Assembly: GCA_023898525.1 (NCBI GenBank) | Contig: CP060227.1 | Span: forward strand, 823,662-887,661 | DNA from: Candidatus Nomurabacteria bacterium | Lineage (GTDB): Bacteria; Patescibacteriota; Minisyncoccia; Phycocordibacterales; UBA918 | Direction: 5' to 3' | Length of the DNA: 64,000 bases | In this document: piece by piece, positions 1 to 64,000 of the stretch | Numbering within the stretch: the stretch's first letter is position 1 | How the letters are laid out: every line of letters begins with the position of its first letter | Translations under genes and position numbers: made by a program | Notes under the pieces: generated by a model | Databases searched by the model: none | The model's input: the letters and a program-made list of their open reading frames with translations, nothing else | What the model was told of the DNA's origin: nothing

Positions 1-674
1 TCTTTTTGTGTGTGGGACCGGTAGGTCAAGGTAAGTCAACTACACTGGCTTCCATGATCAATGTGATCAATAAGACGCGTTCAGAACATATTGTGACTAT
101 TGAAGACCCGATTGAGTATGTGTATGCTGAGGAAAAATCTTTGGTTGACCAAAGAGAAGTTGGTATAGACACCGGTAGTTTTCATGAAGCTCTTAATGCC
201 GCTTTTCGTCAGGATGTGGATGTGATTCTGGTGGGTGAAATGCGTAACGCGGATACTATTTCAACGGCCGTAACTGCGGCTGAAACTGGTCACTTGGTCT
301 TTTCTACTTTGCACACGAATGACGCAGCCCAAACTATTAACCGTATCATCGATTCGTTTCCTGGTGATCAGCAGTCTCAGATACGGGTTCAGCTTTCTAG
401 TTCTCTAATTGCTATCTTTTCGCAGCGTCTAATCCCACACATAGCTGGAGGATTAGTTCCAGCATATGAGCTTTTGATCAACAACACCGCTGTCTCTAAC
501 CTGATTCGAGAGAACCGAATTCACGAAATACCATCAGTGATTGAGACCGGTCTTGAGCAAGGGATGATAGACATGAATCGTACCTTAGCTCGGTTAGTAC
601 AAAATGGCGATGTTACAGTTGAGAATGCTTTCACTTATTCGACTAACCCGAAAGGATTGGAACGTTTAATTTAA
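1..674 (+). CDS. pilT: Type IV pilus retraction ATPase PilT-like (PilT/PilU family), C-terminal portion; 5' end lies outside the window
   Basis: Walker A GPVGQGKST. Asp box DPIEY. His box LVFSTLHTND. The ORF is open to position 1. Confidence 0.85.
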   Translation, partial: FLCVGPVGQGKSTTLASMINVINKTRSEHIVTIEDPIEYVYAEEKSLVDQREVGIDTGSFHEALNAAFRQDVDVILVGEMRNADTISTAVTAAETGHLVFSTLHTNDAAQTINRIIDSFPGDQQSQIRVQLSSSLIAIFSQRLIPHIAGGLVPAYELLINNTAVSNLIRENRIHEIPSVIETGLEQGMIDMNRTLARLVQNGDVTVENAFTYSTNPKGLERLI

Positions 675-677
675 TTT

Positions 678-1904
678 TTGATTATGCTTTTTAATTACGT
701 CGCAGTTGATAATACCAATGCCCAACGTGAAGGAACGGTGGAGGCTGTCACCATAGACGCGGCAATTACAGCAATACAAAAACGTGGCTACACTGTAGTC
801 TCTATCGATCCTGTTGAGCAAGATAAGGGTGGTTTAAAGGGGATGTTCAATATTGAATTTAAGTTTTTCAATTCTGTTTCTAATAAAGAAATTGTGATTT
901 TGTCACGTCAGATCGCTACCTTATTCCAGGCTCACGTGTCACCGCTCAGAGTTTTTCGCTTGCTATCAGCGGAAATTGAAAACCCTCAATTAAAAAACGC
1001 CATGAACCAAATCGTCGAAGATCTACAGGGCGGCAACTCTATATCCAAAGCTCTTTCTAGTCACCCGCACATCTTTTCAACTTTTTATGTAAACCTAGTG
1101 CGGTCCGGTGAGGAGTCTGGATCTTTGGAAAAATCATTTGAATACTTGGCTGATTACTTAGATCGTTCCTATGAAATTATATCAAAAGCAAGGAACGCTC
1201 TGGTTTACCCAGCTTTTGTAGTGACTGTGTTTGTGGCAGTGATGAGTCTTATGCTTACGATGGTGATACCAAAAATCGCTGAGATATTAACCAGCTCTGG
1301 ACAAGATCTGCCGATTTATACCAAGATCGTCATAGCTGTTTCAAATTTCATGGTTGATTACATCGGTATAATATTAATACTACTTTCAGTCGGCGGTATT
1401 ATGTTGTGGCGCTTTATTCAGACTGATGTTGGTCGGAGAACTTTTGATGAGTTTTTGATTTCTATCCCATTTTTAGGTGACTTACAGCGCAAGCTTCTGC
1501 TCACACGTATCTGCGATAACTTAGCTACTATGTTGGAGCGTGGTATTTCTATGGTACAGGCGTTGGAAGTGACGGCTGACGTGGTTGATAACATGGTTTA
1601 TCGCGAAATAATTGAAGAAGCTTTATCTGAGGTTAAGAGCGGACGATCTTTTGGTGAGTCAATTTCTGAATACCCTGAGATTCCCGGGGTCTTAACACAG
1701 ATGGTTAAGGTAGGGGAAGAGACCGGTAGTCTTTCTGAAATCTTAACCACCCTGGCTAATTTCTATCGTCGTGAAGTTAATAACGCGGTAGATACCCTGA
1801 TCGGTTTGATTGAACCACTCATGATTGTGATTCTTGGTGTTGGTGTTGGAATACTTTTGGCTTCGGTTTTGATGCCGATTTACGGCCTAACAAACGCTTT
1901 TTAG
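678..1904 (+). CDS. pilC: Type IV pilus assembly platform protein PilC (GspF family)
   Basis: 408 aa with two T2SS-F repeats and 3 TM segments. Lies immediately downstream of pilT. Confidence 0.85.
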   Translation: MIMLFNYVAVDNTNAQREGTVEAVTIDAAITAIQKRGYTVVSIDPVEQDKGGLKGMFNIEFKFFNSVSNKEIVILSRQIATLFQAHVSPLRVFRLLSAEIENPQLKNAMNQIVEDLQGGNSISKALSSHPHIFSTFYVNLVRSGEESGSLEKSFEYLADYLDRSYEIISKARNALVYPAFVVTVFVAVMSLMLTMVIPKIAEILTSSGQDLPIYTKIVIAVSNFMVDYIGIILILLSVGGIMLWRFIQTDVGRRTFDEFLISIPFLGDLQRKLLLTRICDNLATMLERGISMVQALEVTADVVDNMVYREIIEEALSEVKSGRSFGESISEYPEIPGVLTQMVKVGEETGSLSEILTTLANFYRREVNNAVDTLIGLIEPLMIVILGVGVGILLASVLMPIYGLTNAF

Positions 1905-2088
1905 TGAACTTCCTTTCAAAAATTTACTACACTATCCACAAGTAAACTATTATAAGACACATAAGCTAGTATAATGAATAGTAGCCGACAACGTAGGCGT
2001 TTCCTGCTTACATATTATTCAGATACACAGCTGATATCTGGATCATTAAGTACAGGTATTAATATTTAATAATTCATTAACAATAAAT

Positions 2089-2535
2089 ATGAAAAAAACA
2101 ATGTTCAGTCGCGGCTTCACGCTCATCGAACTCTTGGTCGTGATTGCTATTATTGGTATCTTGGCAGCGGTTGTTTTGGCTTCACTTAATGACGCACGAA
2201 ATAGTGGTTCAGACGCTTCAATTAAGCAAAGTTTAGGCAATCTTCGCTCTCAGGCTGAAATAGTCTACAACACAAACAACTTCTCATACGCAAATGTTTG
2301 TTCTGATACCAAGGTGATCCAGCTTCTTGACGCAGCTGTATCAAATGGTCCGGCTACCGGACACTCATCAGCCGCGGTTTCTGCAACTAACGTTGCTTGT
2401 AATAACTCTGCTGGCGCATGGGCAGCAGCAGCTCCATTAAATGTAAGCGGCTATTGGTGTGTGGACAGTAGAGGAGTAGCTACCACAACAGCAGCTGCTA
2501 CTATAACTTCCGGTACTGACTACGTGTGTGACTAA
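2089..2535 (+). CDS. Type IV pilin (prepilin-type N-terminal cleavage/methylation domain), major pilin candidate
   Basis: N-terminus MKKTMFSRGFTLIELLVVIAIIGILAAV has the G/F cleavage site and Glu+5. C-terminal Cys pair (CVDS...CD). A strong terminator follows. Confidence 0.8.
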   Translation: MKKTMFSRGFTLIELLVVIAIIGILAAVVLASLNDARNSGSDASIKQSLGNLRSQAEIVYNTNNFSYANVCSDTKVIQLLDAAVSNGPATGHSSAAVSATNVACNNSAGAWAAAAPLNVSGYWCVDSRGVATTTAAATITSGTDYVCD

Positions 2536-2563
2536 CCAAAGGTACTAATAATTAATAGTTACA

Positions 2564-2590
2564 AAAACCGCCGAAGGCGGTTTTTGTTTT
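2564..2590 (+). terminator. Rho-independent terminator after the pilin gene
   Basis: AAAAACCGCCGAAGGCGGTTTTTGTTTT: GC stem followed by a T-run. Confidence 0.7.
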
Positions 2591-2644
2591 ACGGTTCTGT
2601 CTGGGCAGATTTCGCCAGTTATTTAGATAACAAATGACGGGTGA

Positions 2645-3499
2645 GTGATATACTTTAGACACATGTTAAATTTATTTTCAGACTTGCCAAGTGATGTTGT
2701 TGTGTTCACGTTTATCTTTGGTGTTATCATTGGTAGTTTTTTGAATGTTGTTATCTATCGGCTGAATACTGGTAAATCTCTAAATGGCAGCTCTCATTGT
2801 CTCTCGTGTGGTGCTAAGTTAAGGGCGTATGAACTGATACCGTTACTTTCGTATTTGATACTGAAAGGTCGGTGTAGAAATTGCGGGTCTGTTATTCCAG
2901 TGCGGTATTTTTTGGTTGAGTTCCTAACTGGTATTTTGTTTGTGGGAGTGGTCATGTTTGTATCGGGTGTGTTTGCTCAACTCTTGTTTTGGTTTGTGAT
3001 GGCTGTCTTGGTGGTGGTTGCTGTCTATGATCTGTACCATTTTATAATTCCAGACAAGCTGGTGTTATTGTTGGTGTTTGCATCGTTTGTGTATCAATTT
3101 TATCAGTTGATATTGGGTTTGTCGGCTATTGAATTTGCTTTTAATCTCGGAGCCGCTTTGCTTGGATCTTTTTTCCTTTTTTTGTTGTGGCGGCTATCTG
3201 ATGGCCGTTGGATTGGCTTTGGTGACGTCAAATTAGCGTTTCCTTTGGGTTTGCTGGTTGGTTACGCTTGGGTGTTTTCATTAATAATCTGGTCTTTTTG
3301 GGTTGGGGCACTGGTAGGATTGTCATTATTGGTTTGGCAGAGGATTAAAACCCGTGGACAACCGCACTTACGTTTCTTAGCGCGAGAGCTTACAATTAAA
3401 AGTGCGGTACCATTTGCTCCGTTTTTGATCGTCGGATTTTTAATAGTATTCTTTTTTTCACTAGATGTTATCTCACTGGTAAGTTATGTTCCAAAGTAA
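2645..3499 (+). CDS. pilD: Prepilin peptidase PilD (A24 family), bifunctional leader peptidase and N-methyltransferase
   Basis: N-terminal Cys cluster CLSCGAKL...CRNCGS. GSFLNVVIYRL motif. Multiple TM helices. Confidence 0.85.
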   Translation: MIYFRHMLNLFSDLPSDVVVFTFIFGVIIGSFLNVVIYRLNTGKSLNGSSHCLSCGAKLRAYELIPLLSYLILKGRCRNCGSVIPVRYFLVEFLTGILFVGVVMFVSGVFAQLLFWFVMAVLVVVAVYDLYHFIIPDKLVLLLVFASFVYQFYQLILGLSAIEFAFNLGAALLGSFFLFLLWRLSDGRWIGFGDVKLAFPLGLLVGYAWVFSLIIWSFWVGALVGLSLLVWQRIKTRGQPHLRFLARELTIKSAVPFAPFLIVGFLIVFFFSLDVISLVSYVPK

Positions 3500-4082
3500 G
3501 TATCGGTCATATAAACAAAACCATTTATTGAGTGGTGGTTTTGGTTTAGTTGAGATGATGGTTAGTATTGGAATATTAGTTTTAGTGATGAGTGTAATTC
3601 TGGCGAATCATCAAGCTTTTAATCATGCTGTACTCCTAAAAAGTCAGGCTTATGAAATAGCTTTTAAGGTTAGGGAAGCGCAGCTCTTTGCTGTTAGTGT
3701 GACCGGTGACTCTGGTGATTTTCGTAAAGTGTACGGCGTACACTTTAATGATAGTACCAGTAATGGTGTGTACAAAGTTTTTAGAGACAATAATGCGACC
3801 CAAAATTATTATTATGATTCTGTCAGTGAGGAATTTGGCGAGCAAGGAGTTTTAGACCCTAGGTTTGAGGTTTCGGATATTAGACTGCTTGGCAGTGCTG
3901 TTACACCAAATGATCTATCAATTATATTTACCAGACCAAATTTTGATGCCCGCTTTTTCACTGGACCACTAACAGAACCAGCTAATGTAACTGGGGCAGA
4001 GATCGATGTTCGTCTTCGTGGTTCGACTAGTCCAGTATATACAATTGAAATTACCAAAACCGGTCAGATTTCGGTAAAATAA
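3486..4082 (+). CDS. Pseudopilin / minor pilin with prepilin-type N-terminus
   Basis: GGFGLVEMMVSIGILVLVMSVILA fits the prepilin signature G-F-x-L-x-E plus a hydrophobic helix. Confidence 0.6.
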   Translation: MFQSKYRSYKQNHLLSGGFGLVEMMVSIGILVLVMSVILANHQAFNHAVLLKSQAYEIAFKVREAQLFAVSVTGDSGDFRKVYGVHFNDSTSNGVYKVFRDNNATQNYYYDSVSEEFGEQGVLDPRFEVSDIRLLGSAVTPNDLSIIFTRPNFDARFFTGPLTEPANVTGAEIDVRLRGSTSPVYTIEITKTGQISVK

Positions 4083-4092
4083 GTTATAGATT

Positions 4093-4764
4093 ATGCTTAA
4101 TTCCTATAAGAAACAGTCGGGCTTTACTCTCATTGAGATGATTGTATCTTTAGGGGTGTTTGCTGTGGTTGTGACGACAGCAGTGGGTGCACTTTTAGCA
4201 ATTATTTCAGCCAATAAACAACTCCAGGCTGAACAAAGTATTATGACCAATTTATCTTTTGCGATGGACACCATGACTAGAGAGATAAGGACTGGGTACA
4301 ATTATTACTGCAACGCTTATGAGAATTATTCAGCTGGTGGCCCCAACAATATTTTTACTGACGGCAATGACCATGAGGGTGTGGCCGGGGCTAGTAAACG
4401 TGATTGTCCGCTGGGAAGGCAGCCGAGCACACATGAGCTGCAAGGAGTTTCTTTTTACGAGGGTGGACAGAGTATTACCAGCTCTGTTTCTAACTCACAA
4501 CGCATAGCCTATTTCTTTGATGGTAACACCAAGGAAATAAAACGGCGAGTTGGAAATGGTCCGGCTCAGTCGGTTGTTTCGTCCGGTTTGGAGATTATAA
4601 ACGCAGAATTTTATGTCACCGGTAGTGAACCGCAAAGTGAAAATGGCAATGATGTTAAACAACCGACAGTAACAATTTATCTGGAAGCAAAAGAGAAAAA
4701 TAATCCAACCGGAAAGATTTATTCATTACAAACGACCGTAACACAACGAATTCTTGATCTATGA
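4093..4764 (+). CDS. Minor pilin (prepilin-type N-terminal domain)
   Basis: QSGFTLIEMIVSLGVFAVVV near the N-terminus. Confidence 0.65.
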   Translation: MLNSYKKQSGFTLIEMIVSLGVFAVVVTTAVGALLAIISANKQLQAEQSIMTNLSFAMDTMTREIRTGYNYYCNAYENYSAGGPNNIFTDGNDHEGVAGASKRDCPLGRQPSTHELQGVSFYEGGQSITSSVSNSQRIAYFFDGNTKEIKRRVGNGPAQSVVSSGLEIINAEFYVTGSEPQSENGNDVKQPTVTIYLEAKEKNNPTGKIYSLQTTVTQRILDL

Positions 4765-5345
4765 AATACAATAAGCAACAACAATCCGGTTTTTCTCTTA
4801 TCGAAACTTTAGTGGCAATTTCGATTTTGTTGCTGGTTATTGTGGCGCCTATGACTATTTCGTCTAAGACAGCCAAGAGCTCCACTTTTGCCACTGAGCA
4901 GATACAGGCTTTTTTCTTGGCACAAGAAGGTTTGGAGTTAGCACAAGCAGCTCGCAACGAATTACAGCTCAAGTATTTTGAAGGTAGCCAACTAGACCCT
5001 TGGGGAGAGTTTGTTAATGGGGCAACTTACGCTGAATGTTTTAGTGGTAGCGGCTGTGGTCTGGAGTGGAGTAGTGCGGTAGCTGACAGTCTGGTTGTCA
5101 GTGATTGTGATACTGGTACAAAGTGTCGCATGTACTTGGGTGTGAACGATCGACAACATTTTACTTATAGCAGTAGTGGTACAACAATTCAGCCGTTTAC
5201 CAGAAAAATTAGGATTACTGCCACACCGGGCGCTACCGACAGGGAGGTTTTGGTGACATCAACCGTAACGTGGCGTACGGGCTCGCTTGTGGCTGACCAA
5301 AAGGTTGAGCTTGATACTTATTTATTTAATACTTATGTCAATTAG
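4761..5345 (+). CDS. Minor pilin (prepilin-type N-terminal domain)
   Basis: QSGFSLIETLVAISILLLVIV. The start overlaps the upstream stop by 4 nt (ATGA). Confidence 0.65.
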   Translation: MKYNKQQQSGFSLIETLVAISILLLVIVAPMTISSKTAKSSTFATEQIQAFFLAQEGLELAQAARNELQLKYFEGSQLDPWGEFVNGATYAECFSGSGCGLEWSSAVADSLVVSDCDTGTKCRMYLGVNDRQHFTYSSSGTTIQPFTRKIRITATPGATDREVLVTSTVTWRTGSLVADQKVELDTYLFNTYVN

Positions 5346-5937
5346 TTTAAACACAAAACAGTCTGGTTTTGCTTTATTAATCTCTCTAATTGTGGTGGGA
5401 GTGGTTGTCTCGGTTGGCCTAACCATACTTGATTTGACCATCAAGCAACTATCTTTGTCTACTAACTCAAAGGATTCAGAGATAGCTTTTCATGCTGCCA
5501 ATGCTGGGCTTGAGTGTGCTCAGTATTGGCGTATTAAAGAGGAAGATAATCTTGAGCAGGGTAATGATGTGGTGTTTGAATGTTTTGGTCAAACCTTACC
5601 AGCTACGTCTAAAGTAAATATTCCTTCCGCTGATTTGATAAAAGGAAATGCACATACTTATGATTTTAAGTTTACTTGGGGAGCTGCTTCACTACAGCGC
5701 TGTTCTGAGGTGCGGATGTTGCTTTTGACTTCTGACGATGGTTCAACCGGGGCTGGGGTTGATAATGTCTCAACTTATATACCAGGATATGTATCACCTA
5801 GTGGTAATAATAAGTTTGAGTGTGAACCGGGCGGCCGCTGCACTCTGACTTCGGTACGTGGTTATAATCAGTCGTGTGGTGGTGCATCTTCAGGTGTTTA
5901 CGGTACCCTACAGCGAGAAGTTTTGCTAGAATCATAG
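5335..5937 (+). CDS. Pilin-like protein with an atypical N-terminus lacking Glu+5 (PilX/pseudopilin-like)
   Basis: MSISLNTKQSGFALLISLIVVGVVVSVG. The start is chosen at the internal ATG at 5335 rather than the track start 5287, which would overlap the upstream gene. Confidence 0.5.
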   Translation: MSISLNTKQSGFALLISLIVVGVVVSVGLTILDLTIKQLSLSTNSKDSEIAFHAANAGLECAQYWRIKEEDNLEQGNDVVFECFGQTLPATSKVNIPSADLIKGNAHTYDFKFTWGAASLQRCSEVRMLLLTSDDGSTGAGVDNVSTYIPGYVSPSGNNKFECEPGGRCTLTSVRGYNQSCGGASSGVYGTLQREVLLES

Positions 5938-5941
5938 GGTT

Positions 5942-7960
5942 ATGAAAAATGATTCAGAGAGCCGAAAGCGCCTTAGTGAATTGCGTAAATTGGTTGATTA
6001 TCACCGGCATCTTTACCACTCTAAAGATGCTCCAGAGATTTCTGATCAAGCCTACGACGCTTTACTGCGTGAGTTGGGGGCTTTAGAAGAAAAACTAGAA
6101 GGTAAGAAAAGTCAAATAAGTGAAGCGGTGGGAGGTGATGTCAGTAATGCTTTTGCTAAAGTAAAGCACGAGGTACCGCAGTGGTCGTTTGATAATGTAT
6201 TTGACCTAAAAGAATTGACGGCTTGGGAGGAGCGTCTTTACCGCTATGTTCATAAGCAGGGCATGGAAGTGTCTAAGGTGGATTACGTGGTTGAACATAA
6301 GATTGACGGTTTAAAGCTGGTGATTGAATACAAGGCGGGCGAATTCTTTAGAGCTTTAACGCGTGGTGATGGTGAGGTGGGTGAAGATGTGAGTCATACT
6401 GCTCGTACTATTAAGTCATTACCTAAGCATCTTAAATATCCGGTTGATCTGATCTGTGTTGGTGAAGTGTGGATGGCGGCTGATGAATTTGAAAAATTAA
6501 ACACTGAGCGTCAGAAAATGGGCGACAGTCTTTTTGCTAACCCGAGAAATGCCGCCGCCGGTTCGCTGCGTCAACTTGATCCAGCAGTAGCCAGGTCCAG
6601 GAACTTGTCACTTTTTGTCTATGATGTTGATCGATTTGGGGGGCGGGAAGCGAAGCTTCCCGCCCCCGCGACCCAGTGGGAAGAACTTCAACTCCTTAAA
6701 AAACTAGGCCTACCTACCAACTCCTACCCTAAGTGTTGCCGAACCTTGGCTGAAGTAGAGGAATATTATCAAGAGTGGAAGACAAAGCACGAAGATTTGC
6801 CTTACGGAGTTGACGGGGTGGTAGTAAAGGTTAATTCGGTAGAAGTTCAAACGGTAGCCGGCTACACTGCTAAGTCACCGCGGTTTGGTATTGCTTATAA
6901 ATTTCCAGCCGTTGAAACCACTACAATCGTTGAGGACATCCAATTGCAGGTTGGTCGGACTGGTGTAGTTACTCCGGTGGCTCATCTGCGACCGGTTACG
7001 GTCGATGGTTCGACGGTGACCAGGGCTACACTTCATAACGAAGACCAAATCAAACGGCTGGATGTACGAGTGGGTGATACGGTTATAATTCGCAAAGCTG
7101 GTGACGTGATCCCTGAGGTGGTGATGGTTTTGCCAGAATTGAGACCGGAAAGCAGTCGACCATATAAATTCCCGAGGACAGTAAAAGATTGTGGTGGTGA
7201 CGGTTTGATTGAGCGTATACCAGGTACCGCCGCTTATCGTTGTGTTTCACTTGACTCGGACTTTGTGCATAGGCAACGAATGTATTATTTCGTAGCAAAA
7301 GGGGCTTTTAATATCGATGGGGTTGGTCCGCGAATTATCGACGCTTTACTTGAAAATAATCTAATTAAGGATGCGGCTGACCTCTTTACCCTTACAGTGG
7401 AACAATTTCTATCTTTACCAGGATTCAAAGAAAGGGCAGCCCAAAATGCAGTGACTGCTATTCAAAATGCCAAGCGAGTCTCCTTAGCTCGACTTCTGGT
7501 TGGTTTATCAATCGAACATGTTGGCGAAGAAACAGCCCGGCTTCTGGCCAAGAATTTTCCAAGTATTGAAGCAATCTTAGAGGCTAAATATGAGGATTTG
7601 GTGGTAATTGATGGGGTGGGTGAGGTGATTGCGGATACTTTAGTCTCTTGGCAAGCGGACAAAGAAGAGCAGTCTTTGATCAAAAAGCTGCTGCCGCACT
7701 TAGATATTTATAATGATGAAACAGAGGTTGGAAGTGAGCTTGAAGGAAAGACCTTTGTATTTACTGGTACGCTGACAAAATTTACACGACCGGAGGCGCA
7801 AGATAAAGTTAGAAAATTAGGTGGAAACGTAGCTAGTTCAGTGTCGACAAAAACTGACTATGTAGTAGTTGGTGAGGCGGCTGGTAGCAAAGCCAAGCAA
7901 GCTCGGGATTTGGGGGTGACAGTCTTGTCAGAAGCAGAGTTTTTAGAGCTCGTGGCATGA
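5942..7960 (+). CDS. ligA: NAD-dependent DNA ligase LigA
   Basis: 672 aa. Adenylation motif KIDGLK, OB fold, Zn finger CGG...C, HhH motifs and a C-terminal BRCT domain. Confidence 0.9.
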   Translation: MKNDSESRKRLSELRKLVDYHRHLYHSKDAPEISDQAYDALLRELGALEEKLEGKKSQISEAVGGDVSNAFAKVKHEVPQWSFDNVFDLKELTAWEERLYRYVHKQGMEVSKVDYVVEHKIDGLKLVIEYKAGEFFRALTRGDGEVGEDVSHTARTIKSLPKHLKYPVDLICVGEVWMAADEFEKLNTERQKMGDSLFANPRNAAAGSLRQLDPAVARSRNLSLFVYDVDRFGGREAKLPAPATQWEELQLLKKLGLPTNSYPKCCRTLAEVEEYYQEWKTKHEDLPYGVDGVVVKVNSVEVQTVAGYTAKSPRFGIAYKFPAVETTTIVEDIQLQVGRTGVVTPVAHLRPVTVDGSTVTRATLHNEDQIKRLDVRVGDTVIIRKAGDVIPEVVMVLPELRPESSRPYKFPRTVKDCGGDGLIERIPGTAAYRCVSLDSDFVHRQRMYYFVAKGAFNIDGVGPRIIDALLENNLIKDAADLFTLTVEQFLSLPGFKERAAQNAVTAIQNAKRVSLARLLVGLSIEHVGEETARLLAKNFPSIEAILEAKYEDLVVIDGVGEVIADTLVSWQADKEEQSLIKKLLPHLDIYNDETEVGSELEGKTFVFTGTLTKFTRPEAQDKVRKLGGNVASSVSTKTDYVVVGEAAGSKAKQARDLGVTVLSEAEFLELVA

Positions 7961-7987
7961 TTTTGTTTAAGATGCTATGATGCAACC

Positions 7988-8296
7988 ATGAAGAAAGAAG
8001 ATGTAGAACATTTAAGTCGGTTGGCTAGGGTAAGATTAACAGACTCAGAGCTGGCGGACTTTACTACCGACATATCGGATATTATTGATTATGTCAGTGT
8101 GGTTCAGAGTATGGCGGCTGGAGGTGAAAAAGAGACCGAAACAGAGCCTGAATTAGGTCCACGCTACAATGTTTTTCGTAGTGATGTGGTGACAAATGAG
8201 CCTGATGCTTATACTGAAGATTTGTTGCGGGAGATGCCGTACAAAGAAGGACGCTTCTTAAAGGTCAAGAAGATTTTACAAACTGATACTGAGTAA
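7988..8296 (+). CDS. gatC: Glu/Asp-tRNA amidotransferase subunit C
   Basis: About 100 aa with the typical N-terminal V.HLA.LAR..L...E motif. Lies directly upstream of gatA. Confidence 0.8.
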   Translation: MKKEDVEHLSRLARVRLTDSELADFTTDISDIIDYVSVVQSMAAGGEKETETEPELGPRYNVFRSDVVTNEPDAYTEDLLREMPYKEGRFLKVKKILQTDTE

Positions 8297-8298
8297 TT

Positions 8299-9714
8299 AT
8301 GTTGACGATTGCTGAATTAAGAAAAAAACTGTTGTCCGGTGAAATCACGGCGGTGGAATTGGTGAAAAAAACTTTGCAAGACATCCGCGAGAAAGATGAG
8401 AATATAAATGCTTTTATTGCAGTTTACGATGACGCAATTGAAGAGGCTAAAATGGCCGATGAGAGAATCGCTAAAGAAGGTGATAAAGTGCCACCTCTTT
8501 GTGGTATACCGGTAGCGATTAAAAATAATATTTTAATCAAAGGTAAGAAGGCTACGGCTGCCTCTAAAATGTTGGAAAATTACACCGCCACTTATGATGC
8601 GACTATTATTGCTAAACTAAAAGCGGCTGGCGCCATCTTGATTGGTGCTACTAATATGGATGAGTTTGCTATGGGTAGTTCAACTGAGAGCTCGTATTTT
8701 GGTGTGACCAAAAACCCGCTAGATCCAGAACGTGTACCGGGTGGATCTTCTGGTGGTTCGGCAGCGGCAGTAGCAATGGGTGTGGTGCCGGTAGCGATTG
8801 GTACTGACACCGGTGGATCAGTCAGACAACCAGCTAGTTATTGTGGTTTGGTGGCTTTTAAGCCAACTTACGGTGCAGTGTCTAGAAATGGTTTGATTGC
8901 TATGGGTTCTTCCCTTGATCAAGCTGGCCCGCTAACAAACACTGTGGCTGACGCAGAGGCAGTTCATGAAATTATGGCTGGACTAGATCCCCTAGATATG
9001 ACGACTATCGCCCCTGATACTTATGATGAGGTTGTTATCAAGGATTCTTATACTATCGGTGTACCAAGACACTTTCTGGCTGATGGTGTCGATAAAGATG
9101 TTCTAGAAGTATTTGAGGAACAACTTAAAACTCTAGAGTCAGAGGGACATAAGGTGGTAGATATTGAACTGCCATTGTTTGAACAGGGTTTGGCTGCATA
9201 TTATATAGTTATGCCGGCTGAAGTGTCTTCAAACCTGGCTCGCTATGACGGTATTCGTTATGGTTTGTCAGTAGATGGAGATACATTGCTGGATGTATAT
9301 GAGAAAACGCGAGCCGAGGGCTTTGGGAAGGAAGTGAAGCGGCGCATTTTGCTCGGTACCTACGTGTTGTCGTCCGGTTATTATGATGCATATTACCGAA
9401 AGGCAGAATTAGTGAGGAGCAAAATGCGCCGCGAACTAAACGACGTTTTCACCTCAGTTGATGCGATTGTGTTACCAACTACTCCAACTCCTGCCTTTAA
9501 ATTTGGAGAAAAGTCGAGTCCACTAGCTATGTATCGCGAAGATATATTTACCGTACCCGTAAATTTAGCTGGTGTTCCGGCTATTTCCTTCCCCATGGGT
9601 AAGGTTGAAAGGGAGGGTGTATCGCTTCCGGTTGGGGTACAATATATAGCACCACATGGCGGAGACGCTCGTCTCTTTAATATCGGTAAGCGATTGTACG
9701 ATGAGCGGATCTAG
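8299..9714 (+). CDS. gatA: Glu/Asp-tRNA amidotransferase subunit A (amidase signature family)
   Basis: Amidase signature GGSSGGSAAAVA. 471 aa. Confidence 0.9.
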   Translation: MLTIAELRKKLLSGEITAVELVKKTLQDIREKDENINAFIAVYDDAIEEAKMADERIAKEGDKVPPLCGIPVAIKNNILIKGKKATAASKMLENYTATYDATIIAKLKAAGAILIGATNMDEFAMGSSTESSYFGVTKNPLDPERVPGGSSGGSAAAVAMGVVPVAIGTDTGGSVRQPASYCGLVAFKPTYGAVSRNGLIAMGSSLDQAGPLTNTVADAEAVHEIMAGLDPLDMTTIAPDTYDEVVIKDSYTIGVPRHFLADGVDKDVLEVFEEQLKTLESEGHKVVDIELPLFEQGLAAYYIVMPAEVSSNLARYDGIRYGLSVDGDTLLDVYEKTRAEGFGKEVKRRILLGTYVLSSGYYDAYYRKAELVRSKMRRELNDVFTSVDAIVLPTTPTPAFKFGEKSSPLAMYREDIFTVPVNLAGVPAISFPMGKVEREGVSLPVGVQYIAPHGGDARLFNIGKRLYDERI

Positions 9715-9729
9715 AGTTGGTAAAACTTC

Positions 9730-10350
9730 ATGGATTCAACTTTAAATACTACAACCACAGCTACCACTAACACCGGAGGGGTACCTCTAGAACCAGTTAC
9801 GTTTGATGTTGTATCAGCAGTAGTCGGTCTAATTACTGGCACTTCGTACACCGGAGTGACTGATTTTTTTGGTGGTTTATGGAACGCGTTTGTTATCATA
9901 TCCTACACACTTTCCATCATAATGCTTCTTATTTATGTTTACGCCGCTACTCAGTATCGGCAACTATCTAACTTGCGCTTAGAAATGATGCATAAAAGAG
10001 AGCGATTGTATGATGAGCAGTTTCGTAGCGGTCCAAGAAACAGTCGTTTGGAGGATATTGATAAGCATATAACTTCAGATAACCCAAATGACTGGAAATT
10101 GGCTATTATAGAAGCTGATATAGTCCTGGATGATGAATTAAAGAAAGTTGGGTATACAGGAACATCGCTTGGTGAAAGACTGCGTAGTATCAATACAGCC
10201 CAGTTGAACAGTCTTGACGATGCCTGGCAAGCTCATAAGGTGCGAAACCAAATAGCACACGGTGGAGCAGATTTTGTCCTGACTAAGCACTTGGCCGAAA
10301 ATACCATCAAACAGTACAAGCGAGTTTTTGGGGAGCTGGGTATACGTTAA
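9730..10350 (+). CDS. Hypothetical membrane-anchored protein with a HEPN-like Rx4H motif
   Basis: Thr-rich N-terminus, one TM helix (WNAFVIISYTLSIIMLLIYVY) and a helical C-terminal domain containing KVRNQIAHGG (R-x4-H). Confidence 0.45.
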   Translation: MDSTLNTTTTATTNTGGVPLEPVTFDVVSAVVGLITGTSYTGVTDFFGGLWNAFVIISYTLSIIMLLIYVYAATQYRQLSNLRLEMMHKRERLYDEQFRSGPRNSRLEDIDKHITSDNPNDWKLAIIEADIVLDDELKKVGYTGTSLGERLRSINTAQLNSLDDAWQAHKVRNQIAHGGADFVLTKHLAENTIKQYKRVFGELGIR

Positions 10351-10391
10351 TTCAGGTCCGGCATTTGTGCTAATTAATTTGTATAGAAATA

Positions 10392-10445
10392 GACCTTAAA
10401 GAGGAGCGGCTAGCGACGGGAAAGGTCTACCCTTGGTTGTTTTAC
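10392..10445 (+). repeat. Conserved about 54-nt element, copy 1 (a second copy lies at 29745-29797)
   Basis: gaccttaaagaggagcggctagcgacgggaaaggtctacccttggttgttttac is near-identical to the second locus. It contains a GGAGG-like motif and a 6-7 bp stem. Confidence 0.5.
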
Positions 10446-10567
10446 TTGATTTTAATTAGCATAGGTCCCAGACATGTCATTGCTTTTTAGTAAAAAATGA
10501 TGTATTGTGTTGACTTAAGGCTAATCACGTTAGTCTTTTTAATTTAGAGTACTGGAATAAATACGTA

Positions 10568-10885
10568 GCGGGGTGAGAAAGTGTCAAAACACTTTCGCAA
10601 GACCTTGCCTAGTATTTCTTGAGGCTACGAAAAGAAATACTGACAAGGTGTACAGATCCTGTAAGGATGAGGAGAGGAAACTTTTTCGTTCCAGATAAGG
10701 TAAAAATAAATACATAGCGTGACTAAGAGAGGTATCGAGCGAGAGAATTATATAGCTCTCATAACCTCCCTGGAGAACGCTTTTGTTTGAGGAGAGGTAA
10801 AAATAAATACATAGCGGGGTAGAGGAGAGGTACCTCGGGAGGCTCATAACCTCCAGACCCCGGTTCGATTCCGGGCCCCGCAACA
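10568..10885 (+). ncRNA. tRNA-like / candidate structured RNA locus: three imperfect tandem repeats (R1-R3) ending in a T-arm plus acceptor. tmRNA is an alternative reading, less well supported
   Basis: AATAAATAC(A/G)TAGCG(G/T)G occurs three times (about 10556, 10704, 10802). CTCATAACCTCC occurs twice. The 3' end is CCCCGGTTCGATTCCGGGCCCCGCA. Strong internal hairpins are present. Confidence 0.35.
10815..10882 (+). ncRNA. Degenerate tRNA-like element with a CAU (Met-type) anticodon loop
   Basis: Acceptor GCGGGG/CCCCGC. D-like stem GAGG/CCTC. Anticodon stem GGAGG/CCTCC with loop CTCATAA. T-arm CCCGG-TTCGATT-CCGGG. It is one nt short at positions 8-9 and has a 6-bp acceptor stem. Confidence 0.4.
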
Positions 10886-10936
10886 CTAAGAAAAAACCAA
10901 GAGTATAACTCTTGGTTTTTTCTTAGTGTTGCGGGG
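10876..10936 (+). terminator. Long (about 27-bp stem) hairpin/terminator that overlaps the 3' acceptor strand of the tRNA-like element
   Basis: ccccgcaacactaagaaaaaaccaagagtataactcttggttttttcttagtgttgcgggg is a perfect inverted repeat with an inner T-run. Confidence 0.6.
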
Positions 10937-11040
10937 CGATAAAACTTTTGCTTAGCATTAAAAAATGTGTCCAGGTGAAAAAAATAATTTTAACTTTGCT
11001 ATACTTTAACTCATTATAGACTAAATTAATTGTTGCTATT

Positions 11041-14000
11041 ATGAATTACTCTATTTATAAAAAACCGCAAACAGCTGGATGTGTAAGTAACTCATTTAAT
11101 TTAGCCATTACTAAAAGTGCGAGTTTTGTTCTCGCACTTCTGCTTATATTAGGGTCGTTAGAAAACGTTTCCTTTGCAGCTGTTCTTACTAATGGCGATG
11201 CTGGATATATTACCAACATTCAAACCCGTGATGGAAGTGATCTGTTTAGATCTGATGTACGAGAGGGAAGTGGTGGATTCTTATACGCATATGACATTCC
11301 CGTCCCACCTGGTGTTAACGGCCTCACCCCGCAAATCTCGCTACAGTACAACAGTCAGGGCAGTTCGGACCAAGATATACTTGGCTATGGTTGGAATCTT
11401 TCTATTCCATACATTGAACGGGTGAACAAACACGGCATCAATAAGCTCTTCGACCCCGCCTACGAAACCTTTTACTCCAGTCTTTCTGGTGAGCTTGTAT
11501 TCGATGGGGTAGATTACCTCACAAAAATCAACCAAGGCGACTTCATGAGATATAGCCGATTAAGTAATGGGTGGGTTGTTACTACAAAAGACGGTACCGA
11601 ATATCACTTTGGTTCTGACGTAGTAGCCCAACAGTCAGACCCGACCGATATCACTAACATTTCTCGTTGGTACCTCAGCTCGATTACTGACACTAACGGC
11701 AATATGGTCTCATATTCATACGTTAAAGACACTGGCGCAATTTATCCTAGTACCATCACTTACGGCCCATACACCATCGTGTTCACAACCGAAGCTGCTC
11801 CCACTCACTCGTCCTATAGTCTTGGCTTTAAGGTTGAACGAGATCAGCGTATCAATGCTATTGAAATAAAGGAAAATACCACAATCTTCACTCGACACGA
11901 CCTAACCTACGCTACTGGTATCAATACTCAACGTGACCTTCTGGAGACAATTACTCAAACTGACGTTATCACCAACACTAGCTTACCGGCGGTGATCTTT
12001 GATTACGGCGGCGAAGAAATTCCTCATTGGCAGAGCGACAGTTCGTTTGTATTCCCAGAGCCAATGGGACTTCAAGACAACGGTGTTCGGTTTGGTGACC
12101 TGAATGGTGATGGTCTTACGGATATGATTCGATACGAACGATACTGGAACGACATTCCCTCTGCACGGTGGACAGCTCGTCGTGTACACATCAATAAAGG
12201 CAATGGTAACTGGGATATAGATGTCCCGTGGAGCTGGGATGATATTGAGACACCGTTCTTCTTACACATTAATGATGGTGTATTCAGTAACACCGATAAG
12301 CGTTACGACATGGGCGCGCGCTTAATCGATGTTAACGGAGATGGGCTAGATGACTTCGTCGCTGCTTACAACTGCCTAGACTGGAGTAGTTCAGACTGTT
12401 CAAATGCACCAAACTATATGAAGGAAATTCTAGGTCCAATCCAAATGGATGTCTACCTGAACTCTGGCTCAGGTTTTGTAAAAGACGGCACTAACTGGTT
12501 AAATTTGCAGGCTATGTCTAGTTGGGATTATTCTCCTGCTGATATGACCAATCCAGGCCGAGCATTTGTTGATGTGAATGCTGACGGCTTACCAGACATT
12601 GTTCAATCAGTCGCTACGCTAAACTTCGGCTCGCATCCAAGTGAAAATGTAGCTTCAAATATTTGGATAAACACGGGTAATGATTGGGAACTTTCATCCC
12701 TTACTCTTCCTGCGGCACTTGCCAAATATCCGTGGCACCCTAGTTACCCAAATCTTCGTAAATTCAGTGACTATGGAACTCGATTTGCTGACGTTAACGA
12801 CGATGGGTTAATCGATGTTTTACGAGGATATCGACAGTCATTCAGTGGTAGCGTTAATACGTATACTGACGAAAAAACTGTATACATCAACACTGGTGAT
12901 GGTTGGGAAGAAGACGTGTCTTGGAACTTACCTGTTGAGTTTGTTATTCAAGATCAAACTTCTGGTTATCAGATGTTTGATTTTAACGGTGATAAACTTC
13001 CAGATATTCTTCAATCGCACTACCATAACAATAATGGTTTTAGTTATAATTTATACCTGAACAAAGGTACTACATGGCATCTTGAGAATTACTCAGTGAA
13101 CAGTACTCACTATCCAGTGTATCCTCAGCCACCTTTCCCGCTTACCAGGACAGCCGCTTATACAGGCGGTGGTGGTACGGCTATGATCGATTTTGATGGT
13201 GATAATCTACTTGACGCCTGGAATCTGTATTATCTAGACTTAGATGAAACTCAAAGCTCCGGTGGGAGTGTTTTCCTAAATACTTCAGATATTCCAGACC
13301 TAGTGACCTCAATCATTGATAAAAGCGGTTCCATTACTTCTATCAACTACGACGGCTACCTTGCTACTGTTCAATCAGACTATGTAAAAGTTGGTAACTC
13401 ACCAGTCAATCCGATAGTGGTCACTCATAAAACCATCGATAATAACCACGGTCACACGGTCACTGAAACATATGAGTACAATGATGCTCATCAGTACGTC
13501 GAGGTGAGCGATATTTTTGATCGCAAATTTGCCGGCTTCGGAAAAGTCACCAAAACCACCGATTTAGGAAAAGAAACCACTTACTACCACCAAGGAAACG
13601 GCGTAGCGACTACAACCGAAGAGGGCATAGATGACGAAGCATTAATCGGGCAGGTTTATCGCACAGAAATAACTGATCTTTCTGACAATCTCTATACACT
13701 TTCTCGTCAAAATTTTGCCACCACTTCACTTGGTAACGGCAGTACGTTTGTAAAACTGGAAAGCGGTCTCAAGCTTGATTACGATGGTGATAGCGACAAG
13801 AAAGCTTCGGCCAACAGCTACACCTACGACAACACCAATGGCTCACTCCTTACCAAAACGGAGTGGGGAGAGGTGAGTGGAAATACTGACGGTACTTTCT
13901 CAGATACCGGTACCGACAAGCAAGTGACAACTATTGAGTACGCTACCAATGCGAACGGTATAGTTCTACCATCCAAGCAAACCTTGACCGACAACTCTGA

Positions 14001-17000
14001 CACCAAAGTCCAAGAGTCTCGCTTCTACTACGATAACCAACCGCTTGGCACAGTTACTCTAGGTAACAAGACCAAAGAAGAGAATTGGCTAGGTGGCAGT
14101 AGTTATACAAACAAACAGTGGACATACAACAGCCTAGGGCTGGTAACCGCCGAAACTGATCCAGATGGTAATACCACCAACTATACTTACGATACCTATA
14201 ACTTATATCCAGCTAGTGTCACCAACGCCCTCAATCAAACCACACAGTACGAGTATGACTATTCTTCCGGGCAAGTAGCGACCACCACTGACGCTAATGG
14301 CAATATTTTTGCCACCACTTACGACGGGTTTGGTCGACCGCTTACCGTTACATCACCTGACCCACAGACCGGTACTCCGGTAGTACAGACCGAGTATGTC
14401 TATACCGATACTCCCGGCAGTGTCAGTGTGCAAAAGAAAGATTATCTAAATAGCGGATTAGTTAAAAACTCGTATACTTTCCTAGATGGCTTTGGCCGAA
14501 AGATGCAGGAAAGGCAAGAAGCGGAAGGAATGGATCAATACGTGGTGCGTGATTATGTCTACGGAAGCAATGATCTTTTGGAAAAAGAGTCACTGCCGTA
14601 CTTTGGTACCGGAGCGGCGAGAAGTGCTTCTACCACCAACGCAAACCTCTTAAGCACCTACGCTTACGATCCATTGGCTAGAGTAACAAGCGTAGCAACT
14701 GTGGTTGGTACGACCACTACCGCCTACGACCAATGGAAAGAAACCGTTACCGATACTGCCGGCAATGATAAGGTATTCCAGTATGACGCTTTTGGTCGAT
14801 TGGCAGCCGTGACCGAAAACGAGGGAACCAATTCATACACTACCAACTACACTTGGAATAATCTCGGTAATCTGACCAAGATAACTGACGCCGAAAGTAA
14901 TGTGCGAAATATAAGTTACGACGGACTTGGTCGCCGTACTAGCCTGGAAGATTTGCATGCACCAAGTGATAGTACTTTTGGAACTTGGACTTTTGCTTAT
15001 GACAACGCTGGCAACCTGACCAGCAAGACTAATCCAGAGAGTCAGACTACCAACTACACCTACGACGCTCTTAATCGCCAGTTGACCGAAGACTACACCG
15101 GACAGACTGGTACGGAAATCACTTATACTTATGATACTTGTACGGGTGGCGTGGGGCAACTTTGTACCGCTGCCAATTCTTCCGCTACCACTAACTACAC
15201 CTACACCCCAAACAACCTCTTGGCTTCAGAAGCTAAAACAATAAGTAGCAATACCTACACCACTAGCTATGAGTATGACCGCCAAGGCAACCAAACACTC
15301 ATTACTTATCCAGATAATTCAGAAGTGAAGTACACCTTTAATAAAGGTGGGCAGGTAGACAAAGTGGAACAAAAAGAGGGTGGGGGAACTTTTGCAAACA
15401 TTGTGAGTAATATTGATTATGGACCACATGGTCAGATGGAAAATATCGAATACGGCAATGGCTCTATAACTACTCGTACTTATGATGCGACCGAACTGTA
15501 CCGATTGAAAAATATCCTCACCACTGCCACCAGTACCTATGGCACCGGCGGTCCGGGAGAGGAGCTTATAAGTATTGAAGCCAAACTGGCTTCACTTACC
15601 ACTGAGCTCCCGCTTGCGACTACCAGTGAAGCCTTGGTGGTGGAGACGGTAGAGGAGCCGGTAGAGGAGATGGTCGCAACTTCTTCTGATCTTGCTATCG
15701 AACCGGCTACTTCAGATTCAACTACTGCAACTTCTACTAATATCGAAGCGACAAGTACAAACCAAGAAATAGCCGAAGCCGAACTCACCTCGACTACAAC
15801 CACAACTGATGAGGTGGTGGAGACTAGCGAAATTGCCACCACCACCACGGTCGCTGCTCCAGACGCGACTACCACTGCGTCTTCGTCGTCTGAAACCGCT
15901 ACCGGTACAGCTGACCAAGTGGTGAGTGTGGTAGAAGCTGATGTGGTATTTGATATACCTACCACCACTGCCACCAGTACTTTACCAGCAGTACCAACAG
16001 CTATTGCTTCTACCAGCAGTAACTCCACACCACCAGTTGCGGAAGCGGTGGTAGTTAATCAGGTAGTGGCTAAAAGCAAGCTAAAGCTAAAAATCAACAA
16101 CGCCCACGAAGCCCGAATGTGGCAAAAATACCACCATGAGCGAGTAGCTGGATTAGAAGCAGAGGGAGCTAATCAGGCTGTGCTTGATAAAGCCAAGTAT
16201 GCTCAGGATCAGTTGGAGTCATACTTAATTGAGGATGGTTATCTAAAAGAAAAAGGTGGAAGCGTAAAAGGACACGCTAAAGATTATGTAGAGAGCCAGG
16301 GTAAGAAACTTATAAGCAAAGTGGTGGACTTTATCTTACCGGATACCGTCCAAGCTTACCTATTTGGGTTAGAAGATTTTGAAAATTGTTCAGCTCTTCC
16401 GTGTACCTTTGACAACAATGTATCTTGGGGAGGGGTTACCCCGGCTTTAGATAACACCAGTAAGGTGGCTGGTGCGGATTCACTAAAAGAAACTGTGACT
16501 GGAGAAGGTTCCGGTGGCTTAGAGTTTGTTGATCAAAACACCGGCGAGATTTATGCTCAGTTTAAGGTATTTATTCCGAGTAATATGACTTGGGGACCTT
16601 CCGGTTATCATGGCATTCTTAGATTTGAAGATACGATCAACAACTCAGTTTTCTGGATGAATGTTGAGGATTGGGGCACAGCCAGACTAACCATGATGGG
16701 AGATGTTCTACCGTGGACTGACACCGGAATTGATTTGGTGAAAGGGGCGGTCAACACTATTGAAGTACGCTTTAAGACTGGAGCCACTAACGGCGATGTA
16801 GATATCTGGCTCAACAACACCAACGAAAGTGCACCTGACTACAACGGAAGTGGTACCCTAAACACCGGTACTGATAATGTTGACTATGTAATCGCCGGAG
16901 TTACTTATACTCCCGAAGCGATTAGTACCACCTACTTCGATGATATTGCTATCGACACTACCTTTATTGGTGAGCTAACTTCAGGTGGCCAACCGCCGGT

Positions 17001-18960
17001 GGTGCCATTTGTTGAGAATGTCCAAAACCTTTCCTATACCTACGACACTGTCGGTAATATTACCGAGATAGTAGACAACAGCGGTACCGACTCCGCCGGT
17101 ACCATCACCTACACCTACGACGACCTCTACCGCCTTATCTCAGCTTCCACTACTAATGCTAGTACTACTCCATACCAAGAAACCTATACCTACAACAGTA
17201 TCGGTAACGTCCTCAGCAAGTCTGATGTTGGTACGTATAGTTATGATGGTGGACAGAGTGGAGGAACCAGCTACTACATCTATGACGATAGCATCACTAC
17301 CGGTTGGACAGACTGGTCTTGGTGGACTACCATCAACCCAAGCGCCACCTCTCCTGTCTACTCAGGACTCTATTCATTGGGGTTAGTATACACCCAACCC
17401 TGGGCTGGTATCTCTTATCACAACAACAGTTTCGACAGCTCACCATATGATAATCTAGAGCTGGCGGTTAATGTCGGTACCGACACTACAGCCAATCTCT
17501 ACCTCTATTTCACCAACAGTGCCAGTACACCTTTTACCATCATTAACCTAAAAGACTACGTCACCGGCGGTTTCCAAGCCAACACCTGGCACAGCCTCAC
17601 CATTCCACTTTCAGACTTAGGTTACCAAAACTATCAAGGCGCCACTGAACTAAACATAGAGACCGACCAAGCCGCGACAGTGAATTTTGACAGTATTCGT
17701 TTGACTAGTACCGGCGGAGGAGGAAGCTACGCCAACCCCCACGCTGCCACCACCATCGGCGGCACCACCTACACCTACGACCAAAACGGTAACCTCCTAA
17801 CCGACGGTAATACCACTAACACCTGGAACTACCGCAACGAACTAACTGAGTCCACAAAAGCAGGAATAACGACCAGCTATGGATATGACCACAATGGTGA
17901 TCGAGTGTTCAAGACTACTTCCGAAGGAACGACTTATTATCCTTTCGCTAATTACGAAATTACTGATACTGGTACTACCACAAAGCACATCTACATGGGT
18001 GACCAATTAGTTGCCACGATTGAAGGTTCTGGTGCTGGAGCGTTGACGTATTACAACCATCTTGATCATCTCGGTGGTACCAGTGTGGTAACCGATGGTA
18101 TTGGAGCTATCACCCAAGAATTGGACTACTACCCATTCGGTGATACGAGGATAGATAATGAGTACGGAGACTTTAGACAACATATTCAGCACTCAGGTCA
18201 CCAGAAAGACGATGAAACAGGACTCATCTACCAAGGTGCACGTTACTATAATTCTGGTATCGGACGATATACATCACAAGATCCAGCAAACTTACGAAAT
18301 CCAGCGCAGTTCCTCTATGACCCACAACAGTTAAATACCTATGCGTATGCAAGGAATAATCCACTGAAGTACATTGATCCTACGGGGGAGAAGATTGAGC
18401 TTGTTTCTAGACCAGTAATTTCTTCTTATGATGCACATATGTTCTATCGAGTTACTCCAGATAATCCAGGCCAGATTTCTATTGATGGAATTCCTCAGGG
18501 CACTGAACAGTTTTCGATAGGGGCTTACAACCGAGGTGGTTTCTTAGGTATCGGCAATAAATTGACTCCAGAGTTTAGTTACGAAGGAGGTCCAGTGAAT
18601 ACTGACACCCCATACTTAAACGGGGAAAAGGCGCCTACAGCAAGTGTTGTTATCACACCACCAAACAACATGTCAGATACAGAGTTTATTAACAGTCTTG
18701 GTGCTTCAGCAAATAGTATCGACAAGACAGGTTATTATATGTTTGGTAAAACTGGTAAATTTGGTGTAGCTAATTCAAATAACTTCGTATACGAAGTTGG
18801 TAATAGGAGTGGTGTTGGTAATCAGGTCAGCTCGTTCAATTCAGGTGCATATACTCCAGGACAGAGTCAAGGAATCCCAACTGCAACATTGCTTGATAAT
18901 ATAAGGTCTAGCCTGAACAGTATTAAGGAGAGATTGTCCAAAAAAGATGATAGCGAATAA
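11041..18960 (+). CDS. Giant secreted polymorphic-toxin protein (2639 aa): signal peptide, SpvB/TcB-like N-terminal domain, FG-GAP-like repeats, RHS/YD repeats, S/T-rich linker plus LamG/CBM-like insert, Rhs core, variable C-terminal toxin domain
   Basis: Signal peptide ASFVLALLLILGS. DxNGDGxxD repeats (FGDLNGDGLTDM, IDVNGDGLDDF, VDVNADGLPDIV...). Many YD repeats (YTYDALNRQ, YEYDRQGNQ, YTYDTVGNI). Rhs core GARYYNSGIGRYTSQDP...NTYAYARNNPLKYIDPTGE, followed by about 200 unique residues. Confidence 0.85.
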   Translation: MNYSIYKKPQTAGCVSNSFNLAITKSASFVLALLLILGSLENVSFAAVLTNGDAGYITNIQTRDGSDLFRSDVREGSGGFLYAYDIPVPPGVNGLTPQISLQYNSQGSSDQDILGYGWNLSIPYIERVNKHGINKLFDPAYETFYSSLSGELVFDGVDYLTKINQGDFMRYSRLSNGWVVTTKDGTEYHFGSDVVAQQSDPTDITNISRWYLSSITDTNGNMVSYSYVKDTGAIYPSTITYGPYTIVFTTEAAPTHSSYSLGFKVERDQRINAIEIKENTTIFTRHDLTYATGINTQRDLLETITQTDVITNTSLPAVIFDYGGEEIPHWQSDSSFVFPEPMGLQDNGVRFGDLNGDGLTDMIRYERYWNDIPSARWTARRVHINKGNGNWDIDVPWSWDDIETPFFLHINDGVFSNTDKRYDMGARLIDVNGDGLDDFVAAYNCLDWSSSDCSNAPNYMKEILGPIQMDVYLNSGSGFVKDGTNWLNLQAMSSWDYSPADMTNPGRAFVDVNADGLPDIVQSVATLNFGSHPSENVASNIWINTGNDWELSSLTLPAALAKYPWHPSYPNLRKFSDYGTRFADVNDDGLIDVLRGYRQSFSGSVNTYTDEKTVYINTGDGWEEDVSWNLPVEFVIQDQTSGYQMFDFNGDKLPDILQSHYHNNNGFSYNLYLNKGTTWHLENYSVNSTHYPVYPQPPFPLTRTAAYTGGGGTAMIDFDGDNLLDAWNLYYLDLDETQSSGGSVFLNTSDIPDLVTSIIDKSGSITSINYDGYLATVQSDYVKVGNSPVNPIVVTHKTIDNNHGHTVTETYEYNDAHQYVEVSDIFDRKFAGFGKVTKTTDLGKETTYYHQGNGVATTTEEGIDDEALIGQVYRTEITDLSDNLYTLSRQNFATTSLGNGSTFVKLESGLKLDYDGDSDKKASANSYTYDNTNGSLLTKTEWGEVSGNTDGTFSDTGTDKQVTTIEYATNANGIVLPSKQTLTDNSDTKVQESRFYYDNQPLGTVTLGNKTKEENWLGGSSYTNKQWTYNSLGLVTAETDPDGNTTNYTYDTYNLYPASVTNALNQTTQYEYDYSSGQVATTTDANGNIFATTYDGFGRPLTVTSPDPQTGTPVVQTEYVYTDTPGSVSVQKKDYLNSGLVKNSYTFLDGFGRKMQERQEAEGMDQYVVRDYVYGSNDLLEKESLPYFGTGAARSASTTNANLLSTYAYDPLARVTSVATVVGTTTTAYDQWKETVTDTAGNDKVFQYDAFGRLAAVTENEGTNSYTTNYTWNNLGNLTKITDAESNVRNISYDGLGRRTSLEDLHAPSDSTFGTWTFAYDNAGNLTSKTNPESQTTNYTYDALNRQLTEDYTGQTGTEITYTYDTCTGGVGQLCTAANSSATTNYTYTPNNLLASEAKTISSNTYTTSYEYDRQGNQTLITYPDNSEVKYTFNKGGQVDKVEQKEGGGTFANIVSNIDYGPHGQMENIEYGNGSITTRTYDATELYRLKNILTTATSTYGTGGPGEELISIEAKLASLTTELPLATTSEALVVETVEEPVEEMVATSSDLAIEPATSDSTTATSTNIEATSTNQEIAEAELTSTTTTTDEVVETSEIATTTTVAAPDATTTASSSSETATGTADQVVSVVEADVVFDIPTTTATSTLPAVPTAIASTSSNSTPPVAEAVVVNQVVAKSKLKLKINNAHEARMWQKYHHERVAGLEAEGANQAVLDKAKYAQDQLESYLIEDGYLKEKGGSVKGHAKDYVESQGKKLISKVVDFILPDTVQAYLFGLEDFENCSALPCTFDNNVSWGGVTPALDNTSKVAGADSLKETVTGEGSGGLEFVDQNTGEIYAQFKVFIPSNMTWGPSGYHGILRFEDTINNSVFWMNVEDWGTARLTMMGDVLPWTDTGIDLVKGAVNTIEVRFKTGATNGDVDIWLNNTNESAPDYNGSGTLNTGTDNVDYVIAGVTYTPEAISTTYFDDIAIDTTFIGELTSGGQPPVVPFVENVQNLSYTYDTVGNITEIVDNSGTDSAGTITYTYDDLYRLISASTTNASTTPYQETYTYNSIGNVLSKSDVGTYSYDGGQSGGTSYYIYDDSITTGWTDWSWWTTINPSATSPVYSGLYSLGLVYTQPWAGISYHNNSFDSSPYDNLELAVNVGTDTTANLYLYFTNSASTPFTIINLKDYVTGGFQANTWHSLTIPLSDLGYQNYQGATELNIETDQAATVNFDSIRLTSTGGGGSYANPHAATTIGGTTYTYDQNGNLLTDGNTTNTWNYRNELTESTKAGITTSYGYDHNGDRVFKTTSEGTTYYPFANYEITDTGTTTKHIYMGDQLVATIEGSGAGALTYYNHLDHLGGTSVVTDGIGAITQELDYYPFGDTRIDNEYGDFRQHIQHSGHQKDDETGLIYQGARYYNSGIGRYTSQDPANLRNPAQFLYDPQQLNTYAYARNNPLKYIDPTGEKIELVSRPVISSYDAHMFYRVTPDNPGQISIDGIPQGTEQFSIGAYNRGGFLGIGNKLTPEFSYEGGPVNTDTPYLNGEKAPTASVVITPPNNMSDTEFINSLGASANSIDKTGYYMFGKTGKFGVANSNNFVYEVGNRSGVGNQVSSFNSGAYTPGQSQGIPTATLLDNIRSSLNSIKERLSKKDDSE

Positions 18961-18964
18961 ATAA

Positions 18965-19243
18965 ATGATTATTATGAAAAAACAATTTATATCAGCATAC
19001 CTAGGGTTATCTACAGGAATATTCCCCTTAGTGTGTTACAGAGTTTATGAGAATTATGGGATCAGAGGTGGTCTAAATGAAGTATTAGAGGGACTTTTGC
19101 TCTATTTACTTTTGTTCATTCCAATTTCTATCGTTCTAGTTTTAGCTGCAAAAGTGTTAGAAAAAATGAGTGTAAAATTGAATAATAAAATATTATTCCT
19201 AGTATCGTTGGCAATTGCTGTAATTTTCCTCTACTTGCTGTAG
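18965..19243 (+). CDS. Small 2-TM membrane protein; candidate immunity protein for the Rhs C-terminal toxin
   Basis: 92 aa, hydrophobic, starting 5 nt after the giant gene stop, as in a toxin-immunity arrangement. Confidence 0.4.
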   Translation: MIIMKKQFISAYLGLSTGIFPLVCYRVYENYGIRGGLNEVLEGLLLYLLLFIPISIVLVLAAKVLEKMSVKLNNKILFLVSLAIAVIFLYLL

Positions 19244-19440
19244 GTGACTAATCCATCTTAGCTATTACGGAAAAATGTAATTCTGACCCTTGGTCTGCAT
19301 TCGGTATAGTTCCGCCAAGAACAACAGACTTATTGCCTTTGGTGACTTCAATACAATTATCTAAAAGTAATCTTCTCTTGGTATCAAAAGTGTTTGCTTT
19401 ATTAAGCCTTAGTCTTAAGGTCGTGCAGTATTGAGGAAAT

Positions 19441-20200
19441 GGGGTCAGCCACCATTTATGATAAAATAAATGAATGCCAAGAATAAAAAGAGTAGATGTT
19501 GGTGGTGAAGTATATCACGTACTAAATCGTGCTAATGCTCGAGTGCAGATATTTGATAACAAAAAAGATTATCAGCAATTTGAAGAAATACTTGAAGAGG
19601 CTATTGAAAAATACGAAGTACCATTACTGGCATATTGTGTTATGCCAAATCACTGGCATATGGTACTGCAACCAAAACAAGATGGTGATATGCAGAAATT
19701 TATTGGGTGGCTTTCTAATACGCATACTCGTAGGTGGCATGTTACAAAAGATACAATAGGTCAAGGTCATCTATATCAGGGTCGATACAAATCATTTATT
19801 TGCGAACAAGACCATCACCTACTTACAGTTCTTAGATACGTTGAACGAAACGCTAAAAAAGCAAATTTAGTCAAAAAGGCTGAAGACTGGCAATGGTCAA
19901 GTGTATGGAGAAGAGAAAATGGTACTTTAGAACAAAAGAAAATATTAAGTAACTGGCCTATATCTATACCAAGAGACTATTTAAATCTTCTTAATAAACC
20001 TATGAATGAGTCTGAAGAAGAGGCTTTAGAAAAATCAGAAGAAAGAAGTATACCTTTTGGAGAAGAGGAGTGGGTTAATAGAAAAGTTAAAAAGTATGAG
20101 ATTGAACAAGTGTTACGGGGAGTAGGTAGACCTAAAAATGGTGGCTGACCCCATTTCTGACCCCATTTCCCCATTTCCACCATTTCCATTTCCGGAAAGG
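19441..20200 (+). mobile_element. REPtron-like unit: rayT gene flanked by inverted REP-like repeats, plus a CCATTTC tandem array
   Basis: GGGGTCAGCCACC at 19441-19453 and its exact reverse complement GGTGGCTGACCCC at 20140-20152. Then CCCCATTTC-type units repeat 5 times (20149-20200). Confidence 0.6.
19474..20148 (+). CDS. rayT: REP-associated tyrosine transposase RayT (Y1 HUH transposase, IS200-like fold) with a C-terminal extension
   Basis: YHVLNRAN. HUH motif PNHWHMV. GHLYQGRYKS. RYVERNAKKANLV...WQWSS. Confidence 0.8.
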   Translation: MPRIKRVDVGGEVYHVLNRANARVQIFDNKKDYQQFEEILEEAIEKYEVPLLAYCVMPNHWHMVLQPKQDGDMQKFIGWLSNTHTRRWHVTKDTIGQGHLYQGRYKSFICEQDHHLLTVLRYVERNAKKANLVKKAEDWQWSSVWRRENGTLEQKKILSNWPISIPRDYLNLLNKPMNESEEEALEKSEERSIPFGEEEWVNRKVKKYEIEQVLRGVGRPKNGG

Positions 20201-20276
20201 TGACATTATTCTGCATACATTAAAACACAGGAAAAACTTGCTAATATAACCATAAAATTGGTATATTCTTTTAACT

Positions 20277-20957
20277 ATGCAATGTATTATTTTGGCGGCT
20301 GGCAAGGGATCAAGACTTAGGCCGATAACAGACACTATCCCTAAACCGTTAGTGAAAGTTGACGGAAAAACCCTGATGGATCACGTAGTAGGGGCGTTAC
20401 CTAGTTCAATAAAGGAATTGATTATTGTTGTAGGTTATAAAGGTGACATGATAAGGGAATACTGTGGGGACAGCTTTTACGGACGACCGGTTACTTATTT
20501 GGAACAAAAGGAAATAAATGGTCCGGCCAAGGCGTTATGGCTCGCCAAAGATTTGATTAAAGGACGATTTCTTTTTATGTTTGCTGATGATATTCATGGT
20601 CGTGACGACATGGCGAGGGCGGTTTCTTATAGTCGCTCTATCTTGGCAACCACCAGTGACACTCCGGAACGCTTTGGTGTAATTGTTCGTAACCCTGATG
20701 GTACGATTGCTGATATGGTAGAAAAACCTTCATCCCCATCCTCCAATTTAGTTGCTACCGGACCAATGGTGTTGGATCAGCATATCTTTGATTTTGCTCC
20801 CGAGGCACCAATTAATGGTGAATATTTCATGCCTGAAATAATTATGCGCTATAAGGAGAAATATCCAATGGCGGTTGTGGAAGAGAACTTTTGGTTGGCG
20901 ATTGGTTACCCTGAAGACTTGGAAAAAGCTGAAAAGAAGATACAATCACTATCTTAA
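20277..20957 (+). CDS. Sugar-phosphate nucleotidyltransferase (NTP_transferase family)
   Basis: N-terminal MQCIILAAGKGSRLRPITDTIPKPL is the G-x-G-x-R pyrophosphorylase motif. Confidence 0.7.
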   Translation: MQCIILAAGKGSRLRPITDTIPKPLVKVDGKTLMDHVVGALPSSIKELIIVVGYKGDMIREYCGDSFYGRPVTYLEQKEINGPAKALWLAKDLIKGRFLFMFADDIHGRDDMARAVSYSRSILATTSDTPERFGVIVRNPDGTIADMVEKPSSPSSNLVATGPMVLDQHIFDFAPEAPINGEYFMPEIIMRYKEKYPMAVVEENFWLAIGYPEDLEKAEKKIQSLS

Positions 20958-20967
20958 ATAATTTATT

Positions 20968-21651
20968 ATGCAATGTGTTATCCTGGCGGCGGGAAAAGGA
21001 ACCCGCATGCGGCCTTTAACTGAACAAACTCCAAAACCGTTAATAGAAGTCTGTGGCAAACCTTTATTGCAGCATATCGTCGAAGCTTTGCCTGATGAAG
21101 TCGATGAAATAATCTTAGTGGTTAATTATCTTGAGGAGCAAATAAGGCGACATTGCGGTCTGCATTACTGCGGTAAATTGGTTCAGTATGTGCACCAAGA
21201 GAACGCGGTTGGGGGGACTGGTGAGGCTTTGCTGGCTGCGGCGCCACTTATCGAAGGAAGGTTTATGTTTATGTATGCTGATGACATTCATGGGTCGTAT
21301 GCTCTCAAAGCAGCTGTAACTTATCCTTATGCAATGCTTTCGGTGCAGCACGATGAACCACAGCATTTTGGTGTTTTGGATCTAAACTCGGACGGCACTC
21401 TCAAGGCTATTCATGAAAAGCCAGCAGAACCTACATCTAATCTTATAAACATCGGCGGGATGGTTTTGGACAAAAAGATATTTAAATATGATGTGGCACG
21501 GTCAGCGAATGGCGAATTGTATGTGACCGATATGGTAACGGCTTTTGCTCAGGATTATCCTGTTATGGTAGTGGAGCAATCTTTGTGGTTGCCGCTTGGG
21601 AAGCCGGAGGATATTTTGGCGGCGGAAAAAATGCTAGGGTGCAACCGGTAA
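20968..21651 (+). CDS. Sugar-phosphate nucleotidyltransferase, tandem paralog of the upstream gene
   Basis: MQCVILAAGKGTRMRPLTEQTPKPL. Alignable to the upstream gene along its whole length. Confidence 0.7.
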   Translation: MQCVILAAGKGTRMRPLTEQTPKPLIEVCGKPLLQHIVEALPDEVDEIILVVNYLEEQIRRHCGLHYCGKLVQYVHQENAVGGTGEALLAAAPLIEGRFMFMYADDIHGSYALKAAVTYPYAMLSVQHDEPQHFGVLDLNSDGTLKAIHEKPAEPTSNLINIGGMVLDKKIFKYDVARSANGELYVTDMVTAFAQDYPVMVVEQSLWLPLGKPEDILAAEKMLGCNR

Positions 21652-21705
21652 GAGAGGTGCAAGAAATTGAAAAAAATAGAATTTTATAGTAATGTGTTGA
21701 GCACT

Positions 21706-21779
21706 GTCGATGTAGCTCAGTCGGTTAGAGCGTAGCACTCATAAAGCTAAGGTCGGAGGTTCGATCCCTCCCATCGACA
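21706..21779 (+). tRNA. tRNA-Met (anticodon CAT), elongator type; could be tRNA-Ile2(LAU)
   Basis: Cloverleaf: acceptor GTCGATG/CATCGAC, D-arm GCTC-AGTCGGTTA-GAGC, anticodon loop CTCATAA, T-arm GGAGG-TTCGATC-CCTCC. G1-C72 is paired, so it is not an initiator. Confidence 0.85.
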
Positions 21780-22091
21780 CAATGTAGCGAAGCGGAATTG
21801 CGGAGAGGGGAAGCGCAAGGTTTGCGTCTAGCAAACCGAGCAGGGATCGAACGACGGGATGATGTCAGTATACGAGCGAATGAGGCGATAAAACAATGTT
21901 TAAACATAGTTTTATCGCGGCACCATGTATTTTTGTGAGTGAAACTAAACAAAATACACCGGTAACCGTCAGGATGACTTCTTCTATCTTTTCGAAGCGG
22001 GATGCTTTGAAAATTTACAAAATCATGTATAATGCTAGGCACAAACTTTATTTACCGAGGAAAAAGAAGGTTTTTGATAAGTTTGTTGACT

Positions 22092-22421
22092 GCGGTGGTA
22101 GCTCAACTGGTTAGAGCACCCGCCTGTAGACGTGCAGCTTTTTGTGCGAAAGCCAAATTGAAACTCTCCGGGATATCGGTGAAGGCTAAGTCTTCTTGAA
22201 GATATGCGAATACCGAGGGAACCCTATACACAAAAAAACATAGTATAGGGGCTCCGTAGAGACTAGATACCGGGGTACCTAAACCCAGCACTGCTTTTAA
22301 CTCTAAATATATTTAAAGTTAAAAGCAGTGCTGGACATGGTAAAGATATAGTCCACGCCTTTGTGAAAACATTGGAAGAAGTGCACGCGGGAGGTTGCGG
22401 GTTCGAGTCCCGTCTACCGCG
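22092..22421 (+). tRNA. tRNA-Asp (anticodon GTC) interrupted by a 256-nt group I intron in the anticodon loop (between positions 35 and 36)
   Basis: 5' exon GCGGTGGTAGCTCAACTGGTTAGAGCACCCGCCTGT. 3' exon CACGCGGGAGGTTGCGGGTTCGAGTCCCGTCTACCGCG. The T-arm and G73 are Asp-like (E. coli tRNA-Asp has the identical T-arm GCGGGTTCGAGTCCCGT). The spliced anticodon loop is CTGTCAC. Confidence 0.75.
22128..22383 (+). ncRNA. Group I self-splicing intron (256 nt) within tRNA-Asp
   Basis: The exon ends in U, paired to an intron G (P1: exon CTGT / intron GCAG). The intron ends in G. S element AAGATATAGTCC at 22343-22354. R/P7 GACTAGATACCGGGG at 22261-22275. GGACATGG P6-like. AAATTG P4-like. P10 CGTG:CACG. 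Confidence 0.75.
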
Positions 22422-22435
22422 CAGTTAGGTAAAAA

Positions 22436-22470
22436 CAAAAAACCACCAATGCTTGGTGGGTTTTTGTTTT
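22436..22470 (+). terminator. Rho-independent terminator after tRNA-Asp
   Basis: AAAAAACCACCAATGCTTGGTGGGTTTTTGTTTTT. Confidence 0.7.
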
Positions 22471-22721
22471 TAGGAAGCAAACTGCTTTGCTTTCGTACCT
22501 AACTGCTAGAAGGAGACATGCTGCTTTGCAACAGTTGGGTCCGGGTCAACAGTGTATTTATTTATTTTGGTACTTTAGACTCTGTTGAGATTTTAGAGAA
22601 TTTTAGTAACGGTAGTTGGTTAAGGAAGGATATATCTAAGTTGCCACAAGCCATCTCAAAGGATTGAACTCTAGACCTTTGCATTACAATTGAGTAAATC
22701 AGTGTCGTAAAAGATTATTAT

Positions 22722-22794
22722 GAGCCGACTCCGAGATTCGAACTCGGGACCTACGGTTTACGATACCGTTGCTCTACCTACTGAGCTAAGTCGG
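22722..22794 (-). tRNA. tRNA-Thr (anticodon CGT)
   Basis: Minus-strand cloverleaf: GCCGACT-TA-GCTC-AGTAGGTA-GAGC-A-ACGGT-ATCGTAA-ACCGT-AGGTC-CCGAG-TTCGAAT-CTCGG-AGTCGGC-T. Confidence 0.85.
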
Positions 22795-22868
22795 CGACGA
22801 ATATAATGTTAGTATAGTCGGACTTTGATTTCAATTGATTTTTTGATAGGATAGGCAAACTGAATATT

Positions 22869-22941
22869 GCCAATGTAGCTCAGTTGGTAGAGCGCGTCCA
22901 TGGTAAGGACGAGGTCTCCGGTTCAATCCCGGACATTGGCT
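22869..22941 (+). tRNA. tRNA-Thr (anticodon GGT)
   Basis: GCCAATG-TA-GCTC-AGTTGGTA-GAGC-G-CGTCC-ATGGTAA-GGACG-AGGTC-TCCGG-TTCAATC-CCGGA-CATTGGC-T. Confidence 0.85.
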
Positions 22942-22946
22942 CAAAA

Positions 22947-22975
22947 TAAAAAGCACCCGTTTAGGGTGCTTTTTA
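22947..22975 (+). terminator. Rho-independent terminator after tRNA-Thr(GGT)
   Basis: AAAAAGCACCCGTTTAGGGTGCTTTTTATT. Confidence 0.7.
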
Positions 22976-23038
22976 TTGGTATGCAGCTACTTGCTATTTA
23001 TGGATAAATGTAGCATTATGTTGATTGTGAGTTAATAC

Positions 23039-23377
23039 ATGGAGGGTACTGAAATGAACTGGTTGACTCTTATTGGAATATTTGTGTTGGTAATTGGAAT
23101 AGGAATTATCTGGACACAAATTGCGCTGTCTTTGAAGACAAGAAAAGAAAAAGAGGTGATGATGTGTGAAACTGAGGTTCGAAAGTTGTTAGAGGACCTT
23201 AAAAATACCGAACTCACCTTTAAGAGTGAAATAGATAGTATAATTACAGAGTATGATAAATATACTACCGATCAATTTGAAAAAGGTTTGCCAGATAGGC
23301 TTGCCTATATTAAGAAAATAAAACAGAAGCTTGAAGATATCAAGGACTCATCAGGTCAGGTTATGGGAGCTGCATGA
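23039..23377 (+). CDS. Hypothetical small membrane protein (one N-terminal TM helix plus a charged helical tail)
   Basis: 112-aa ORF followed by the hairpin TCCCCACACATTGTTTGCGGGGATTCTTTTTTT. Confidence 0.45.
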   Translation: MEGTEMNWLTLIGIFVLVIGIGIIWTQIALSLKTRKEKEVMMCETEVRKLLEDLKNTELTFKSEIDSIITEYDKYTTDQFEKGLPDRLAYIKKIKQKLEDIKDSSGQVMGAA

Positions 23378-23572
23378 AAATCCCTTGTTCACCAAATCAT
23401 TTAAATCCCCACACATTGTTTGCGGGGATTCTTTTTTTACCCACATGTACGTGCAGGTAAGGTCGGTTTGGTGTACTCAAATTTGACAATTCAAGCAAAA
23501 TGTCTGATACTCTGCGATGGGTTAGTTGAATACTGGGGTGCAACGATGTCATTGAGTTTGAGAGGCTAGAAA

Positions 23573-23767
23573 ATGGAAGAAATTCAGAAACTTATGACGT
23601 ATTTGGTGTTCATAGTAATTGCCGCTTTTTCGGCTTTAATTTTGCTGGGTTACATCAACGAAGTATTAGCATACGTCACTTTTTATTTATTTATGCTGAT
23701 TTTACTTATTGTATCGGCTAAGATTTTGCGTTTGATTTGGGTAAACAAAAAAGAATGTTTGCCATAA
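23573..23767 (+). CDS. Hypothetical 64-aa two-TM protein
   Basis: Short hydrophobic ORF with a terminator-like hairpin downstream (AGCGTCTC...GGGGACGCTTTTTT). Confidence 0.35.
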   Translation: MEEIQKLMTYLVFIVIAAFSALILLGYINEVLAYVTFYLFMLILLIVSAKILRLIWVNKKECLP

Positions 23768-23901
23768 TAAAATACAAGAGCGTCTCTGTTTTTTATAGGG
23801 GACGCTTTTTTAAATAACAGTTGACAGATTACTTTAAATGGAATACTTTTCTGAATGGAACGTTTGTTTCTGAGTAAATTTTTATTTCAAAGGAGCAAAA
23901 A

Positions 23902-24432
23902 ATGAAAGTATTTGATATACCAAGTATATGGGCAAGTGATTCATTTGTTTTTGTTTTTATCGTCGTGGTGTTTGTTATTCCTCTGGGAGCTGTAATTTTC
24001 CTACGAATCGTCAAAGAAGACTTTTTTCTAGAAAAACTTGCTGTCGATAGAAAGGAGATTGAAGAGGATATAAAAAAAGCACAAGATTGGGTAATAGAAC
24101 ATGGAGTTAATTTTCTAAAGGGATACCTGAATACTTTAAATGAAAAACTCAGTGGGACTGAGGGGATCGAAAACCCAAACCTATATGAGTTTGTTGTAGC
24201 GATATTAGTGCTAAAAAAAATTCGTGAAGAGCTTGATATTATTATTGATATTCAGACTAAGCTTTATAGAATAGAAGGACTTATAAAAAGCCAAGAAGAA
24301 GTTGGGTGTCTAGGTGATGGTAATATTGCTCTTGAATACAATAAGATTATCACCGGAAATTCTAATAAGCGAGGTGATTTGGCTAAAGAGTATAAAAATA
24401 TATCACGCTTATACGACACTATATCTTATTGA
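23902..24432 (+). CDS. Hypothetical protein with an N-terminal TM helix and coiled-coil region
   Basis: 176-aa ORF with GGAG-like RBS (AAAGGAGCAAAAAATG) and a downstream terminator GCCCATAAAAG...CTTTTTATGGGCTTTTTCTTG. Confidence 0.5.
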   Translation: MKVFDIPSIWASDSFVFVFIVVVFVIPLGAVIFLRIVKEDFFLEKLAVDRKEIEEDIKKAQDWVIEHGVNFLKGYLNTLNEKLSGTEGIENPNLYEFVVAILVLKKIREELDIIIDIQTKLYRIEGLIKSQEEVGCLGDGNIALEYNKIITGNSNKRGDLAKEYKNISRLYDTISY

Positions 24433-24682
24433 AAAAGTTACACAGAAGGATTGCCGTTTAATAAAGCTGAGCCCATAAAAGATACTTAAAAATCCTTTTT
24501 ATGGGCTTTTTCTTGTTGATAACTCAAAGGTATTTTTATTCCTATTTTAAATTTTTGTGATATTATGCGATTGGGTTGTAAAACCAAACTTAATTGGTCA
24601 ACAATGACAGGTGTCCAAGGGGAGGGTTGACTTTTTATCTAATTAATTGTAGACTTAAAAAGAACCTTTGAAGGAGGATGTC

Positions 24683-24955
24683 ATGAAAATTGTCTTACAA
24701 AAAGCAATTGATAAAATTGTACAAATTTACAATGTTTGGTCTGATTTTACTGATAATTTTATCAAAAACAGACCTCGCAAATTTTTAATCATTGTGTTTG
24801 GCACAATCTTTGCTGTTTCTGTTATGTTTCAAGGTGGTCTAGTTTCGGTTGGTGACTTAGTACAAACTGCGGTGGCTGCCGGTATATTGTCCTTGATATT
24901 ATTTGTAATCATTGCTGGGCAGATAAGTCGCGATGTCGAGAGGAGTCGTGAGTGA
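24683..24955 (+). CDS. Hypothetical two-TM small protein
   Basis: SD AAGGAGGA sits 5 nt upstream of the ATG at 24683. The track start at 24668 is a TTG inside the SD. Confidence 0.45.
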   Translation: MKIVLQKAIDKIVQIYNVWSDFTDNFIKNRPRKFLIIVFGTIFAVSVMFQGGLVSVGDLVQTAVAAGILSLILFVIIAGQISRDVERSRE

Positions 24956-24967
24956 TCACCCTTCTCG

Positions 24968-25016
24968 AAAAAAATCCCTGTAACCTAATCTTTACGATCA
25001 AGGACAGGGATTTTTT
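24968..25016 (+). terminator. Rho-independent terminator
   Basis: AAAAAAATCCCTGTAACCTAATCTTTACGATCAAGGACAGGGATTTTTT. Confidence 0.7.
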
Positions 25017-25089
25017 AATTCCCGATTTTTTAATATTCTAAATTCTAATTAATGGGCGATGGGTCACATTTTTGCTATACTCGTAAACA

Positions 25090-25962
25090 ATGAAAGATCC
25101 ACAAGTACGAATTGCTGATATAGAAGCCAAGATGCTCGAACCGACTTTTTGGAACGACTCAAAAGCCGCGCAGGCCATGATTAAGGAACTGCAAGAGCTT
25201 AAGGATGCGGTGGAAGGCAAGGGTAAATACGACCGAAGTAACGCTGTTATGACCATAGTGGCTGGCGCGGGCGGAGATGATGCGGAAGACTTCGCGCGGA
25301 TGTTGGTCGAGATGTACCGCGGGTATTGTACGAGTAAAGGATGGGAGATGGTGGTCTTAGATAGTAACACCAATGATCACAATGGCTACCGTAATATCAC
25401 CATCGAAATACAAGGCAAAGAAGCTTACGGTACTTTGCGACACGAGTCTGGCGTGCATCGTCTGGTGCGTATCTCACCTTTTAATAGTAACGGTAAAAGA
25501 CAAACTTCTTTTGTTTTGGTTGAAGTCTCACCACGGATTGATGATGTCAGTGCGGTGGAGCTTAAGGATGATGAGTTGGAGGTGAGTTTTGCCCGCGCCG
25601 GAGGCGCGGGCGGTCAAAACGTAAACAAGCGGGAAACTGCAGTTCGCATTGTGCATAAGCCGACCAATATCTCCGTTCATGTCTCTTCTGAGCGGTCACA
25701 ACAGCAAAACCGTGAGCGTGGCCTGGCGCTACTGGCTGGTAAACTTTATGCGTTTTACGAAGCGCAGCGTGAGCGAGAGCTTCAAGGATTGTCGGTTGAG
25801 AAAACTCTCAAGATAGAGTGGGGTAGCCAGATCCGGTCTTATGTTTTACACCCGTATCAGTTGGTAAAAGACCATCGGACCGGCGTAGAGGTGCGTGATG
25901 TTGAAAAGGTTTTGTCGGGTGACATCAGTTCGTTTATAAGCGCTTCTCAGGGTAAAAATTAA
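25090..25962 (+). CDS. prfB: Peptide chain release factor 2 (short N-terminal domain, no programmed frameshift)
   Basis: SPF motif ([15 protein letters not shown]). GGQ motif ([12 protein letters not shown]). 290 aa in a single frame. Confidence 0.85.
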
Positions 25963-25980
25963 TATGGTATACTATCAGCT

Positions 25981-26664
25981 ATGATTTACTTTGATAACGT
26001 TTTTAAGCTCTATGATGACGGACGTTCGACTGCTCTTCAAGAAATAACCTTTCAAGTTGCACCCAAGGAATTCGTTTCCATAGTAGGTCATTCAGGCGCG
26101 GGTAAAACCACGCTTCTCAAGATGATTATTGCTGAAGATCGTCCGAGTCAAGGTCAGGTTTTTTTTGAGTCCTTGGATATTCATAAAATTCCTCGCACCA
26201 AGCTCCCACACTATCGCCGCAAGATTGGCACAGTCTTCCAAGACTTTAAGCTCCTACCCAATAAGACCGCCTATGAGAACATTGCTTTTGCTATGGAGGC
26301 CAACGGGCGAACTGATGAAGAAATTGCGGAAAATGTACCGCAAGCATTGTCTCTCGTTGATCTTGATGACAAAGCTTTTAACTTCCCAAGCGAACTTTCC
26401 GGCGGCGAGAAGCAAAGAGTAGCTATCGCTCGAGCGATTGTTAATCAACCGGACATCATCGTAGCTGATGAGCCGACCGGTAACCTTGACCCAATAGCTA
26501 CTTATGAGGTGGTACAGATCCTTCGCAAGATTAACGACCTTGGAACCACTGTCATTATGACTACTCACAATAAGGGTGTTATTGATGAGTTGGGACGACG
26601 AGTCATCACAATGGACGAAGGTCGGATTGTTCGTGATGACGCTAATGGTAAATACGTATTATAA
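25981..26664 (+). CDS. ftsE: Cell division ATP-binding protein FtsE
   Basis: Walker A GHSGAGKTT. ABC signature LSGGEKQRVAIARA. Walker B IIVADEPTGNLD. Followed by ftsX. Confidence 0.9.
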   Translation: MIYFDNVFKLYDDGRSTALQEITFQVAPKEFVSIVGHSGAGKTTLLKMIIAEDRPSQGQVFFESLDIHKIPRTKLPHYRRKIGTVFQDFKLLPNKTAYENIAFAMEANGRTDEEIAENVPQALSLVDLDDKAFNFPSELSGGEKQRVAIARAIVNQPDIIVADEPTGNLDPIATYEVVQILRKINDLGTTVIMTTHNKGVIDELGRRVITMDEGRIVRDDANGKYVL

Positions 26665-26671
26665 TTAATTT

Positions 26672-27595
26672 ATGTTAACAGCTCTTCGCAGAATTACACG
26701 GGCAGGATTTGTAGGTTTTTGGCGCAGTGCCTATGTGTCTTTAGCCTCGATTTTTGTTATAACCATCACTTTGTTTGTGATTGGTTCAACTATGTTTATT
26801 AGTCAACTTTTAGATACTTCACTTAAAACAATCCAAGAAAAAGTTGATATTAATGTATATTTTGACGTAGCTGCTCCACAAGAAGAGGTTGATGCCATAA
26901 AGGCCGCCGTTGAAGCTTTGCCGGAAGTCTCCAGTGTTACCTACACTTCCCGTGAGGAAGCGTTGGCAAAATACCGCGAAAAGAACAAAAATAATGAGAT
27001 TGCCCTGCAGGCACTGGCCGAACTAGACGAAAACCCACTAGAAGCAGATATTGCTATTCAAGCCAAGGAGACTTCACAGTACGAGAGTATCTCTCGCTTT
27101 ATTGAAGAAAAACGAGCGGCTGAGTCGGTCCAGGCTCCGGTTATCAGTAAAGTTACATACAACGACAACAAAGATTCTATAGATACTTTGACTACTATTA
27201 TTGATGCGGTAGAACGAGTTAGCTTTGCGATCATGGTGGTTTTGATTATTGCCGCTGTATTAATTACCTTTAACACAATTCGTCTGGCTATCTACACCGC
27301 GCGCGAGGAAATTTCTATTATGCGTTTAGTGGGAGCCTCCAACATGTTTATTCGTGGACCTTTCATGGTTCAGGGCTTTATGTATGGTTTGGTTGGTGGA
27401 GTCTTCGCTTTACTTATCTTGTATCCGATTACTGCTTGGCTTGGCCCGCGGACCGAAGAATTCTTTGACGGTTTCAATTTGTTAACTTATTTCATTAATA
27501 ATTTCAGTGATATTTTCTTAACCTTGGTCGGTATTGGTATCGTACTTGGTTTATTCTCCAGTATTTTAGCAGTGGCTCGTTACCTAAGAGTTTAG
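26672..27595 (+). CDS. ftsX: Cell division permease FtsX
   Basis: 307 aa with an N-terminal TM helix, a periplasmic domain and three C-terminal TM helices. Immediately downstream of ftsE. Confidence 0.8.
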   Translation: MLTALRRITRAGFVGFWRSAYVSLASIFVITITLFVIGSTMFISQLLDTSLKTIQEKVDINVYFDVAAPQEEVDAIKAAVEALPEVSSVTYTSREEALAKYREKNKNNEIALQALAELDENPLEADIAIQAKETSQYESISRFIEEKRAAESVQAPVISKVTYNDNKDSIDTLTTIIDAVERVSFAIMVVLIIAAVLITFNTIRLAIYTAREEISIMRLVGASNMFIRGPFMVQGFMYGLVGGVFALLILYPITAWLGPRTEEFFDGFNLLTYFINNFSDIFLTLVGIGIVLGLFSSILAVARYLRV

Positions 27596-27604
27596 TTAAT
27601 CGTT

Positions 27605-29272
27605 ATGTCTAAGACTAGAACCAGTAAAAAGCGCAAAGCGTCTAATGCTAAATATATTTTCGTAGTCGGTGGGGTAATGAGTGGGGTAGGTAAAGGTGTT
27701 ACTTCCTCTTCTATTGCCAATCTTTTGCAGGCGCGCGGTTTGACGGTAACTGCGATGAAAATCGACCCTTATATAAACGTCGATGCTGGTACTATGAATC
27801 CTACCGAACACGGCGAGGTGTTTGTCCTCAAGGATGGTTTGGAGACTGACCAAGACATGGGTAATTACGAGCGCTTTTTAAACCAAGATTTACCGTCTAT
27901 CAACTACATGACTACTGGAAGTGTGTATCTGTCTGTAATTGAAAAGGAGCGAAACCTTGGCTATGAGGGAAGGAACGTGCAGGTGGTGCCCGATATTCCG
28001 CTTGAGGTTATTTCAAGGATTAAAAAAGCTAGAGAGAAAGCTGGAGCCGATGTGGTGATAATAGAAGTGGGTGGCACAATCGGTGAGTACGAAAACATTC
28101 TTTTCTTGGAAGCGATTCGTATGATGCGAAGTGAGCAACCGGATGATGTGGCGGTGGTAATGGTGAGTTATTTGCCGGTACCGGGTAGTATTGGTGAGAT
28201 GAAGACCAAGCCGACCCAGCACGCGGCCAGAACCTTAGGTAGTGCTGGGGTGTTTGCTGATATGATTATTGCTCGGAGCCCGGTCGATATAGACGAGAAG
28301 CGGAAAGTAAAGATAGCGACTTTCTGTGGAGTGAAAAAAGAGAATGTTATCTCTGCTCCTGATGTAAATAGTATTTACGATATCCCACTCAACTTCGAAG
28401 CTGATCATTTTTCAGAAAAATTATGCCGAATTCTAAAGTTACCACTCAAGAAATCAGCTGACCTTTCGGCTTGGAAACGTTTTGTAGCTAAGTCTAAAAA
28501 GGGTACCGATAAGGTCAAAATAGCAGTGATCGGTAAGTACTTCCAGTCAGGAGACTTTGTCTTATCTGACGTTTATTTGTCGGTCCTTGAGGCGATAAAA
28601 TATTCAGCCTATGCTCAAGGTCTTATTCCTGAGATTACCTATCTATCGGCCGGGGACTTTGAAGATAAAAATAAGCTAAAACAACTTAAGAATTTTTCAG
28701 GAATTTTGGTCCCGGGCGGTTTTGGCTCGACCGGAATCGATGGTAAGTTAAAAGTGATTGAGTATGTACGTAAGAATAGGATACCGTACTTCGGTATTTG
28801 TTATGGTATGCAGTTGGCGGTCCTTGAGTATGCTAAAAATGTTCTAAGATTAGAAGATGCCAGTACGGCAGAGATCAACCCTAAGGCCAAACACTTGGTG
28901 GTAGATATTATGTCTGAACAGCGAGAAAATATTGCTACTGGTAATATGGGTGGTACTATGCGTCTGGGTGAGTATGAAGCGGTCATCAAGAAAGGTACTC
29001 ATGCTTATAAAGCCTACAAGAGCTCAAGCGTAATAGAGCGCCATCGTCACCGCTACGAGATTAACGAGGAGCATATTGCTAAGCTCGAAGACAAGGGAAT
29101 AATTTTCTCTGGCACTTCACCGGACTGTAGATTGATGGAGATTATGGAACTGCCAGCTAGTGCGCATCCTTTCTTTATGGGGGTACAGTTTCACCCTGAG
29201 TTGATCGCCCGACCACTGAGACCACACCCACTTTTCACGGCTTTTGTTAAAGCGGCTTACGAGGCTAAGTAG
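27605..29272 (+). CDS. pyrG: CTP synthase PyrG
   Basis: N-terminal YIFVVGGVMSGVGKG. Glutamine amidotransferase triad region GICYGMQ...HRHRYE. Confidence 0.9.
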   Translation: MSKTRTSKKRKASNAKYIFVVGGVMSGVGKGVTSSSIANLLQARGLTVTAMKIDPYINVDAGTMNPTEHGEVFVLKDGLETDQDMGNYERFLNQDLPSINYMTTGSVYLSVIEKERNLGYEGRNVQVVPDIPLEVISRIKKAREKAGADVVIIEVGGTIGEYENILFLEAIRMMRSEQPDDVAVVMVSYLPVPGSIGEMKTKPTQHAARTLGSAGVFADMIIARSPVDIDEKRKVKIATFCGVKKENVISAPDVNSIYDIPLNFEADHFSEKLCRILKLPLKKSADLSAWKRFVAKSKKGTDKVKIAVIGKYFQSGDFVLSDVYLSVLEAIKYSAYAQGLIPEITYLSAGDFEDKNKLKQLKNFSGILVPGGFGSTGIDGKLKVIEYVRKNRIPYFGICYGMQLAVLEYAKNVLRLEDASTAEINPKAKHLVVDIMSEQRENIATGNMGGTMRLGEYEAVIKKGTHAYKAYKSSSVIERHRHRYEINEEHIAKLEDKGIIFSGTSPDCRLMEIMELPASAHPFFMGVQFHPELIARPLRPHPLFTAFVKAAYEAK

Positions 29273-29281
29273 TTATTAATT

Positions 29282-29707
29282 ATGGCAAGTTGGGCGGTCT
29301 ATGCACTATTGGCGGCTTTCTTTGCTTCACTAGTAGCAATTTTTGGTAAGCTGGGCGTAAAGGATGTTGATAGTAACTTAGCGGTGGCAATTCGGACTGT
29401 CATTATTTTGTTTTTTGCTTGGGGGATTGTCTTGTTGCAGGGTAATGCGGGAGATATGTTCAAGATTTCCAAATACTCCATGACTTTTATTGTGCTCTCC
29501 GCTTTGGCGACTGGTGCTTCATGGATGTTCTACTATAAGGCCTTGCAACTCGGCGAGGTATCTAAGGTGGCACCGATTGATAAGTTTAGTATTGCGCTGA
29601 CTATTCTTATGGCATTTATCATACTGGGTGAGAAGCCAACTTTTGGTACGGTACTCGGTGGGCTTTTGGTAACAGCCGGGGTGTTTGTCACAATTTATGT
29701 GAAGTAG
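29282..29707 (+). CDS. EamA-like small membrane transporter (DMT superfamily, 4 TM)
   Basis: 141 aa with four hydrophobic helices and an EamA-like pattern. Confidence 0.55.
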   Translation: MASWAVYALLAAFFASLVAIFGKLGVKDVDSNLAVAIRTVIILFFAWGIVLLQGNAGDMFKISKYSMTFIVLSALATGASWMFYYKALQLGEVSKVAPIDKFSIALTILMAFIILGEKPTFGTVLGGLLVTAGVFVTIYVK

Positions 29708-29744
29708 ACATAAAATCAATCAAAACAAAAAATAACAGAGGTGC

Positions 29745-29797
29745 GACCTTAAGGAGGAGCTTGTGACGGAAAAGGTTGTTCCTTGGTTATTGTTTTA
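29745..29797 (+). repeat. Conserved about 54-nt element, copy 2 (copy 1 lies at 10392-10445)
   Basis: gaccttaaggaggagcttgtgacggaaaaggttgttccttggttattgtttta. Confidence 0.5.
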
Positions 29798-29869
29798 TAC
29801 CTAATAAGTTGGTGATGAATTAAGATGATTTCTTTACTTCAAATTTGTCTTTAAATATGGTAGATTTAT

Positions 29870-29894
29870 GACGCGCGGCCAAAGGCCGCGCGTC
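29870..29894 (+). other. GC-rich stem-loop without a U-tract
   Basis: GACGCGCGGCCAAAGGCCGCGCGTC. Confidence 0.5.
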
Positions 29895-29909
29895 TACTAA
29901 AACAAAAAT

Positions 29910-29931
29910 TGCCGGATCGTCTAATGGTAAG
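29910..29931 (+). other. Partial duplicate of the 5' 22 nt of tRNA-Gln
   Basis: TGCCGGATCGTCTAATGGTAAG versus the tRNA 5' end TGCCAGATCGTCTAATGGTAGG. Confidence 0.5.
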
Positions 29932-29997
29932 CAGAGCTTTCTTTCATCATTCGCTCGGACACAGAAGAGGTATTTTGTACAAATTTATATTCACCGC

Positions 29998-30068
29998 TGC
30001 CAGATCGTCTAATGGTAGGACTCCAGGTTTTGGTCCTGGCTATCTAGGTTCGAGTCCTAGTCTGGCAG
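29998..30068 (+). tRNA. tRNA-Gln (anticodon TTG)
   Basis: TGCCAGA-TC-GTCT-AATGGTA-GGAC-T-CCAGG-TTTTGGT-CCTGG-CTAT-CTAGG-TTCGAGT-CCTAG-TCTGGCA-G. U1-A72 and G73 are Gln-type. Confidence 0.8.
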
Positions 30069-30125
30069 CGGTGGATGGAAATACAAAATACCTCTTTTGT
30101 GTCTCTCGCTCATTCGAAAGTAGGT

Positions 30126-30304
30126 AAAACAATCTGGGAGATTGTTTTACGGGTTTTGCACCACAAGGGTATTTCTATTTTAATAGTCGTTTCACTCATT
30201 TAAAATAAGTCCACCACAAGGGTATTTCTATTTTCATGGTCGCTATCGCTTTCTGAAAATTAGGTCGTCCATGGTATTTAGGCTGAGACAGTCTGGGAGA
30301 CTGT
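30126..30304 (+). repeat. Structured repeat region downstream of tRNA-Gln: two 31-nt direct repeats plus twin CTGGGAG-loop hairpins
   Basis: DR CACCACAAGGGTATTTCTATTTT(A/C)AT(A/G)GTCG at 30159-30189 and 30212-30242. Hairpins AAAACAATCTGGGAGATTGTTTT (30126-30148) and ACAGTCTGGGAGACTGT (30288-30304), with an A-T to G-C change that keeps the stem paired. Confidence 0.5.
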
Positions 30305-30418
30305 TGAAGAAGGTTGTCTAGTATTTTATGACAAAAAAAGGAAATAAAATACTGACAAACCAGTCTGTACTGATGCTGTAAGGATCGGGTCTTATTCAGA
30401 CAGTCAATTAGTGATAGT

Positions 30419-30928
30419 ATGAGATACTTTATGAGAAAAATTTTTGAAAAACTTAAAAATGCATACAACTCATTAGCTTCAAAATTGAAAAATAAGGGTG
30501 AAGATTCAAATTTCAGAGGTTCAGATCATCTGTTTAATTCAGGTGATATTTTTACAGCCAAAAATGATGAGCTAATGGATGCTTTAAGAGAGTTAGGGAT
30601 AGGGCATGTTCCCAATGATATAGTCAGGCATCGACAAATAATTCGAGCGCTTACTATTGATAGCATTATCAATAGAAGGCATGTGGAGGCTCTCGAAAAG
30701 AAAAATACACAGCTGGCAGCCTTCAATATCATTCTTTCTATCGCGGTAATCCTTTTAACTGCTTGGGGACTTTTTATTTCACCACAAGCAAAGGTAGCCC
30801 AAAATGAAGTTGATAATTTTCAGCGTCAAGCACAGTCTTTTTGTGAAAATAATCCAAGAGGTTATTGGTCAATGTTGGGAGGGGGAGAAAAGGGTTGTGT
30901 TGAGATACTAGAAATGCTTGCTGAATAG
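30419..30928 (+). CDS. Hypothetical protein with a C-terminal TM helix
   Basis: 169-aa ORF. Confidence 0.45.
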   Translation: MRYFMRKIFEKLKNAYNSLASKLKNKGEDSNFRGSDHLFNSGDIFTAKNDELMDALRELGIGHVPNDIVRHRQIIRALTIDSIINRRHVEALEKKNTQLAAFNIILSIAVILLTAWGLFISPQAKVAQNEVDNFQRQAQSFCENNPRGYWSMLGGGEKGCVEILEMLAE

Positions 30929-31036
30929 CTCGCGATAGTGACCAAGTCCTAGTTTTTGTTTAATACTAGGGGTAAAATATATTGGTGATCGACGGGACTA
31001 GTCTAAGTTTAGAGAACAATTAATATTTCTGTAAAA

Positions 31037-31663
31037 GTGGCAATAATGCATGTTATGGTAAATAGTATAGAAATTAAAGACGTGAAATATTTTCTGGCTA
31101 ATTTAATGGTAGTATTTATTGTGTTTATGGTACCTATAGCCTTTGCGTATGGGCTAAAAAAACAGGTGGATATATACGGGTTTTCTCCGATTGAAGAATC
31201 TGGTGATGTGTTAATAAAACATATTAAGGAACACTTTTGGGTATTTTCAATACTTAACATTGCTGAGGATTTTCCTTATTATAAAATTACGCCAAATGTA
31301 GACAGTGTTAGTCATGCTGTTGAGTATCTATCCTTAGACGGGGAAATTGTAGCGTATATCACATTTGATTCATTGAGTTGTTTGGTAAATGACACATATT
31401 CTGCAGAGGAGCTTTTTGGAATTGGTGATGATGTTGATTGGACAGATTGTGAATACGTAAAAAATTTTGGTTTCGCTCAAATAACCACTGATGAATATAA
31501 ACCAAAGATAAATATCACCATAGGAGGTTTAGGGTTTATAATCATATTATTCGCTTTTTTTGTTACTTGGAATAGTTTAATACTGCTTGCTGTCGGTTCT
31601 TTAAAAGCGGTAAAGTCAATAGTTAATCGTGTGTTTGATTGGATTTTAACTACGAAATATTAA
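31037..31663 (+). CDS. Hypothetical membrane protein
   Basis: 208 aa with an N-terminal TM helix and C-terminal TM helices. Confidence 0.45.
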   Translation: MAIMHVMVNSIEIKDVKYFLANLMVVFIVFMVPIAFAYGLKKQVDIYGFSPIEESGDVLIKHIKEHFWVFSILNIAEDFPYYKITPNVDSVSHAVEYLSLDGEIVAYITFDSLSCLVNDTYSAEELFGIGDDVDWTDCEYVKNFGFAQITTDEYKPKINITIGGLGFIIILFAFFVTWNSLILLAVGSLKAVKSIVNRVFDWILTTKY

Positions 31664-31877
31664 CCATGAGATGTACCTTTTGTAGCAATACAATAGAAGT
31701 TGAGTTGTATACAGGTGATGTTGCTCATAAAAAATGTCAAACTAAAAATATGGTCACAGATAAATAGGGATAACTGGGGTCAGTATCCATTTCCAACCAA
31801 CATCCTCCCAATTAACACAACCACCCATGCACCACCACATGAAACTACAACCAGACATGTTTAGATTCCATCTTTAC

Positions 31878-32420
31878 CCCGCATGCTTGTCATCGGGGGA
31901 AACATTGTCATACTAAACAGTAATGAAAGGTAAACCACAACATATCAAAAAACCACACAACAAAACTCTGTTCATCTATCATCTGGTATGCCCAGTAAAA
32001 TACAGAAGAGATGTATTTACACCACCAATATCAAAAACATTTAAAAACTTATGTTTGGAATTTGGTCCAGCTTACGAGATATACTTTCTTGAAATAGGAA
32101 TAGACGAAGATCATGTACACTTTTTAATACAAACAATTCCAAACATACGTTTCTCTGATACGGTAAAGAAAATAAAAAGCATCACCTCCAATCATCTCTT
32201 TAAAATCCACCCTGAACTAAAAATAAAACTCTGGGGAGGAAAGTTCTGGACTGAAGGTTATTATGCAAATACAGTGGGTAATGCCAGTATGGATATTATT
32301 ACCAATTACGTTAAAAACCAAGGTTATCCCGAATACCAACAGCTACACTCCGCACCAGTTCAGACTTCACTGTTTACTACCTAGTCCAACGCCGATACCC
32401 CGTATGCTTGTCATCGGGGT
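31878..32420 (+). mobile_element. IS200/IS605-family insertion sequence (543 bp) with subterminal hairpins, inserted 3' of TTAC
   Basis: Left hairpin CCCCGCATGCTTGTCATCGGGG (31877-31898). Right hairpin CCCCGTATGCTTGTCATCGGGG (32398-32419). It carries a Y1 tnpA gene. The flanking sequence is ...CTTTAC|. Confidence 0.7.
31923..32384 (+). CDS. IS200/IS605 family transposase TnpA (Y1 HUH)
   Basis: HUH motif DHVHFLIQ. Catalytic Tyr region GYYANTVG. 153 aa. Confidence 0.85.
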   Translation: MKGKPQHIKKPHNKTLFIYHLVCPVKYRRDVFTPPISKTFKNLCLEFGPAYEIYFLEIGIDEDHVHFLIQTIPNIRFSDTVKKIKSITSNHLFKIHPELKIKLWGGKFWTEGYYANTVGNASMDIITNYVKNQGYPEYQQLHSAPVQTSLFTT

Positions 32421-32885
32421 AGTTCATTAGTTTGTTCTGGAACCGAGAAAATTGAAATTCGTTTGCTTGATGAAAAGCGTCAGCAAATTTCCGTGGGTGA
32501 CACTATCACTTTTACAAACGCAGATGAAAAGTCGGACACTGTTTTGGTAAGGGTGGTTGATTTGGTTAGATTCGATACCTTCAAAGATTTGTGTGAAGCT
32601 CATGACCCGATTCTCTATGGGTCTAAAAATACAGAAGAATACCATTTGATGTACAAATACTATTCTGAAGCAGAAGAACAAAAGTATGGTGTACTGGCAA
32701 TACATTTGCAAATAATTTAATACGTGCCGCTAATAATTGTAATTTTGTTATACTAAAACCATGAACAAAGCCGAGAATTCTGGGGTAAGCACGCTCTGGT
32801 ATGGGGGAATCAAGAGATTATCTTTGGTACTGAGACTAGTAACTGTCCGTGGCAATGATTGCTGTAAATATTTCTTTGAGGTTAT

Positions 32886-32910
32886 AAAAAAACGGGCGCG
32901 GCCCGTTTTT
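32886..32910. terminator. Bidirectional rho-independent terminator between convergent genes
   Basis: AAAAAAACGGGCGCGGCCCGTTTTT. Confidence 0.7.
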
Positions 32911-32914
32911 CTAG

Positions 32915-33484
32915 TTACATAATATTAACATTAACTATACACGAATTGTAGTCAGTAATATCATGTGGTGATGATTTGGCTAATCCTTCGCCTGTTAATG
33001 GAAAAACCCATAAATTTTTGGTGCCGATCTTGTCAGCAATACTTATTAAATAAGCAATAGCCGGAATAGTGTCATTTACTGACCAGAAAGAACTGTCTTC
33101 ACCTATCCTGTCAACGTGTTCTAAAAATTCGTTTAACGATAGAGCGATCGGTCTATGTCTTCTCTTAAGAGCCTGTTCCTTCTTTGCGTAATTGTGTATC
33201 CAAGAAGATAATTCACTTTTAACTAATCTAAGATGTCTACTGGTTGATTTTTTGAAAATACCTTCAACTATTTTTACTCTTACATAAGTTTCTAAGCCAG
33301 ATAGTTTAGGATCAGAAAACATCTTTTCATACCACATAGCTTTATCAGACTGAGGGCTATGATAAATGCCGTGAGTATCAGTGAAATTATAAAATATAGT
33401 TTTTACTTCCAATCGAGGCACTCCCTCTTCACCTGGACACATGAACTCTGGACCCAGCAAAACCAAGTCAATAGTCGCTGTCAT
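32915..33484 (-). CDS. Hypothetical protein (189 aa)
   Basis: ORF only; no recognisable motif. Confidence 0.45.
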   Translation of the reverse strand: MTATIDLVLLGPEFMCPGEEGVPRLEVKTIFYNFTDTHGIYHSPQSDKAMWYEKMFSDPKLSGLETYVRVKIVEGIFKKSTSRHLRLVKSELSSWIHNYAKKEQALKRRHRPIALSLNEFLEHVDRIGEDSSFWSVNDTIPAIAYLISIADKIGTKNLWVFPLTGEGLAKSSPHDITDYNSCIVNVNIM

Positions 33485-33536
33485 GTTTTTTCTCCTGTAA
33501 AAAAGTCTGCCCGTAGTCTATGCTTGTGGTGTCGTT

Positions 33537-34073
33537 TTGTCAAAAAGTGATAGATATTATATGCTAATAAAAATAATAACCTTTATGAACGAAATTGATT
33601 GGAATCAAAAATTGAAAGAAGCGCTTGATCGAACTGAGTTTATGGCGATCTCAACTATTTTTGAGGGTGAGACGTGGACGAATCCGGTGGCCTTTGCTTA
33701 CGATGAGAAGATAAATCTATATTTCATTTCAAAGATGGCTAGCCGCCATAGTGAAAATATCCTCAAGAATCCAAAGGTGTCAGTGGCGGTCTACAAGACC
33801 GAACGTTTTGTATCCGGTGATGTCTTGGGGTTACAAATAAAAGGCGAGGCTAAACATCTAACAGATAAGGAAGAAATCAAAGCCGCTGCCGCTTACTATT
33901 TTGAACGAGGTCATGGTAATGATGAGTTTAGAAATAAAACAGCCGAAAGAGCTGGAGCTGAAGCTCCGTGGCAATTTTTTAAAGTAACGCCGATTGAAGT
34001 CTGGTGTTTTGATTCGAGAGAGTTTGGTAGTGAGAGAAAACTGACTCCGCTCGATATTATTGAATTGGGCTAA
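33537..34073 (+). CDS. Pyridoxamine 5'-phosphate oxidase-like FMN-binding split-barrel protein (general stress protein 26-like)
   Basis: Pattern MAISTI...GETWTNPVAFAYDEK.NLYFIS...S.H..NI..NPKVSV. Confidence 0.6.
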   Translation: MSKSDRYYMLIKIITFMNEIDWNQKLKEALDRTEFMAISTIFEGETWTNPVAFAYDEKINLYFISKMASRHSENILKNPKVSVAVYKTERFVSGDVLGLQIKGEAKHLTDKEEIKAAAAYYFERGHGNDEFRNKTAERAGAEAPWQFFKVTPIEVWCFDSREFGSERKLTPLDIIELG

Positions 34074-34114
34074 ATGGTGTTTTTATAGGGTTATTAAAAA
34101 GCAACACCTACTTT

Positions 34115-34612
34115 TTAGTTTGTCTTAGTTTTAGATCTCCTTTTAACATACTTATATTCGCGCCAGGTGAGCCAGACGACAAATATATCAAAGACGGTGA
34201 GTAGGATAAGAAAAACTGAGTGGGTGTGAGTGTAGCGATAAATTTGGTAAAAGATAAAAGTGGTAAAGACGATCATGGCAGAAGGGAAAGCCCACAGCTG
34301 TTCGCGAAGCAAACCAACGGCCAAGAGGAGTTTTGTGACCCCGTGGCTAAGGAGATAGATTGCCGCAAAAAGTTGAAAATCAGCAGCCAGGGAAGGGGTA
34401 TGGTTTAGAATAAAGTTGGCTAAAATATCACTAGGGTCTTCAATTAATTCTGATTGTATCAATTGCTTGATCAGGTCGGAGGTTGCTCCGTGGAATAAAA
34501 AAAGTATACCACCGATAATTTCCAGTATACCGTTTAGAGCTTTCAAAAAAACACTCCAGATGAATATCAGGTGAATGCGCTTTTCTTTCTCGACAGGATT
34601 TAGGTTAGACAT
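34115..34612 (-). CDS. Hypothetical 4-TM membrane protein (DUF2127-like)
   Basis: 165 aa, hydrophobic. Confidence 0.45.
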   Translation of the reverse strand: MSNLNPVEKEKRIHLIFIWSVFLKALNGILEIIGGILFLFHGATSDLIKQLIQSELIEDPSDILANFILNHTPSLAADFQLFAAIYLLSHGVTKLLLAVGLLREQLWAFPSAMIVFTTFIFYQIYRYTHTHSVFLILLTVFDIFVVWLTWREYKYVKRRSKTKTN

Positions 34613-34684
34613 GTGGTAAGTATACGATATGTCTTACGTTATGAACAATTGTTCGGTAAGTGATTTTTTGAGACAATTATAATT

Positions 34685-34987
34685 ATGTCGAAAGGGGTAT
34701 ACGAACTAAAATCAAAGATACTGGTTTATCCAGGTATGTCGGGGTGGCGGTTTTTGGTTTTACCAAAAAAAGAAAGTGTAGAAATAAAAGAAAAGTTTGG
34801 AAAGCAAGCGAGGGGATGGGGTTCGCTGCCGGTATCAGTCACGGTAGGGAAAACGACCTGGGAAACCTCTATTTTTCCAGATCGTAAGTCAGGGACTTAT
34901 ATTTTGCCGCTTAAGGCAAAGATCAGAAAAGCGGAGGAGATATATGATGATGATACAGTGCGGTATGTGATGGAAATTAGTATTTAA
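34685..34987 (+). CDS. DUF1905 domain protein
   Basis: Pattern ILVYPGMSGWRFLVLP...GWGSLPVSVTVGKTTWETSIFP. Confidence 0.55.
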   Translation: MSKGVYELKSKILVYPGMSGWRFLVLPKKESVEIKEKFGKQARGWGSLPVSVTVGKTTWETSIFPDRKSGTYILPLKAKIRKAEEIYDDDTVRYVMEISI

Positions 34988-35110
34988 CTAAAATATAAAA
35001 CTTGTAATCTTAATAAAGTAAAAAAGATATTTAGATAGAGGAAATAAGACTCCACAAAAAAACAGCAAGCGGCTTTTTCTTTATTTTAACAAAGCATCAG
35101 TACTATAAAC

Positions 35111-35596
35111 TTGATATACTTTATCTATATGAAAACCCGACCAAAATTTATACCAAAACCAGGACAGGTAGATTTCACTAATATTAGGTGGGCGCCGGTT
35201 GTTAATTGTGTAGTTGAATATGAGGGTAGTTTTTTGCTGGTAAAAAGAAGTCAGGAGTTGAGACTTTATCCAAATTTTTGGAACGGCATTTCAGGATTTT
35301 TGGATGACGATCAGTGTCTGGAAGAAAAGGTAAGGAATGAAATAAAAGAAGAATTGGGACTGGATGAAAATGATGTTTTAGAAATAAGATTGGGTCAGAT
35401 TTTTGATCAAGATGAGCCAAAATATAAAAAGACTTGGATAGTACATCCGGTTCATGTGAAGGTTAAGACAGATAAAATAACTTTGGATTGGGAGGCGGCA
35501 AACTACAAATGGCTTGAGTTTAGTGAAATTAAAGATCTAGATTTATTACCGGGATTTGATTTGGTACTGAAGTCGCTTTTTCCTGAGTCGTACTAA
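35111..35596 (+). CDS. NUDIX hydrolase
   Basis: Nudix box GISGFLDDDQCLEEKVRNEIKEELGL. Confidence 0.7.
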   Translation: MIYFIYMKTRPKFIPKPGQVDFTNIRWAPVVNCVVEYEGSFLLVKRSQELRLYPNFWNGISGFLDDDQCLEEKVRNEIKEELGLDENDVLEIRLGQIFDQDEPKYKKTWIVHPVHVKVKTDKITLDWEAANYKWLEFSEIKDLDLLPGFDLVLKSLFPESY

Positions 35597-35696
35597 GATT
35601 ATAGATGGCTTGTGGCTGTGTGCAGGTTGACATATTGTTACTAGTATGTTATTAGTTAGTGACACCGACGTGGTGTATTTTAAAGGAGGAAGTAGG

Positions 35697-36101
35697 ATGT
35701 CTGCATTACGAGAAGCACTACAGCAAAAAGGTTTTTCGGCCAGTGACGCACAACTTCGTGAAATAGAGGAAGCTAAGGCGGTTGAAATTATGAAAGAGCA
35801 AGATGCTCAGCTTAAGGCCGGCAGATTTGAGGTTCAGAAAAAAGAAATTCTGGACAACTTAAATTCAACAAGTTCTATTAAAAAATTCCGTTCCTTAAGC
35901 CGTAAGTTATTGCTCATGAGTCCAGATTTGGTAGGAGACGTGGTTAAAATTGCTCACCAGAGAGGGGTCAAGAGACAGCCTAAGCAAGGCGGTACAGCTC
36001 TAATCGCACAATTGCTCGAGATACGAGAATTATTGCAAAAAAGGGATCTCACTGAAGCTGAGAAGACACGTATTGTTGATCGTACTCTCACAAAGAATTA
36101 A
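35697..36101 (+). CDS. Hypothetical protein
   Basis: Start set at the ATG after SD AAAGGAGGAAG. The track start 35646 lies upstream. Confidence 0.4.
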   Translation: MSALREALQQKGFSASDAQLREIEEAKAVEIMKEQDAQLKAGRFEVQKKEILDNLNSTSSIKKFRSLSRKLLLMSPDLVGDVVKIAHQRGVKRQPKQGGTALIAQLLEIRELLQKRDLTEAEKTRIVDRTLTKN

Positions 36102-36155
36102 TTGGAGGCTTACTGTGAATTACATAGGAGTAGCTCTCAAAATACCAATATGACC

Positions 36156-36190
36156 AAACGCCAACCGACAAAGTTGGCGTTTTTTATTTT
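36156..36190 (+). terminator. Rho-independent terminator
   Basis: AAACGCCAACCGACAAAGTTGGCGTTTTTTATTTT. Confidence 0.7.
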
Positions 36191-36282
36191 TATAAAACAA
36201 AATCGAGATATAGCAATCTTTTATTGCTACGGGAGTGGGGTATCATAGAGGCATTAACGTCCAGTTTTAAAGTAAATACCGT

Positions 36283-36726
36283 ATGTCAAAAAAGAAAAAA
36301 CACAAAAAGAATAAGAACCTGTACTCACAGCCTGTTCAGGTTACCAACGAATCAGTTCAAGCTACTGCGTCTGATAATAATAGTGCCGAGCAAAAACTCC
36401 TAACGGCTGATGAGGGGTTTGATAAATTAGAGAACAAGCCGGTGGATTTGCTTGGTGGTAGCGGTTCTGTGGCAGAAGAAAATAAGACTGAATCAAGTAC
36501 CGAGAACGAAACATCTACCATTGAGATGGAATTTAAGACTGAGGCAATAGCTAGTACTAATGAGGATAAAACCTCTGAACCAAAATCAGATTTGGTAGAG
36601 GTAATCAGTTCACCGACAGAATCAAAAATGGCAGATAATGAAACTGAGGATCAGACTACTAGTAACTTTGTGCCTTTTTGGATTGGTATTATTGTCGGCG
36701 CGATATTAATGTACCTATTTTTGTAG
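36283..36726 (+). CDS. Acidic low-complexity protein with a C-terminal TM anchor
   Basis: Lys-rich N-terminus, E/T/S-rich body, C-terminal FWIGIIVGAILMYLFL. Confidence 0.45.
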   Translation: MSKKKKHKKNKNLYSQPVQVTNESVQATASDNNSAEQKLLTADEGFDKLENKPVDLLGGSGSVAEENKTESSTENETSTIEMEFKTEAIASTNEDKTSEPKSDLVEVISSPTESKMADNETEDQTTSNFVPFWIGIIVGAILMYLFL

Positions 36727-36761
36727 AATCACAGTGTTAGAGTGGTGTTTTTCTGCTATAC

Positions 36762-36793
36762 AAAAACCGGAAGCTTTAGCTTCCGGTTTTTGT
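36762..36793. terminator. Bidirectional terminator between convergent genes
   Basis: AAAAACCGGAAGCTTTAGCTTCCGGTTTTT. Confidence 0.7.
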
Positions 36794-36801
36794 TTGTAAG
36801 T

Positions 36802-37200
36802 CTATCCAGACTTACTCTTTTTGAAACAATCAAGACATTTTAAGTTGCTGGTATCACGCGGATTGAAGGGGAGTGACGTGATAATAGCTCCGCAGCCGGC
36901 ACATTCCCATTCACCTGAAAACCTAGGACGTTCACTGCTGGCTGGTACCATATCCGGAGCAAAGTCCTCGTGTGGAGGCGGTTCGGTAGCTACTTCTGCG
37001 TAATCTGGTATATCGTCATGCGGAGGCGGTTCTGAGATGTTGGGTGTTTCTGATATTTCTGGTGCTCGCTGGTCTTTGTCTTTACTTTTTTGTTTGGCGT
37101 AACAGGTGCGACAAGTCAGGCCTGATTCGCTTCTTGGTACAAACGGTAGTTCGGTTATTGGTCCACCGCAAGTACTACATTTCCAATTTCCTTGATGCAT
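36802..37200 (-). CDS. Tandem zinc-ribbon protein
   Basis: Two copies of CxxCGxxIT.LPF.PR...C..C (CSTCGGPITELPFVPR...CRTCYAK and CAGCGAIITSLPFNPR...CLDCFKK). Confidence 0.5.
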   Translation of the reverse strand: MHQGNWKCSTCGGPITELPFVPRSESGLTCRTCYAKQKSKDKDQRAPEISETPNISEPPPHDDIPDYAEVATEPPPHEDFAPDMVPASSERPRFSGEWECAGCGAIITSLPFNPRDTSNLKCLDCFKKSKSG

Positions 37201-37317
37201 ATTAATATAAATTATATAAAAATTATTAGTCGAGTATAACAAAATAGTTAAGACTCTGAAATGCAGATAAGAGGGTAATTTGTTATACTCGATTGATTAA
37301 AATAATTTTTAAGATAT

Positions 37318-39138
37318 ATGACCAAAGCGGAAATCTTTTTGAATAAAGTAAATGACAGGTTGTTCAAGTTGCATCGTAATTATGAACGGTTGTTTTGGGT
37401 GTCGTATATGGGTGATCATTCGGTTGATGAAAAGAAAAATAAAGCTTTAAATGAACTCGATGCTTTTCGCGGTAGTGAAAAACTTTTGGCTGAAGCGAAG
37501 CTTTTGCAAACTGAGATAAAAGATAAAAAACTTAAAGCCAGATTACAACATTGGGTAGACTACTTATCGCAACAACAACTAAGCAGCGAAGCTAAAGCTA
37601 TAAAAGAAAAAGTTACTAAACTCGAAAGTCTAATAACCAAGAAACGTGCCGAGCGAGTGACTGGGTATATTGACCCAAAGACTAAAACATTTGTACCAGC
37701 TTCGGAGTTAAAGATGCGAATGATGATGCGGACCGACCAGGAAGAGAAGGTTAGAAAAGCTTGTTTTGCTGCGCTTGAGAAATTGCCGTTTGATTGTTTG
37801 GATGAATATGTTGAGATTGTAAAGTTGCGAAATGAGTTTGCTAGGACTCTCGGCTATAGTGACTTTTATGACTACAAGCTAAAAGCAGAAGATAAGATGA
37901 CCAAGACAGAACTCTTTTTATTGTTTGATGATATTGCTGATAAGACCAAATCAGTCTTTGCTGACATACGAGACATGGAGAAGGAAATTAAAGGTTTGCG
38001 TAAACCGTGGAATTTTTCATACTTAATGGCCGGAGACTTTACCAAAGAAGAAGATCCTTATTTTCAGTTTGATGAGTCGCTTTTGCGGTGGGGGAGGTCT
38101 TTTGCAGCTTTGGGAATAGATTTTAAGGGAGGAAAACTACAGTTAGATTTGCTTGATCGAGAAGGGAAATGGAATAATGGATTTTGCCATTGGCCGGATT
38201 TGGTCCACTTTAAAGACGGAAAGAGAATATCTGGTTCGGCAAACTTTACTTGTAACGTAGTACCAGGGCAGGTTGGCTCAGGAGTGGCAGGATATAACAC
38301 TCTGTTCCATGAAGGTGGTCATGCGGCACATTTACTAAACAGTGAACAACAGGATGTTTGTTTTAACCACGAGTATGCGCCAATGACAGCAGCTTGGGCG
38401 GAAACCCATAGTATGTTTATTGATAGATTATTTTCTAGTATAGAGTGGCGACAGCGGTATGCCAAAGATGTCAATGATAATGACTACCCGTTTGAATTAT
38501 TTGTAAGAAAAGTCAAAAAGCTTGGTGTTTTAAAACCTACTAAGATTCTCTCGATAATATTTGTCGGTAATTTTGAGCGAGAAGTTTATGAATTAAAAAA
38601 TCCATCCACTAAAAAAATAATAGAGATTGCCAAGAAAAATTATCGTAAGTATTACGACCATTCTGAGGACTCACTATGGGCTTTAAATATTCCTCATATT
38701 TACGCCTGGGATAGTGCTTGTGCTTACCATGGCTATGGTTTAGCGGAAATTGCTCTTAGTCAATGGCGAGAGTATTTCTATAAAAAATATGGCTACATAG
38801 TAGATAATCCCGAGGTTGGGAAAGAGATGAAAAAAGTTTGGCAACTTGGTTCAAGCAAGTCATTTACTGAATGTGTGAAATTGGCTACCGGTAAAAAACT
38901 CTCCAGCCAAGCTTTTATCAAGGCTGTTACTATGTCTCCTGAAAGAGAAATAGCCGAAGCGAAAAAACGACTAAGAAGAATGGAGTCAGTAAAACCGTAC
39001 ACGAAGCCGGTTGATCTAAAAGCGGAAATAAAAATGGTCCACGGTAAAAAAGTAATCGCCACCAATAAAGTGAGCTTTGAAGCCATGGCTAAAAAATATG
39101 GTGAGTGGGTGAAGGGAATGGCTAAGTCGGAAGGGTGA
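37318..39138 (+). CDS. Zinc metallopeptidase, M3-like oligoendopeptidase family (HExxH)
   Basis: FHEGGHAAH zinc-binding motif. 606 aa, alpha-helical. Confidence 0.6.
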   Translation: MTKAEIFLNKVNDRLFKLHRNYERLFWVSYMGDHSVDEKKNKALNELDAFRGSEKLLAEAKLLQTEIKDKKLKARLQHWVDYLSQQQLSSEAKAIKEKVTKLESLITKKRAERVTGYIDPKTKTFVPASELKMRMMMRTDQEEKVRKACFAALEKLPFDCLDEYVEIVKLRNEFARTLGYSDFYDYKLKAEDKMTKTELFLLFDDIADKTKSVFADIRDMEKEIKGLRKPWNFSYLMAGDFTKEEDPYFQFDESLLRWGRSFAALGIDFKGGKLQLDLLDREGKWNNGFCHWPDLVHFKDGKRISGSANFTCNVVPGQVGSGVAGYNTLFHEGGHAAHLLNSEQQDVCFNHEYAPMTAAWAETHSMFIDRLFSSIEWRQRYAKDVNDNDYPFELFVRKVKKLGVLKPTKILSIIFVGNFEREVYELKNPSTKKIIEIAKKNYRKYYDHSEDSLWALNIPHIYAWDSACAYHGYGLAEIALSQWREYFYKKYGYIVDNPEVGKEMKKVWQLGSSKSFTECVKLATGKKLSSQAFIKAVTMSPEREIAEAKKRLRRMESVKPYTKPVDLKAEIKMVHGKKVIATNKVSFEAMAKKYGEWVKGMAKSEG

Positions 39139-39159
39139 AAGTCATAAAAAAGTAAAGCA

Positions 39160-39186
39160 AAAAATCCCTGTGAGAGGGATTTTTTG
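39160..39186 (+). terminator. Rho-independent terminator
   Basis: AAAAATCCCTGTGAGAGGGATTTTTT. Confidence 0.7.
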
Positions 39187-39225
39187 CTTTACTGTCATTC
39201 TTAGCTATGTTAGTCTAGTTTGACA

Positions 39226-40935
39226 ATGCAGAAAAAATATCTTGCTACTATAAATCTTTCCAAATTAGGCTTTCGCTATTTTCGGATAATGCTCGAGTCT
39301 AAGGCTTTTTCGCGTAAGTTTATTCAAGCGATGGTTGATCATCCAAATACTGGTTACATATTTGAAGGAAAAGGTTGGTCAGGAAAAAAGAAGGTCTTGG
39401 GACTTGGTATATGGGCGACGAGTAATAGTGAAATTGTTGATATTTCAAACCATATTAGAGCCATGATTCCAAAATCGTATAAAATTGCTTATCAATCAGA
39501 ATTGACTAGGTTGGAATTTTTCACGGAAATTGAAGGTAAAAAAAGACAATTGGTACTTTTGGATGAACTGGACTATAAATTAAAGCTATCTCCTCATGAG
39601 CTCGATTATTTAAAACTCATTAGTATAGACCCAGCCTTGGAAGTTGATGTAATGGCTAGGCTTTTAAATGTGATACCGGAAAAGGTGACTGAGATAGAGA
39701 GTAAACTTAAACGTGAAAATGTTTATTATGGCTTGACCGAGAATAGGCAGTTACCTAAAGGCTATACAAAATTTTTTGTTGATACTACTTCACTTTCGAT
39801 TGTGGAAGTGGATGAATATGCTGCGCTTTTAAAAAATGATAACAAGTGTGTGTACCTAGCACGCGGTAATGGAAAGTATAATTTTGAATTTGAGTATATA
39901 GTGACTGATAAAAAACAATTCAAGAAAAAATACGGAACTCTTCTGGAAATAAGTAAAAGTGTTCTTTTTCATAACAATATATATTCCAATTTGTTCCCAC
40001 AGTCTAAATTTGTTAATACCAAGATTGTTCAGGAAGAATTCATTAAGTTAGCTAAGCAAAATAGTGAATATTTTGACCTTAGAAACTCAGAGTTATGGTA
40101 CGTAAGTCATGATGGTGCACAATCGTATCTAGATATATATTCTGAGAGAGATTATGAGTCTGTAATGAAAACTGGTGAAGTAAGTCTATTTTCTGATTTG
40201 GCCAAGAATTTAATTAAGGATAATAAAAAGTTTAATATCATCGATCTTGGTAGCGGTGATGGTGTTAAAGGAAAGACTTTTATCGAGACTTTGGGTGAGG
40301 AAAAAGTAAAGTCATATTTTCCGGTTGATATACAGGAGTTGGAATTGTCACGAACAATGAAATCACATGAAGATGCTAAATACTCTATCCACCCAACGGT
40401 TTTGCGGTTTGAGAATCTGGCTTCTAGATTTCCGGTTGGGGCTAAAACTGATGAGATAAATATTTACGCTATATTTGGTGGTACCTATGGTAATTTTAAA
40501 CGAGAAGATATAAATAGATATTTAAGTTCAATTATAAGAACAGATAAAGATAAATTAATTGTGGCAATTCCAATCAGAGGTAATTTATCTGAAAAAGATA
40601 TATTAGCTACCTATCTAAACAAGACCACTGAACATGTTGCTTTTTCAGTTTTGAGACAAATTGGTTTTGATAAAAAAGATTTTGCTAAAAATATTGTTAA
40701 CCAAGGTTATATACTGCAACAGAGATTTGAAGACGATTCTGTTGTCTTGTACTTTACTCTAGCTAAAGATGTTCGAATACTTGGTTTTACTATAGAAGCC
40801 GGAACTCGGTTTGATATTGTTACATCGTGGAAACCAACTTTGGCTGATTTTAAATCAGCTTTAGAAAAATCTTTTTCAGTTGATAAAATAGTTTCTAATA
40901 AAACATTTGCTTTAGCTGTCTGCTCGAAGAAATAA
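39226..40935 (+). CDS. Two-domain protein: an unknown N-terminal domain fused to a C-terminal EgtD-like (Methyltransf_33) SAM-dependent methyltransferase
   Basis: IIDLGSGDGVKGKTF is SAM motif I, as in histidine N-alpha-methyltransferase-like enzymes. Confidence 0.5.
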   Translation: MQKKYLATINLSKLGFRYFRIMLESKAFSRKFIQAMVDHPNTGYIFEGKGWSGKKKVLGLGIWATSNSEIVDISNHIRAMIPKSYKIAYQSELTRLEFFTEIEGKKRQLVLLDELDYKLKLSPHELDYLKLISIDPALEVDVMARLLNVIPEKVTEIESKLKRENVYYGLTENRQLPKGYTKFFVDTTSLSIVEVDEYAALLKNDNKCVYLARGNGKYNFEFEYIVTDKKQFKKKYGTLLEISKSVLFHNNIYSNLFPQSKFVNTKIVQEEFIKLAKQNSEYFDLRNSELWYVSHDGAQSYLDIYSERDYESVMKTGEVSLFSDLAKNLIKDNKKFNIIDLGSGDGVKGKTFIETLGEEKVKSYFPVDIQELELSRTMKSHEDAKYSIHPTVLRFENLASRFPVGAKTDEINIYAIFGGTYGNFKREDINRYLSSIIRTDKDKLIVAIPIRGNLSEKDILATYLNKTTEHVAFSVLRQIGFDKKDFAKNIVNQGYILQQRFEDDSVVLYFTLAKDVRILGFTIEAGTRFDIVTSWKPTLADFKSALEKSFSVDKIVSNKTFALAVCSKK

Positions 40936-40953
40936 ATTATTGTTTGCAAATTT

Positions 40954-40984
40954 AAAAGCCTCTTAATTTTATTAAGAGGCTTTT
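40954..40984. terminator. Bidirectional terminator
   Basis: AAAAGCCTCTTAATTTTATTAAGAGGCTTTT. Confidence 0.7.
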
Positions 40985-41459
40985 AAGAAAAAGGGAGGAA
41001 CTCAATTCGGTCAAAATCAGCAGCGCGGTTTTTGTAAAAAACATGTGCGTTAAATTTTTCACCCTTGGCCATTTTTTCAAACCATTCACGGTCTGATTCG
41101 AGCATTTTGCCTAGAGGCAAATTGTCTATTTCGTACCAGTCTGGGATCATGTCAGCGGTTTCTACTGGGATACCGATAAAATGTTCGGTGCGGAATATGT
41201 GTACTTCAAAGTCGGGTGTATTAGCGTCAAAAAAAGTTATTACGCCTAACTTTTCAATTTTATCGACTTGTAGTTCTATATTTACTTCTTCCCAAACTTC
41301 TCTCAATAGACATTCTTCGATCGATTCGTCAGGTTCTACTTTGCCACCTGGTCCGTTTAGAGTATCGGTACCGATTTCACCTTTCTTCTTGTAACCAAGA
41401 AGAATCTTATTTCTTTTTACTATCAGAGCTAGGGTAACGATTTTCATAATATTCTCCAT
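40983..41459 (-). CDS. NUDIX hydrolase (MutT-like)
   Basis: Nudix box GGKVEPDESIEECLLREVWEEVNI. Confidence 0.7.
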   Translation of the reverse strand: MENIMKIVTLALIVKRNKILLGYKKKGEIGTDTLNGPGGKVEPDESIEECLLREVWEEVNIELQVDKIEKLGVITFFDANTPDFEVHIFRTEHFIGIPVETADMIPDWYEIDNLPLGKMLESDREWFEKMAKGEKFNAHVFYKNRAADFDRIEFLPFS

Positions 41460-41533
41460 TAACTTGCCTCATTTGAGCATATAACTTTTTAAGATAATTG
41501 CAATGAGCTTTGTGTGGTAAGATGTTTTGGATT

Positions 41534-42082
41534 ATGAAAAAAACAACTACGATTATTAACCTTGAACTGAAACATTATTGTGCTGATTTTTCAAAAATTA
41601 GGAAAGTTTTGTTGGAGTTGGGTGCGGTAAAAGATAGAGTAGTTAAACAAAAAGATTACTATTTTGTGTTACCGGAAGAAAAGAGTAAAAATAGAGCTCG
41701 CTTAAAGTTACGGGTCGAAGGAGGGGTTATGTATTTGGTGTACTATGAGCGACCAGACTTTATTTTTGGAAAAGATACAACTTCAGATGGAGGATATTTG
41801 GTGGTTGAAAAAGAAATGTTGAATTTTCTTAAACGTTCTCTTGGAGTGATAGCGGTGATAGAGAAAAAACGAGAAGTTTGGAAAAAGAAGAATACAGTGT
41901 TCCACTTGGATGAGGTAAAAGATGTGGGTGGCATATTTGAAATTGAGTTACAAAAAAGAGGAAAGATTAATGAAAAAGACCGTAAAGAATTTTCAATTTA
42001 CCAAAACAAAGTCCTGCCTTACCTTGGTCCTGTGGTTAACGGTTCTAATATTGATTTAGTTAAGAAAACTCAAAATAAATAA
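41534..42082 (+). CDS. CYTH domain protein (class IV adenylyl cyclase / triphosphatase fold)
   Basis: N-terminal ExExK (INLELK) plus downstream charged beta-strand pattern. Confidence 0.55.
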   Translation: MKKTTTIINLELKHYCADFSKIRKVLLELGAVKDRVVKQKDYYFVLPEEKSKNRARLKLRVEGGVMYLVYYERPDFIFGKDTTSDGGYLVVEKEMLNFLKRSLGVIAVIEKKREVWKKKNTVFHLDEVKDVGGIFEIELQKRGKINEKDRKEFSIYQNKVLPYLGPVVNGSNIDLVKKTQNK

Positions 42083-42099
42083 TTTGTTATAATTTACGT

Positions 42100-42483
42100 A
42101 TGAAAACTATTTTAGTTGATGCTATATATTGTTTTGTTTCTGATGAGGGAGAAGTGTTCAAAGAAATGTACGACCTCTTGGAGACTTATCCAAACCCAAA
42201 GATTCTTTTAACCGGAGCTGACGATGAACAGTTTAAAAAATGGAATCTGGCCAATATGCCGTATGAAGTTTTTACCCTGAAGCATCAGCCGGAAAAAACT
42301 GACCCAGAATATTATCGTACGTTACTGAACAAATTTGGACTCACACCTTCAGAGGTAATTTATTTTGAGCATAATCCCGAAGCGGTAAAGAGTGCTGAAT
42401 CGGTCGGTATTACTTCACGTGTTTATGACGATAATACAAAAGATCTGGTAGCCTTGAAAGAGTTTTTGGATTATAGCTTATAA
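42100..42483 (+). CDS. Hypothetical protein, possibly HAD-like
   Basis: 127 aa with weak HAD C-terminal resemblance. Confidence 0.35.
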   Translation: MKTILVDAIYCFVSDEGEVFKEMYDLLETYPNPKILLTGADDEQFKKWNLANMPYEVFTLKHQPEKTDPEYYRTLLNKFGLTPSEVIYFEHNPEAVKSAESVGITSRVYDDNTKDLVALKEFLDYSL

Positions 42484-42530
42484 TGTGGCGTAAGTGCAGA
42501 AGGGGAGGTAAATAAATTTAAATAAGATAA

Positions 42531-44372
42531 ATGAAAATAATAAAATTACTGTTTGACAGAGAACATTGGGTGGAGATCGCAGCGATAGTGGTGGTAGGTT
42601 TGGCTAGTTTACTTTTTTCTCTGGAGATCATATCAATACCAATTTTGGTAGCGGCTATTTTGCTCGGTGCTTACCCAATTGCTAAGGAAGCTCTTCTAGA
42701 CCTGTTTACTAAGAAAAAAATTGGCACCGAGTTATTTATTACGGTAGCGGTGGCGGTCGCTCTCTTGGGTGGGGAGTATCTGGCTGGGGCTGTGGTCTTG
42801 ATGATTATTTTGATCGCTGAATACATTGCTAGTGTTTCGGGAGAAAGAGCTAGGGCGTCAATCCGTGACTTAATTGGTACAGTACCAAAAACCGCTATTA
42901 TTAAATGTGGTGACAAACAACTGACAGTTGACTTAGCTTCGATAAAAATTGACGACATAGTTTTGGTAAGGGCTGGCGATAAGATACCGGTTGATGGGGT
43001 GGTGGTGGCTGGTAACGGGTTTGCTAATCAAGCACCGATTACCGGTGAGAGTTTACCGCAGGGTAAGATGGTTGGTAGCGATGTTTATGCTGGTACCATA
43101 TTGGAGTCTGGCGCTCTTGATATCAGAGTCACTAAGCTAACGGAAGACACGGTTTTCTCGAGAATCATTGCTCTGGTTGAGGAGGCGGAAAGTCGGGAGC
43201 CGTTGATTCAGAAGTTTACTGATCGGGTAGCGACTTGGTTGATTCCAATCGCCTTTGTATTTGTGGCGGTGGTCTATTATTACACTCAAGATATAAAGTT
43301 GATTATCGCGCTGTTGATCTTTACTTCTCCGGCTGAGCTTGGACTAGCTACACCTTTGGTGACTATATCGGCGGTGGCCAGAGCGGCGCGCGAGGGTATA
43401 TTAGTAAAAGGTGGCTTGTATCTTGAAGCTTTGGCTCGGGCTGACACTTTCGTATTTGATAAAACTGGTACTTTGACACTGGGGGACTTGAAGGTAGATA
43501 AGATTCGGGTGTTTGACCGAAATTTTGATGAAAGGGAGGTATTGTCTATTGCTGCAGCGGCCGATAGTCGGTCTGGTCATCCTTTGGCCAAGACTATTGT
43601 TGAGTACGCTAAGGAGATAAATGTTTCGCATATTGCACCGACTGAGTTCGCGGTTTTGGATGGTCGAGGCGTAAAAGCAACTGTTGGCGGTAAACAGGTT
43701 TTGGTTGGAAATGTGACTTTAATGCATGAGAATTCTGTAGATCTGCCGAGTGACGTTAAAATTACTGATGACACGACTGTCTACGTGGCAATGGAGGGTA
43801 AATTGGTCGGGGCTATTTTAATTAGTAGTATTGTCAGGCCGGGAGCAAGAGCGGCTATCCAATCATTAAAAGCTGGCGGGGTGAAAAAAGTGATGATGCT
43901 AACCGGAGACAATGAGGAAGCGGCTAAGAAGATAGCCTCTCAACTAGCGATTGATGAGGTAAGAGCTGATTTATTACCGGAAGATAAAATTAAGATCGTA
44001 GACCAATTGCAGTCCGAAGGTCGGCTGGTAGCGATGGTGGGTGACGGTGTCAATGACGCACCGGCGCTAGCGGCTGCTAGTGTGGGGGTGGCTATGGGTT
44101 CAGTCGGGACCGGGTCAGCGATGGAGGCCGCCGATATAGTCTTAGTAAATGATGATCTGGAGAAACTGGCTCACGCTCGAGCAATCAGTAGCCGGGCTTA
44201 TAAAACAATTCGAGAAAACATTTTTGTTGGAGTTGGAGTGGTGCATGTGGTGGGAATTATTCTGGTTTTAACTCATGTGATCGGTCCGATTCAGGCGGCA
44301 ATTATTCACTTGGTGCCTGATACTTTAGTGTTTTTGAATTCTATTAAGTTACTGAAAGTTAAAATTTACTAA
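42531..44372 (+). CDS. P1B-type heavy-metal P-type ATPase with variant TM6 motif SPA (no N-terminal metal-binding domain)
   Basis: DKTGTLT, GDGVNDAPAL and TGES motifs. TM6 reads FTSPAELGLATP instead of CPC. Confidence 0.75.
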   Translation: MKIIKLLFDREHWVEIAAIVVVGLASLLFSLEIISIPILVAAILLGAYPIAKEALLDLFTKKKIGTELFITVAVAVALLGGEYLAGAVVLMIILIAEYIASVSGERARASIRDLIGTVPKTAIIKCGDKQLTVDLASIKIDDIVLVRAGDKIPVDGVVVAGNGFANQAPITGESLPQGKMVGSDVYAGTILESGALDIRVTKLTEDTVFSRIIALVEEAESREPLIQKFTDRVATWLIPIAFVFVAVVYYYTQDIKLIIALLIFTSPAELGLATPLVTISAVARAAREGILVKGGLYLEALARADTFVFDKTGTLTLGDLKVDKIRVFDRNFDEREVLSIAAAADSRSGHPLAKTIVEYAKEINVSHIAPTEFAVLDGRGVKATVGGKQVLVGNVTLMHENSVDLPSDVKITDDTTVYVAMEGKLVGAILISSIVRPGARAAIQSLKAGGVKKVMMLTGDNEEAAKKIASQLAIDEVRADLLPEDKIKIVDQLQSEGRLVAMVGDGVNDAPALAAASVGVAMGSVGTGSAMEAADIVLVNDDLEKLAHARAISSRAYKTIRENIFVGVGVVHVVGIILVLTHVIGPIQAAIIHLVPDTLVFLNSIKLLKVKIY

Positions 44373-44441
44373 ACCAGATTTATTTTTGAAAGAAATCTAG
44401 TTTCAAAATTAGCTTTATTTAATTTGTGCTATACTCGGTGT

Positions 44442-44876
44442 ATGTTAAAAGAATTTGTAGTTAGATGTCGAGCCGTAATACTGCACGAAGGTAAGTTGTT
44501 GGTGGTGAGGCATGTTCATGATACATCGTACGTATGTTTGCCTGGTGGACACTTGGAGTTTGGAGAGGATGTTATATCCTGTCTGAAGCGAGAAATTGTC
44601 GAAGAATTGGGGATTGAGCCTGAGGTTGGACAATTGCTTTATGTAAATACTTTTACGGTTGGTGATATTAAACAACCGGTAGAATTTTTCTTTGCGGTTA
44701 AAAACTCAGCTGATTATCTGAAGATTGGTGAAAACGAAAGAACTCATGCTCATGAGTTAGAAGATTTTGAGTGGATTGCGCCGACTGATGGGGTTAGACT
44801 GTTGCCGGAAAAATTTGCTGAGGATTTTCGGGCTGGTCGCATAGACTTAGACAAGACTAAATTTTTGATGGGTTAA
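44442..44876 (+). CDS. NUDIX hydrolase
   Basis: Nudix box GGHLEFGEDVISCLKREIVEELGI. Confidence 0.7.
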   Translation: MLKEFVVRCRAVILHEGKLLVVRHVHDTSYVCLPGGHLEFGEDVISCLKREIVEELGIEPEVGQLLYVNTFTVGDIKQPVEFFFAVKNSADYLKIGENERTHAHELEDFEWIAPTDGVRLLPEKFAEDFRAGRIDLDKTKFLMG

Positions 44877-44881
44877 GATCT

Positions 44882-45256
44882 ATGAATGAAGGACAGAAAA
44901 TTAGATGGTACGCTTTTGACTTTGATGGTGTGATTGCCGAATATGAAGGTTTTAAAGGGAAGAATCATTTCGGTAAACCAAACAAAGTAATAGTTGAAAC
45001 TATAAGAAGGTTAAAAGAAATGGGTCACAAGATCATTGTCTATTCTACACGAGGAGAAGAATTTCTTAAGAAATACTGTAGTGATAATAATATACCAGCA
45101 GATTATTTTAATAAAAACCCTGAGTTAGAAGGAGATAATCCAGGCAAACCCATAGCTTACGTTTATGTTGATGACAGAGCTGTTTGTTATAAAGGACAGG
45201 AAAGTGAACGGTTGCTAGAAGAAATTTTAAGTTTTAAAGCTTATTGGGAAAAATAA
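44882..45256 (+). CDS. HAD-superfamily phosphatase-like small protein
   Basis: Motif I FDFDGVI. 124 aa. Confidence 0.5.
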   Translation: MNEGQKIRWYAFDFDGVIAEYEGFKGKNHFGKPNKVIVETIRRLKEMGHKIIVYSTRGEEFLKKYCSDNNIPADYFNKNPELEGDNPGKPIAYVYVDDRAVCYKGQESERLLEEILSFKAYWEK

Positions 45257-45284
45257 AACTTGACAACTCTGGTATGATTAAAGC

Positions 45285-47294
45285 ATGGAGCACGTACATC
45301 ATAGCGGGCATGGACATGGTTCTGGAACGGGTCATGGTTCTGCCGAGATTTTTTTGAAACGATTTTGGGTCGTAACTTTTTTGTTGATTCCACTGGTGTT
45401 CGCTAACCAGATGGTAATGCAGGCAGTAGGGCTTCAGGCTCATACTCTAAGTAAGTGGTTTGGTTTTTTTATTGCGACGGTGATATTTGGCTTTGCCTTA
45501 GTTTTTTTTGAACACGCTTGGCACGAGATAAAGGCTAAGCAGTACGGCATGATGACGTTGGTGTCGCTGGCGGTGGGAGCTGGGTATTTATTTTCGGTAG
45601 TGGCGACTTTTGTGTCAACACTTGAGGCTGATTTTTATTTAGAAATATCAACGCTTATTTGGGTGCTGATGTTTGGTCACTACCTGGAAGCCAGGTCGGG
45701 AGCGGCGGCGGGTAATGCTTTGTCAGAAGTAGCGAAGCTTCTGCCTAAAAAGGCGCATCGTTTGATTGGTGATAGAGAGGAGGAGATTGAGATAAGTGAG
45801 CTCAAGGTTGATGATTTGGTCCTGGTAAAACCGGGTGAAAAAATTCCAGCTGACGGTGTGGTTTCGTTGGGTGTAGCAAATGTTAACGAAGCTCTAATTA
45901 GTGGTGAGTCAAAGCCGTTGTCAAAAAAGGCTGGAGACGAAGTGGTGGCTGGGTCTATTTGTCTTGATGGTTCTTTAACTATCCGTCTAACTAGGGTCGG
46001 TGAACATTCAACTATCGGTCAGATTAAAAATTTGATCGCTAAGGCAGAAATGACTAAGCCTAAGTCACAACGGCTGGCCGACAAAGCGGCGGCAATTTTG
46101 ACCGCGGTGGCGGCTATTACTGCACTTTTGACTGTTTTGGTGTGGTCGCTAATTTTAGGTGAGACTTTTGTTTTCTCAATTACACTCGCTATTACAGTTT
46201 TGGTGATTGCGTGTCCACATGCGCTTGGGTTGGCGATACCAACAGTCACTACCATAACCACCTCAATTGCAATTAAAAGCGGCTTTTTTATCAAAAATCT
46301 AGCCAAGCTAGAAGTACTGAAAAAGGTCAACTATGTTGTGTTTGATAAGACGGGTACTCTAACGACTGGAGAATTTGGTGTAAATGAAGTGGTGGCGGTT
46401 GGTGACGAAGTTGAAGCTAATGTATTAGCAGTAGCGGCATCGTTAGAACAACATTCATCGCATATTATCGGTCAGTCAATAGTAGCAGATGCAAAAAATA
46501 AGAACTTGCAGCTTCATCAAATTTTGAATTTCAAAAATATCGCCGGTAAGGGTGTACAAGCTGAGATAGATGAGGAGATATACGTGGTCGGTAACGTGGC
46601 TATGATGGAATCTTTTGGCGTCGAAATTGAAACTGTGAAAGAAAAATATATAGAATTATCGAGCAAAGGTAAGACGGTGGTGTTTGTGGCTAAACAAAAA
46701 AAGATAATCGGTCTTATCGTCTTGTCTGACGCTATTAAAAAAGAAGCTTTTCTGGCGGTTGAACGTTTACACGGTTTGGGTGTGAAGGTGGCTATGTTGA
46801 CTGGCGATAATCAAGCGGTAGCCAAAGCCGTAGCTGAAGAGTTAAAAATTGATACGTACTTCGCCGAAGTTTTGCCGGAAGATAAATACCAGCATATTAA
46901 GTCTCTGCAAGAAAGAGGTGGAGTAGTGGTGATGGTGGGTGATGGTGTAAACGACGCTCCGGCTTTGACTCAGTCTGATGTCGGAGTGGCAATCGGCGCT
47001 GGGACAGATGTGGCGGTGGAGGCTGGAGATGTGGTGTTGACCCGCAACAATCCGGAGGATGTGGCTCGACTCATAATCTTGGCCAAAAAAGTTTATGTAA
47101 AAATGGTACAGAATTTAGTGTGGGCACTTGGTTACAATATCATTGCTATTCCAGCGGCGGCTGGTGTGTTCGCTAGTCAATTTTTCTTTGGCGGTTTTCT
47201 TTTAAGACCGGAAATCGGTGCTTTAATAATGAGTCTCTCGACAGTAATAGTTGTAGCTAATGCTCTATTGTTGAAGCGAGTCAATCTTAAGTAG
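45285..47294 (+). CDS. CopB-type (P1B-3) copper-transporting P-type ATPase with a His-rich N-terminus
   Basis: N-terminus MEHVHHSGHGHGSGTGHGS. CPH motif in TM6 (IACPHALGLAIP). DKTGTLT. GDGVNDAPAL. Confidence 0.8.
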   Translation: MEHVHHSGHGHGSGTGHGSAEIFLKRFWVVTFLLIPLVFANQMVMQAVGLQAHTLSKWFGFFIATVIFGFALVFFEHAWHEIKAKQYGMMTLVSLAVGAGYLFSVVATFVSTLEADFYLEISTLIWVLMFGHYLEARSGAAAGNALSEVAKLLPKKAHRLIGDREEEIEISELKVDDLVLVKPGEKIPADGVVSLGVANVNEALISGESKPLSKKAGDEVVAGSICLDGSLTIRLTRVGEHSTIGQIKNLIAKAEMTKPKSQRLADKAAAILTAVAAITALLTVLVWSLILGETFVFSITLAITVLVIACPHALGLAIPTVTTITTSIAIKSGFFIKNLAKLEVLKKVNYVVFDKTGTLTTGEFGVNEVVAVGDEVEANVLAVAASLEQHSSHIIGQSIVADAKNKNLQLHQILNFKNIAGKGVQAEIDEEIYVVGNVAMMESFGVEIETVKEKYIELSSKGKTVVFVAKQKKIIGLIVLSDAIKKEAFLAVERLHGLGVKVAMLTGDNQAVAKAVAEELKIDTYFAEVLPEDKYQHIKSLQERGGVVVMVGDGVNDAPALTQSDVGVAIGAGTDVAVEAGDVVLTRNNPEDVARLIILAKKVYVKMVQNLVWALGYNIIAIPAAAGVFASQFFFGGFLLRPEIGALIMSLSTVIVVANALLLKRVNLK

Positions 47295-47330
47295 TGGCAC
47301 CAAGAGCAGAGGGTTGGTATAATTGCATTA

Positions 47331-47732
47331 ATGACAACTAAAATCGTGGAAGTGGTAAGGAAAATAGCTTCTGCTTTTATTTTTGTGGCTTTTGCTAGTG
47401 TTCTGTTTTTTAGTCTGTTTCATTTACACAATATTGGTGTTACTGGTATGTCTGATTGTCCGTTTATGTCTCATCAAGAGACAGTTTGTCCGATGAGCTT
47501 GATTGATCATATTGAGGCTTGGAAGACTATGTATATAGCGGTCATGCCCACTATTGTTTTTGTGTTGATGGTTTTACTACTAGTTTCAATTGCTCCAAAC
47601 TTATTATTTAGCTTTCCAATATTACGGGCATCTTTTATAAAACAACGACTGAGAGAGCTGACCTATACTTTTTATTCGCGATATTTACAAGAATTTTTTT
47701 CAGATGGTGTTTTAAATCCCAAGTCATTTTAA
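47331..47732 (+). CDS. Small membrane protein with a CxxC/CP-containing Cys/Met cluster (CPFMSHQETVCPM); candidate copper-handling accessory protein
   Basis: 133 aa, 2-3 TM. The Cys/Met cluster sits between the TM helices. Located between copB-like and the multicopper oxidase. Confidence 0.4.
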   Translation: MTTKIVEVVRKIASAFIFVAFASVLFFSLFHLHNIGVTGMSDCPFMSHQETVCPMSLIDHIEAWKTMYIAVMPTIVFVLMVLLLVSIAPNLLFSFPILRASFIKQRLRELTYTFYSRYLQEFFSDGVLNPKSF

Positions 47733-47775
47733 GTATTTCTGAGTAAATTATTATTAGGCTTAATTAAGATTTAAG

Positions 47776-49425
47776 ATGAAATACGCATTAATTTTTATCG
47801 GTATAGCAATATTAGTGTTGGCTGCTGTGATTGGGTACGGTACATACAACGAATCAGACGATGTTTATCCGCACGGCACGATGATGGGTGGTAATTATGA
47901 TTACAATCGTGAGGGCGGTGATTTGACCAAGCTTTTAGACGACACTGTACCTTTGGTTAAACCAACTGAAGTAGTTGAACTCAAAGATGGTGATACTTTT
48001 GATCTGACAGCTTCAATTGTGAAACGGGAGGTGGGAAATCGAATGATAAAAAGGTTAGCTTACAACGGTCAGATACCTGGTCCAATTATAAAAGTTGAGA
48101 AGGGGGCAAAGGTAACTGTAAATTTTAAGAATGAAATTGATATGGAAACAGCACTTCATTCACACGGTTTACGGGGAGACTACCGGTTTGACGGGGCCAC
48201 TCCTTTGAGTCAAAAGCCAATTCCGGTTGGTGAAACTTTTACCTATGAACTTGAGTTTCCTGACGCTGGTATCTATTGGTATCATCCGCATGTGCGTGAA
48301 GATTATCAGCAAGAGCTGGGACTTTACGGCAACATGGTGGTGACGGAGCTGGGGTACTGGAACGAGGTTGGACAAGAAGAATATTTAATTCTAGATGATT
48401 TTCTAAAGGGAGGAGAATTTAGTTCAGAAAGTGTAACTCATACCATGATGGGCCGGTTTGGTAACACTTTATTGATTAATGACCGTTCTGACTATTCTTT
48501 AGAGGTAGAAAAAGGTAAGGTTACAAGATTGTATTTGACAAACGTTGCTAACACACGAACTTTCGACGTTACCTTACTGGGGGCTGAGGTAAAGTTGGTG
48601 GGAGGCGATAATGGTCGAATTGAACACGAAAAAATGGTTGACGATGTGATTATTGCTCCAGCTGAGCGCTATGTGTTGGAAGTCTTGTATTCAAAAGCTG
48701 GAACTTACCAAATTGTTCATCAAGGTAAAAAGATCGGTACAGTAATAGTTAGGGACGGAGGAGATGGTGAAATCGTACCGTTTGAGAAACTTCGTTCGAA
48801 TGATGATTATCTAACTATTCGTCAGAGTATGTCTGATTGGTTAAGTAAAGATCCTGATAAGAAATTGAGATTAGATATAGAAGTGGCTGGTGATATGGTC
48901 GGTATGATGACTGCTTCTGATGATGAACATGGTGATGATGCAATGCGTGAACATTGTCGAATGATGCCGGATATGCCGGGCTGTGAATCATATTTGGAAG
49001 ATGATGATCATAGCGGTGGTCATAATGACGGAATTGAGTGGGAAGATAACATGCTCATGATGAATAGCATGAGTACTGATAAAAATACTAAGTGGGTAAT
49101 TGAAGATCAGGAGACGGGTAAGAAAAATAGTGATATCAGTTGGAATTTTGAAGCTGGACAGATGGTTAAAGTTTCTATTTACAACGATGAAAAAGGTTTA
49201 CATCCGATGCAGCACCCAATTCACTTTCACGGACAGAGATTTGTAGTTTTGGCGGTTGATGGTAAAGCTAATGATAACTTACAGTGGAAAGATACGGTTT
49301 TGATCCCAAAAGGACAGACAGTGGACATTTTGGTTGATATGAGCAATAAAGGAGAGTGGCTGGCACACTGCCACATTGCTGAGCATATGCATGCTGGGAT
49401 GATGTTTGATTTAATTGTTGAATAA
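47776..49425 (+). CDS. Multicopper oxidase (CueO/laccase-like) with a Met/His-rich insert
   Basis: Copper ligands HSHGL, WYHPH, HPIHFHG and HCHIAEHMHAGMM. N-terminal signal/TM. Confidence 0.85.
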   Translation: MKYALIFIGIAILVLAAVIGYGTYNESDDVYPHGTMMGGNYDYNREGGDLTKLLDDTVPLVKPTEVVELKDGDTFDLTASIVKREVGNRMIKRLAYNGQIPGPIIKVEKGAKVTVNFKNEIDMETALHSHGLRGDYRFDGATPLSQKPIPVGETFTYELEFPDAGIYWYHPHVREDYQQELGLYGNMVVTELGYWNEVGQEEYLILDDFLKGGEFSSESVTHTMMGRFGNTLLINDRSDYSLEVEKGKVTRLYLTNVANTRTFDVTLLGAEVKLVGGDNGRIEHEKMVDDVIIAPAERYVLEVLYSKAGTYQIVHQGKKIGTVIVRDGGDGEIVPFEKLRSNDDYLTIRQSMSDWLSKDPDKKLRLDIEVAGDMVGMMTASDDEHGDDAMREHCRMMPDMPGCESYLEDDDHSGGHNDGIEWEDNMLMMNSMSTDKNTKWVIEDQETGKKNSDISWNFEAGQMVKVSIYNDEKGLHPMQHPIHFHGQRFVVLAVDGKANDNLQWKDTVLIPKGQTVDILVDMSNKGEWLAHCHIAEHMHAGMMFDLIVE

Positions 49426-49557
49426 AAAACTAATAAATCAGTCAAACAATAAAACCATCAGTTTAAACTGATGGTTTTATTGTTTGAGCGGCAAGAGATC
49501 CTTACTCGTGCTATAATGTGAAATGTCATTAAACAGTTTAGAAATTTTAGAATATTT

Positions 49558-50403
49558 ATGTCAAAGACTATAAAAATATCCTATGTGGCGTTAGTTGTAT
49601 CAATAGTTGGCCTTTTGGCCACTACTGTGTACGCTAATCATGCTTGGGGTAAATATCATTGGAATTTATCAACTCAGGATACTATTGATAATCCTTTAAA
49701 ATTGGGGAATAACCTAACCTCAGTCGATTGGGATTCAAGCCTTAATTTAGCAGCGGTTGATTGGAATCAGTCAGTGATCAAAAATCAGATTGTAGCGGGA
49801 GCCGGTCAAACTAATTGTGATCCGGTGCTGGGTCAAGTGGAGGTGTGTAATGGTGAATACGGAAACAACGGCTGGTTAGGCATCGCTCAGATCTGGACCT
49901 ATCGTGGTAAAGAAGCGCACATTGCTCAGGCGGTAACTATGATGAATGATACCTACTTCAATTTACCACAGTACAACACTAGCGCTTGGAAAAATATGGT
50001 TATGTGTCAAGAAGTCGGTCACACTTTCGGACTAGCTCATCAAGATGAAGATTTTTATAATCTAAACCTAGGTTCTTGTATGGACTACACTAGTGATCCA
50101 ACTGGTATACTTGGTACTAACGGTACCTTAAACAACGAAAGACCAAACCAACATGACTATGATGAATTACAATTAATCTACGCTCACCTAAACGACACAA
50201 CGAGTGGTGGTAGTAAGCCAGGTAAAGGGTCCGGTGGCAAGAAGAGATTGGGTTCGACTACTGTAAACCCAGCTGAATGGGGACAGGCAATTGCGCAAGA
50301 TGCTCAAGGCAAGAATTCAGTTTATGTTAGAAATTTGGATAATGGAATGCAGTTGATTACTCATGTACTTTGGGTTCCAGGAGAAGAGCAGGATCATCAT
50401 TAA
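49558..50403 (+). CDS. Secreted metzincin-like protein with variant motif QEVGHTFGLAH (QExxHxxGxxH)
   Basis: Signal/TM MSKTIKISYVALVVSIVGLLATTVYA. Zinc-binding-like motif with the first His replaced by Gln. Confidence 0.4.
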   Translation: MSKTIKISYVALVVSIVGLLATTVYANHAWGKYHWNLSTQDTIDNPLKLGNNLTSVDWDSSLNLAAVDWNQSVIKNQIVAGAGQTNCDPVLGQVEVCNGEYGNNGWLGIAQIWTYRGKEAHIAQAVTMMNDTYFNLPQYNTSAWKNMVMCQEVGHTFGLAHQDEDFYNLNLGSCMDYTSDPTGILGTNGTLNNERPNQHDYDELQLIYAHLNDTTSGGSKPGKGSGGKKRLGSTTVNPAEWGQAIAQDAQGKNSVYVRNLDNGMQLITHVLWVPGEEQDHH

Positions 50404-50424
50404 TTTATAAAACTCTAAGTTGAG

Positions 50425-50468
50425 TAGACCAAAAGCCGCGCCATTTTATGGCGCGGCTTTTGGTCTAC
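50425..50468 (+). terminator. Rho-independent terminator (about 18-bp stem)
   Basis: GTAGACCAAAAGCCGCGCCATTTTATGGCGCGGCTTTTGGTCTAC. Confidence 0.7.
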
Positions 50469-50478
50469 CGTTTACTAT

Positions 50479-50508
50479 TTGACATTAGTACGTCCGTACT
50501 AATATAAT
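50479..50508 (+). promoter_or_regulatory. Sigma70-like promoter (TTGACA-18-TATAAT) with an embedded candidate LexA operator TAGTAC-N4-GTACTA
   Basis: -35 TTGACA at 50479-50484. Palindrome TAGTACGTCCGTACTA at 50486-50501. -10 TATAAT at 50503-50508. Lies directly upstream of lexA. Confidence 0.5.
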
Positions 50509-50515
50509 AATAGTA

Positions 50516-51094
50516 ATGAAAGATTACAAAACTAAACTCTCAAGTTTTTATAATCAACATCAGCGGATGCCAACTTATAGTGAGCTCATGAGTTTGTTGG
50601 GTTATAAAAGTAAAGGGGCGGTGCGCTACTTGGTGGACAAGTTGGTCACTGGTGACTTACTGGCTAAGGATAAAATTACTGGTCGACTAGTACCGGGTAA
50701 GAAGTTTTTAGCTGATGAAAAAGTACCTCTCTTGGGCTTGGTCGAGGCTGGGTTTCCGTCTCCAGCTGAAGAAGAGGTGCAAGACACAATTAGCTTTGAT
50801 GAATATTTGCTTCCTAACAAAGAGTCTACTTATATCCTAAAGGTGAAAGGTGACTCCATGATTGAGGCCGGTATTCGTGATGGGGATATGGTGGTGGTAG
50901 AAAGGAGGGGTGGTTATAAACCCGGGCAGATTGTGGTTGCTTCAGTTGATGGTGAGTATACTCTTAAGTATTTACGTAAGAAGGATAATCTTCTTTATCT
51001 AGAACCAGCCAACAAAAACTATAAGCCAATTTATGCCAAGGAAACCTTAACTGTCGATGCGGTGGTAACAGCGGTGGTTCGTAAATATTTATGA
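50516..51094 (+). CDS. lexA: LexA repressor (S24 peptidase)
   Basis: N-terminal wHTH. Catalytic VKGDSM (Ser) and RDGD..VV...K (Lys). Confidence 0.85.
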   Translation: MKDYKTKLSSFYNQHQRMPTYSELMSLLGYKSKGAVRYLVDKLVTGDLLAKDKITGRLVPGKKFLADEKVPLLGLVEAGFPSPAEEEVQDTISFDEYLLPNKESTYILKVKGDSMIEAGIRDGDMVVVERRGGYKPGQIVVASVDGEYTLKYLRKKDNLLYLEPANKNYKPIYAKETLTVDAVVTAVVRKYL

Positions 51095-52395
51095 CCTGGG
51101 GAACTTCAATTTTGTGGCCAAAAGCCATCCTTCATATTGACGGAGATTCATTTTTTGCGGCTTGTGAAGTGGCCAAAAAACCTCACTTAAAGGGAAAGCC
51201 GGTTGTTACCGGCCAAGAGAGAGGAATTGTCTCAGCCGCTACTTATGAAGCAAAGGCTCTTGGGGTTAAGCGGGGGATGAGCTTATCTGAAGTTAGGAGA
51301 CTTTACCCGGAAGTGATTTTTTTACCGTCTGATTTTGAAACCTACCATCTATTTTCTCGGCGAATGTATGAGATTGTCAGGCGTTATACACCAGCAGTAG
51401 AAGAATATAGTATCGACGAGTGTTTTGCTGACTTGGGTGGAATGCAGCGGGTAAACAAAATGTCGTATGAGAAGATGGCAGAGCGAATCAAGTATGAACT
51501 TGAGCTGGAGTTAGGAATAACTTTTTCGGTTGGCTTGGCTCCGACTAAGGTTTTGGCCAAGATTGGTTCAAAGTGGCAGAAGCCATCTGGTTTAACTCTG
51601 ATTCCGATGATTGAAGCTAATAATTTTTTGATTAAAACACCAATTGAGAGTGTTTGGGGGATTGGTGGTAGTACAGCAGCTTTTCTTTCAAAATACCAAA
51701 TAAGAACGGCCCAAGATTTTGTTAACCTTAGTCAAGGTTGGGTGGAACAAAATTTAGCTAAGCCGATTGTAGAGGTCTGGCGGGAGTTGCGGGGGCAGGC
51801 AGTTTACAAAGTCGATGCTGCCGGTAGGCAAAGTTACCAGTCGCTCAGTAAGACAAAAACTTTTACACCACCGTCGACGGATTTTGATTACGTATTTTCC
51901 CAGTTGTCTAGAAATATCGAAAATGCTTGCCTTAAGGCTAGGTCTTGGAACTTGGTTACCGAAACAATTTTCTTTTTTCTTAAGACTCAGGATTTTAAAT
52001 ATCACGGTTGTGAGATAAAATTACCTTATCCGACAGCGGTTCCGCAAGAGATTATCTCGGCAATAAAGCCTTATTACCAAAAAATTTTTAGGGATAACGT
52101 GCGATATCGAGCCACTGGTGTAACTTTAATGAAGTTGCAAAGTGGTTTAGAAACTCAATTAGACTTATTCGGAGCTGTTACAAAATCTGAGGGTTTAACG
52201 AAAATATTTTCCAGTGTCGATGAAATATCAGCTCGTTATGGTAGACATACGGTTTTCTTAGGTTCTAGTTTGTTAGCTAAAAACGAGAGAAAATGGGGGA
52301 GTGAAGCAAAAGAACCGGCTAAGAATAATGATCTATTTAAAGGGGGGATGCCTAAACGACGATTAAATATACCGATGCTCGGTGAGATTGGCTAA
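51091..52395 (+). CDS. dinB: Y-family DNA polymerase IV (DinB-like)
   Basis: ILHIDGDSFFAACE motif. SIDECF motif. Its start overlaps the lexA stop. Confidence 0.85.
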   Translation: MTWGTSILWPKAILHIDGDSFFAACEVAKKPHLKGKPVVTGQERGIVSAATYEAKALGVKRGMSLSEVRRLYPEVIFLPSDFETYHLFSRRMYEIVRRYTPAVEEYSIDECFADLGGMQRVNKMSYEKMAERIKYELELELGITFSVGLAPTKVLAKIGSKWQKPSGLTLIPMIEANNFLIKTPIESVWGIGGSTAAFLSKYQIRTAQDFVNLSQGWVEQNLAKPIVEVWRELRGQAVYKVDAAGRQSYQSLSKTKTFTPPSTDFDYVFSQLSRNIENACLKARSWNLVTETIFFFLKTQDFKYHGCEIKLPYPTAVPQEIISAIKPYYQKIFRDNVRYRATGVTLMKLQSGLETQLDLFGAVTKSEGLTKIFSSVDEISARYGRHTVFLGSSLLAKNERKWGSEAKEPAKNNDLFKGGMPKRRLNIPMLGEIG

Positions 52396-52496
52396 GTTTT
52401 TGGGTAAGAGGTTGCAATTTTAAACGTCAGGAATAATATGTTAAGTACAATAGTTCTTTGTGTTGAATGGCGAATTAGTAGTTAGACAAACTTATT

Positions 52497-53903
52497 ATGA
52501 ATATGAAAATTTTAAAAAATACAATCAACATAGCTCTAATTGTTGCTCTGGTTATACCGGTAGCTATGTTTGTGACTGTTCCTAAAGCCGAGGCGGCTTG
52601 TAGTTACCAAGGGTTTATCAGTTCACATGGTAAATGTGCTAAATCTTTTAAGTCTGAACATTATTATGAACATGACGATGAAGACGAAGATGAGGGTGGT
52701 GACGATGGTTATCGGTACCGCAACTTTTACGGTGATGATTACTATAATTCACAAATCTCACGGTTGTTGGCTTTAATAGCGCAATTACAGGCTTTGTTAG
52801 ATGTGCGTAATGGTACATCATATGGCGATAACGCTGAGATTGATGTTACTACCCAGTCTGCTATATCAATCAATGACGACAGTGCTACTTTGCGGGGAAT
52901 TATTGATTTTAATAATTCTGAGACTGCTAGGGTTTGGTTTGAGTACGGTACTAGTCTAAATAACCTAAACCGAGAAACCTCTAAAATAAATCTCGACGAC
53001 ACTGACCCAAGTACTTTTAGTAAGACTGTGACTGACCTTGATGACAATACTCGATATTACTTCAGAGCGGTCGGGGAGGATGAAAATGGCGACGAAGATC
53101 GTGGTGTTCGCTTAAGTTTCATCACTGATAGAAGTGGTGCTTCAGGTAATAGTGATGAGCCTGTAGCCACAACCGAAGAGGCTGAAAATGTTGACGAAGA
53201 TAGTGCTGAATTAAACGGTTCAGTTGATATGAACGACTTTGATAATGGCCGAGTCTTCTTTGTTTATGGCGAGGATGAGGGTATGGTTGAAGATGTTGAG
53301 GATGATTACGATAAGTACGTAGAGGTTGAGGAGTCTGGTGATAATTTACAAAAAGTGTTGGTAGATTCTGATCTGGATACAGATGATGATTATGCTCGGG
53401 TGGTTAACAGCCTAAATACAGATACTGAGCATTACTTTGCGATGTGTGTCGAGTATGAAAACGAAGATGGTGATGATGTATTGACCTGTGGTTCGGTTGA
53501 GAATTTTACAACTGACGATACTTCGGCTAATTATGAATATCCGACTGCTAATACAAGTGATGCTGACCTAGTAACATCGACTTCTGCTGAACTAAACGGT
53601 TCAGTTGATATGAACGACTTTGATAACGGTCGAGTTTTCTTTGTGTACGGCACTAATGAAAGTGAGATTTCAGATATTGCTGATGATTATGATACTTACA
53701 CAGGAATTGTAGAAGATGAAAATCTTTTTAAGGTTAGTGTAGATGCTGATCTTGATGGAGTAGATTCATACACTGAAAAAGTTGAAGAACTTGAAGCTGA
53801 TACTGAGTACTTTACCAGTATTTGTGTCCAGTTTGAGAATGAAGATAATGATGACACTCTAGTTTGTGGTGATGTTGAGAGGTTCAAGACTGACGCTAGC
53901 TAG
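52497..53903 (+). CDS. Secreted acidic protein with three tandem about 110-aa repeats of unknown function
   Basis: Signal peptide. Repeated AELNGSVDMNDFDNGRVFFVYG...DTEYF..ICV.FENEDxDD blocks. Confidence 0.5.
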   Translation: MNMKILKNTINIALIVALVIPVAMFVTVPKAEAACSYQGFISSHGKCAKSFKSEHYYEHDDEDEDEGGDDGYRYRNFYGDDYYNSQISRLLALIAQLQALLDVRNGTSYGDNAEIDVTTQSAISINDDSATLRGIIDFNNSETARVWFEYGTSLNNLNRETSKINLDDTDPSTFSKTVTDLDDNTRYYFRAVGEDENGDEDRGVRLSFITDRSGASGNSDEPVATTEEAENVDEDSAELNGSVDMNDFDNGRVFFVYGEDEGMVEDVEDDYDKYVEVEESGDNLQKVLVDSDLDTDDDYARVVNSLNTDTEHYFAMCVEYENEDGDDVLTCGSVENFTTDDTSANYEYPTANTSDADLVTSTSAELNGSVDMNDFDNGRVFFVYGTNESEISDIADDYDTYTGIVEDENLFKVSVDADLDGVDSYTEKVEELEADTEYFTSICVQFENEDNDDTLVCGDVERFKTDAS

Positions 53904-53924
53904 TTGGTGGTTAAGTTGATAAAT

Positions 53925-53949
53925 AAAAAACACCCGTTGGGTGTTTTTT
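53925..53949 (+). terminator. Rho-independent terminator
   Basis: AAAAAACACCCGTTGGGTGTTTTTT. Confidence 0.7.
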
Positions 53950-54017
53950 ATTTATGTCTACTATAACGGTGACATCTACCGTAATTAGTCAAAGAACTGT
54001 TATACAATATTCTTAAT

Positions 54018-55712
54018 ATGTTACGTTACTTATTTTTATTTTTGGTTATCTTTTTTGCTAACACAAATTTAGTGCAAGCTGAATCAATTAAAAATTTTGC
54101 CGCTGAGTATGTAGTACAAAAAGATGGGACAGTGGAGGTAGTTGAAACTATCGCTTATGATTTTGAGTCGTCCAGTCGGCATGGAATTTATAGGGACTTG
54201 GACAAAAAACACGCCCAACCACCGACTGAGTGGTATAAGACACGCTGGGTTGAAATTGATATTCTATCTGTTTTAAGGGACGGTTTAAATGAACCATATG
54301 TCGTTAGTGACTCCAACACCATGTTAAACATAAAGATTGGTGATCCCGATAGGACCATTACCGGTTTGCATACCTACAAAATCACATATCGGCTAATTGG
54401 AGCACTCTCTTACGGTGGTGACGGGGCCGAATTTTATTGGAACGTTACTGGTAACAACTGGTCGGTACCGATTAGTCAGGCGACAGCTTTGGTTCAAGGC
54501 GAGTCCTTGGGAATTTTGACTGACCAAAGTGCCTGTTATCAAGGACTATTAGGTAGTTCAAGCAGTTGTGATGTTAACGAGCGTAGAATAGATGGATCGG
54601 TCTTTTTTAAAGCTAGTTCATTAGGAGTCGGTTACGGCTTGACGGTGGCGACCGAGCTTGATCCGACCACTGTAGCTTTTTTGACCACGGAAAAGACATC
54701 ATATTTCCCGCTCGTTCTTCTCCTGGTTACATTGTGGCTGATTTTCTTTAGCTATAAGGTTTATCGGTTTAGGACACAAGCCAAGACTAAGTTGCCGGTT
54801 ATTGCCCAATATGAACCGTACGAAAATTACCTACCAATGTACACTGGCGTTTTATATGACGGCCGGTTGGATCCTAGAGATATCACTGCTGGAATCTTAT
54901 ATTTAGCAGAACAGGGTTTTATTAAGATCCGTAAAACAGAAAAGAAGGTCATGTTACTGTTTACTGTCGATGATTATGAAATAGTCCTAATGCGGCCGCT
55001 TTCGGAGATACCAACTAAGTTCTTGAGAGAATTATCCGGACTCTTGTTTGCTGAACATGATGCACCGCCGGCATCTGTGATGTTGTCTGGTTTGGCCAAG
55101 AACCGGACTGAAAATTATAAACTAGTCCAGAGTCTCAACTCCAGTTTAAAGAAAGATGTAATCAAGGCTGGATTTAAAATAAAAAGTTGGCCGTCATTTG
55201 GTTGGCTGCTCATAATTGCTCCGATTGTTATTTTTGCTGTTTTTATTTGGCTTGGCATGGTTGAGGAGGGAATTTTCTTGGCTTTTTATGCTCTTATTCC
55301 AACGATCATTTTGATTGTCCTCTTGCTTAGTGCTCGTTTGACCAGAAAGGGTTATGAGGTTGAGAATTATCTGGATGGCTTTCGTTTGTTTTTGTCAGTT
55401 ACCAATAAGGAGCGTTTTGATTTTCATAATGCCCCAGAAAAAAGCCCTGAATTATTTATGAAATATTTACCGTACGCGGTGGCCCTCGGAGTTGAAAAGA
55501 AGTGGTCTAAGGTTTTTGAGGGAATTACCATTCCTCAGCCGGATTGGTATGAAGGTGATCATATTGGCACTTTTTCTGCTACTGAACTCACGAGTGACAT
55601 CGCTGCTTTTTCCAGTGCTTTTACTGCCAACACCAGTTCTGGTACCTCAGGTTCATCGGGGGGTGGTTTTTCAGGTGGCGGAGGTGGTGGCGGCGGAGGT
55701 GGTAGTTGGTAG
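54018..55712 (+). CDS. DUF2207 family membrane protein with a Gly-rich C-terminus
   Basis: Signal peptide, N-terminal beta-rich domain, TM helices and C-terminal GGGFSGGGGGGGGGGSW. Confidence 0.65.
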   Translation: MLRYLFLFLVIFFANTNLVQAESIKNFAAEYVVQKDGTVEVVETIAYDFESSSRHGIYRDLDKKHAQPPTEWYKTRWVEIDILSVLRDGLNEPYVVSDSNTMLNIKIGDPDRTITGLHTYKITYRLIGALSYGGDGAEFYWNVTGNNWSVPISQATALVQGESLGILTDQSACYQGLLGSSSSCDVNERRIDGSVFFKASSLGVGYGLTVATELDPTTVAFLTTEKTSYFPLVLLLVTLWLIFFSYKVYRFRTQAKTKLPVIAQYEPYENYLPMYTGVLYDGRLDPRDITAGILYLAEQGFIKIRKTEKKVMLLFTVDDYEIVLMRPLSEIPTKFLRELSGLLFAEHDAPPASVMLSGLAKNRTENYKLVQSLNSSLKKDVIKAGFKIKSWPSFGWLLIIAPIVIFAVFIWLGMVEEGIFLAFYALIPTIILIVLLLSARLTRKGYEVENYLDGFRLFLSVTNKERFDFHNAPEKSPELFMKYLPYAVALGVEKKWSKVFEGITIPQPDWYEGDHIGTFSATELTSDIAAFSSAFTANTSSGTSGSSGGGFSGGGGGGGGGGSW

Positions 55713-55761
55713 TTAAAATCTGTATTCAATAATCGCCTAGCTCACAAATTATGCTTGATAG

Positions 55762-56442
55762 ATGGCCGGCTTCCAGTATTTGTTATATGATGCAAGTCAT
55801 ATGCAAGGTCAAGGTATCAAATTAATCTGTCTAGATTTAGATAGTACTCTAATTCCAGATAATAGTTGGTTTAAACTAAACTTGGCTTTTGGTATTACAG
55901 CTAAGGAGGATGAGGAAATGTTCAAAGCCTATATTTCTGGACAGTTGGAATATAGTGCTTGGTTAGACAAACTGGCGGCTTTGTATAAAGAAAGAGGTTT
56001 AGCTAACGCAGATTTGGCTAAAAAAGTGTTGTTAGATTATGAGCTGAAACCGGAAATTAAGGAAGTAATGGGCTATTTACGTGACCGAAGCTATAAGCTG
56101 GTAATTATATCTGGGTCTTTTTTGATGTTAACCAGGGCAGTGGCGGGTGAACTCGGTATTGATAGGTATGAAGCTAATACTGAATTACAGTTTTCTGAGA
56201 ACGGTGATTTTATTGATATTAAGTCAGGGGGTGAGGAAAAATTTGCTAAGGTCAGGTATTTAGAAGCGGTATGTTCCGAATTAGGCATTACTTTAACAGA
56301 GTGTGCATGTATTGGTGACGGCCGCAATGATGCTGAGATATTTAAAAAAACCGGACACGGTATAGTTTTTGAGGGTCATGATTTTGAAGGTCAAGTTTGG
56401 AAAACAATAAAGAATTGGTCAGATCTTAAAAGTATATTTTAG
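55762..56442 (+). CDS. HAD-IB family hydrolase (phosphoserine phosphatase-like)
   Basis: Motif I LDLDSTL. Motif IV GDGRND. Confidence 0.6.
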   Translation: MAGFQYLLYDASHMQGQGIKLICLDLDSTLIPDNSWFKLNLAFGITAKEDEEMFKAYISGQLEYSAWLDKLAALYKERGLANADLAKKVLLDYELKPEIKEVMGYLRDRSYKLVIISGSFLMLTRAVAGELGIDRYEANTELQFSENGDFIDIKSGGEEKFAKVRYLEAVCSELGITLTECACIGDGRNDAEIFKKTGHGIVFEGHDFEGQVWKTIKNWSDLKSIF

Positions 56443-56450
56443 TCAGTGAA

Positions 56451-56510
56451 ATACAAACCATAAGCGGTACCGGGCAAAGCCCGGCGCCGCTTATGGTTTG
56501 TATTTTTTTC
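56451..56510. terminator. Bidirectional terminator (long stem)
   Basis: ACAAACCATAAGCGGTACCGGGCAAAGCCCGGCGCCGCTTATGGTTTGTATTTTTTTC. Confidence 0.7.
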
Positions 56511-56517
56511 AACTTAT

Positions 56518-56886
56518 TTACACCAATTCCAGTCTGACTTTCTTTACGATATCTTCAAGGCTACTTTGGGTTTTTATAATGTAGTCCGTGATATCGCTTG
56601 TGTGAGCCGAGGCGACATTTGTGACATCGTCCATAGCAGTTAATACTATAACTTTAGCGTTGCGACCCCAAGGGTCTCGACGAAGTCTTTTTAGAGTTTC
56701 GTGGCCGTCCATTACCGGCATGATTATATCAAGAAGAATCAGGTCGGGTTTTTTTTCAATTGCCATTTTTAAACCAGCTTCACCGTTATTAGCCACGTTG
56801 ACTTGAAAACCGGCTTCACTTACAGCATCAGCCATCGCTTCACGAACGTCAGCTTCATCCTCTATAATCAGTACTGTTTTTTGCAT
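56518..56886 (-). CDS. Single-domain response regulator (CheY-like receiver)
   Basis: Pattern VLIIEDE...DLILLDIIMPVMDG...K. Start set at the MQKTVLII ATG. Confidence 0.8.
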   Translation of the reverse strand: MQKTVLIIEDEADVREAMADAVSEAGFQVNVANNGEAGLKMAIEKKPDLILLDIIMPVMDGHETLKRLRRDPWGRNAKVIVLTAMDDVTNVASAHTSDITDYIIKTQSSLEDIVKKVRLELV

Positions 56887-56979
56887 ATATTTAATCTTAG
56901 CATATCTAGAGAAACAGCATACGCAATATGTGTGCAACTTAAGTGTTCAAGACAGGGTTAGTTGTTATTATTAAGATAA

Positions 56980-58227
56980 ATGAAGCTGGCTGATATTTTT
57001 GAACTCATACTAATAGTCTTGATACCTTTGGTCCTACCGATTGTCTGGTGGTTTATTTTGCCTGGAGAATCGTCGGGAGCTGTATTCATGACTGTATTTG
57101 TAGTACAAATTATTTTGACTTTTTCACTCTATCTACTTACGCGCAGAAACATACGTGTAACCTCAGCTGAGATAGCTGTCTATAAGAGTGACGCTAATGA
57201 ACAATTTAATTCTATCTATGAGCGCAGTCCTATACCGTATGTCACCATCAATCAGACTGGTGAAATTATCATGTTTAATCCAGCTGCCGTAAATTTCTTT
57301 GAGAGCTCGACCGACTCAATTGTTGGACTCAATTTTTTTGACTTATTACTTGATGAACAGCCGGATAACTTATCGGTAGTAAAAGGCAAGGTTGATTCTG
57401 GTGTTACGGTAAATGATGAGGAATTGCAAATCCATACCACGGCCGGCAATATAAAATGGGCTTCATTATCCGTGTATCCATATGAAGTTAAGGATCAGAG
57501 ACTGGTTTCAATCCAAGATATTACCGAGCAGAAAATTGTTGATGCGGCCAAATCAGAGTTTGTGGCTTTAGCCACTCACCAACTTCGGACTCCAATCTCT
57601 GCTATTCGTTTTAACGTTGAATTATTGCAGAATAAGATGAAAGGAACTCTAACTGAAGATCAGACAAAGTACATAAATAAAATAGACCGTAATATTGTCC
57701 GGATGATCGCCTTGATCAACGATTTTCTTAGTGTGTCGAAACTTGAAATGGGAACCTTTGCTACGAGTTTACAGCCAATTGATATGACTCAATTTCTAGA
57801 TTCCATCGTGGATGAATATATTGAAAAGATTACTGATAAGAACATAAAGATGAGTCGTCATGACATACCGGCCAGTTTGTCTTATAACTCTGATTTAAGA
57901 CTATTGCATATTATAGTTAGTAACTTGATGTCAAACTCGGTTAAGTACACAAGAGCTAGTGGTGAGATAACTCTAAGTTATGAATTGCATGACAACAAGA
58001 CCATAGTGATAGTGGTGACTGATAATGGTATTGGTATACCAAGTAACGAAATCGATAATTTGTTTAGCAAATTCTATCGGGCCAGCAACGCGCAAGCTCA
58101 AAATACCGAGGGTACAGGGTTGGGCCTCTATATTGTGAAGTTGTCGGTTGAGAAACTGGGTGGAAAGATAGAGGTGGCGTCTGATACTGAAGTAGGGACT
58201 ACCTTCACTGTTACCTTACCTTATTAG
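56980..58227 (+). CDS. Sensor histidine kinase with N-terminal TM helices and a PAS-like domain
   Basis: H-box ATHQLRTPISAI. N-box and G-boxes (DNGIGIP, GTGLGL). Confidence 0.85.
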   Translation: MKLADIFELILIVLIPLVLPIVWWFILPGESSGAVFMTVFVVQIILTFSLYLLTRRNIRVTSAEIAVYKSDANEQFNSIYERSPIPYVTINQTGEIIMFNPAAVNFFESSTDSIVGLNFFDLLLDEQPDNLSVVKGKVDSGVTVNDEELQIHTTAGNIKWASLSVYPYEVKDQRLVSIQDITEQKIVDAAKSEFVALATHQLRTPISAIRFNVELLQNKMKGTLTEDQTKYINKIDRNIVRMIALINDFLSVSKLEMGTFATSLQPIDMTQFLDSIVDEYIEKITDKNIKMSRHDIPASLSYNSDLRLLHIIVSNLMSNSVKYTRASGEITLSYELHDNKTIVIVVTDNGIGIPSNEIDNLFSKFYRASNAQAQNTEGTGLGLYIVKLSVEKLGGKIEVASDTEVGTTFTVTLPY

Positions 58228-58275
58228 TGAAGATACTGTATGGTTAAGTTATAAAAACATGCTAGGATAGGTGGC

Positions 58276-59034
58276 ATGAAAATTGAGTATGAGTATATAT
58301 ATGGTAAACACGCTGTCTTTGAGGCATTAGACAGGCGTCCGGATATTGTTGGGCAGGTTTTTTTAGATGAGAATTTTTCTGACCAGAAAATAATTAACCA
58401 GATTGAAAAATTAGAGCTGACGCCTAAACTGTTAAACCTTAAAAACCCACCACGTGGGATATCAGCCAAGGCTAGTCACCAAGGGGTGGTGGTGGGTATC
58501 GTGCCTGATCGCTTATTGGTATCATATAAAAAATTTGTTTCTGAGCTTGAAGTTTCTTCGGACACAGCTTTGCTGATTTTGGGTGAAGTTCAAGATCCTC
58601 ATAACGTGGGGGCAGTTATTAGATCAGCGGCTGCCTTCGGTTTGGCTGGGGTTTTAATTCCTCCACATAATCAGGCTCCAGTTACTGGTACAGTTATAAA
58701 GGTCTCGGCTGGTATGGCTTTTCGAATTCCACTGGTTACAATCAGTAATGTGAACAGTGTGTCTCGTGATCTACAAAAGCGCGGTTTTTGGGTCTATGGA
58801 CTTGACGGTGAGGGAACGGTAACAACTACTACCGAAACTTACGAAAAACCAACTGCTTTTATTTTGGGTAACGAAGGATCCGGACTCCGACAAAAGACCA
58901 AGGAATTATGTGATGACATAGTTTCTGTACCAATTCACGGGCGTTGTGAATCACTAAATGCTGCAGCGGCAACTGCTGTAGTGCTGGCCTCGTGGAGTGC
59001 CAAACACCCTAGCGCACTGATTGAAAAAATATGA
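58276..59034 (+). CDS. TrmH/SpoU family RNA 2'-O-methyltransferase (RlmB-like)
   Basis: SpoU motifs NVGAVIRSAAAFG, GNEGSGL, ESLNAAAATAVVL. Confidence 0.8.
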   Translation: MKIEYEYIYGKHAVFEALDRRPDIVGQVFLDENFSDQKIINQIEKLELTPKLLNLKNPPRGISAKASHQGVVVGIVPDRLLVSYKKFVSELEVSSDTALLILGEVQDPHNVGAVIRSAAAFGLAGVLIPPHNQAPVTGTVIKVSAGMAFRIPLVTISNVNSVSRDLQKRGFWVYGLDGEGTVTTTTETYEKPTAFILGNEGSGLRQKTKELCDDIVSVPIHGRCESLNAAAATAVVLASWSAKHPSALIEKI

Positions 59035-59110
59035 TAGTATATCGACAACGTTAAGTCGCATCTTGGTGGTAAGCGTTGGTTAATTTATTTTTTTAGCTGT
59101 TATTATTTTT

Positions 59111-59932
59111 ATGGAAGAAGATAAAAAAAGAGTAGAAGAAGAGGTGTCGACTGGTGAAACCAGAGTTGATGAGACTCCGGTTGCTGGTTCAGAAGATAAG
59201 GCTGATTCTAGTTCGGTAACTAAAGCCAGCTCTAAGGGTAAGGGTATTTTGATATCCACGATTATTGCGGTAATTGTATTGGCTATTGGCTTAGTTTTTA
59301 TGTTGGAGCGTGACGGTCGGATAAACACTGGTTTATTTACTGGTGTAATTTCTTACCTAGATGCTAGAGAACCGGTCGCTAAAGTTAATGGTGCAGTTAT
59401 TCCTAAAAGTGATTTAGATAGTGGGGTACAACAGTTGGTGGAGATGGCTAAGTTGCAGGGAATAGAAGCAGACGAGGCAGCTATAGCTGAATTTCGTTCT
59501 CAAGCAATTGAAACCTTGGTTAACGGAGAACTTTTGCGTCAGGAGGCGGTAGAAAAAGGAATGACAGCTAGTGTTGAAGATATTGATGCAAGGTATAGTG
59601 AGATTGAAGATGGGGTTGGGGGTGCTGAAACTCTTGGCGTTAAAATGGCAGAATTCGGAATTACGGAAGAAAGTTTAAGACGCGATATTGAAAATGAGAT
59701 TTTAATTCAGGCGTTGTTCGATACTGTTGTTAATAAAGATGAAATAGAGGTAACCGAAGATGAAATAACTGATTTCTACAATCAGTCAGGTGGTCTAGAA
59801 GCTGGCTTACCTGAGATTGATGAGGTTAAAGATCAGATAGTTGATCAGCTTAAGTTCAATAAGGAGCAAGAAGTGATCGGTACTTATATTGACGATTTGC
59901 GTGAAGGGGCTGAAATTGAGATTTTGATTTAA
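59111..59932 (+). CDS. Membrane-anchored SurA-N/PpiD-like chaperone domain protein
   Basis: Acidic N-terminus, one TM helix, then a SurA-N-like helical domain (VNGAVIPKSDLDS...LL.QEA...G). Confidence 0.45.
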   Translation: MEEDKKRVEEEVSTGETRVDETPVAGSEDKADSSSVTKASSKGKGILISTIIAVIVLAIGLVFMLERDGRINTGLFTGVISYLDAREPVAKVNGAVIPKSDLDSGVQQLVEMAKLQGIEADEAAIAEFRSQAIETLVNGELLRQEAVEKGMTASVEDIDARYSEIEDGVGGAETLGVKMAEFGITEESLRRDIENEILIQALFDTVVNKDEIEVTEDEITDFYNQSGGLEAGLPEIDEVKDQIVDQLKFNKEQEVIGTYIDDLREGAEIEILI

Positions 59933-59948
59933 CAGTCTTTCATTCAAG

Positions 59949-59977
59949 GAAAAAACCGAGGATGCTCTCGGTTTTTT
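59949..59977 (+). terminator. Rho-independent terminator
   Basis: AAAAACCGAGGATGCTCTCGGTTTTTTT. Confidence 0.7.
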
Positions 59978-60041
59978 TGTAGCCTAGCTGGGTGGGAAAA
60001 TCGGGTGTTTTAACACCCGATTTTCCCACCCAGCTAGGCTA
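59978..60041. repeat. 64-nt perfect palindrome (30-bp stem, 4-nt loop) immediately upstream of mgtE
   Basis: GTAGCCTAGCTGGGTGGGAAAATCGGGTGTT-TTAA-CACCCGATTTTCCCACCCAGCTAGGCTAC. Confidence 0.8.
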
Positions 60042-60058
60042 CCTGTTATACTTAACTA

Positions 60059-61312
60059 ATGACAAAAGATTTGGAAAAGATGGTTAGAAAAATTTCTAGA
60101 GATCCAGCTGAGCGCGTGGCCCTTTTGAGGTCGCTTTCTTTAGGAGAGCAGAGTGCTGTGTTTCAGGAACTGTCACCACACGTGCAACAGACCTTACTAA
60201 GTCAATTACGGATAACTGAAATAGTCGATATCATCGATCATTTGGATCCACGTCAAGCAGAAAATATTTTGCCGAGAGTTAAGAATGACAAACAGCGGTT
60301 GAAAATAATAAAGAAAATCAAAACTGAAGCTAGAGAAAAAATAGAATTCTTTTTACGCTTTCATCCAAAGGCGACAATGTCGCTCATTAGTTTTAACTAT
60401 GTCCTACTACCGAGCAAGGCCAGAATCAATGAAGCGGCAGACGCGATTGAGGAACATTATCACGATACCGGTAAATTCCCAGAAGTCTTGATACACGATA
60501 ATGGACAGTTGGTTGGTGAAGTTCCGATGTCTACCTTGGTGAGGTATCGCAACGGTTCAACTCTGAAAAAATATATCACACCAGTACAGACCATCACTTA
60601 TCAGGCTGAGGTGGCCCAGGTTATTGATATTTTGACCGAATCAAAGCGTAAAAAGGTAGTTGTTCTTGATAATGATCAGAGTGTATTGGGGGTTATTTAT
60701 GCTGATGAAGCATTGGAATTATTTGGAAAGTTGCCAGCTGAGTCCCTTTATAATGTTAGTGGTGTTGATGAAAATGAGCGGCCTTTTGATACGGTGTGGC
60801 GCAAGTTTAAAAATCGTTATAAATGGTTGATTTTAAACTTGGCCACCGCTTTTTTGGCTGGTTCTATGATTTCTTTGTTTCAGGATACTTTAGCCACTTT
60901 GGTCATTTTGGCTATTTATATTCCGATTGTGGCCGGTATGGGAGGTAATGCAGCTAGTCAAACTTTTGCGGTGATGTTGCGTGGGATAACTCTTGGGACT
61001 ATATCTTTAAGAAATGGTATGCCGGCTATTTGGCGAGAGGTGGGTGCGGGATTTTTAAACGGTATTCTGATTGGTTCGATAGTGGCGGTGATTTCGGTGG
61101 TTTGGAATAACGACCCTCTTTTAGGGGTGGTGGTTGGGCTTAGTATGGTTGGGGCACATCTCATCGCTGGTTTCTTTGGAGCCTTTGTGCCACTATTACT
61201 AAAACATTTAGGTAAAGATCCGGCTGCCACTTCTACTATTTTTATTTCCACGGCTACCGACGTCTTTGGATTGTTTATTCTCTTGGGACTAGGAACAATG
61301 ATCTTGTTGTAG
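60059..61312 (+). CDS. mgtE: Magnesium transporter MgtE
   Basis: N-terminal MgtE_N, tandem CBS domains and a C-terminal 5-TM domain carrying the typical Asp. Confidence 0.85.
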   Translation: MTKDLEKMVRKISRDPAERVALLRSLSLGEQSAVFQELSPHVQQTLLSQLRITEIVDIIDHLDPRQAENILPRVKNDKQRLKIIKKIKTEAREKIEFFLRFHPKATMSLISFNYVLLPSKARINEAADAIEEHYHDTGKFPEVLIHDNGQLVGEVPMSTLVRYRNGSTLKKYITPVQTITYQAEVAQVIDILTESKRKKVVVLDNDQSVLGVIYADEALELFGKLPAESLYNVSGVDENERPFDTVWRKFKNRYKWLILNLATAFLAGSMISLFQDTLATLVILAIYIPIVAGMGGNAASQTFAVMLRGITLGTISLRNGMPAIWREVGAGFLNGILIGSIVAVISVVWNNDPLLGVVVGLSMVGAHLIAGFFGAFVPLLLKHLGKDPAATSTIFISTATDVFGLFILLGLGTMILL

Positions 61313-61357
61313 TTTCTTACATTGATTTTATCTAAGTTCTAGATTATATTTTTTGAC

Positions 61358-62155
61358 ATGTTGTCTCAGGCCCTAATCTTTTCATTAGTCATAATGTCGA
61401 TCTCTTTGGTTGGTGTGGTTTTTGTTCAAAAAACTACTCGTGACTTCTTAGAGAACAGATTATCATTCCTCGTTTCTTTTTCGGCTGGCGTTTTTTTGAT
61501 CACGGCTGGGGCAATTGGTCTTGAAGTGTTCTCAGTGGCAACCTCTCCCTGGTTAGGGGCCGGCTTAATAATACTTGGTTATCTTTTGGCGTCTGGCATT
61601 CATTTTGTTTTACCGGAAACTCACCATCACCATGATAAGGATTGTCACAAAAAACACCACGGGGCTAAGCGTTTAATTATTGGAGACTCTCTCCATAATG
61701 CGGCTGATGGAGTAGTGCTGATAACTGCTTTTGGAGCATCGGCCACCCTTGGTTTTGCAGTAGCTGTCTCTATCATCATTCATGAAGCGTTACAGGAGAT
61801 CTCTGAATTTTTTGTTTTAAAGCAGGCTGGTTTTTCAACTATGAAGGCTCTATTCATAAACTTTCTATCTTCCAGTACAATCCTTGTTGGTGTACTAATT
61901 GGTTATTACGCTTTGGCTTCAGAGACTGTTGAAATGGTCCTTTTGGCTGTGAGTGTTGGATTCTTTTTGCATGTGGTTATCCATGATTTGTTGCCGAAGC
62001 GGTCTCATCATGAGACGTCAAGTCAATTTTTTAAACATATGCTTTGGGTATTGTTGGGGGTAATTCTAATGTTTTCTGTTTCAACTTTCTTAAGCGAATC
62101 ACATAACCACTCCGAAAGTAATTTGACAGAGTCTAGTCTAGATAATGAATATTAA
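61358..62155 (+). CDS. ZIP-family metal (Zn/Fe) transporter (ZupT-like)
   Basis: His-rich loop HHHHDKDCHKKHHG. HNAADG and HEALQE motifs. 8 TM. Confidence 0.75.
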   Translation: MLSQALIFSLVIMSISLVGVVFVQKTTRDFLENRLSFLVSFSAGVFLITAGAIGLEVFSVATSPWLGAGLIILGYLLASGIHFVLPETHHHHDKDCHKKHHGAKRLIIGDSLHNAADGVVLITAFGASATLGFAVAVSIIIHEALQEISEFFVLKQAGFSTMKALFINFLSSSTILVGVLIGYYALASETVEMVLLAVSVGFFLHVVIHDLLPKRSHHETSSQFFKHMLWVLLGVILMFSVSTFLSESHNHSESNLTESSLDNEY

Positions 62156-62182
62156 GATAACTTTTGTTATAATTTCCAAACA

Positions 62183-62767
62183 ATGTCTAACACTAAGTAT
62201 TGGCCAACTTATTTTCTATTAGCTGTTTTAGTGGTTATGGGTGCAGTTTTCCTCTATCTAACTAATGAACATAATAAGCGCATGGAAACAATTGCGATTG
62301 GCGAAACCAATCGCCAGTTGGCTGAATCAAATCTAAATATACAAGATGGTGGTGTTACAGACACTAAAAATACCAAATCAGATGATTGGCATACAATTTA
62401 TCCAGTGACAAAACCGTTGCGAATCGGAAACGTAGAGGTGGAGGCTTCGGTGGCTAAAACTTGGGCTGATCGTATTAAGGGATTGTCAGACACTCCCTAT
62501 TTGCCTGATAATGTGGTCAAATTGTTTGTCTTTGATGCTGAGGCTGAGCATGGTATTTGGATGAAAGATATGAATTACGCAATCGATATTATCTGGGTAG
62601 ACGAAAATAATAAGATTGTAGATATAAAAAAGAACGCCACCCCAGAAAGTTACCCAGAATCATTTACTCCATCTGTTCCAGCTCTATATGTAATAGAAAC
62701 AGTTTCTGGTTTTGTTGATCAGCATCAGATTAGTATTGGTGACGAAGTGGCTAACGTTAAAAAGTAG
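62183..62767 (+). CDS. DUF192 domain protein (COG1430)
   Basis: N-terminal TM/signal. Central aromatic DUF192 motifs (W.D.I) in the stretch ...GLSDTPYLPDNVVKLFVFD...GIWMKDMNYAIDIIWVDEN.KI. Confidence 0.65.
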   Translation: MSNTKYWPTYFLLAVLVVMGAVFLYLTNEHNKRMETIAIGETNRQLAESNLNIQDGGVTDTKNTKSDDWHTIYPVTKPLRIGNVEVEASVAKTWADRIKGLSDTPYLPDNVVKLFVFDAEAEHGIWMKDMNYAIDIIWVDENNKIVDIKKNATPESYPESFTPSVPALYVIETVSGFVDQHQISIGDEVANVKK

Positions 62768-62784
62768 GCGATTGCTTGAATCAC

Positions 62785-63804
62785 CACCCTAATTGCACAG
62801 ACCATCACTTCCAAAATATCTGATGTGGAGACTTGAAATTATGTCTCTTTCTAGGACGATGATTTATACGACGAACCGCTTCAGAAAGTTCTTGTGGAGT
62901 AATGGTGTTGAAATCCAAGTCTTTCGGAAAATATTGTCGAAGTAGCCCGTTAGTATTTTCATTGGTACCACGCTCCCAAGAGTGGTATGGATAAGCAAAG
63001 TACACAGTCATACTCGTTTGTTTCTCAAACCGTTCCCAGTCACTGAACTCGGTACCGTTATCAAAGGTAGCGGTCTTTCGTTTGTTTTTGGGTATACGCC
63101 TGAATTTTTCCACCGCCAGTTTAGTGAGTAAAGTAGCATTTAATTTTGGCAGAAGATACGCAATTAGATACCCGCTTCTGCGATCAACGAAGGTGACAAT
63201 ACGTACTCGTTTGTCTCTTCCCAGCATAGTATCTCCCTCCCAATCTCCCAAACGGGAGCGACGTTCAATAATGGGCGGTCGTTCATCAATACGACGTTTC
63301 TTGGCTCTTTCACGAACTTTTTCACGTATTTTGGTGCCTCGTTTGCGCCGATACTTGCCTTTCTGAGAACGAAGAAATTGTTTAAGGTGTGGAGCTCGTT
63401 CGTTAATGTATCGGTAGATAGTGCTCGCAGAGATGTCATCACGTACTCCGACTATCTGTTCCGGTGAGTAGTGTTGTTTTAATAATCGTTTCACTTCTCG
63501 TAATAATACTCCTTTGAGTATTCTAGTACCTTCCATAGCAATGATACGTGCCTGTTTTTTCTTTCTGCGAACCTCGCGAGCATCGTATCTATCCCGACCA
63601 CCATACGCTTTAATATGTCTATTAACCGCACTTGGATCTTTGTTGATAATGTGCGCAATCTCCACTCCTGAGTATCCCGCTTTGAGCATACGTGAAATAA
63701 CCGGCCAGTCTTCCGGTCCTATTTGTTTGTGTGACATACAAAAGCAGTATGTATGTCATCTTGACCTGTGCAATTAGGGTGCAAAGGATTGTGCAATTAG
63801 GGTG
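62785..63804 (-). mobile_element. IS30-family insertion sequence (about 1 kb) with terminal inverted repeats; the right-end IR is duplicated
   Basis: IRL CACCCTAATTGCACAG at 62785-62800. Inverted copies CTGTGCAATTAGGGTG at 63766-63781 and TTGTGCAATTAGGGTG at 63789-63804. Confidence 0.7.
62805..63737 (-). CDS. IS30 family transposase (DDE)
   Basis: N-terminal HTH. DDE region LGDWEGDTM...TFDNGTEF...WERGTNENTNGLLRQYFPK. Confidence 0.85.
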   Translation of the reverse strand: MSHKQIGPEDWPVISRMLKAGYSGVEIAHIINKDPSAVNRHIKAYGGRDRYDAREVRRKKKQARIIAMEGTRILKGVLLREVKRLLKQHYSPEQIVGVRDDISASTIYRYINERAPHLKQFLRSQKGKYRRKRGTKIREKVRERAKKRRIDERPPIIERRSRLGDWEGDTMLGRDKRVRIVTFVDRRSGYLIAYLLPKLNATLLTKLAVEKFRRIPKNKRKTATFDNGTEFSDWERFEKQTSMTVYFAYPYHSWERGTNENTNGLLRQYFPKDLDFNTITPQELSEAVRRINHRPRKRHNFKSPHQIFWK

Positions 63805-63847
63805 AGAATTCAGGTTGAGCGACTGGAAATTTTATAAAAATGTGGTA

Positions 63848-64000
63848 TATTTATTTTGCATGGTGATCGCCCAGCACCATTTTTTGTTGTCATTTTAAAT
63901 ACACTGCGGTTTACGAAGTTACTTAAGTTTACTCAGCTTGTGTAAATGAATGATTACCAAAAATGGTGCTGGGAGGAAAGTCCGAACACACTCGAGCACC
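63848..64000 (+). ncRNA. rnpB: RNase P RNA (rnpB), 5' portion with an extended P3; continues beyond the window
   Basis: P4 region GGAGGAAAGTCCGAACACACTCGAGCAC (compare Bacillus GAGGAAAGUCCAUGCUCGCAC). It is preceded by a P3-like long hairpin CCCAGCACCATTTTT...AAAAATGGTGCTGGG and a P2-like GGTGATCG. Confidence 0.5.

Follow-up and report, generated by a model that had tools for sequence, protein, structure and literature searches.

Introduction

Palindromic repeats that insert in frame into unrelated metabolic genes have been described as RPEs in Rickettsia (Ogata et al., 2000, 2002, as summarized in PMC10969869); they measure ~100–150 bp. REPs are shorter (20–40 nt), lie outside genes and have GTAG or CGTC at the stem base (PMC3733652 for the tagged classes). 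Two copies of a further palindromic element lie in the window, by which is meant the whole 64 kb stretch of Candidatus Nomurabacteria DNA that was analysed. This element is very probably a short (~55–100 nt), non-coding, non-autonomous, MITE-like palindromic repeat dispersed through the Patescibacteria (CPR), and of the known systems it is most like the RPE. In-gene palindromic repeats were described as a peculiarity of Rickettsia, and if Patescibacteria have a second family, unrelated to the first, then even very small, streamlined genomes can tolerate selfish DNA inside essential genes (IleRS, UvrB, LigA, GatB and others). Neither a description of the element nor the terms MITE or RPE in connection with CPR taxa were found in the literature searched, the coverage of which was incomplete.

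Results

Two copies of the element in the window

Two look-alike stretches of 54 nt, at 10392–10445 and 29745–29797, had been picked out in an earlier note on this DNA. Both are present, and their alignment, ~54 nt long, contains one 3-nt indel. In the window there are exactly two matches to the 3' block GACGGRAAAGGTNNNYCCTTGGTT, compared with none in 100 dinucleotide-preserving shuffles, and the 5' block GACCTTAARGAGGAGC has exact matches in the window only at the two copies, with a third site at three mismatches. The similarity of the two copies is real and not a product of chance. Their identity is 62 %, and neither is the closest relative of the other; with only two copies in 64 kb that are not mutually closest, the pair does not demonstrate recent activity within this genome.

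A longer imperfect palindrome surrounds each 54-nt core, which forms its asymmetric centre (Table 1). The 5' boundary drawn in the earlier note truncates the element, as the left arm of copy 2 reaches back to 29722. The stem reported there was recovered (GACCTT/AAGGTC in copy 1, GACCTT/AAGGTT in copy 2); the GGAGG-like motif is likewise present, and is one strand of a conserved internal loop. In copy 1 the 13-bp helix typical of the family is degraded in its outer part, with AGAAA opposite CCCTT and three non-canonical pairs in the alignment to the covariance model R1. Folded singly, the 54-mers gave unexceptional energies (z 0 to −1.5), so the hairpin structure is recognizable only from the family alignment; AAGGT...ACCTT hairpins were not enriched in the window.

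The R1 scores of the two copies (Table 1) are partly circular, both sequences being within the 67-copy training alignment, and the E-values are rough owing to a shortened calibration. On the minus strand copy 1 scored 8.6 bits. With filters off, R1 found no third true copy in the whole 64 kb, the next matches being plain hairpins of at most 18 bits. Each copy begins ~40 nt 3' of a stop codon.

Table 1. Positions of the element, its parts and features discussed with it (window positions unless a locus is named)
Feature	Location	Strand	Sequence or parts	Basis or remarks
Copy 1, full imperfect palindrome	10366..10463	+		Sequence, RNA and DNA folds, model alignment
Copy 1, outer 12-bp inverted repeat	10366–10377 / 10452–10463		TGTGCTAATTAA / TTAATTAGCATA	
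Copy 1, inner helix	10390–10397 / 10422–10429		TAGACCTT / AAGGTCTA	
Copy 1, core matched by R1	10382..10437	+		47.6 bits, E 8e-11
Copy 1, core parts			5' loop AAAGAGGA; apical hairpin GC-GGCTA-GC; 3' loop GACGGGA	
Copy 1, extra block, ~128 nt	10352..10479	.		Alignment A6; missing in four syntenic relatives
Copy 2, full hairpin	29722..29796	+		Sequence, fold
Copy 2, outer arm	29722–29727 / 29791–29796		AAAACA... / ...TGTTTT	Paired
Copy 2, 13-bp helix	29738–29750 / 29772–29784		GAGGTGCGACCTT / AAGGTTGTTCCTT	Complete
Copy 2, core matched by R1	29735..29787	+		53.7 bits, E 1.6e-12
Copy 2, core parts			5' loop AAGGAGGA; apical G-CTTG-T; 3' loop GACGGAA	
Copy 2, extra block, ~105–115 nt	29708..29823	.		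Approximate; EamA stop (TAG 29705–29707) to GAATTA
Family, part 1			Variable outer stem P0	
Family, part 2			13-bp helix, AAGGUCnnnCCUU paired with AAGGnnnGACCUU	
Family, part 3			Purine-rich internal loop, 5' strand GAGGAGGA, 3' strand GACGGGA	
Family, part 4			2-bp GC/GC helix and tri- or tetraloop cap	Sometimes lengthened by a further GA-rich module
ORF upstream of copy 1	9730–10350			
EamA-family ORF upstream of copy 2	29282–29707			
tRNA-Met	10813–10884			ARAGORN
tRNA-Gln	29998–30069			ARAGORN
Repeated unit A	10563–10690			
Repeated unit B	30268–30398			
tRNA-Met-like fragment	10717–10781; L087 ~3163–3222			Also in L092
Copy of first ~20 nt of tRNA-Gln	29910–29929			
Inverted repeat enclosing tRNA-Gln	29957–29979 / 30083–30104			22–23 nt
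31-nt direct repeat	30159–30189 and 30212–30242		CACCACAAGGGTATTTCTATTTT...	94 % identical, 53 nt spacing
2639-aa ORF	11041–18960			YD/RHS-like repeats by eye
IS200/IS605-type insertion sequence	31877–32419			
Y1 ORF	31923–32384	+		153 aa, Pfam Y1_Tnp E 9e-35
Direct hairpin pair flanking the Y1 gene	31877–31898 and 32398–32419		CCCCGYATGCTTGTCATCGGGG	
Tgt orientation comparison	L012 862–1007			Compared with L020, L030, L052
Duplicated segment with both orientations	L062 2835–2890 vs 3650–3705			
Sister palindromes	L055 5391–5432, 6070–6111; L081 1468–1509, 9427–9468, 6046–6123; L058 9774–9815			
tRNA-Met terminator-like hairpin in relatives	L088 3288–3322; L092 and L093 3342–3376		AAAAGGTCGTTTAGCTTTGCTAAACGACCTTTTGGTTTTT	

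Distribution in genomes and metagenomes

One genome per GTDB species was scanned with the 3' block as query. This gave three real copies, all in contigs of Patescibacteria MAGs (L001 and L002, both belonging to a single 'Patescibacteria group bacterium' MAG, and L006, from a Saccharibacteria MAG), and three likely chance matches in unrelated genomes (L003–L005). The upstream sequence CCTTRARGAGGAG was also conserved in the MAG copies, though absent from the scan query. A metagenome scan anchored on CCTTRARGAGGAG...ACGGRAAAGG, with the 3' arm left free, found the pattern in at least 80 contigs, these counts being lower bounds; on inspection, eight loci among the 80 look like chance matches in G+C-rich coding sequence and were set aside (several are near-identical contigs, leaving six distinct sequences). 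The assignment to Patescibacteria comes from the MAG contigs, the metagenome contigs having been counted by sequence pattern. No copy was found in the viral contigs scanned.

With weaker variant matches included, R1 detected up to roughly five to six family members per 12-kb contig. The carrier contigs have very different G+C contents, and this suggests that the element ranges well beyond a single genus.

Architecture and covariation of the family

Alignments A2 and A3, of 71 and 67 distinct copies, respectively, revealed the family as one long hairpin made up of four parts (Table 1), to which many copies add a second, outer loop of the same kind (GCGGGAAAAGG ... CCUUGAGGAGC). When pairs were counted on A3, 91 % of the cells held standard pairs, compared with 43–54 % when the 3' partners were slid by one to three columns. 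Two-sided changes occurred in 125 cells vs 41 ± 4.5 in shuffles, and the observed covariation was reached by none of 500 shuffles. The 13-bp helix was thus strongly covarying across the 67 copies and the internal loops were constant, an invariance that is overstated because the metagenome sample was chosen by a pattern requiring the loop sequences. Four pairs, CCUU/AAGG, are invariant in A3 but are fixed by the search pattern; in copies that the model found outside the pattern, CCTT/AAGG changes to CCTC/GAGG, both sides together.

Sister palindromes were also seen, with the same arms (GAAGAGGTCGGTCCTC...GAGGTCCGACCTCGAG), an outer GGCGG/GAGCC loop and a different centre (AAGATGTTCC or longer inserts). 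They are very dense in contigs of one sample, Ga0076013, and are probably also the source of the GPTSR, EVRPRG and RTPGS motifs inside proteins of those contigs. Since some members keep the arms but swap the centre for AAGATGTTCC, the family is modular. In relatives, a terminator-like hairpin 3' of tRNA-Met has arms equal to those of one element subfamily (AAAAGGTCGTT...CGACCTTGGTTTT), a hint that ordinary hairpins of the AAGGTC type may have received the conserved centre as a nested module. The CCTTGGTT subfamily carries U-rich tails, but with a large loop and a displaced tail.

Empty sites in relatives

LigA–GatC–GatA–ORF205 synteny is common to four relatives (L087, L088, L090 and L092), in none of which R1 found a copy. 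In all four, TTGCG...AAAAAATGATGTACTATT, which resembles a promoter and precedes tRNA-Met, begins immediately after the stop codon of the ORF206 homologue. At the position of copy 2, a relative with an EamA protein 94 % identical (L094) has only 9 nt between the stop codon and GAATTA, and R1 finds no copy there; a second (L095, EamA 99 % identical) has the block with an identical copy. Both window copies are insertions, and their orthologous sites are empty in close relatives. Comparison of filled and empty sites for both copies revealed no clear target-site duplication; the flanks have strongly diverged.

Proximity to tRNA genes, as described in the earlier note, holds within the window, where both copies lie a few hundred nt upstream of one (Table 1), but not elsewhere: among 60 other element loci, ARAGORN detected tRNA genes in only seven and none within ~700 nt of the element. 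The tRNA association is a local coincidence. A cis element of tRNA operons, acting as a processing signal or a promoter-associated leader, is suggested by the distances of 370 and 200 nt to tRNA-Met and tRNA-Gln, but it is extremely improbable, given that the relatives keep the same tRNA genes and promoter-like sequences without the element and that the 60 other loci lack a tRNA near it. Each window copy lies 5' of the promoter-like sequence that is conserved ahead of the tRNA gene, so the element is not part of the tRNA leader, and the empty sites themselves refute a tRNA-leader reading.

A small regulatory RNA or leader had been proposed, with the proviso that it would be refuted if the sequence recurred many times as part of a longer element with inverted repeats, or if related genomes lacked it. 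Both were observed: at least 80 further copies form a longer palindrome, and in close relatives the orthologous sites at both window positions are empty. This reading is therefore not supported, and of the three put forward earlier only the MITE-like one survives. A leader or riboswitch is ruled out by the lack of a constant downstream gene, by the occurrence of both orientations and by the frequent location inside coding sequence. In some copies an ATG follows 8–20 nt past the outer GAGGAG, as in a 5' leader, but the neighbours are unrelated and many copies are inside ORFs. Rfam 15 gave no match to the element, whether the whole window was searched at the gathering threshold, the two copy regions with E up to 10, or 19 other loci carrying better-preserved, canonical copies with E up to 1. 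A consensus terminator scan called no intrinsic terminator at either window copy; both have U-rich 3' flanks.

Copies inside genes

At ~30 loci the element was located within a long ORF open on both sides. The hosts, identified from translations and Pfam, include IleRS, a UvrD-like helicase, LigA (NAD-dependent DNA ligase), RecJ, Tgt (tRNA-guanine transglycosylase), GatB, Dus (dihydrouridine synthase), a type I methylase and a glycosyltransferase family. The Pfam match spans or flanks the insert in UvrD_C, GatB_N, Dus and TGT (the latter in two stretches). In UvrB, three different insertion sites were occupied in three contigs, each site being empty in the other two; UvrC had the element at two sites, and TruB contained two copies.

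Two forward frames are used in genes, giving ...KRSxLEEERSDGKGxTLR... or ...LRRSEATGKV.... The remaining forward frame, f0, holds a TGA (CCT TGA) and spans no gene; in L039 the TGA of the element terminates the upstream ORF. The consensus core is free of stops in two of three forward frames and in all three reverse frames, and reverse-orientation in-frame copies were found in Tgt, PheT, HolB and ComF. A profile of the doubled LEEERSDGKG peptide gave 2652 word-sharing candidates, only three of them at E ≤10, and was thus uninformative on the number of carrier proteins. An intron or bypass element is disfavoured, as the frame is open in every examined in-gene copy, the TGA frame never occurs in genes and no split genes were seen.

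The use of several frames also weighs against a short ORF or leader peptide served by a separate Shine–Dalgarno sequence, which could be read in copy 2 as AAGGAGG followed by a GTG start, MTEKVVPWLLFYT and a stop (13 aa). Differences between the copies look synonymous (GTC/GTT, TTG/TTA, TAC/TAT and a 3-nt indel), with apparent frame conservation as T(G/E)KV(Y/V)PWL(L)FY. However, copy 1 has no start codon (GCG is aligned to GTG), the family nucleotides are read in two forward frames as well as reverse frames inside hosts, and the 3' part changes freely, following the 5' arm as its complement. The multi-frame reading and this complementarity explain the frame-like conservation by the palindrome and not by a peptide, which makes the small ORF very unlikely.

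In the glycosyltransferase family the element occupies the same position (after SLGKE...) in divergent orthologues (L035, L047 and L007 vs L042, L010 and L053), and the arms are wholly different yet complementary, GGAGGTCCGT/TCGGTCCTC vs CCGACCCGT/TGCGGGTCGG. The site is either an old insertion retained as a hairpin or a hot spot.

Orientation and the question of selection

One site in Tgt was occupied in four related contigs, with three copies forward and one inverted between the outer arms GAAAGC/GCTTTC. The forward Tgt copies differ by compensatory helix changes (TCTCT/TGAGA vs TCTGG/CCAGA, and GGTC/GACC vs GGAC/GTCC). A duplicated segment of L062 also showed both orientations (Table 1). 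In these orientation-switched copies (Tgt and L062) the outer arms are perfectly palindromic and everything between them is inverted.

In genes, 20 copies were on the same strand as the host, nine on the opposite strand and seven were ambiguous; 3' of upstream genes, 22 copies were co-oriented vs nine. Intergenic copies mostly lie 10–60 nt past a stop codon. No neighbour gene was constant, and the orientations were mixed.

Several of these observations would fit a functional structured module, K-turn-like and bound by a conserved CPR protein, that acts on RNA and was kept by selection after it had spread, with 3'-end formation, mRNA stabilization or protein recruitment as proposed roles. They comprise the constancy of the loops while the stems covary, the paired switch to CCTC/GAGG in the copies that escape the search pattern, the sense-strand bias in genes and after co-oriented upstream genes, the usual position shortly past a stop codon and the U-rich tails of one subfamily; the compensatory changes in orthologous Tgt copies may mean selection for the folded form. 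Against this, reverse in-gene copies keep the loop on the non-transcribed strand, which better fits DNA recognition or a young age. Moreover, ~30 % of copies have A in place of the 2n guanine of a K-turn, the non-canonical stem is irregular, no Rfam match was obtained, the terminator scan was negative at both window copies and close relatives lack the element at the same sites. Such an RNA-level function is accordingly judged improbable, at roughly a tenth of the weight that certainty would carry.

A somewhat broader claim, that a folded module across much of Patescibacteria is under selection and that its purine loops (GAGGA/GGGAA-type) and compensated stems are recognized by a conserved CPR protein, is a little less improbable but still unlikely. 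The protein could then be a hairpin-specific enzyme (HUH/Y1-like or other) in a REPIN–RAYT-like arrangement, or an RNA-binding protein acting on many mRNAs, and core enzymes would gain a shared peptide tag through the in-frame copies.

Other repeats and rearrangements near the window copies

A second repeated non-coding unit of ~130 nt is present twice, with one unit near each palindromic element. Units A and B have ~74 % mean column identity in a pairwise alignment and share the blocks CTAGTATTT...AAATACTGACAA and CTGTAAGGAT; their hairpins differ in sequence, with pairing kept. Unit A folds unusually well (z −3.6), opens with the tRNA 5' sequence GCGGGGTGAG and is missing at the orthologous place in relatives L087 and L090. 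The repeated unit had no Rfam match.

Just upstream of the true tRNA-Met lies a tRNA-Met-like fragment. It comprises AAATACATAGCG, which resembles a promoter, a 5' part and CTCATAACC, which resembles an anticodon loop, and has neither a T-arm nor an acceptor 3' strand. It is conserved in relatives, and so may be a functional small RNA and not debris. Between tRNA-Met and the NTP-transferase genes is the 2639-aa ORF, which looks like an island inserted beside the tRNA, since in L088, L090 and L092 the NTP-transferase genes closely follow the tRNA-Met region.

Ahead of the tRNA-Gln gene lies a duplicate of its first ~20 nt, and an inverted repeat that lengthens the acceptor stem encloses the gene. 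Relative L094 has a plain tRNA-Gln and a simple terminator, so the tRNA locus in the window has undergone a further rearrangement or insertion; Rfam detected no group I intron in the region (29910–30110). A 31-nt direct repeat lies between tRNA-Gln and unit B.

Search for a mobilizing enzyme

The window contains an IS200/IS605-type insertion sequence whose Y1 transposase gene is flanked by a direct hairpin pair (Table 1). These CCCCGYATGCTTGTCATCGGGG hairpins were found nowhere else in the window or in the fetched loci and are unrelated to the palindromic element, and no Y1 homologue was present in the 99 fetched loci (~470 kb). A link between the element and this transposase was rejected on the grounds of the different hairpins and the lack of a Y1 homologue near other copies. 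The window Y1_Tnp, with its different end hairpins, was the only transposase seen, and the search, which was made for Y1 homologues, gave neither a parent element nor a cognate transposase.

Discussion

Dispersed copies, a hairpin structure, insertion polymorphism, independent sites in the same gene, both orientations and open frames together point to a non-autonomous mobile repeat, and it was the location of copies inside genes that decided this interpretation. Such a repeat would spread as DNA, probably via a hairpin intermediate recognized in trans by an enzyme, and could switch orientation by inversion through its outer arms. Survival in genes would be possible because the consensus core can be read without a stop in two forward frames and in every reverse frame, and to judge from the intact frames the in-gene copies are presumably translated as a hydrophilic stretch of ~20–26 residues. 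The window copies would have landed in the short spacer between a stop codon (of ORF206 and of the EamA transporter gene, respectively) and the promoter-like region of a tRNA gene. They are most likely neutral passengers; at most, they possibly give the upstream mRNA a 3' hairpin.

As a mobile repeat, the element is a plausible source of lineage-specific protein insertions. It can also mislead annotation, as spurious small ORFs, apparent Shine–Dalgarno sites and 'conserved non-coding elements', and would be useful as a marker for strain-level comparison and for tracing its mobilizing enzyme.

Comparison with known systems

Among the systems considered, the intrinsic terminator differs in that its G+C-rich, short-loop hairpin with a direct U run was not called at either window copy. 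PARCELs are likewise translated palindromic DNA with a distribution suggesting horizontal spread, but they are tandem arrays of 25-residue repeats in proteins of unknown function, often membrane-targeted, whereas the element described here enters conserved enzymes as one insert and is also found in intergenic DNA.

A likeness to the K-turn was seen by eye: a C-stem (CCUU/AAGG), a 3-nt bulge (GAG/AAA/AAG) and G.A and A.G pairs from the invariant GA are compatible with it in most copies. It departs from the K-turn in having A at 2n in about one-third of copies, extra nucleotides opposite the bulge and an irregular non-canonical stem. Read from the sequence, the resemblance may serve as a lead and not as a test.

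With REPs and the REPIN–RAYT system the element shares an imperfect palindrome that could be recognized as a single-stranded DNA hairpin, and the genome encodes a Y1 transposase. Unlike REPs and REPINs, it is longer and often intragenic, CGTC is found only on the complementary strand, inside the internal loop, and no Y1 gene flanked by the element was present in the 64 kb of the genome or the ~470 kb of loci.

The element is short, non-coding and dispersed (at least 80 metagenome loci and three MAG contigs), with several copies per contig, and as a whole forms an imperfect palindrome, supported by covariation, in the manner of the terminal inverted repeats of MITEs. Like the bacterial MITEs (Correia/NEMIS, ERIC, RUP, BOX and SPRITE; PMC10969869), it is non-autonomous and multi-copy, often lies just past stop codons and occasionally is fused in frame to a gene (PMC10969869). 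It differs from them in being one hairpin instead of two terminal repeats around a unique core; a clear target-site duplication was not seen in the diverged flanks of the window copies, nor a parent insertion sequence with matching ends in the window and the fetched loci.

The RPE is the nearest of these systems. The present element is much shorter (core 54 nt, hairpin ~55–100 nt). Its internal loops are purine-rich and conserved, its centres are modular and nested, either orientation can occupy a given site, and its distribution, in Patescibacteria and not in Rickettsia, is apparently very broad. By analogy it is best regarded as an RPE counterpart and not a member of that family, a separation that is drawn by host. 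The RPE is, as is the element, a dispersed palindrome found both between genes and in frame within unrelated housekeeping genes, to which it adds a short peptide (PMC10969869). A transposase is known for neither, and in both cases the hosts have small, reduced genomes and a host-dependent lifestyle.

Follow-up and report, generated by a model that had tools for sequence, protein, structure and literature searches.

An ordinary initiator tRNA gene preceded by two candidate tRNA-associated repeat units in a Candidatus Nomurabacteria genome

Introduction

Why should a tRNA gene be preceded by two incomplete copies of its own beginning and run at its end into a long perfect hairpin? A locus of a Candidatus Nomurabacteria genome (CPR/Patescibacteria) raises this question. 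The whole stretch of DNA that we analysed, 64 kb, is referred to here as the window, and all coordinates are positions within it unless another locus is named; L numbers denote individual related loci. A preliminary description of the window had offered three readings of the repeats: a decaying tRNA gene with duplicated 5′ ends, a tRNA-like regulatory RNA or a divergent tmRNA. Here we report which of the copies is a complete tRNA gene, what the other two consist of, how they are distributed among relatives and which explanation accounts best for them.

Results

The last copy is an ordinary initiator tRNA gene

10802-10812, plus strand: leader directly 5′ of the tRNA, AATAAATACAT
10813-10883, plus strand: initiator tRNA gene (tRNA-fMet), 71 nt, found by ARAGORN and by Rfam RF00005; CCA not encoded

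By its sequence, the segment at 10813-10883 is an initiator tRNA gene of ordinary type, strongly conserved and with a predicted role in initiation. ARAGORN called a tRNA-Met(CAT) at 10813-10884, and RF00005 scored 10813-10883 at 57.3 bits against a threshold of 29, covering model positions 1-71 of 71. This copy had been described as one nucleotide short at positions 8-9 and as having a 6-bp acceptor stem. Neither point held: the alignment to the tRNA model is full-length from A10813, with U8 and A9 present, and the acceptor stem (AGCGGGG/CCCCGCA) has seven positions, the first of them an A1xA72 mismatch. The exact Met-type loop reported for it is there, CTCATAA, with the anticodon CAT at 10845-10847.

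Two initiator features were recognised. A1 stands opposite A72, leaving no Watson-Crick 1:72 pair, and the D stem GAGG/CCTC provides A11:U24, the purine11:pyrimidine24 combination of initiators. A second CAU tRNA in the window (21706-21779) carries a G1:C72 pair instead of the mismatch. Across 167 related loci, position 1 was A in 146 and C in 21, opposite A72 in nearly all. A run of three G:C pairs at 29-31:39-41 is absent; the anticodon stem GGAGG/CCTCC has G:C at 30:40 and 31:39 and A:U at 29:41, an arrangement that is invariant in the clade. The window tRNA is the commonest allele, identical in 96 of the 167 loci, and where relatives deviate from it the changes are compensatory (U7:A66, A7:U66 and A13:U22). 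Because of the normal tRNA score, the commonest allele and the compensatory variants, we do not regard the gene as decaying. The preliminary description, which had suggested decay, had itself named a normal tRNA score as evidence against it, and such a score was returned by both ARAGORN and RF00005. RNase P would be expected to cleave after T10812, and the motif AAGTAAAAnTAAATAyAT ahead of the tRNA recurs in the relatives that carry upstream elements.

An enlarged spacer with a putative promoter

10480-10508, plus strand: promoter-like site read from the sequence, putative; -35 TTGCTT (10480-10485), 17-nt spacer, -10 TATTGT (10503-10508)

The gene order ligA-gatC-gatA-hyp206-tRNA is conserved among relatives. 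The spacer between hyp206 and the tRNA measures 463 nt in the window versus ~85-150 nt in the relatives read. A generic sigma-70 scan made no call at 10480-10508, and we therefore treat the promoter as putative; transcription would start near 10515. In relatives, a block of the form TTGC..N17..TG.TGTAyxxT lies just past the hyp206 stop codon, ahead of the first element, and a loose pattern for this block matched 58 of 121 non-redundant loci.

Copy 1 carries a conserved three-hairpin module

10556-10574, plus strand: copy 1 leader, AATAAATACGT, followed at 10567-10574 by tRNA positions 1-8, AGCGGGGT
10573-10676, plus strand: B-core, GUGAG-P1-CGCAAGA-P2 (distal hairpin)-UGUACAG-P3 (10656-10668, GUA loop)-GAGGAGAG
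10669-10677, plus strand: D-arm fragment (tRNA positions 10-18), GAGGAGAGG, directly behind B-core

The motif AATAAATACATAGCG was found at 10556, 10705 and 10802 with at most one mismatch, and none of 100 shuffles contained three matches. The three imperfect leader copies noticed in the preliminary description are thus real, and it is also true that only the last one keeps a T-arm and a 3′ acceptor strand. The notion of duplicated 5′ ends stands in part: copies 1 and 2 each repeat the 5′ part of the tRNA in degenerate form, but they represent two recurrent types, conserved even in distant relatives, rather than fresh random decay.

Copy 1 (10567-10677) consists of displaced tRNA positions 1-8 fused to a 104-nt module of three hairpins, which we named B-core; P1 and P3 lie near its two ends. 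Model R1 matched the window copy with 99.4 bits (E 2e-24). In alignment A1, which comprises 21 sequences, compensatory changes were present at 17 of 20 base pairs, and 94.5% of the cells were paired, a level reached by none of 500 shuffles (slid controls, 35-46%). The junctions CGCAAGA and UGUACAG and the GUA loop are nearly invariant. Going by this covariation, the pairing of B-core is under selection. G.U and A.C pairs were about equally frequent (~7 each), which leaves unsettled which strand is active and whether selection acts on RNA or on DNA. A coding reading (in the window, the frame from GCA AGA) was discarded, the distal hairpin varying in length and not in multiples of three. The junction between B-core and the D-arm fragment was found as in the window in 20 related B-type loci.

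With Rfam 15, the segment 10556-10800, which covers copies 1 and 2, gave no match at curated thresholds; at E<=10 its sole match was a chance-level HTH-XRE (14.6 bits, minus strand), and B-core had none. No known Rfam family was found in the related loci for the copy 1 and copy 2 elements or for the downstream element described below, and a full-text literature search returned no description of these elements.

B-core recurs beside tRNA genes in relatives

B-core was detected in 20 of 122 non-redundant related loci. Most model matches (68 of 75) lie less than 300 nt from a tRNA gene (fMet, Met, Asp, Gln or Thr), on either strand, within loci that had all been gathered around one tRNA cluster. 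The flanks of 33 matches were read, and in most of these the core directly follows a duplicate of the 5′ acceptor strand and U8 of the adjacent tRNA. In 23 matches near the initiator it has the orientation of the tRNA and is placed between that gene and the conserved promoter-like block; it also occurs downstream of other tRNAs, and opposite-strand copies lie downstream of the initiator tRNA. Copies from one genome have their variable distal hairpin in common, as seen for those at 10573 and 30283 of the window and for the Gln and Asp copies of L164. The module is conserved between genomes whose flanking protein is only ~60% identical.

The copy at 4570-4697 of L008 folds into a closed cloverleaf (z -7.8) using the acceptor sequence of tRNA-Thr, and has the 3′ end of tRNA-Thr repeated directly at its borders over 15 nt. 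At least one copy is thus predicted, by folding, to close into a cloverleaf-like tRNA mimic.

Among close relatives, L118 and L168 formed the only clean presence/absence pair. Their flanks are 94% identical, and what sets them apart is exactly one unit of 146 nt, lacking in L118, with the 12-nt direct repeat ACATAGCGGGGT at its boundaries; an insertion and a precise deletion would account for this equally well. The number of units varies from 1 to 4 among loci, with identical tandem arrays in L045 (4 x 95 nt), L126 (2 x 91 nt), L051 (2 x 92 nt), L010 (~1.5 x 147 nt) and L108 (~1.5 copies). Terminal inverted repeats were not evident in the units read, and we know of no free or excised form of them.

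Copy 2 is a degenerate pseudo-tRNA of a recurrent type

10705-10775, plus strand: copy 2, type A pseudo-tRNA; leader (10705-10715), degenerate positions 1-8, AGCGTGAC (10716-10723), and a D-arm remnant
10716-10775, plus strand: copy 2, continued; CGAGC..AATTAT, CTCATAACCTCC (10758-10769) and CTGGAG (10770-10775); no T-arm and no 3′ acceptor strand

Copy 2 retains CTCATAACCTCC at 10758-10769; its positions 1-8 had been given as AGCGGGG, and the actual letters are AGCGTGAC. Elements of this type, called A, were present in 17 of 122 non-redundant related loci, with orthologues in L001, L006, L009, L015, L019, L029, L045, L082, L124 and L126. RNAalifold found compensatory changes at none of the 12 predicted pairs of type A, and a hairpin GAGnn..nnCUC drawn by eye is not claimed, its register shifting between sequences. 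Type A shares lineage-specific variants with the tRNA of its own genome (C16 in L006 and L019, G9 in L029 and L051), which points to concerted evolution. The window copy is more degraded than its orthologues. The stretch CGAGC..AAUyAU is common to genomes whose neutral spacers are unalignable.

The downstream hairpin reaches into the tRNA

10875-10937, no strand assigned: full 30-bp perfect palindrome; arms 10875-10904 and 10908-10937, 3 nt between; the left arm starts within the tRNA (G65 to A73)
10891-10921, no strand assigned: predicted bidirectional intrinsic terminator core; A-tract (10891-10896), stem CCAAGAGT/ACTCTTGG, loop ATA, T-tract (10916-10921)
10928-10937, plus strand: inverted copy of the tRNA 3′ end, GTTGCGGGGC, inverted from GCCCCGCAAC

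The hairpin, previously put at 27 bp, measures 30 bp with no mismatch, and it does take in the 3′ acceptor strand. The window holds 15 long perfect hairpins in its 64 kb, so that length alone does not make this one unusual. Its inner part, CCAAGAGT-ATA-ACTCTTGG followed by TTTTTT (10897-10921), reads as an intrinsic terminator and is predicted to terminate transcription; an automated terminator scan missed 10891-10921, since the extended stem incorporates the T-run. Similar A/T-flanked perfect hairpins stand 3′ of the tRNA in nearly all relatives, and elsewhere in the window. When 10813-10940 was folded (-77.5 kcal/mol), the hairpin displaced the acceptor stem. The proposed competition between hairpin and tRNA folding would apply to read-through RNA only, the U-tract at 10916-10921 preceding the outer arm.

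We read 10928-10937 as the stub of a downstream element, termed X. In relatives, (T)TGCGG(A/G)GG opens a conserved X element of ~130-270 nt that is closed by a second copy of TCGATTCCGGGCCCCGCAACA; such elements occupy 24 of 130 non-redundant loci, and in L055, L123, L111 and L050 the hairpin likewise extends into the acceptor strand. The best reading of the 30-bp hairpin would be a bidirectional terminator whose stem has been lengthened by the tRNA 3′ end in inverted form. The X element is closed by a stem resembling an acceptor and contains a motif, GGAAUCGA, that recalls the 5′ region of tmRNA. As an ssrA on either strand it was rejected: G3.U70 is absent, no model matched, and the short stop context that the sequences share is not preceded by a conserved frame.

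Discussion

A proposed tRNA-associated repeat element

We lean towards the reading that a functional initiator tRNA gene has been colonised upstream by two small tRNA-associated insertion or duplication units. Both families appear to recur at the initiator tRNA gene across Paceibacteria. Each unit would close with its own leader and a copy of the tRNA 5′ end, comprising positions 1-8 in the B type and ~1-22 in the A type. Recombination of a unit with the gene would, because the unit ends in that copy, restore an intact tRNA downstream and displace the older 5′ end upstream, and successive displacements could have produced what looked like three tandem tRNA-like repeats. Unit 1 would carry B-core, which is multi-copy, lies almost exclusively beside tRNA genes and has its pairing under selection. 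Unit 2 would be an older, degenerate pseudo-tRNA-fMet in which gene conversion keeps the tRNA-like patches close to the real gene. The whole stretch may be transcribed from the promoter at ~10480-10508; a cut by RNase P at A10813 would free a leader of ~300 nt with both modules, and the transcript would end at the U-tract (10916-10921), its 3′ trailer being trimmed and CCA added. The 30-bp hairpin would combine a terminator with an inverted tRNA 3′ copy left behind by a related downstream element. Units may spread and contract through recombination at shared tRNA ends. We regard them as a small tRNA-gene-associated repeat or mobile family, apparently not as a dedicated regulator of tRNA-fMet.

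Like REP/BIME, Correia and Rickettsia palindromic elements, the units are ~100 nt long, hairpin-rich, multi-copy and found in either orientation, lie between genes or inside RNA genes, and resemble one another within a genome. Unlike them, B-core covaries across genomes with ~60%-identical proteins, is tied to tRNAs and carries the ends of the neighbouring tRNA. We know of no matching transposase for B-core.

A possible functional leader RNA

A possible, if rather unlikely, alternative is that the leader modules are functional RNA, acting either in cis within the tRNA-fMet precursor or, once released, as a leader RNA in imitation of the initiator tRNA. They could then serve as a folding switch competing for the 3′ acceptor strand, or, as decoy or sponge, tie up an enzyme or toxin with specificity for the acceptor stem of the initiator or its anticodon-loop string CUCAUAACCUCC. 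The selected pairing of B-core speaks for such a role, and the strong conservation of its junctions across genomes whose flanking protein is only ~60% identical would also fit a functional RNA. So do the 23 same-strand positions between promoter and initiator, the exact anticodon-loop string kept by type A and the lowest-energy fold of the predicted transcript, in which AGCGGGG of copy 1 pairs with CCCCGC of the tRNA. There is precedent in Escherichia coli, where transcribed spacers of tRNA operons, including 3′ETS-leuZ and the internal spacers of metZWV, serve as sRNA sponges. As in those operons, non-tRNA RNA would be co-transcribed and released by tRNA processing enzymes; unlike those spacers, the modules are structured, repeated and optional. 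That optional character weighs against function, as at least ~60% of the related genomes have no upstream element beside an identical tRNA, the close relative L118 lacks the unit and copy number ranges from 1 to 4. The same cis role is impossible for B-core copies downstream of other tRNAs, or antisense downstream of the initiator. Type A, moreover, is without covariation, and the acceptor strand of copy 2 in the window is degraded (AGCGTGAC). We know of no target or partner of the leader modules.

A possible tRNA-mimicking element class

A more far-reaching variant, which we consider unlikely, would make the B type a new class of tRNA-mimicking element. Its three-armed RNA core of ~100 nt would enter copies of tRNA genes after U8, or acquire the acceptor stem of a neighbour, and give cloverleaf RNAs matured by the tRNA machinery, which would be either selfish elements mobile at the RNA level or decoys of the acceptor stem. 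The L008 fold resembles YrlA (a bacterial Y RNA) and mascRNA in being cloverleaf-like with a tRNA-type closing stem. It differs from both in that Rfam scans gave no sequence or model similarity and in that the closing stem copies the adjoining tRNA. To our knowledge, such parasitism or mimicry of tRNA genes has not been described in bacteria.

Neutral decay of a tandem array as an improbable alternative

It is improbable that copies 1 and 2 merely represent the neutral decay of a tandem initiator tRNA array, with no element and no selection. The model for this would be metZWV, the tandem initiator tRNA operon of E. coli. The window gene shares with metZWV and other bacterial initiator tRNA genes the CAU anticodon, the unpaired 1x72 and the purine11:pyrimidine24, and with metZWV the head-to-tail copies and, presumptively, a single transcript processed by RNase P. 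It differs from metZWV in having only one intact copy, the upstream ones being truncated chimeras, and from bacterial initiators in that the clade mostly has A1 instead of C1 and two of the three G:C pairs, with A:U at 29:41. Decay would account for the D-arm, anticodon loop and possible T-loop remnant (CTTTTTCGTTCC) that follow one another in tRNA order in copy 2 and in the spacers behind copies 1 and 2. It would also suit type A, which is best conserved where identical to the tRNA, lacks covariation, shows a pattern that could result from gene conversion by the intact tRNA gene and is more degraded in the window than in its orthologues. Against this, B-core has no tRNA counterpart, covaries at 17 of 20 pairs and lies at other tRNA genes with other acceptor sequences; covariation and dispersed copies largely refute neutral decay for copy 1. 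The persistence of CGAGC..AAUyAU next to unalignable spacers likewise argues against it, as does the expectation that streamlined genomes lose neutral direct repeats fast.

Scars of integrative elements as an improbable alternative

Quite improbable, too, is the view that the repeats are attachment-site scars of integrase-borne islands or prophages at tRNA-fMet and the modules leftover conserved arm regions. Integrative elements that target tRNAs, as Williams is said to have reported in 2002, duplicate a 3′ portion of the tRNA that begins in the anticodon loop or T-loop. Here, too, insertion would restore an intact tRNA with a partial copy on the far side, and in the downstream units the repeated 3′ portion begins in the T-loop: direct repeats of 15-21 nt flank inserted DNA downstream of tRNA-fMet, tRNA-Asp and tRNA-Thr. 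In L001, a gene for a 526-aa serine recombinase abuts the tRNA 3′ end, and the region downstream of the tRNA is variable, holding a gene for a 2639-aa SpvB/FG-GAP protein in the window and NTP-transferase genes in relatives. In contrast to integrative elements, the inserted segments are just ~95-270 bp long and free of genes, integrase included, the relatives' 3′ repeats enclosing only 130-270 bp, and they form identical tandem arrays. Upstream of the gene it is the 5′ end that is duplicated, over 8-22 nt, which is unusual for these integrases, and hairpin covariation is unexpected for protein-binding arm sites. No second copy of TCGATTCCGGGCCCCGCAA was found in the 64-kb window at up to 3 mismatches, and we discarded the idea of an island there that a repeated tRNA 3′ end would delimit. 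A viral contig collection contained neither the B-core pattern nor the tRNA pattern, and a phage or viral origin was set aside on these grounds.

A divergent tmRNA

Read as a divergent tmRNA, 10567-10883 would run from its 5′ acceptor strand through a long insert to the T-arm and the 3′ acceptor strand. This reading has a negligible chance of being right: its topology is real, with a long structured insert parting the acceptor strand from T-arm and 3′ strand as in one-piece or permuted ssrA, tRNA ends around a foreign core in the B type and the lowest-energy fold of the whole transcript pairing the first AGCGGGG with the 3′ CCCCGC, but ARAGORN called no tmRNA in the window or in 1.07 Mb of related loci, the best tmRNA-family match in Rfam at E<=10 (tmRNA_permuted, 14.5 bits against a threshold of 47) fell on the T-arm and hairpin and not on copies 1-2, pair 3:70 is C3:G70 where alanine identity would call for G3.U70, the region encloses an entire tRNA that has a 5′ strand, D-arm and anticodon arm of its own, and the insert is missing in most relatives. 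The absence of a convincing tag ORF, remarked on at the outset, was borne out: ARAGORN reported no tag peptide, no frame is conserved among relatives and the insert does not vary in length by threes.

Significance

The identity of the last copy as an ordinary tRNA-fMet removes the tmRNA and decaying-tRNA readings. What stands out beside it is B-core, a folded module with unusually clean covariation that lies outside Rfam 15 and at tRNA flanks in the loci sampled. The bacteria that carry it form a large group, ultra-small and dependent on hosts, whose genomes tend otherwise to lose DNA that is not essential. Were the module mobile, it would show how small elements can live on essential tRNA genes without killing them, by bringing a replacement tRNA end; were it functional, it would constitute a tRNA-end-capped RNA with a putative partner. 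Either way, the finding accounts for oddities met in annotation of these genomes: partial tRNA copies, long hairpins running into tRNA ends and oversized tRNA spacers.

A normal initiator tRNA in a conserved gene order

In the window, the tRNA(CAU) is preceded by ligA, gatC, gatA and hyp206 (a gene for a 206-aa hypothetical protein at 9730-10350, directly upstream of the tRNA region) and followed by the gene for a 2639-aa SpvB/FG-GAP protein. The order ligA-gatC-gatA-hyp206-tRNA(CAU) was kept in relatives, where hyp206 was only ~60% identical, and the gap between hyp206 and the tRNA reached 463 nt in the window compared with ~85-150 nt in the relatives read. Related loci were gathered by scanning for a 35-nt stretch of the tRNA (55 from species-representative genomes and 110 from metagenomes).

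The locus holds a normal initiator tRNA. ARAGORN called a tRNA-Met(CAT) starting at A10813, and this last of three tRNA-like copies aligned end to end with the Rfam tRNA model RF00005 (57.3 bits, threshold 29). Its acceptor stem counts seven positions and opens with an A1xA72 mismatch, U8 and A9 are both present, the D and T stems have 4 and 5 bp, and the anticodon loop reads CUCAUAA; the preliminary description, by which it lacked 1 nt and had an acceptor stem of only 6 bp, was a misreading. Nor is it a decaying tRNA, as had been suggested: its sequence is the commonest allele, shared by 96 of 167 loci. Among relatives, variants were compensatory (U7:A66, A7:U66 and A13:U22), and position 1 was A in 146 loci and C in 21, opposite A72 in nearly all of the 167. 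The unpaired 1:72 together with A11:U24 in the D stem mark this copy as the initiator, while the second CAU tRNA of the window (21706) carries a G1:C72 pair instead. One of the classical initiator marks is incomplete, 29:41 being A:U. CCA is absent from the encoded sequence. The suggested tmRNA was discarded: ARAGORN reported none in the window or related loci, tmRNA models gave no convincing match, pair 3:70 is C:G and there is no tag.

Recurrent elements upstream of the initiator tRNA

The three repeats described earlier were recovered through their leader motif, AATAAATACATAGCG, which occurs at 10556, 10705 and 10802; three matches were reached in 0 of 100 shuffles. When the upstream regions of all loci were compared, recurrent element types appeared in the same orientation as the tRNA, which they separate from a conserved promoter-like block. 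Besides types A and B, a third, type C, was seen in other genomes. The type A signature was carried by 17 and the type B signature by 20 of 122 non-redundant loci, and in several loci the units were amplified in tandem.

Upstream element types and tandem arrays
Type A, degenerate pseudo-tRNA (window copy 2, 10716-10775): AGCGGGGUAGAGGAGAGGUAyCGAGC..AAUyAU..CUCAUAACCUCC(C)UGGAG
Type B (window copy 1): AGCGGGGU, then a ~100-nt module, then GAGGAGAG
L045: identical tandem copies, 4 x 95 nt
L126: identical tandem copies, 2 x 91 nt
L051: identical tandem copies, 2 x 92 nt
L010: identical tandem copies, ~1.5 x 147 nt
L108: identical tandem copies, ~1.5 copies

L045 (CP060229.1) is a complete Nomurabacteria chromosome, in which the four identical 95-nt units are of type A and one B unit lies farther upstream of tRNA-fMet. 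Type A showed no covariation and was best kept at positions equal to the tRNA. Lineage-specific variants were common to type A copies and the tRNA of their own genome (C16 in L006 and L019, G9 in L029 and L051), a pattern of sequence sharing that indicates gene conversion or recent recombination. Degradation has gone further in window copy 2 than in its orthologues (AGCGTGAC, with a shortened D-arm remnant). The upstream element also has a minimal closed form, AGCGGGGUGAG-P1-CUCAAGACCCCGCAACA, observed in L107 (963-1037) and L163 (4130-4203), where the 5′ acceptor strand, one hairpin and the 3′ acceptor strand stand ahead of the real tRNA.

Short repeats of the tRNA 5′ end mark the limits of the units. 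Two loci, L118 and L168, have upstream flanks that are 94% identical and an identical 120 nt read downstream, and differ by exactly one 146-nt unit with the direct repeat ACATAGCGGGGT at its bounds; gain and precise loss fit this difference equally. The unit consists of the B-core (the three-hairpin module of type B), a spacer, a second leader and AGCGGGGT, so that it ends with its own leader and tRNA positions 1-8. Ahead of the tRNA, the motif AAGUAAAAnUAAAUAyAU recurs among element-bearing genomes.

The B-core is structured, multi-copy and linked to tRNA genes

The consensus of 21 aligned B modules comprises, besides a short closing helix, P1, P2 (whose distal hairpin varies) and P3 (5 bp, GUA loop), with almost invariant CGCAAGA and UGUACAG junctions. 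Changes on both sides that preserved pairing affected 17 of 20 pairs in this alignment, and 94.5% of alignment cells were paired, values reached by 0 of 500 shuffles; sliding the partners lowered pairing to 35-46%. Judged by these substitution patterns, the B-core is a selected structure. It had no match in Rfam 15, even at E<=10.

A covariance model of the B-core, run over the window plus 1.07 Mb of related loci (E at or below ~5e-4), returned 75 matches, 68 of them within 300 nt of a tRNA gene.

B-core matches by neighbouring tRNA
Upstream of initiator tRNA, same strand: 23
Downstream of other CAU tRNA (elongator tRNA-Met or tRNA-Ile2), same strand: 14
Downstream of tRNA-Asp, same strand: 8
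Downstream of tRNA-Gln, same strand: 4
Downstream of initiator tRNA, same strand: 6
Downstream of initiator tRNA, opposite strand: 9
Downstream of tRNA-Asp, opposite strand: 3
Downstream of tRNA-Thr, opposite strand: 1

In most of the 33 matches with flanks read, the module was preceded by the 5′ acceptor strand and U8 copied from the neighbouring tRNA, as in GCGGGGU|GAG (fMet), GCCAAUGU.. (Thr) and UGCGCGGU (Asp), and its 3′ side was joined to the D-arm, T-loop or 3′ acceptor strand of a tRNA copy. One exception to the 5′ junction is a second, weaker window copy after tRNA-Gln (30283-30389, 26 bits). At L008 (4570-4697), the predicted fold is a closed four-way junction (-52.8 kcal/mol, z -7.8) whose closing stem is tRNA-Thr acceptor sequence; the 3′ end of the convergent tRNA-Thr flanks this element as a direct repeat of 15 nt. 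The otherwise variable distal hairpin was common to the two window copies and to the Gln and Asp copies of L164, which points to copying within genomes.

The region of tRNA-Gln (29998-30069, within 29910-30389, + strand) has companions of the same kinds as tRNA-fMet: upstream, a partial copy of the 5′ end (29910-29937, tgccggatcgtctaatggtaag), then a leader/trailer stem of ~20 bp (29960-29979 with 30082-30101), a type-C-like hairpin (30125-30149), two occurrences of the direct repeat CCACAAGGGTATTTCTATTTT and the weaker B-core copy named above. In the second CAU tRNA of the window, the trailer (21781-21860, + strand) reads GCGCAAG, a hairpin, CGAGCAG and GGATCGAAC, which matches the T-loop region of this tRNA in reverse complement; many relatives gave partial B-core matches (model positions 29-92) at this site. 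A tRNA-Asp(GUC) at 22093-22425 (+ strand), missed by ARAGORN and by Rfam at curated thresholds, is interrupted within its anticodon, between positions 35 and 36, by an insert of ~270 nt (5′ half ...CCCGCCTGT; 3′ half CACGCGGGAGG...CTACCGCGCA). This insert matches the group I introns described at position 35/36 of Patescibacteria tRNA-Asp/Asn (PMC13011429), and tRNA-Asp is intact in the same cluster of related loci.

The downstream hairpin is extended by an inverted copy of the tRNA 3′ end

The hairpin described earlier as 27 bp is real, although its arms are in fact 30 nt each and 100% complementary (10875-10904 and 10908-10937). Its centre (10891-10921) is a predicted bidirectional terminator of standard type, composed of A6, CCAAGAGT-ATA-ACTCTTGG and T6, and relatives carry similar perfect A/T-flanked hairpins directly after ..CCCCGCAACA. 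At 10928-10937, GTTGCGGGGC repeats the tRNA 3′ end in inverted orientation, and this accounts for the outer 8-10 bp. The competition with tRNA folding that had been suggested holds in part: folding predicts that the acceptor stem gives way to the 30-bp hairpin upon transcriptional read-through, but the U-tract lies before the outer arm and terminated RNA therefore cannot form the full hairpin.

The extension relates to a conserved 130-270-nt element, X, found in 24 of 130 non-redundant loci, which starts with a (U)UGCGG(A/G)GG motif and ends with a second copy of TCGATTCCGGGCCCCGCAACA and its own terminator. Where the X motif abuts the terminator (window, L055, L123 and L111), the hairpin extends into the acceptor strand. 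The window retains only the first 10 nt of an X-type element, and no second tRNA 3′ copy was found in it. At L010 (2560-2830) and ~24 other loci downstream of tRNA-fMet, X is structured and shows an acceptor-like strand, a covarying 9-bp hairpin, the T-loop-complementary GGAAUCGAAC and a second tRNA-fMet 3′ end; some copies contain the B-core, in either orientation. Since an A.C mismatch on the tRNA strand becomes G.U on the other, the latter may be the strand from which X is read. It matched no known family.

Among the window's 15 long near-perfect hairpins, one with 31 perfect bp (59979-60042) has an arm, GTAGCCTAGCTGGGTGGG, that resembles the tRNA 5′ part (position 8 to D-arm). Directly after the tRNA terminator, the SpvB/FG-GAP gene (11041-18960, + strand) occupies the position held by NTP-transferase genes in relatives, making the tRNA 3′ flank a variable region. 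In L001, a 526-aa serine recombinase gene (4753-6333, - strand; Resolvase/Recombinase domains) ends inside or adjoining the tRNA-fMet 3′ end, which suggests a real integrated element at this tRNA in one relative.

A proposed tRNA-associated repeat or mobile element

No description of these elements appeared in the literature searched. Transcription would start from the promoter-like block at 10480-10508, which a generic promoter scan did not call; RNase P could then release the leader, and units may spread via recombination through shared tRNA ends. A function of the released RNA is possible, if less likely. Altogether, a small repeat or mobile element associated with tRNAs seems to us a better reading than a dedicated regulator, given that most relatives are devoid of the elements, copy number varies, the module is also found beside other tRNAs and on the opposite strand, and the unit is missing from a close relative.

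Follow-up and report, generated by a model that had tools for sequence, protein, structure and literature searches.

Two short blocks in a 64,000-nt stretch of the Candidatus Nomurabacteria bacterium genome (hereafter the window) are best explained as members of a new tRNA-linked structured RNA family, in which a mimic of the tRNA top half is combined with a conserved three-way-junction core of unknown function; we place the probability of this reading at roughly 0.55. Its members are found in Patescibacteria-type (CPR) bacteria, immediately 3' of tRNA or tmRNA genes and in the same orientation; the family is new in that it has no match in Rfam 15, in viral collections or in the literature searched. 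Patescibacteria form a very large, mostly uncultured share of the bacteria, with tiny genomes and an RNA biology that is little known. Both window blocks are somewhat decayed copies of this widespread structured element, retaining the helices Pa, Pb, Pc and Pd without the tRNA-mimic arms. Locus 1 belongs to a variant designated type B; locus 2 represents another variant, type C, in decayed form.

The first-pass annotation of the window had described a hairpin block shared by the two loci, with 10-bp stems, two double compensatory changes and common flanks, and each of these was found at the positions it gave. By direct reading, AGTATTTCTT (10611-10620) is fully complementary to AAGAAATACT (10632-10641) at locus 1, as is AGTATTTTAT (30320-30329) to ATAAAATACT (30344-30353) at locus 2. 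Between the loci, positions 8 and 9 of this stem, Pc, are changed on both arms (C-G to U-A and U-A to A-U), and both stems remain paired at 10/10 positions despite the changes. The flank TACTGACAA occupies 10638-10646 and 30350-30358, and CTGTAAGGAT occupies 10659-10668 and 30376-30385. The annotated hairpin block is real but covers only part of the unit, the start of which lies ~35 nt further upstream. Similarly, CTGTAAGGAT is shared as described but is not single-stranded; it supplies the loop and the 3' strand of Pd (GATCC-TGTAA-GGATC), a fourth hairpin. The shared block contains four helices, and compensatory changes are also present in Pa (AAGTGT/ACACTT at locus 1 and CAGTCT/AGACTG at locus 2) and in Pb (ACCTTG/CAAGGT and GGTTG/CAA(A)CC, respectively). 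Pc, the hairpin noticed originally, is the helix least conserved in sequence; the conserved nucleotides are those of the junctions and Pd. A second block shared by the window loci upstream of the element ("block A") was not found in any related locus.

All features mapped at the two loci are on the forward (+) strand. At locus 1, a 15-nt direct repeat of family D13, AATAAATAC[G/A]TAGCG, was read directly, with its left copy at 10559-10569; it comprises the leader of tRNA-Met and the initial 4 nt of the tRNA itself. Copies at 10559 and 10707-10719 flank the element, and a third precedes the real tRNA-Met. The 5' closing strand AGCGGGGTGAG (10567-10577) fits the type B consensus ..GGGTGAG, and its motif also occurs in type B members L047, L061, L062, L064, L066, L071, L087, L106, L115 and L141. 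The Pa hairpin GAAAGTGT-CAAA-ACACTTTC (10577-10596) was identified by direct reading and in the MFE fold; a hairpin of at least 6 bp is found at this position in 104 of 117 family members. The Pb 5' strand ACCTTG (10602-10607), supported by model alignment and by family-wide Pb covariation, pairs with the 3' strand CAAGGT (10644-10649; direct reading, model alignment). They enclose Pc (10610-10642), a 10-bp stem with a U-G closing pair and an 11-nt loop, for which reading, MFE fold, model alignment and covariation agree. The junction GTACA (10650-10654) follows, its UAC being near-invariant in the consensus of pattern-independent family copies, and then Pd, GATCC-TGTAA-GGATG (10655-10669; reading, model alignment), which has lost its outermost pair (G-G). 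An extra 3' hairpin, GGAAAC..GTTCC (10676-10692; reading, MFE fold), stands in the place of the type B variable hairpin. The sequence GCGTGAC (10717-10723) is a candidate 3' closing strand by comparison with the type B consensus YGUGACC, a tentative assignment for so short a motif. An intact tRNA-Met (CAT) lies beside the element at 10813-10884 (ARAGORN; Rfam, 57.3 bits).

The locus-2 element lies downstream of an intact tRNA-Gln (TTG; 29998-30069; ARAGORN, Rfam). Its Pa hairpin, CTGAGACAGTCTGGGAGACTGTTGAAG (30283-30309; reading, MFE fold), carries a GGG triloop, the most frequent Pa loop of the family, and is near-identical to the Pa of L022, L029, L031, L034 and L091. The Pb 5' strand GGTTG (30312-30316), the Pc hairpin with the second 10-bp stem and a 14-nt loop (30319-30354), and the Pb 3' strand CAAACC with one bulged A (30356-30361) were each assigned by reading and model alignment, and Pc by the MFE fold as well. 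A 5-nt insertion at 30362-30366, absent from other members, separates Pb from the junction GTACT and the Pd hairpin GATGC-TGTAA-GGATC, which has one G-G mismatch (30367-30386; reading, model alignment).

Exact 10- and 11-mers of the blocks occur at just these two sites within the window. A covariance model trained on 30 sequences, all from other organisms and none from the window, scored the two loci at 53.1 bits (E 3e-13) and 27.6 bits (E 9e-6), and nothing in the rest of the window rose above generic terminator hairpins (maximum 16.6 bits). As the 10- and 11-mers are unique to both sites and an independent model matches exactly both, the similarity of the two loci is beyond chance. Only two copies are present in 64 kb and short ORFs overlap them, as might be expected of a chance similarity, a decaying simple duplication in this genome or part of a protein-coding gene. 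We consider this reading already refuted by the independent model matches and the family covariation: hundreds of covarying homologs exist elsewhere, and the loops and linkers vary in length between copies by non-multiples of three, indicating that the block is non-coding. The earlier proposal of a selected structure rather than repeat decay is supported by all three checks suggested with it, namely homologs, covariation and tRNA adjacency. At least 126 loci were collected from Patescibacteria-type MAGs and metagenomes, far exceeding the two copies that would have counted against it, and no conserved protein-coding ORF accounts for the block; both-sided changes were present in 25 of the 26 modelled pairs (669 cells); and cores with a tRNA within 300 nt were on its strand in 100 cases versus 0 on the opposite strand.

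The conserved core, ~95 nt in size, is a three-way junction of a closing helix P1, a long arm formed by Pb and Pc, and the short hairpin Pd, with Pa as an extra hairpin upstream; MFE folds reproduce the tRNA-mimic helix P0 as well as Pa, P1, Pb/Pc and Pd. The Pd loop is a GUA triloop with a covarying closing pair (U-A or C-G), and the near-invariant nucleotides are those of the junctions, namely CGAA, UACUG and the GA after Pd. Of all positions, unpaired junction nucleotides are conserved best. Across 123 distinct copies, 90% of pair cells were paired, versus 66% when shuffled and 30-51% when slid, and the covariation score was 0.507 vs 0.141. About 100 of the 125 aligned copies were retrieved by an exact 19-base pattern in Pd, and thus the sequence conservation of Pd is overstated in the full alignment. 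In the 26 copies lacking the search pattern, the Pd stem varies freely and is fully compensated, the loop exchanging U..A for C..G (consensus of the pattern-independent copies, Y-GUA-R). Copies sharing one contig have a median identity of 59% and differ by 187 compensatory vs 9 one-sided changes. The predicted fold is strongly supported by compensatory mutations in the sequence comparison. An RNA reading is supported by a strand bias in well-paired columns (G-U 41 vs A-C 19) and by the multi-branch architecture, but there are no expression data, and RNA rather than single-stranded DNA as the folded molecule has not been shown. Template switching in quasi-palindromic DNA is a process that could also yield compensatory changes without RNA selection where a hairpin is simple.

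A pattern scan of genomes returned 15 matches, of which 6 were true homologs, all in Patescibacteria-type or unclassified MAGs; the corresponding scan of metagenomes gave at least 120 loci, and 170 covariance-model matches lie within the loci. The Hainich 0.1-um groundwater fractions are the source of several loci. Several elements can occur on one contig, and tandem arrays were seen in L110, L130 and L148. Searches of IMG/VR viral contigs with two patterns gave 16 chance matches without the hairpin and then 0, and in phage genome records tRNAs alone matched, not elements. Exact-match searches with proteins of the window turned up a single short Logan contig, which carries the CTP synthase gene and gives no taxonomy, and testing for the cyanobacterial HIP1 site gave 0 sites. 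With Rfam 15, the only match to the window blocks up to E = 10 was HTH-XRE, on the opposite strand and at 14.6 bits vs a cutoff of 49.8. No element was matched up to E = 0.1 in 20 loci with complete members, where the Rfam matches were to the adjacent tRNAs and tmRNAs plus two weak sub-threshold ones (Plastid-ycf2 on the tRNA in L043 and tmRNA_permuted at the tmRNA 3' end in L084). Literature searches with the Pd string as DNA and as RNA returned no paper, and those on Patescibacteria tRNA-like or structured RNAs returned only group I introns and TIGR-Tas, neither of which fits. Since the element duplicates the 3' end of the tRNA beside it and is absent from Rfam 15, it is a strong candidate for a functional RNA class that is new and connected with tRNA biology.

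In view of these Rfam results, it is very improbable that the element is a fragment or divergent member of a described RNA such as a group I intron, the tRNA-like domain of tmRNA, a small ribozyme like the hammerhead, or a TIGR guide of the box C/D-like kind. Patescibacteria are rich in group I introns of tRNA genes, which lie in the anticodon loop, e.g., at 35/36, self-splice and have a catalytic core recognised by intron models (PMC13011429), but the element is found at T-loop position 54/55 or downstream of the gene, its core is too small for a group I intron, and no group I match was obtained. An intron of the T-loop that splices to a working tRNA was rejected for type C copies, as their 3' parts cannot pair with the 5' body and no complete tRNA would result. 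The hammerhead is a three-way junction with CUGANGA, GAA and UH core strands in canonical order. CUGA-like strings do occur in the element; however, its junction strands are CGAA, UACUG and GA, with no equivalent of G8/A9, and the hammerhead core cannot be mapped onto it. The hammerhead was rejected because the strand order does not fit and because the position that follows CUG varies and is part of a Pd base pair. Guide arrays of the TIGR or box C/D-like type (PMC12045711) were also rejected, there being no box C and no conserved CUGA; no Nop-domain gene was seen among the neighbour clusters, which were inspected without a Pfam scan.

ARAGORN and Rfam (RF00005) call five true tRNAs in the window and neither block. 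tmRNA combines a tRNA-like domain with a tag-peptide reading frame and pseudoknots and is encoded by one gene per genome. The order of parts in its tRNA-like domain (RF00023) is similar to that of the element (acceptor strand, GGAWTCGA, long helix, GUAC, short hairpin, acceptor strand): the 5' and 3' ends of the element pair into an acceptor-like stem, a GGAUUCGA-type string after the 5' strand leads into a long helix replacing the anticodon arm, and a short hairpin precedes a 3' acceptor strand made of T-arm and acceptor sequence. tmRNA genes are themselves trailed by the element, and in L065 a 137-nt tmRNA-like RNA lies ahead of two elements. Unlike tmRNA, the element has no tag reading frame and no pseudoknots, its extra helix P1 pairs T-loop-derived nucleotides, and it is present in numerous copies per genome, several per contig, each matching a different tRNA; the Rfam tmRNA model matches the genuine neighbouring tmRNAs and not the elements. 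GOLLD and ROOL are large orphan structured RNAs of 500-800 nt, mostly from prophages of Firmicutes and relatives. They share with the element strong covariation, conservation, an unknown function and frequent proximity to tRNA genes, but they are not known to copy a tRNA 3' end, and the element has no Rfam match.

A tRNA was present within 300 nt upstream in 63 of 98 loci, representing 16 different isotypes, and a core was found 3' of 74 of the 172 tRNA/tmRNA genes in the fetched loci, including tmRNA genes in L084, L062 and L076. This trailing rate of ~40% is biased upward, as the loci were selected for holding an element. In complete members, the 3' arm duplicates the sequence of the neighbouring tRNA between T-loop position 55 and the 3' terminus, and the 5' arm is complementary to that sequence; in their MFE folds the arms form an acceptor-stem and T-stem style helix with the core at the place of the T-loop. 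Exact or near-exact sense copies of the tRNA 3' end were present in 22-24 of 60 cases, antisense copies in 30/60 and both arms jointly in 10/60. GGA|TCGA invariably marks the right boundary, at T-loop position 54/55, and the copied tRNA 3' end sometimes takes in the terminator too, as in L037. Own 5' and 3' flanks paired better than swapped ones (median -25.1 vs -19.4 kcal/mol, p = 2e-10). Copies linked to tRNA-Glu are present in more than one lineage, their arms matching the sequence of the local tRNA each time. Type C members have a real tRNA 5' body as their 5' arm, and their core lies upstream of an intact tRNA. Roughly half of the members, both window copies included, have lost their arms or retain them in decayed form, suggesting that the tRNA mimic is perhaps non-essential. 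An intrinsic-terminator-like hairpin usually lies between tRNA and element, which argues against simple co-transcription. Tandem arrays, direct repeats of tRNA 3' ends and the fixed T-loop junction have the look of DNA-level insertion or duplication.

The arms could also belong to a cis-acting switch for 3'-end maturation or read-through of the tRNA/tmRNA, in which the antisense arm would have two alternative partners, the upstream tRNA 3' end, where it would extend the terminator hairpin, and the decoy copy downstream. One of these states would be stabilised by the core, or the core would sense a factor, and the element would thereby control folding, 3' processing or termination of its own tRNA/tmRNA. 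In favour of such a switch, the same 15-22 nt occur three times in the order sense, antisense, sense, and tRNA end, terminator and antisense arm form long perfect palindromes (~35 bp in L021, ~33 bp in L025). A 30-bp palindrome is also present at the window tRNA-Met, taking in the last 9 nt of the tRNA. In L074 and L055, moreover, the antisense arm still matches the tRNA and the downstream sense copy has decayed. We nevertheless regard a cis-acting switch as improbable: no tRNA is within reach in ~30% of loci, the tandem array of L110 has no tRNA at all, both window copies lack arms, the core precedes an intact tRNA in type C, and both arms are present in so few of the cases.

If the blocks instead belong to a new tRNA-linked RNA family, the element would be transcribed on the tRNA strand, through read-through or a duplicated tRNA promoter. 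Locus 1 fits the second route, since the 15-nt leader of tRNA-Met also stands in front of it. Excision of the element would fall to RNase P and RNase Z, an inference from the resemblance of the arms to a tRNA top half for which there are no processing data. Once freed, the element may act as a small RNA in its own right, its invariant junction and triloop binding a partner as yet unknown. YrlA (bacterial Y-RNA-like), the MALAT1 mascRNA and the plant dicistronic tRNA-snoRNA genes are tRNA-mimicking or tRNA-linked modules processed by tRNA enzymes. In these, as in the element, which lies on the same strand near a tRNA gene, a non-tRNA RNA is tRNA-linked or tRNA-shaped, so that RNase P or RNase Z can define its ends. 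Their mimics are fixed in sequence, whereas the arms of the element copy its own neighbouring tRNA, and the element has a conserved three-way junction in place of the T-loop. This anatomy predicts cleavage by RNase P and RNase Z at the ends of the element, a partner of the invariant junction that is either protein or RNA, and a strand-exchange switch with the tRNA 3' end. It is possible, though we suggest it only tentatively, that in many Patescibacteria individual tRNA/tmRNA genes have a cognate "shadow" RNA with antisense and sense arms of the tRNA's own 3' end and the T-loop replaced by the three-way-junction domain. If so, shadow RNAs would be a new class of tRNA-specific partner RNAs, which could be processed, CCA-tailed and even charged like their tRNAs, or alternatively could pair with the tRNA 3' end and control its maturation or quality control; an RNA would then do this task in organisms of minimal protein repertoire. 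For annotation, the element accounts for tRNA fragments and "tRNA-like" stretches near tRNA genes in these genomes.

The main rival to a new RNA family, though we think it unlikely, is a DNA-level one: a miniature non-autonomous mobile element or integrative remnant that targets the T-loop of tRNA/tmRNA genes. The hairpins would then be recombination structures of single-stranded DNA, like those of integron attC sites or IS200/IS605 ends, and the arms would be duplicated targets or att-site repeats. Partial tRNA genes are known to arise when elements integrate (PMC9897764). As at the att sites of integrative elements, the 3' part of an intact tRNA or tmRNA gene recurs some distance downstream as a direct repeat that begins in the T-loop. 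The element also has a fixed boundary followed by an exact tRNA 3'-end copy from T-loop position 55 in the 22-24 of 60 cases above, uses tmRNA as well as tRNA genes as integrases do, and shows identical tandem units in L130, L148 and L073 and a direct repeat bracketing locus 1. However, its interval is ~100-150 nt, non-coding and without an integrase gene, and is a deeply diverged, covarying structure that opens with the tRNA end in antisense. Each tRNA has a 5' arm specific to it, which a fixed mobile sequence cannot supply, the arms of the recurrent tRNA-Glu-linked copies follow the local tRNA, conservation is highest in unpaired junction nucleotides, and viral contigs gave no matches. Near-identical recent copies were not found either; the ~59% identity and 187 compensatory changes between same-contig copies indicate old paralogs under structural constraint rather than recent insertions. 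Were the DNA-level explanation right, an unusual structure-conserving element targeting the T-loop of any tRNA-like gene would likewise be of interest.

Integron attC sites, IS200/IS605 ends and REP hairpins resemble the element in keeping a fold while the sequence varies, in being strand-specific and in being able to form arrays, and Y1 transposase genes are present in the window. The element differs in being multi-branched, with invariant junction nucleotides and no R-box or GTAG-type signatures. REPs are short, high-copy intergenic palindromes that flank a RAYT gene; REP and RAYT were rejected on the two copies per 64 kb and the absence of homologs of the window Y1 proteins from 125 related loci. 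A RAYT-like ORF at 19474-20148 is 9 kb away and scores 69.8 bits, under the NCBIfam cutoff of 80. IS200/IS605 ends or a TnpB omega-RNA were likewise rejected, as no transposase cluster lies near 160 copies (TnpB was not profile-searched); the IS200 tnpA at 31923-32384 is separated from locus 2 by 1.5 kb that contain two unrelated ORFs. In an all-against-all BLAST of 1358 ORFs from the ~720 kb around the 160 copies, no transposase or integrase family was enriched. A separate search for homologs of the window Y1 proteins found no Y1 gene in that sequence. The top neighbour clusters appeared housekeeping-like by eye, without a family-library scan, and two of them resemble LAGLIDADG-type ORFs.

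The two 10-bp stems on which the first-pass annotation based its claim of a selected RNA structure were read directly from the sequence and pair perfectly: AGTATTTCTT (10611-10620) with AAGAAATACT (10632-10641) in the copy near tRNA-Met (locus 1), and AGTATTTTAT (30320-30329) with ATAAAATACT (30344-30353) in the copy near tRNA-Gln (locus 2), with two positions changed on both arms between the loci. The strings TACTGACAA and CTGTAAGGAT do follow the stem in both loci, and neither exact string occurs at a third site in the window; CTGTAAGGAT, however, had been described as a mere flank and is instead the loop and 3' arm of a further helix, Pd (GATCC-TGTAA-GGATC). By hand alignment, with MFE folds in support, the common unit exceeds the annotated block and contains four helices in both loci: Pa, a hairpin upstream (GAAAGTGT/ACACTTTC in locus 1, ACAGTCT/AGACTGT in locus 2); Pb, which encloses the annotated hairpin (ACCTTG/CAAGGT and GGTTG/CAA(A)CC, respectively); Pc, which is that hairpin; and Pd. 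Read by eye, Pa, Pb and Pc each carry two double compensatory changes between the loci.

Neither window block matched Rfam 15 at up to E = 10, and phage records returned matches to tRNAs only. Scanning one genome per GTDB species for the pattern yielded 15 matches, six of them with the complete architecture; by record title, four of the six belong to Patescibacteria-type lineages (Patescibacteria group UBA661, Kaiserbacteria, Paceibacteria and Parcubacteria OLB19), and the remaining pair are MAGs labelled "uncultured bacterium", without classification. The most conserved string among these six genome homologs, GTACNGATCCTGTAAGGATC, was found at no fewer than 120 loci in metagenome contigs and had no match in viral contigs. 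The block is a member of a widespread element, of which no description was found in Rfam 15, the literature (by string and keyword) or phage and viral collections, though an earlier description elsewhere is not excluded.

A covariance model, R1, was built from 30 metagenome copies, none from the window, with the structure checked by hand. With filters off, R1 recovered only the two blocks from the window, at 53.1 bits (E 3e-13) and 27.6 bits (E 9e-6); its remaining scores there were no better than terminator-like hairpins, and its alignment to locus 1 was local only (model positions 10-80). In the loci listed it found 125 + 45 copies, several per contig, and the search pattern is absent from about 26 of them. 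Across 123 distinct rows from these loci, standard pairs fill 90% of pair cells, compared with 66% when shuffled and 30-51% when partners were slid; two-sided changes affect 25 of 26 pairs (669 cells), with a covariation score of 0.507 versus 0.141. Although fitting the alignment to the model favours the structure, both control values, slid and shuffled, fall far below the observed one. The pattern-free copies have many Pd stem sequences with perfect compensation (GGUCA/UGACC, GAACA/UGUUC, GCUUC/GAAGC and others), and their first and last Pd loop bases covary from U..A to C..G, leaving the GUA triloop invariant. P1, the closing helix of the three-way-junction core, also covaries (TCGAA..GATCGA versus TTGAA..GATCAA). 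Copies on the same contig share a median identity of 59% and show 187 compensatory changes versus 9 one-sided ones. In well-paired columns G-U outnumbers A-C (41 versus 19), which favours folding of the tRNA-sense strand. Conserved nucleotides comprise CGAA (P1 to Pb), UACUG (Pb to Pd), GUA, and GA past Pd. Template switching in quasi-palindromes could generate some hairpin "compensations" without selection, but leaves the conserved junction nucleotides unexplained. These data demonstrate a conserved, covarying and strand-specific multi-helix fold, and the original inference of selected structure is upheld.

Several known identities were rejected for the element: tRNA and tmRNA by Rfam searches, a group I intron by Rfam and comparison with PMC13011429, a hammerhead by Rfam and the conserved junction nucleotides, and a box C/D-type guide by comparison with PMC12045711. 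Coding sequence was ruled out, as the copies differ by insertions and deletions whose lengths are not divisible by three.

Among the listed loci with enough flank, 63 of 98 have a tRNA within 300 nt upstream, always on the same strand, drawn from 16 isotypes and usually ending 100-140 nt before GTAC. A family HMM places a core within 160 nt downstream on the same strand of 74 of the 172 tRNA/tmRNA genes in the loci listed; of the cores that have a tRNA within 300 nt, 100 are on the tRNA strand and 0 on the opposite strand. At three loci (L084, L062 and L076) the element follows a tmRNA gene. The element is demonstrably linked, tightly and in the same orientation, to genes whose RNA products have tRNA-like 3' ends. 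In the window, locus 1 precedes tRNA-Met by 150 nt and locus 2 follows tRNA-Gln by 215 nt, with partial tRNA copies at both (repeat families D13 and D14).

Two metagenome loci have unusual arrangements. L065 encodes a 137-nt tmRNA-like RNA (7-143) followed by two elements; its tmRNA-like tRNA domain and helix 2 are complete with just 49 nt between them, and its score of 46.8 bits falls slightly short of the Rfam cutoff for tmRNA (47). A minimal tmRNA, or one in two pieces, is a possible identity. In L110 (1-700), a bidirectional terminator marks the point where two tandem arrays converge; the arrays are built of 146-nt and 162-nt units, hold five cores in all and have no tRNA nearby, and their neighbouring units show compensatory changes in Pd. 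L148 is similar.

The flanking arms are demonstrably derived from the 3' end of the neighbouring tRNA. The sequence past Pd reads GGA and then TCGA, after which 22-24 of 60 cases in the loci listed repeat the upstream tRNA in sense, exactly or nearly so, beginning at T-loop position 55 and running through to its end; some of these copies also take in the start of the trailer or even the terminator. The final 9 nt of the tRNA recur in antisense between tRNA and core in 30 of the 60 cases. Pairing of 5' and 3' flanks is stronger for own than for mismatched partners (median -25.1 versus -19.4 kcal/mol, p = 2e-10). In MFE folds of complete members, the outer helix P0 and P1 form a long closing helix equivalent to acceptor stem plus T stem, Pa branches at the tRNA-body exit, and the core takes the place of the T-loop. 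Type A members have this P0 + P1 helix with sense and antisense tRNA-end arms; type B, which includes locus 1, has additional helices and the motifs GGGTGAG and GTGACC; in type C, a tRNA 5' body (Gln or Arg-CCU) runs directly into Pa and the core, and an intact tRNA of that kind follows immediately downstream. Locus 2 represents type C in decayed form, and both window copies lack the tRNA-mimic arms.

It is conceivable, though unlikely, that these features mark a DNA-level element or integration scar directed at the T-loop. The fixed junction position, direct repeats, tandem arrays and use of tmRNA genes are consistent with this, as are partial tRNA genes, a known outcome of element integration (PMC9897764). 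Deep divergence with compensation, antisense arms specific to each tRNA, conserved unpaired bases and the lack of any recombinase count against it. A tie to a transposase or integrase was rejected: clustering of 1358 neighbouring ORFs revealed mostly housekeeping-looking families (named by eye from sequence only, without a family-library scan), and 720 kb of related loci contained no homologs of the window Y1 proteins. Still more doubtful is a cis-acting switch whose antisense arm would pair by turns with the tRNA 3' end and with its decoy copy, as arrays without tRNAs (L110) and armless copies exist.

We favour, with a probability of roughly 0.55 and by inference without expression data, an element transcribed as RNA from the tRNA strand. 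Its arms would imitate the tRNA top half and so permit excision by RNase P and RNase Z, while the invariant junction and triloop would bind a partner of unknown identity. The same 15-nt leader precedes both the locus 1 element and tRNA-Met, suggesting that a duplicated tRNA-Met promoter may drive locus 1. Against an RNA, a terminator-like hairpin usually lies between tRNA and element, and the arms are dispensable in many copies.

The leader, AATAAATAC[A/G]TAGCG, occurs three times (10559-10569, 10707-10719 and 10803-10816), and two copies bracket the locus 1 element. Between that element and the real tRNA-Met lies a decayed tRNA-Met copy (approximately 10716-10790; 5' two-thirds, CTCATAACCTCC kept). 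The tRNA-Met terminator (10865-10927) forms a 30-bp palindrome without mismatches, and the final 9 nt of the tRNA belong to its left arm; this design of tRNA end, terminator and antisense copy recurs in L021 and L025. A 22-bp inverted repeat with one mismatch (29958-29979 / 30082-30103) brackets tRNA-Gln and would enclose the entire tRNA in a long stem, and 88 nt upstream is a 20-nt copy of the tRNA-Gln 5' end that matches at 19 of 20 positions (29910-29929). A lone Pa-like hairpin, GTAAAACAATCTGGGAGATTGTTTTAC, with the GGG triloop typical of the family, lies 55 nt past tRNA-Gln (30124-30150). Between tRNA-Gln and the locus 2 element are two units in tandem, each about 53 nt long (CACCACAAGGGTATTTCTATTTT.AT.GTCG...; 30159-30189 and 30212-30242); their motif also lies immediately 5' of cores in two metagenome loci (L092 369-387, L138 188-206), so these units may be a further module of the system. 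A second sequence common to both window loci, block A (10392-10444 and 29745-29797; GACCTTAArGAGGAGC..GACGGrAAAGGT..CCTTGGTT.TTGTTTTA), starts about 40 nt past the stop codon of the upstream ORF and has a possible GACCTT/AAGGTC stem, then an alternative CCTTGG segment; it matches no Rfam family and is missing from all 151 fetched loci.

The window is a segment of bacterial chromosome, with five tRNAs, Pfam matches to NAD-dependent DNA ligase, an amidase-family protein, CTP synthase and an FtsX-like permease, and no cyanobacterial HIP1 octamer. It encodes two Y1 transposases, one RAYT-like (19474-20148; 69.8 bits, below the NCBIfam cutoff of 80) and one IS200-type (31923-32384); the relationship between the two proteins is remote, and neither is linked to the element. 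A 2639-aa ORF (11041-18960) has repeated Y-T-Y-D-type motifs of the YD/Rhs kind. Two long neighbouring ORFs (42531-44372 and 45285-47294), which have in common DNA segments of 79% identity about 2.9 kb apart (repeat families D9 and D12), appear to be tandem paralogs.
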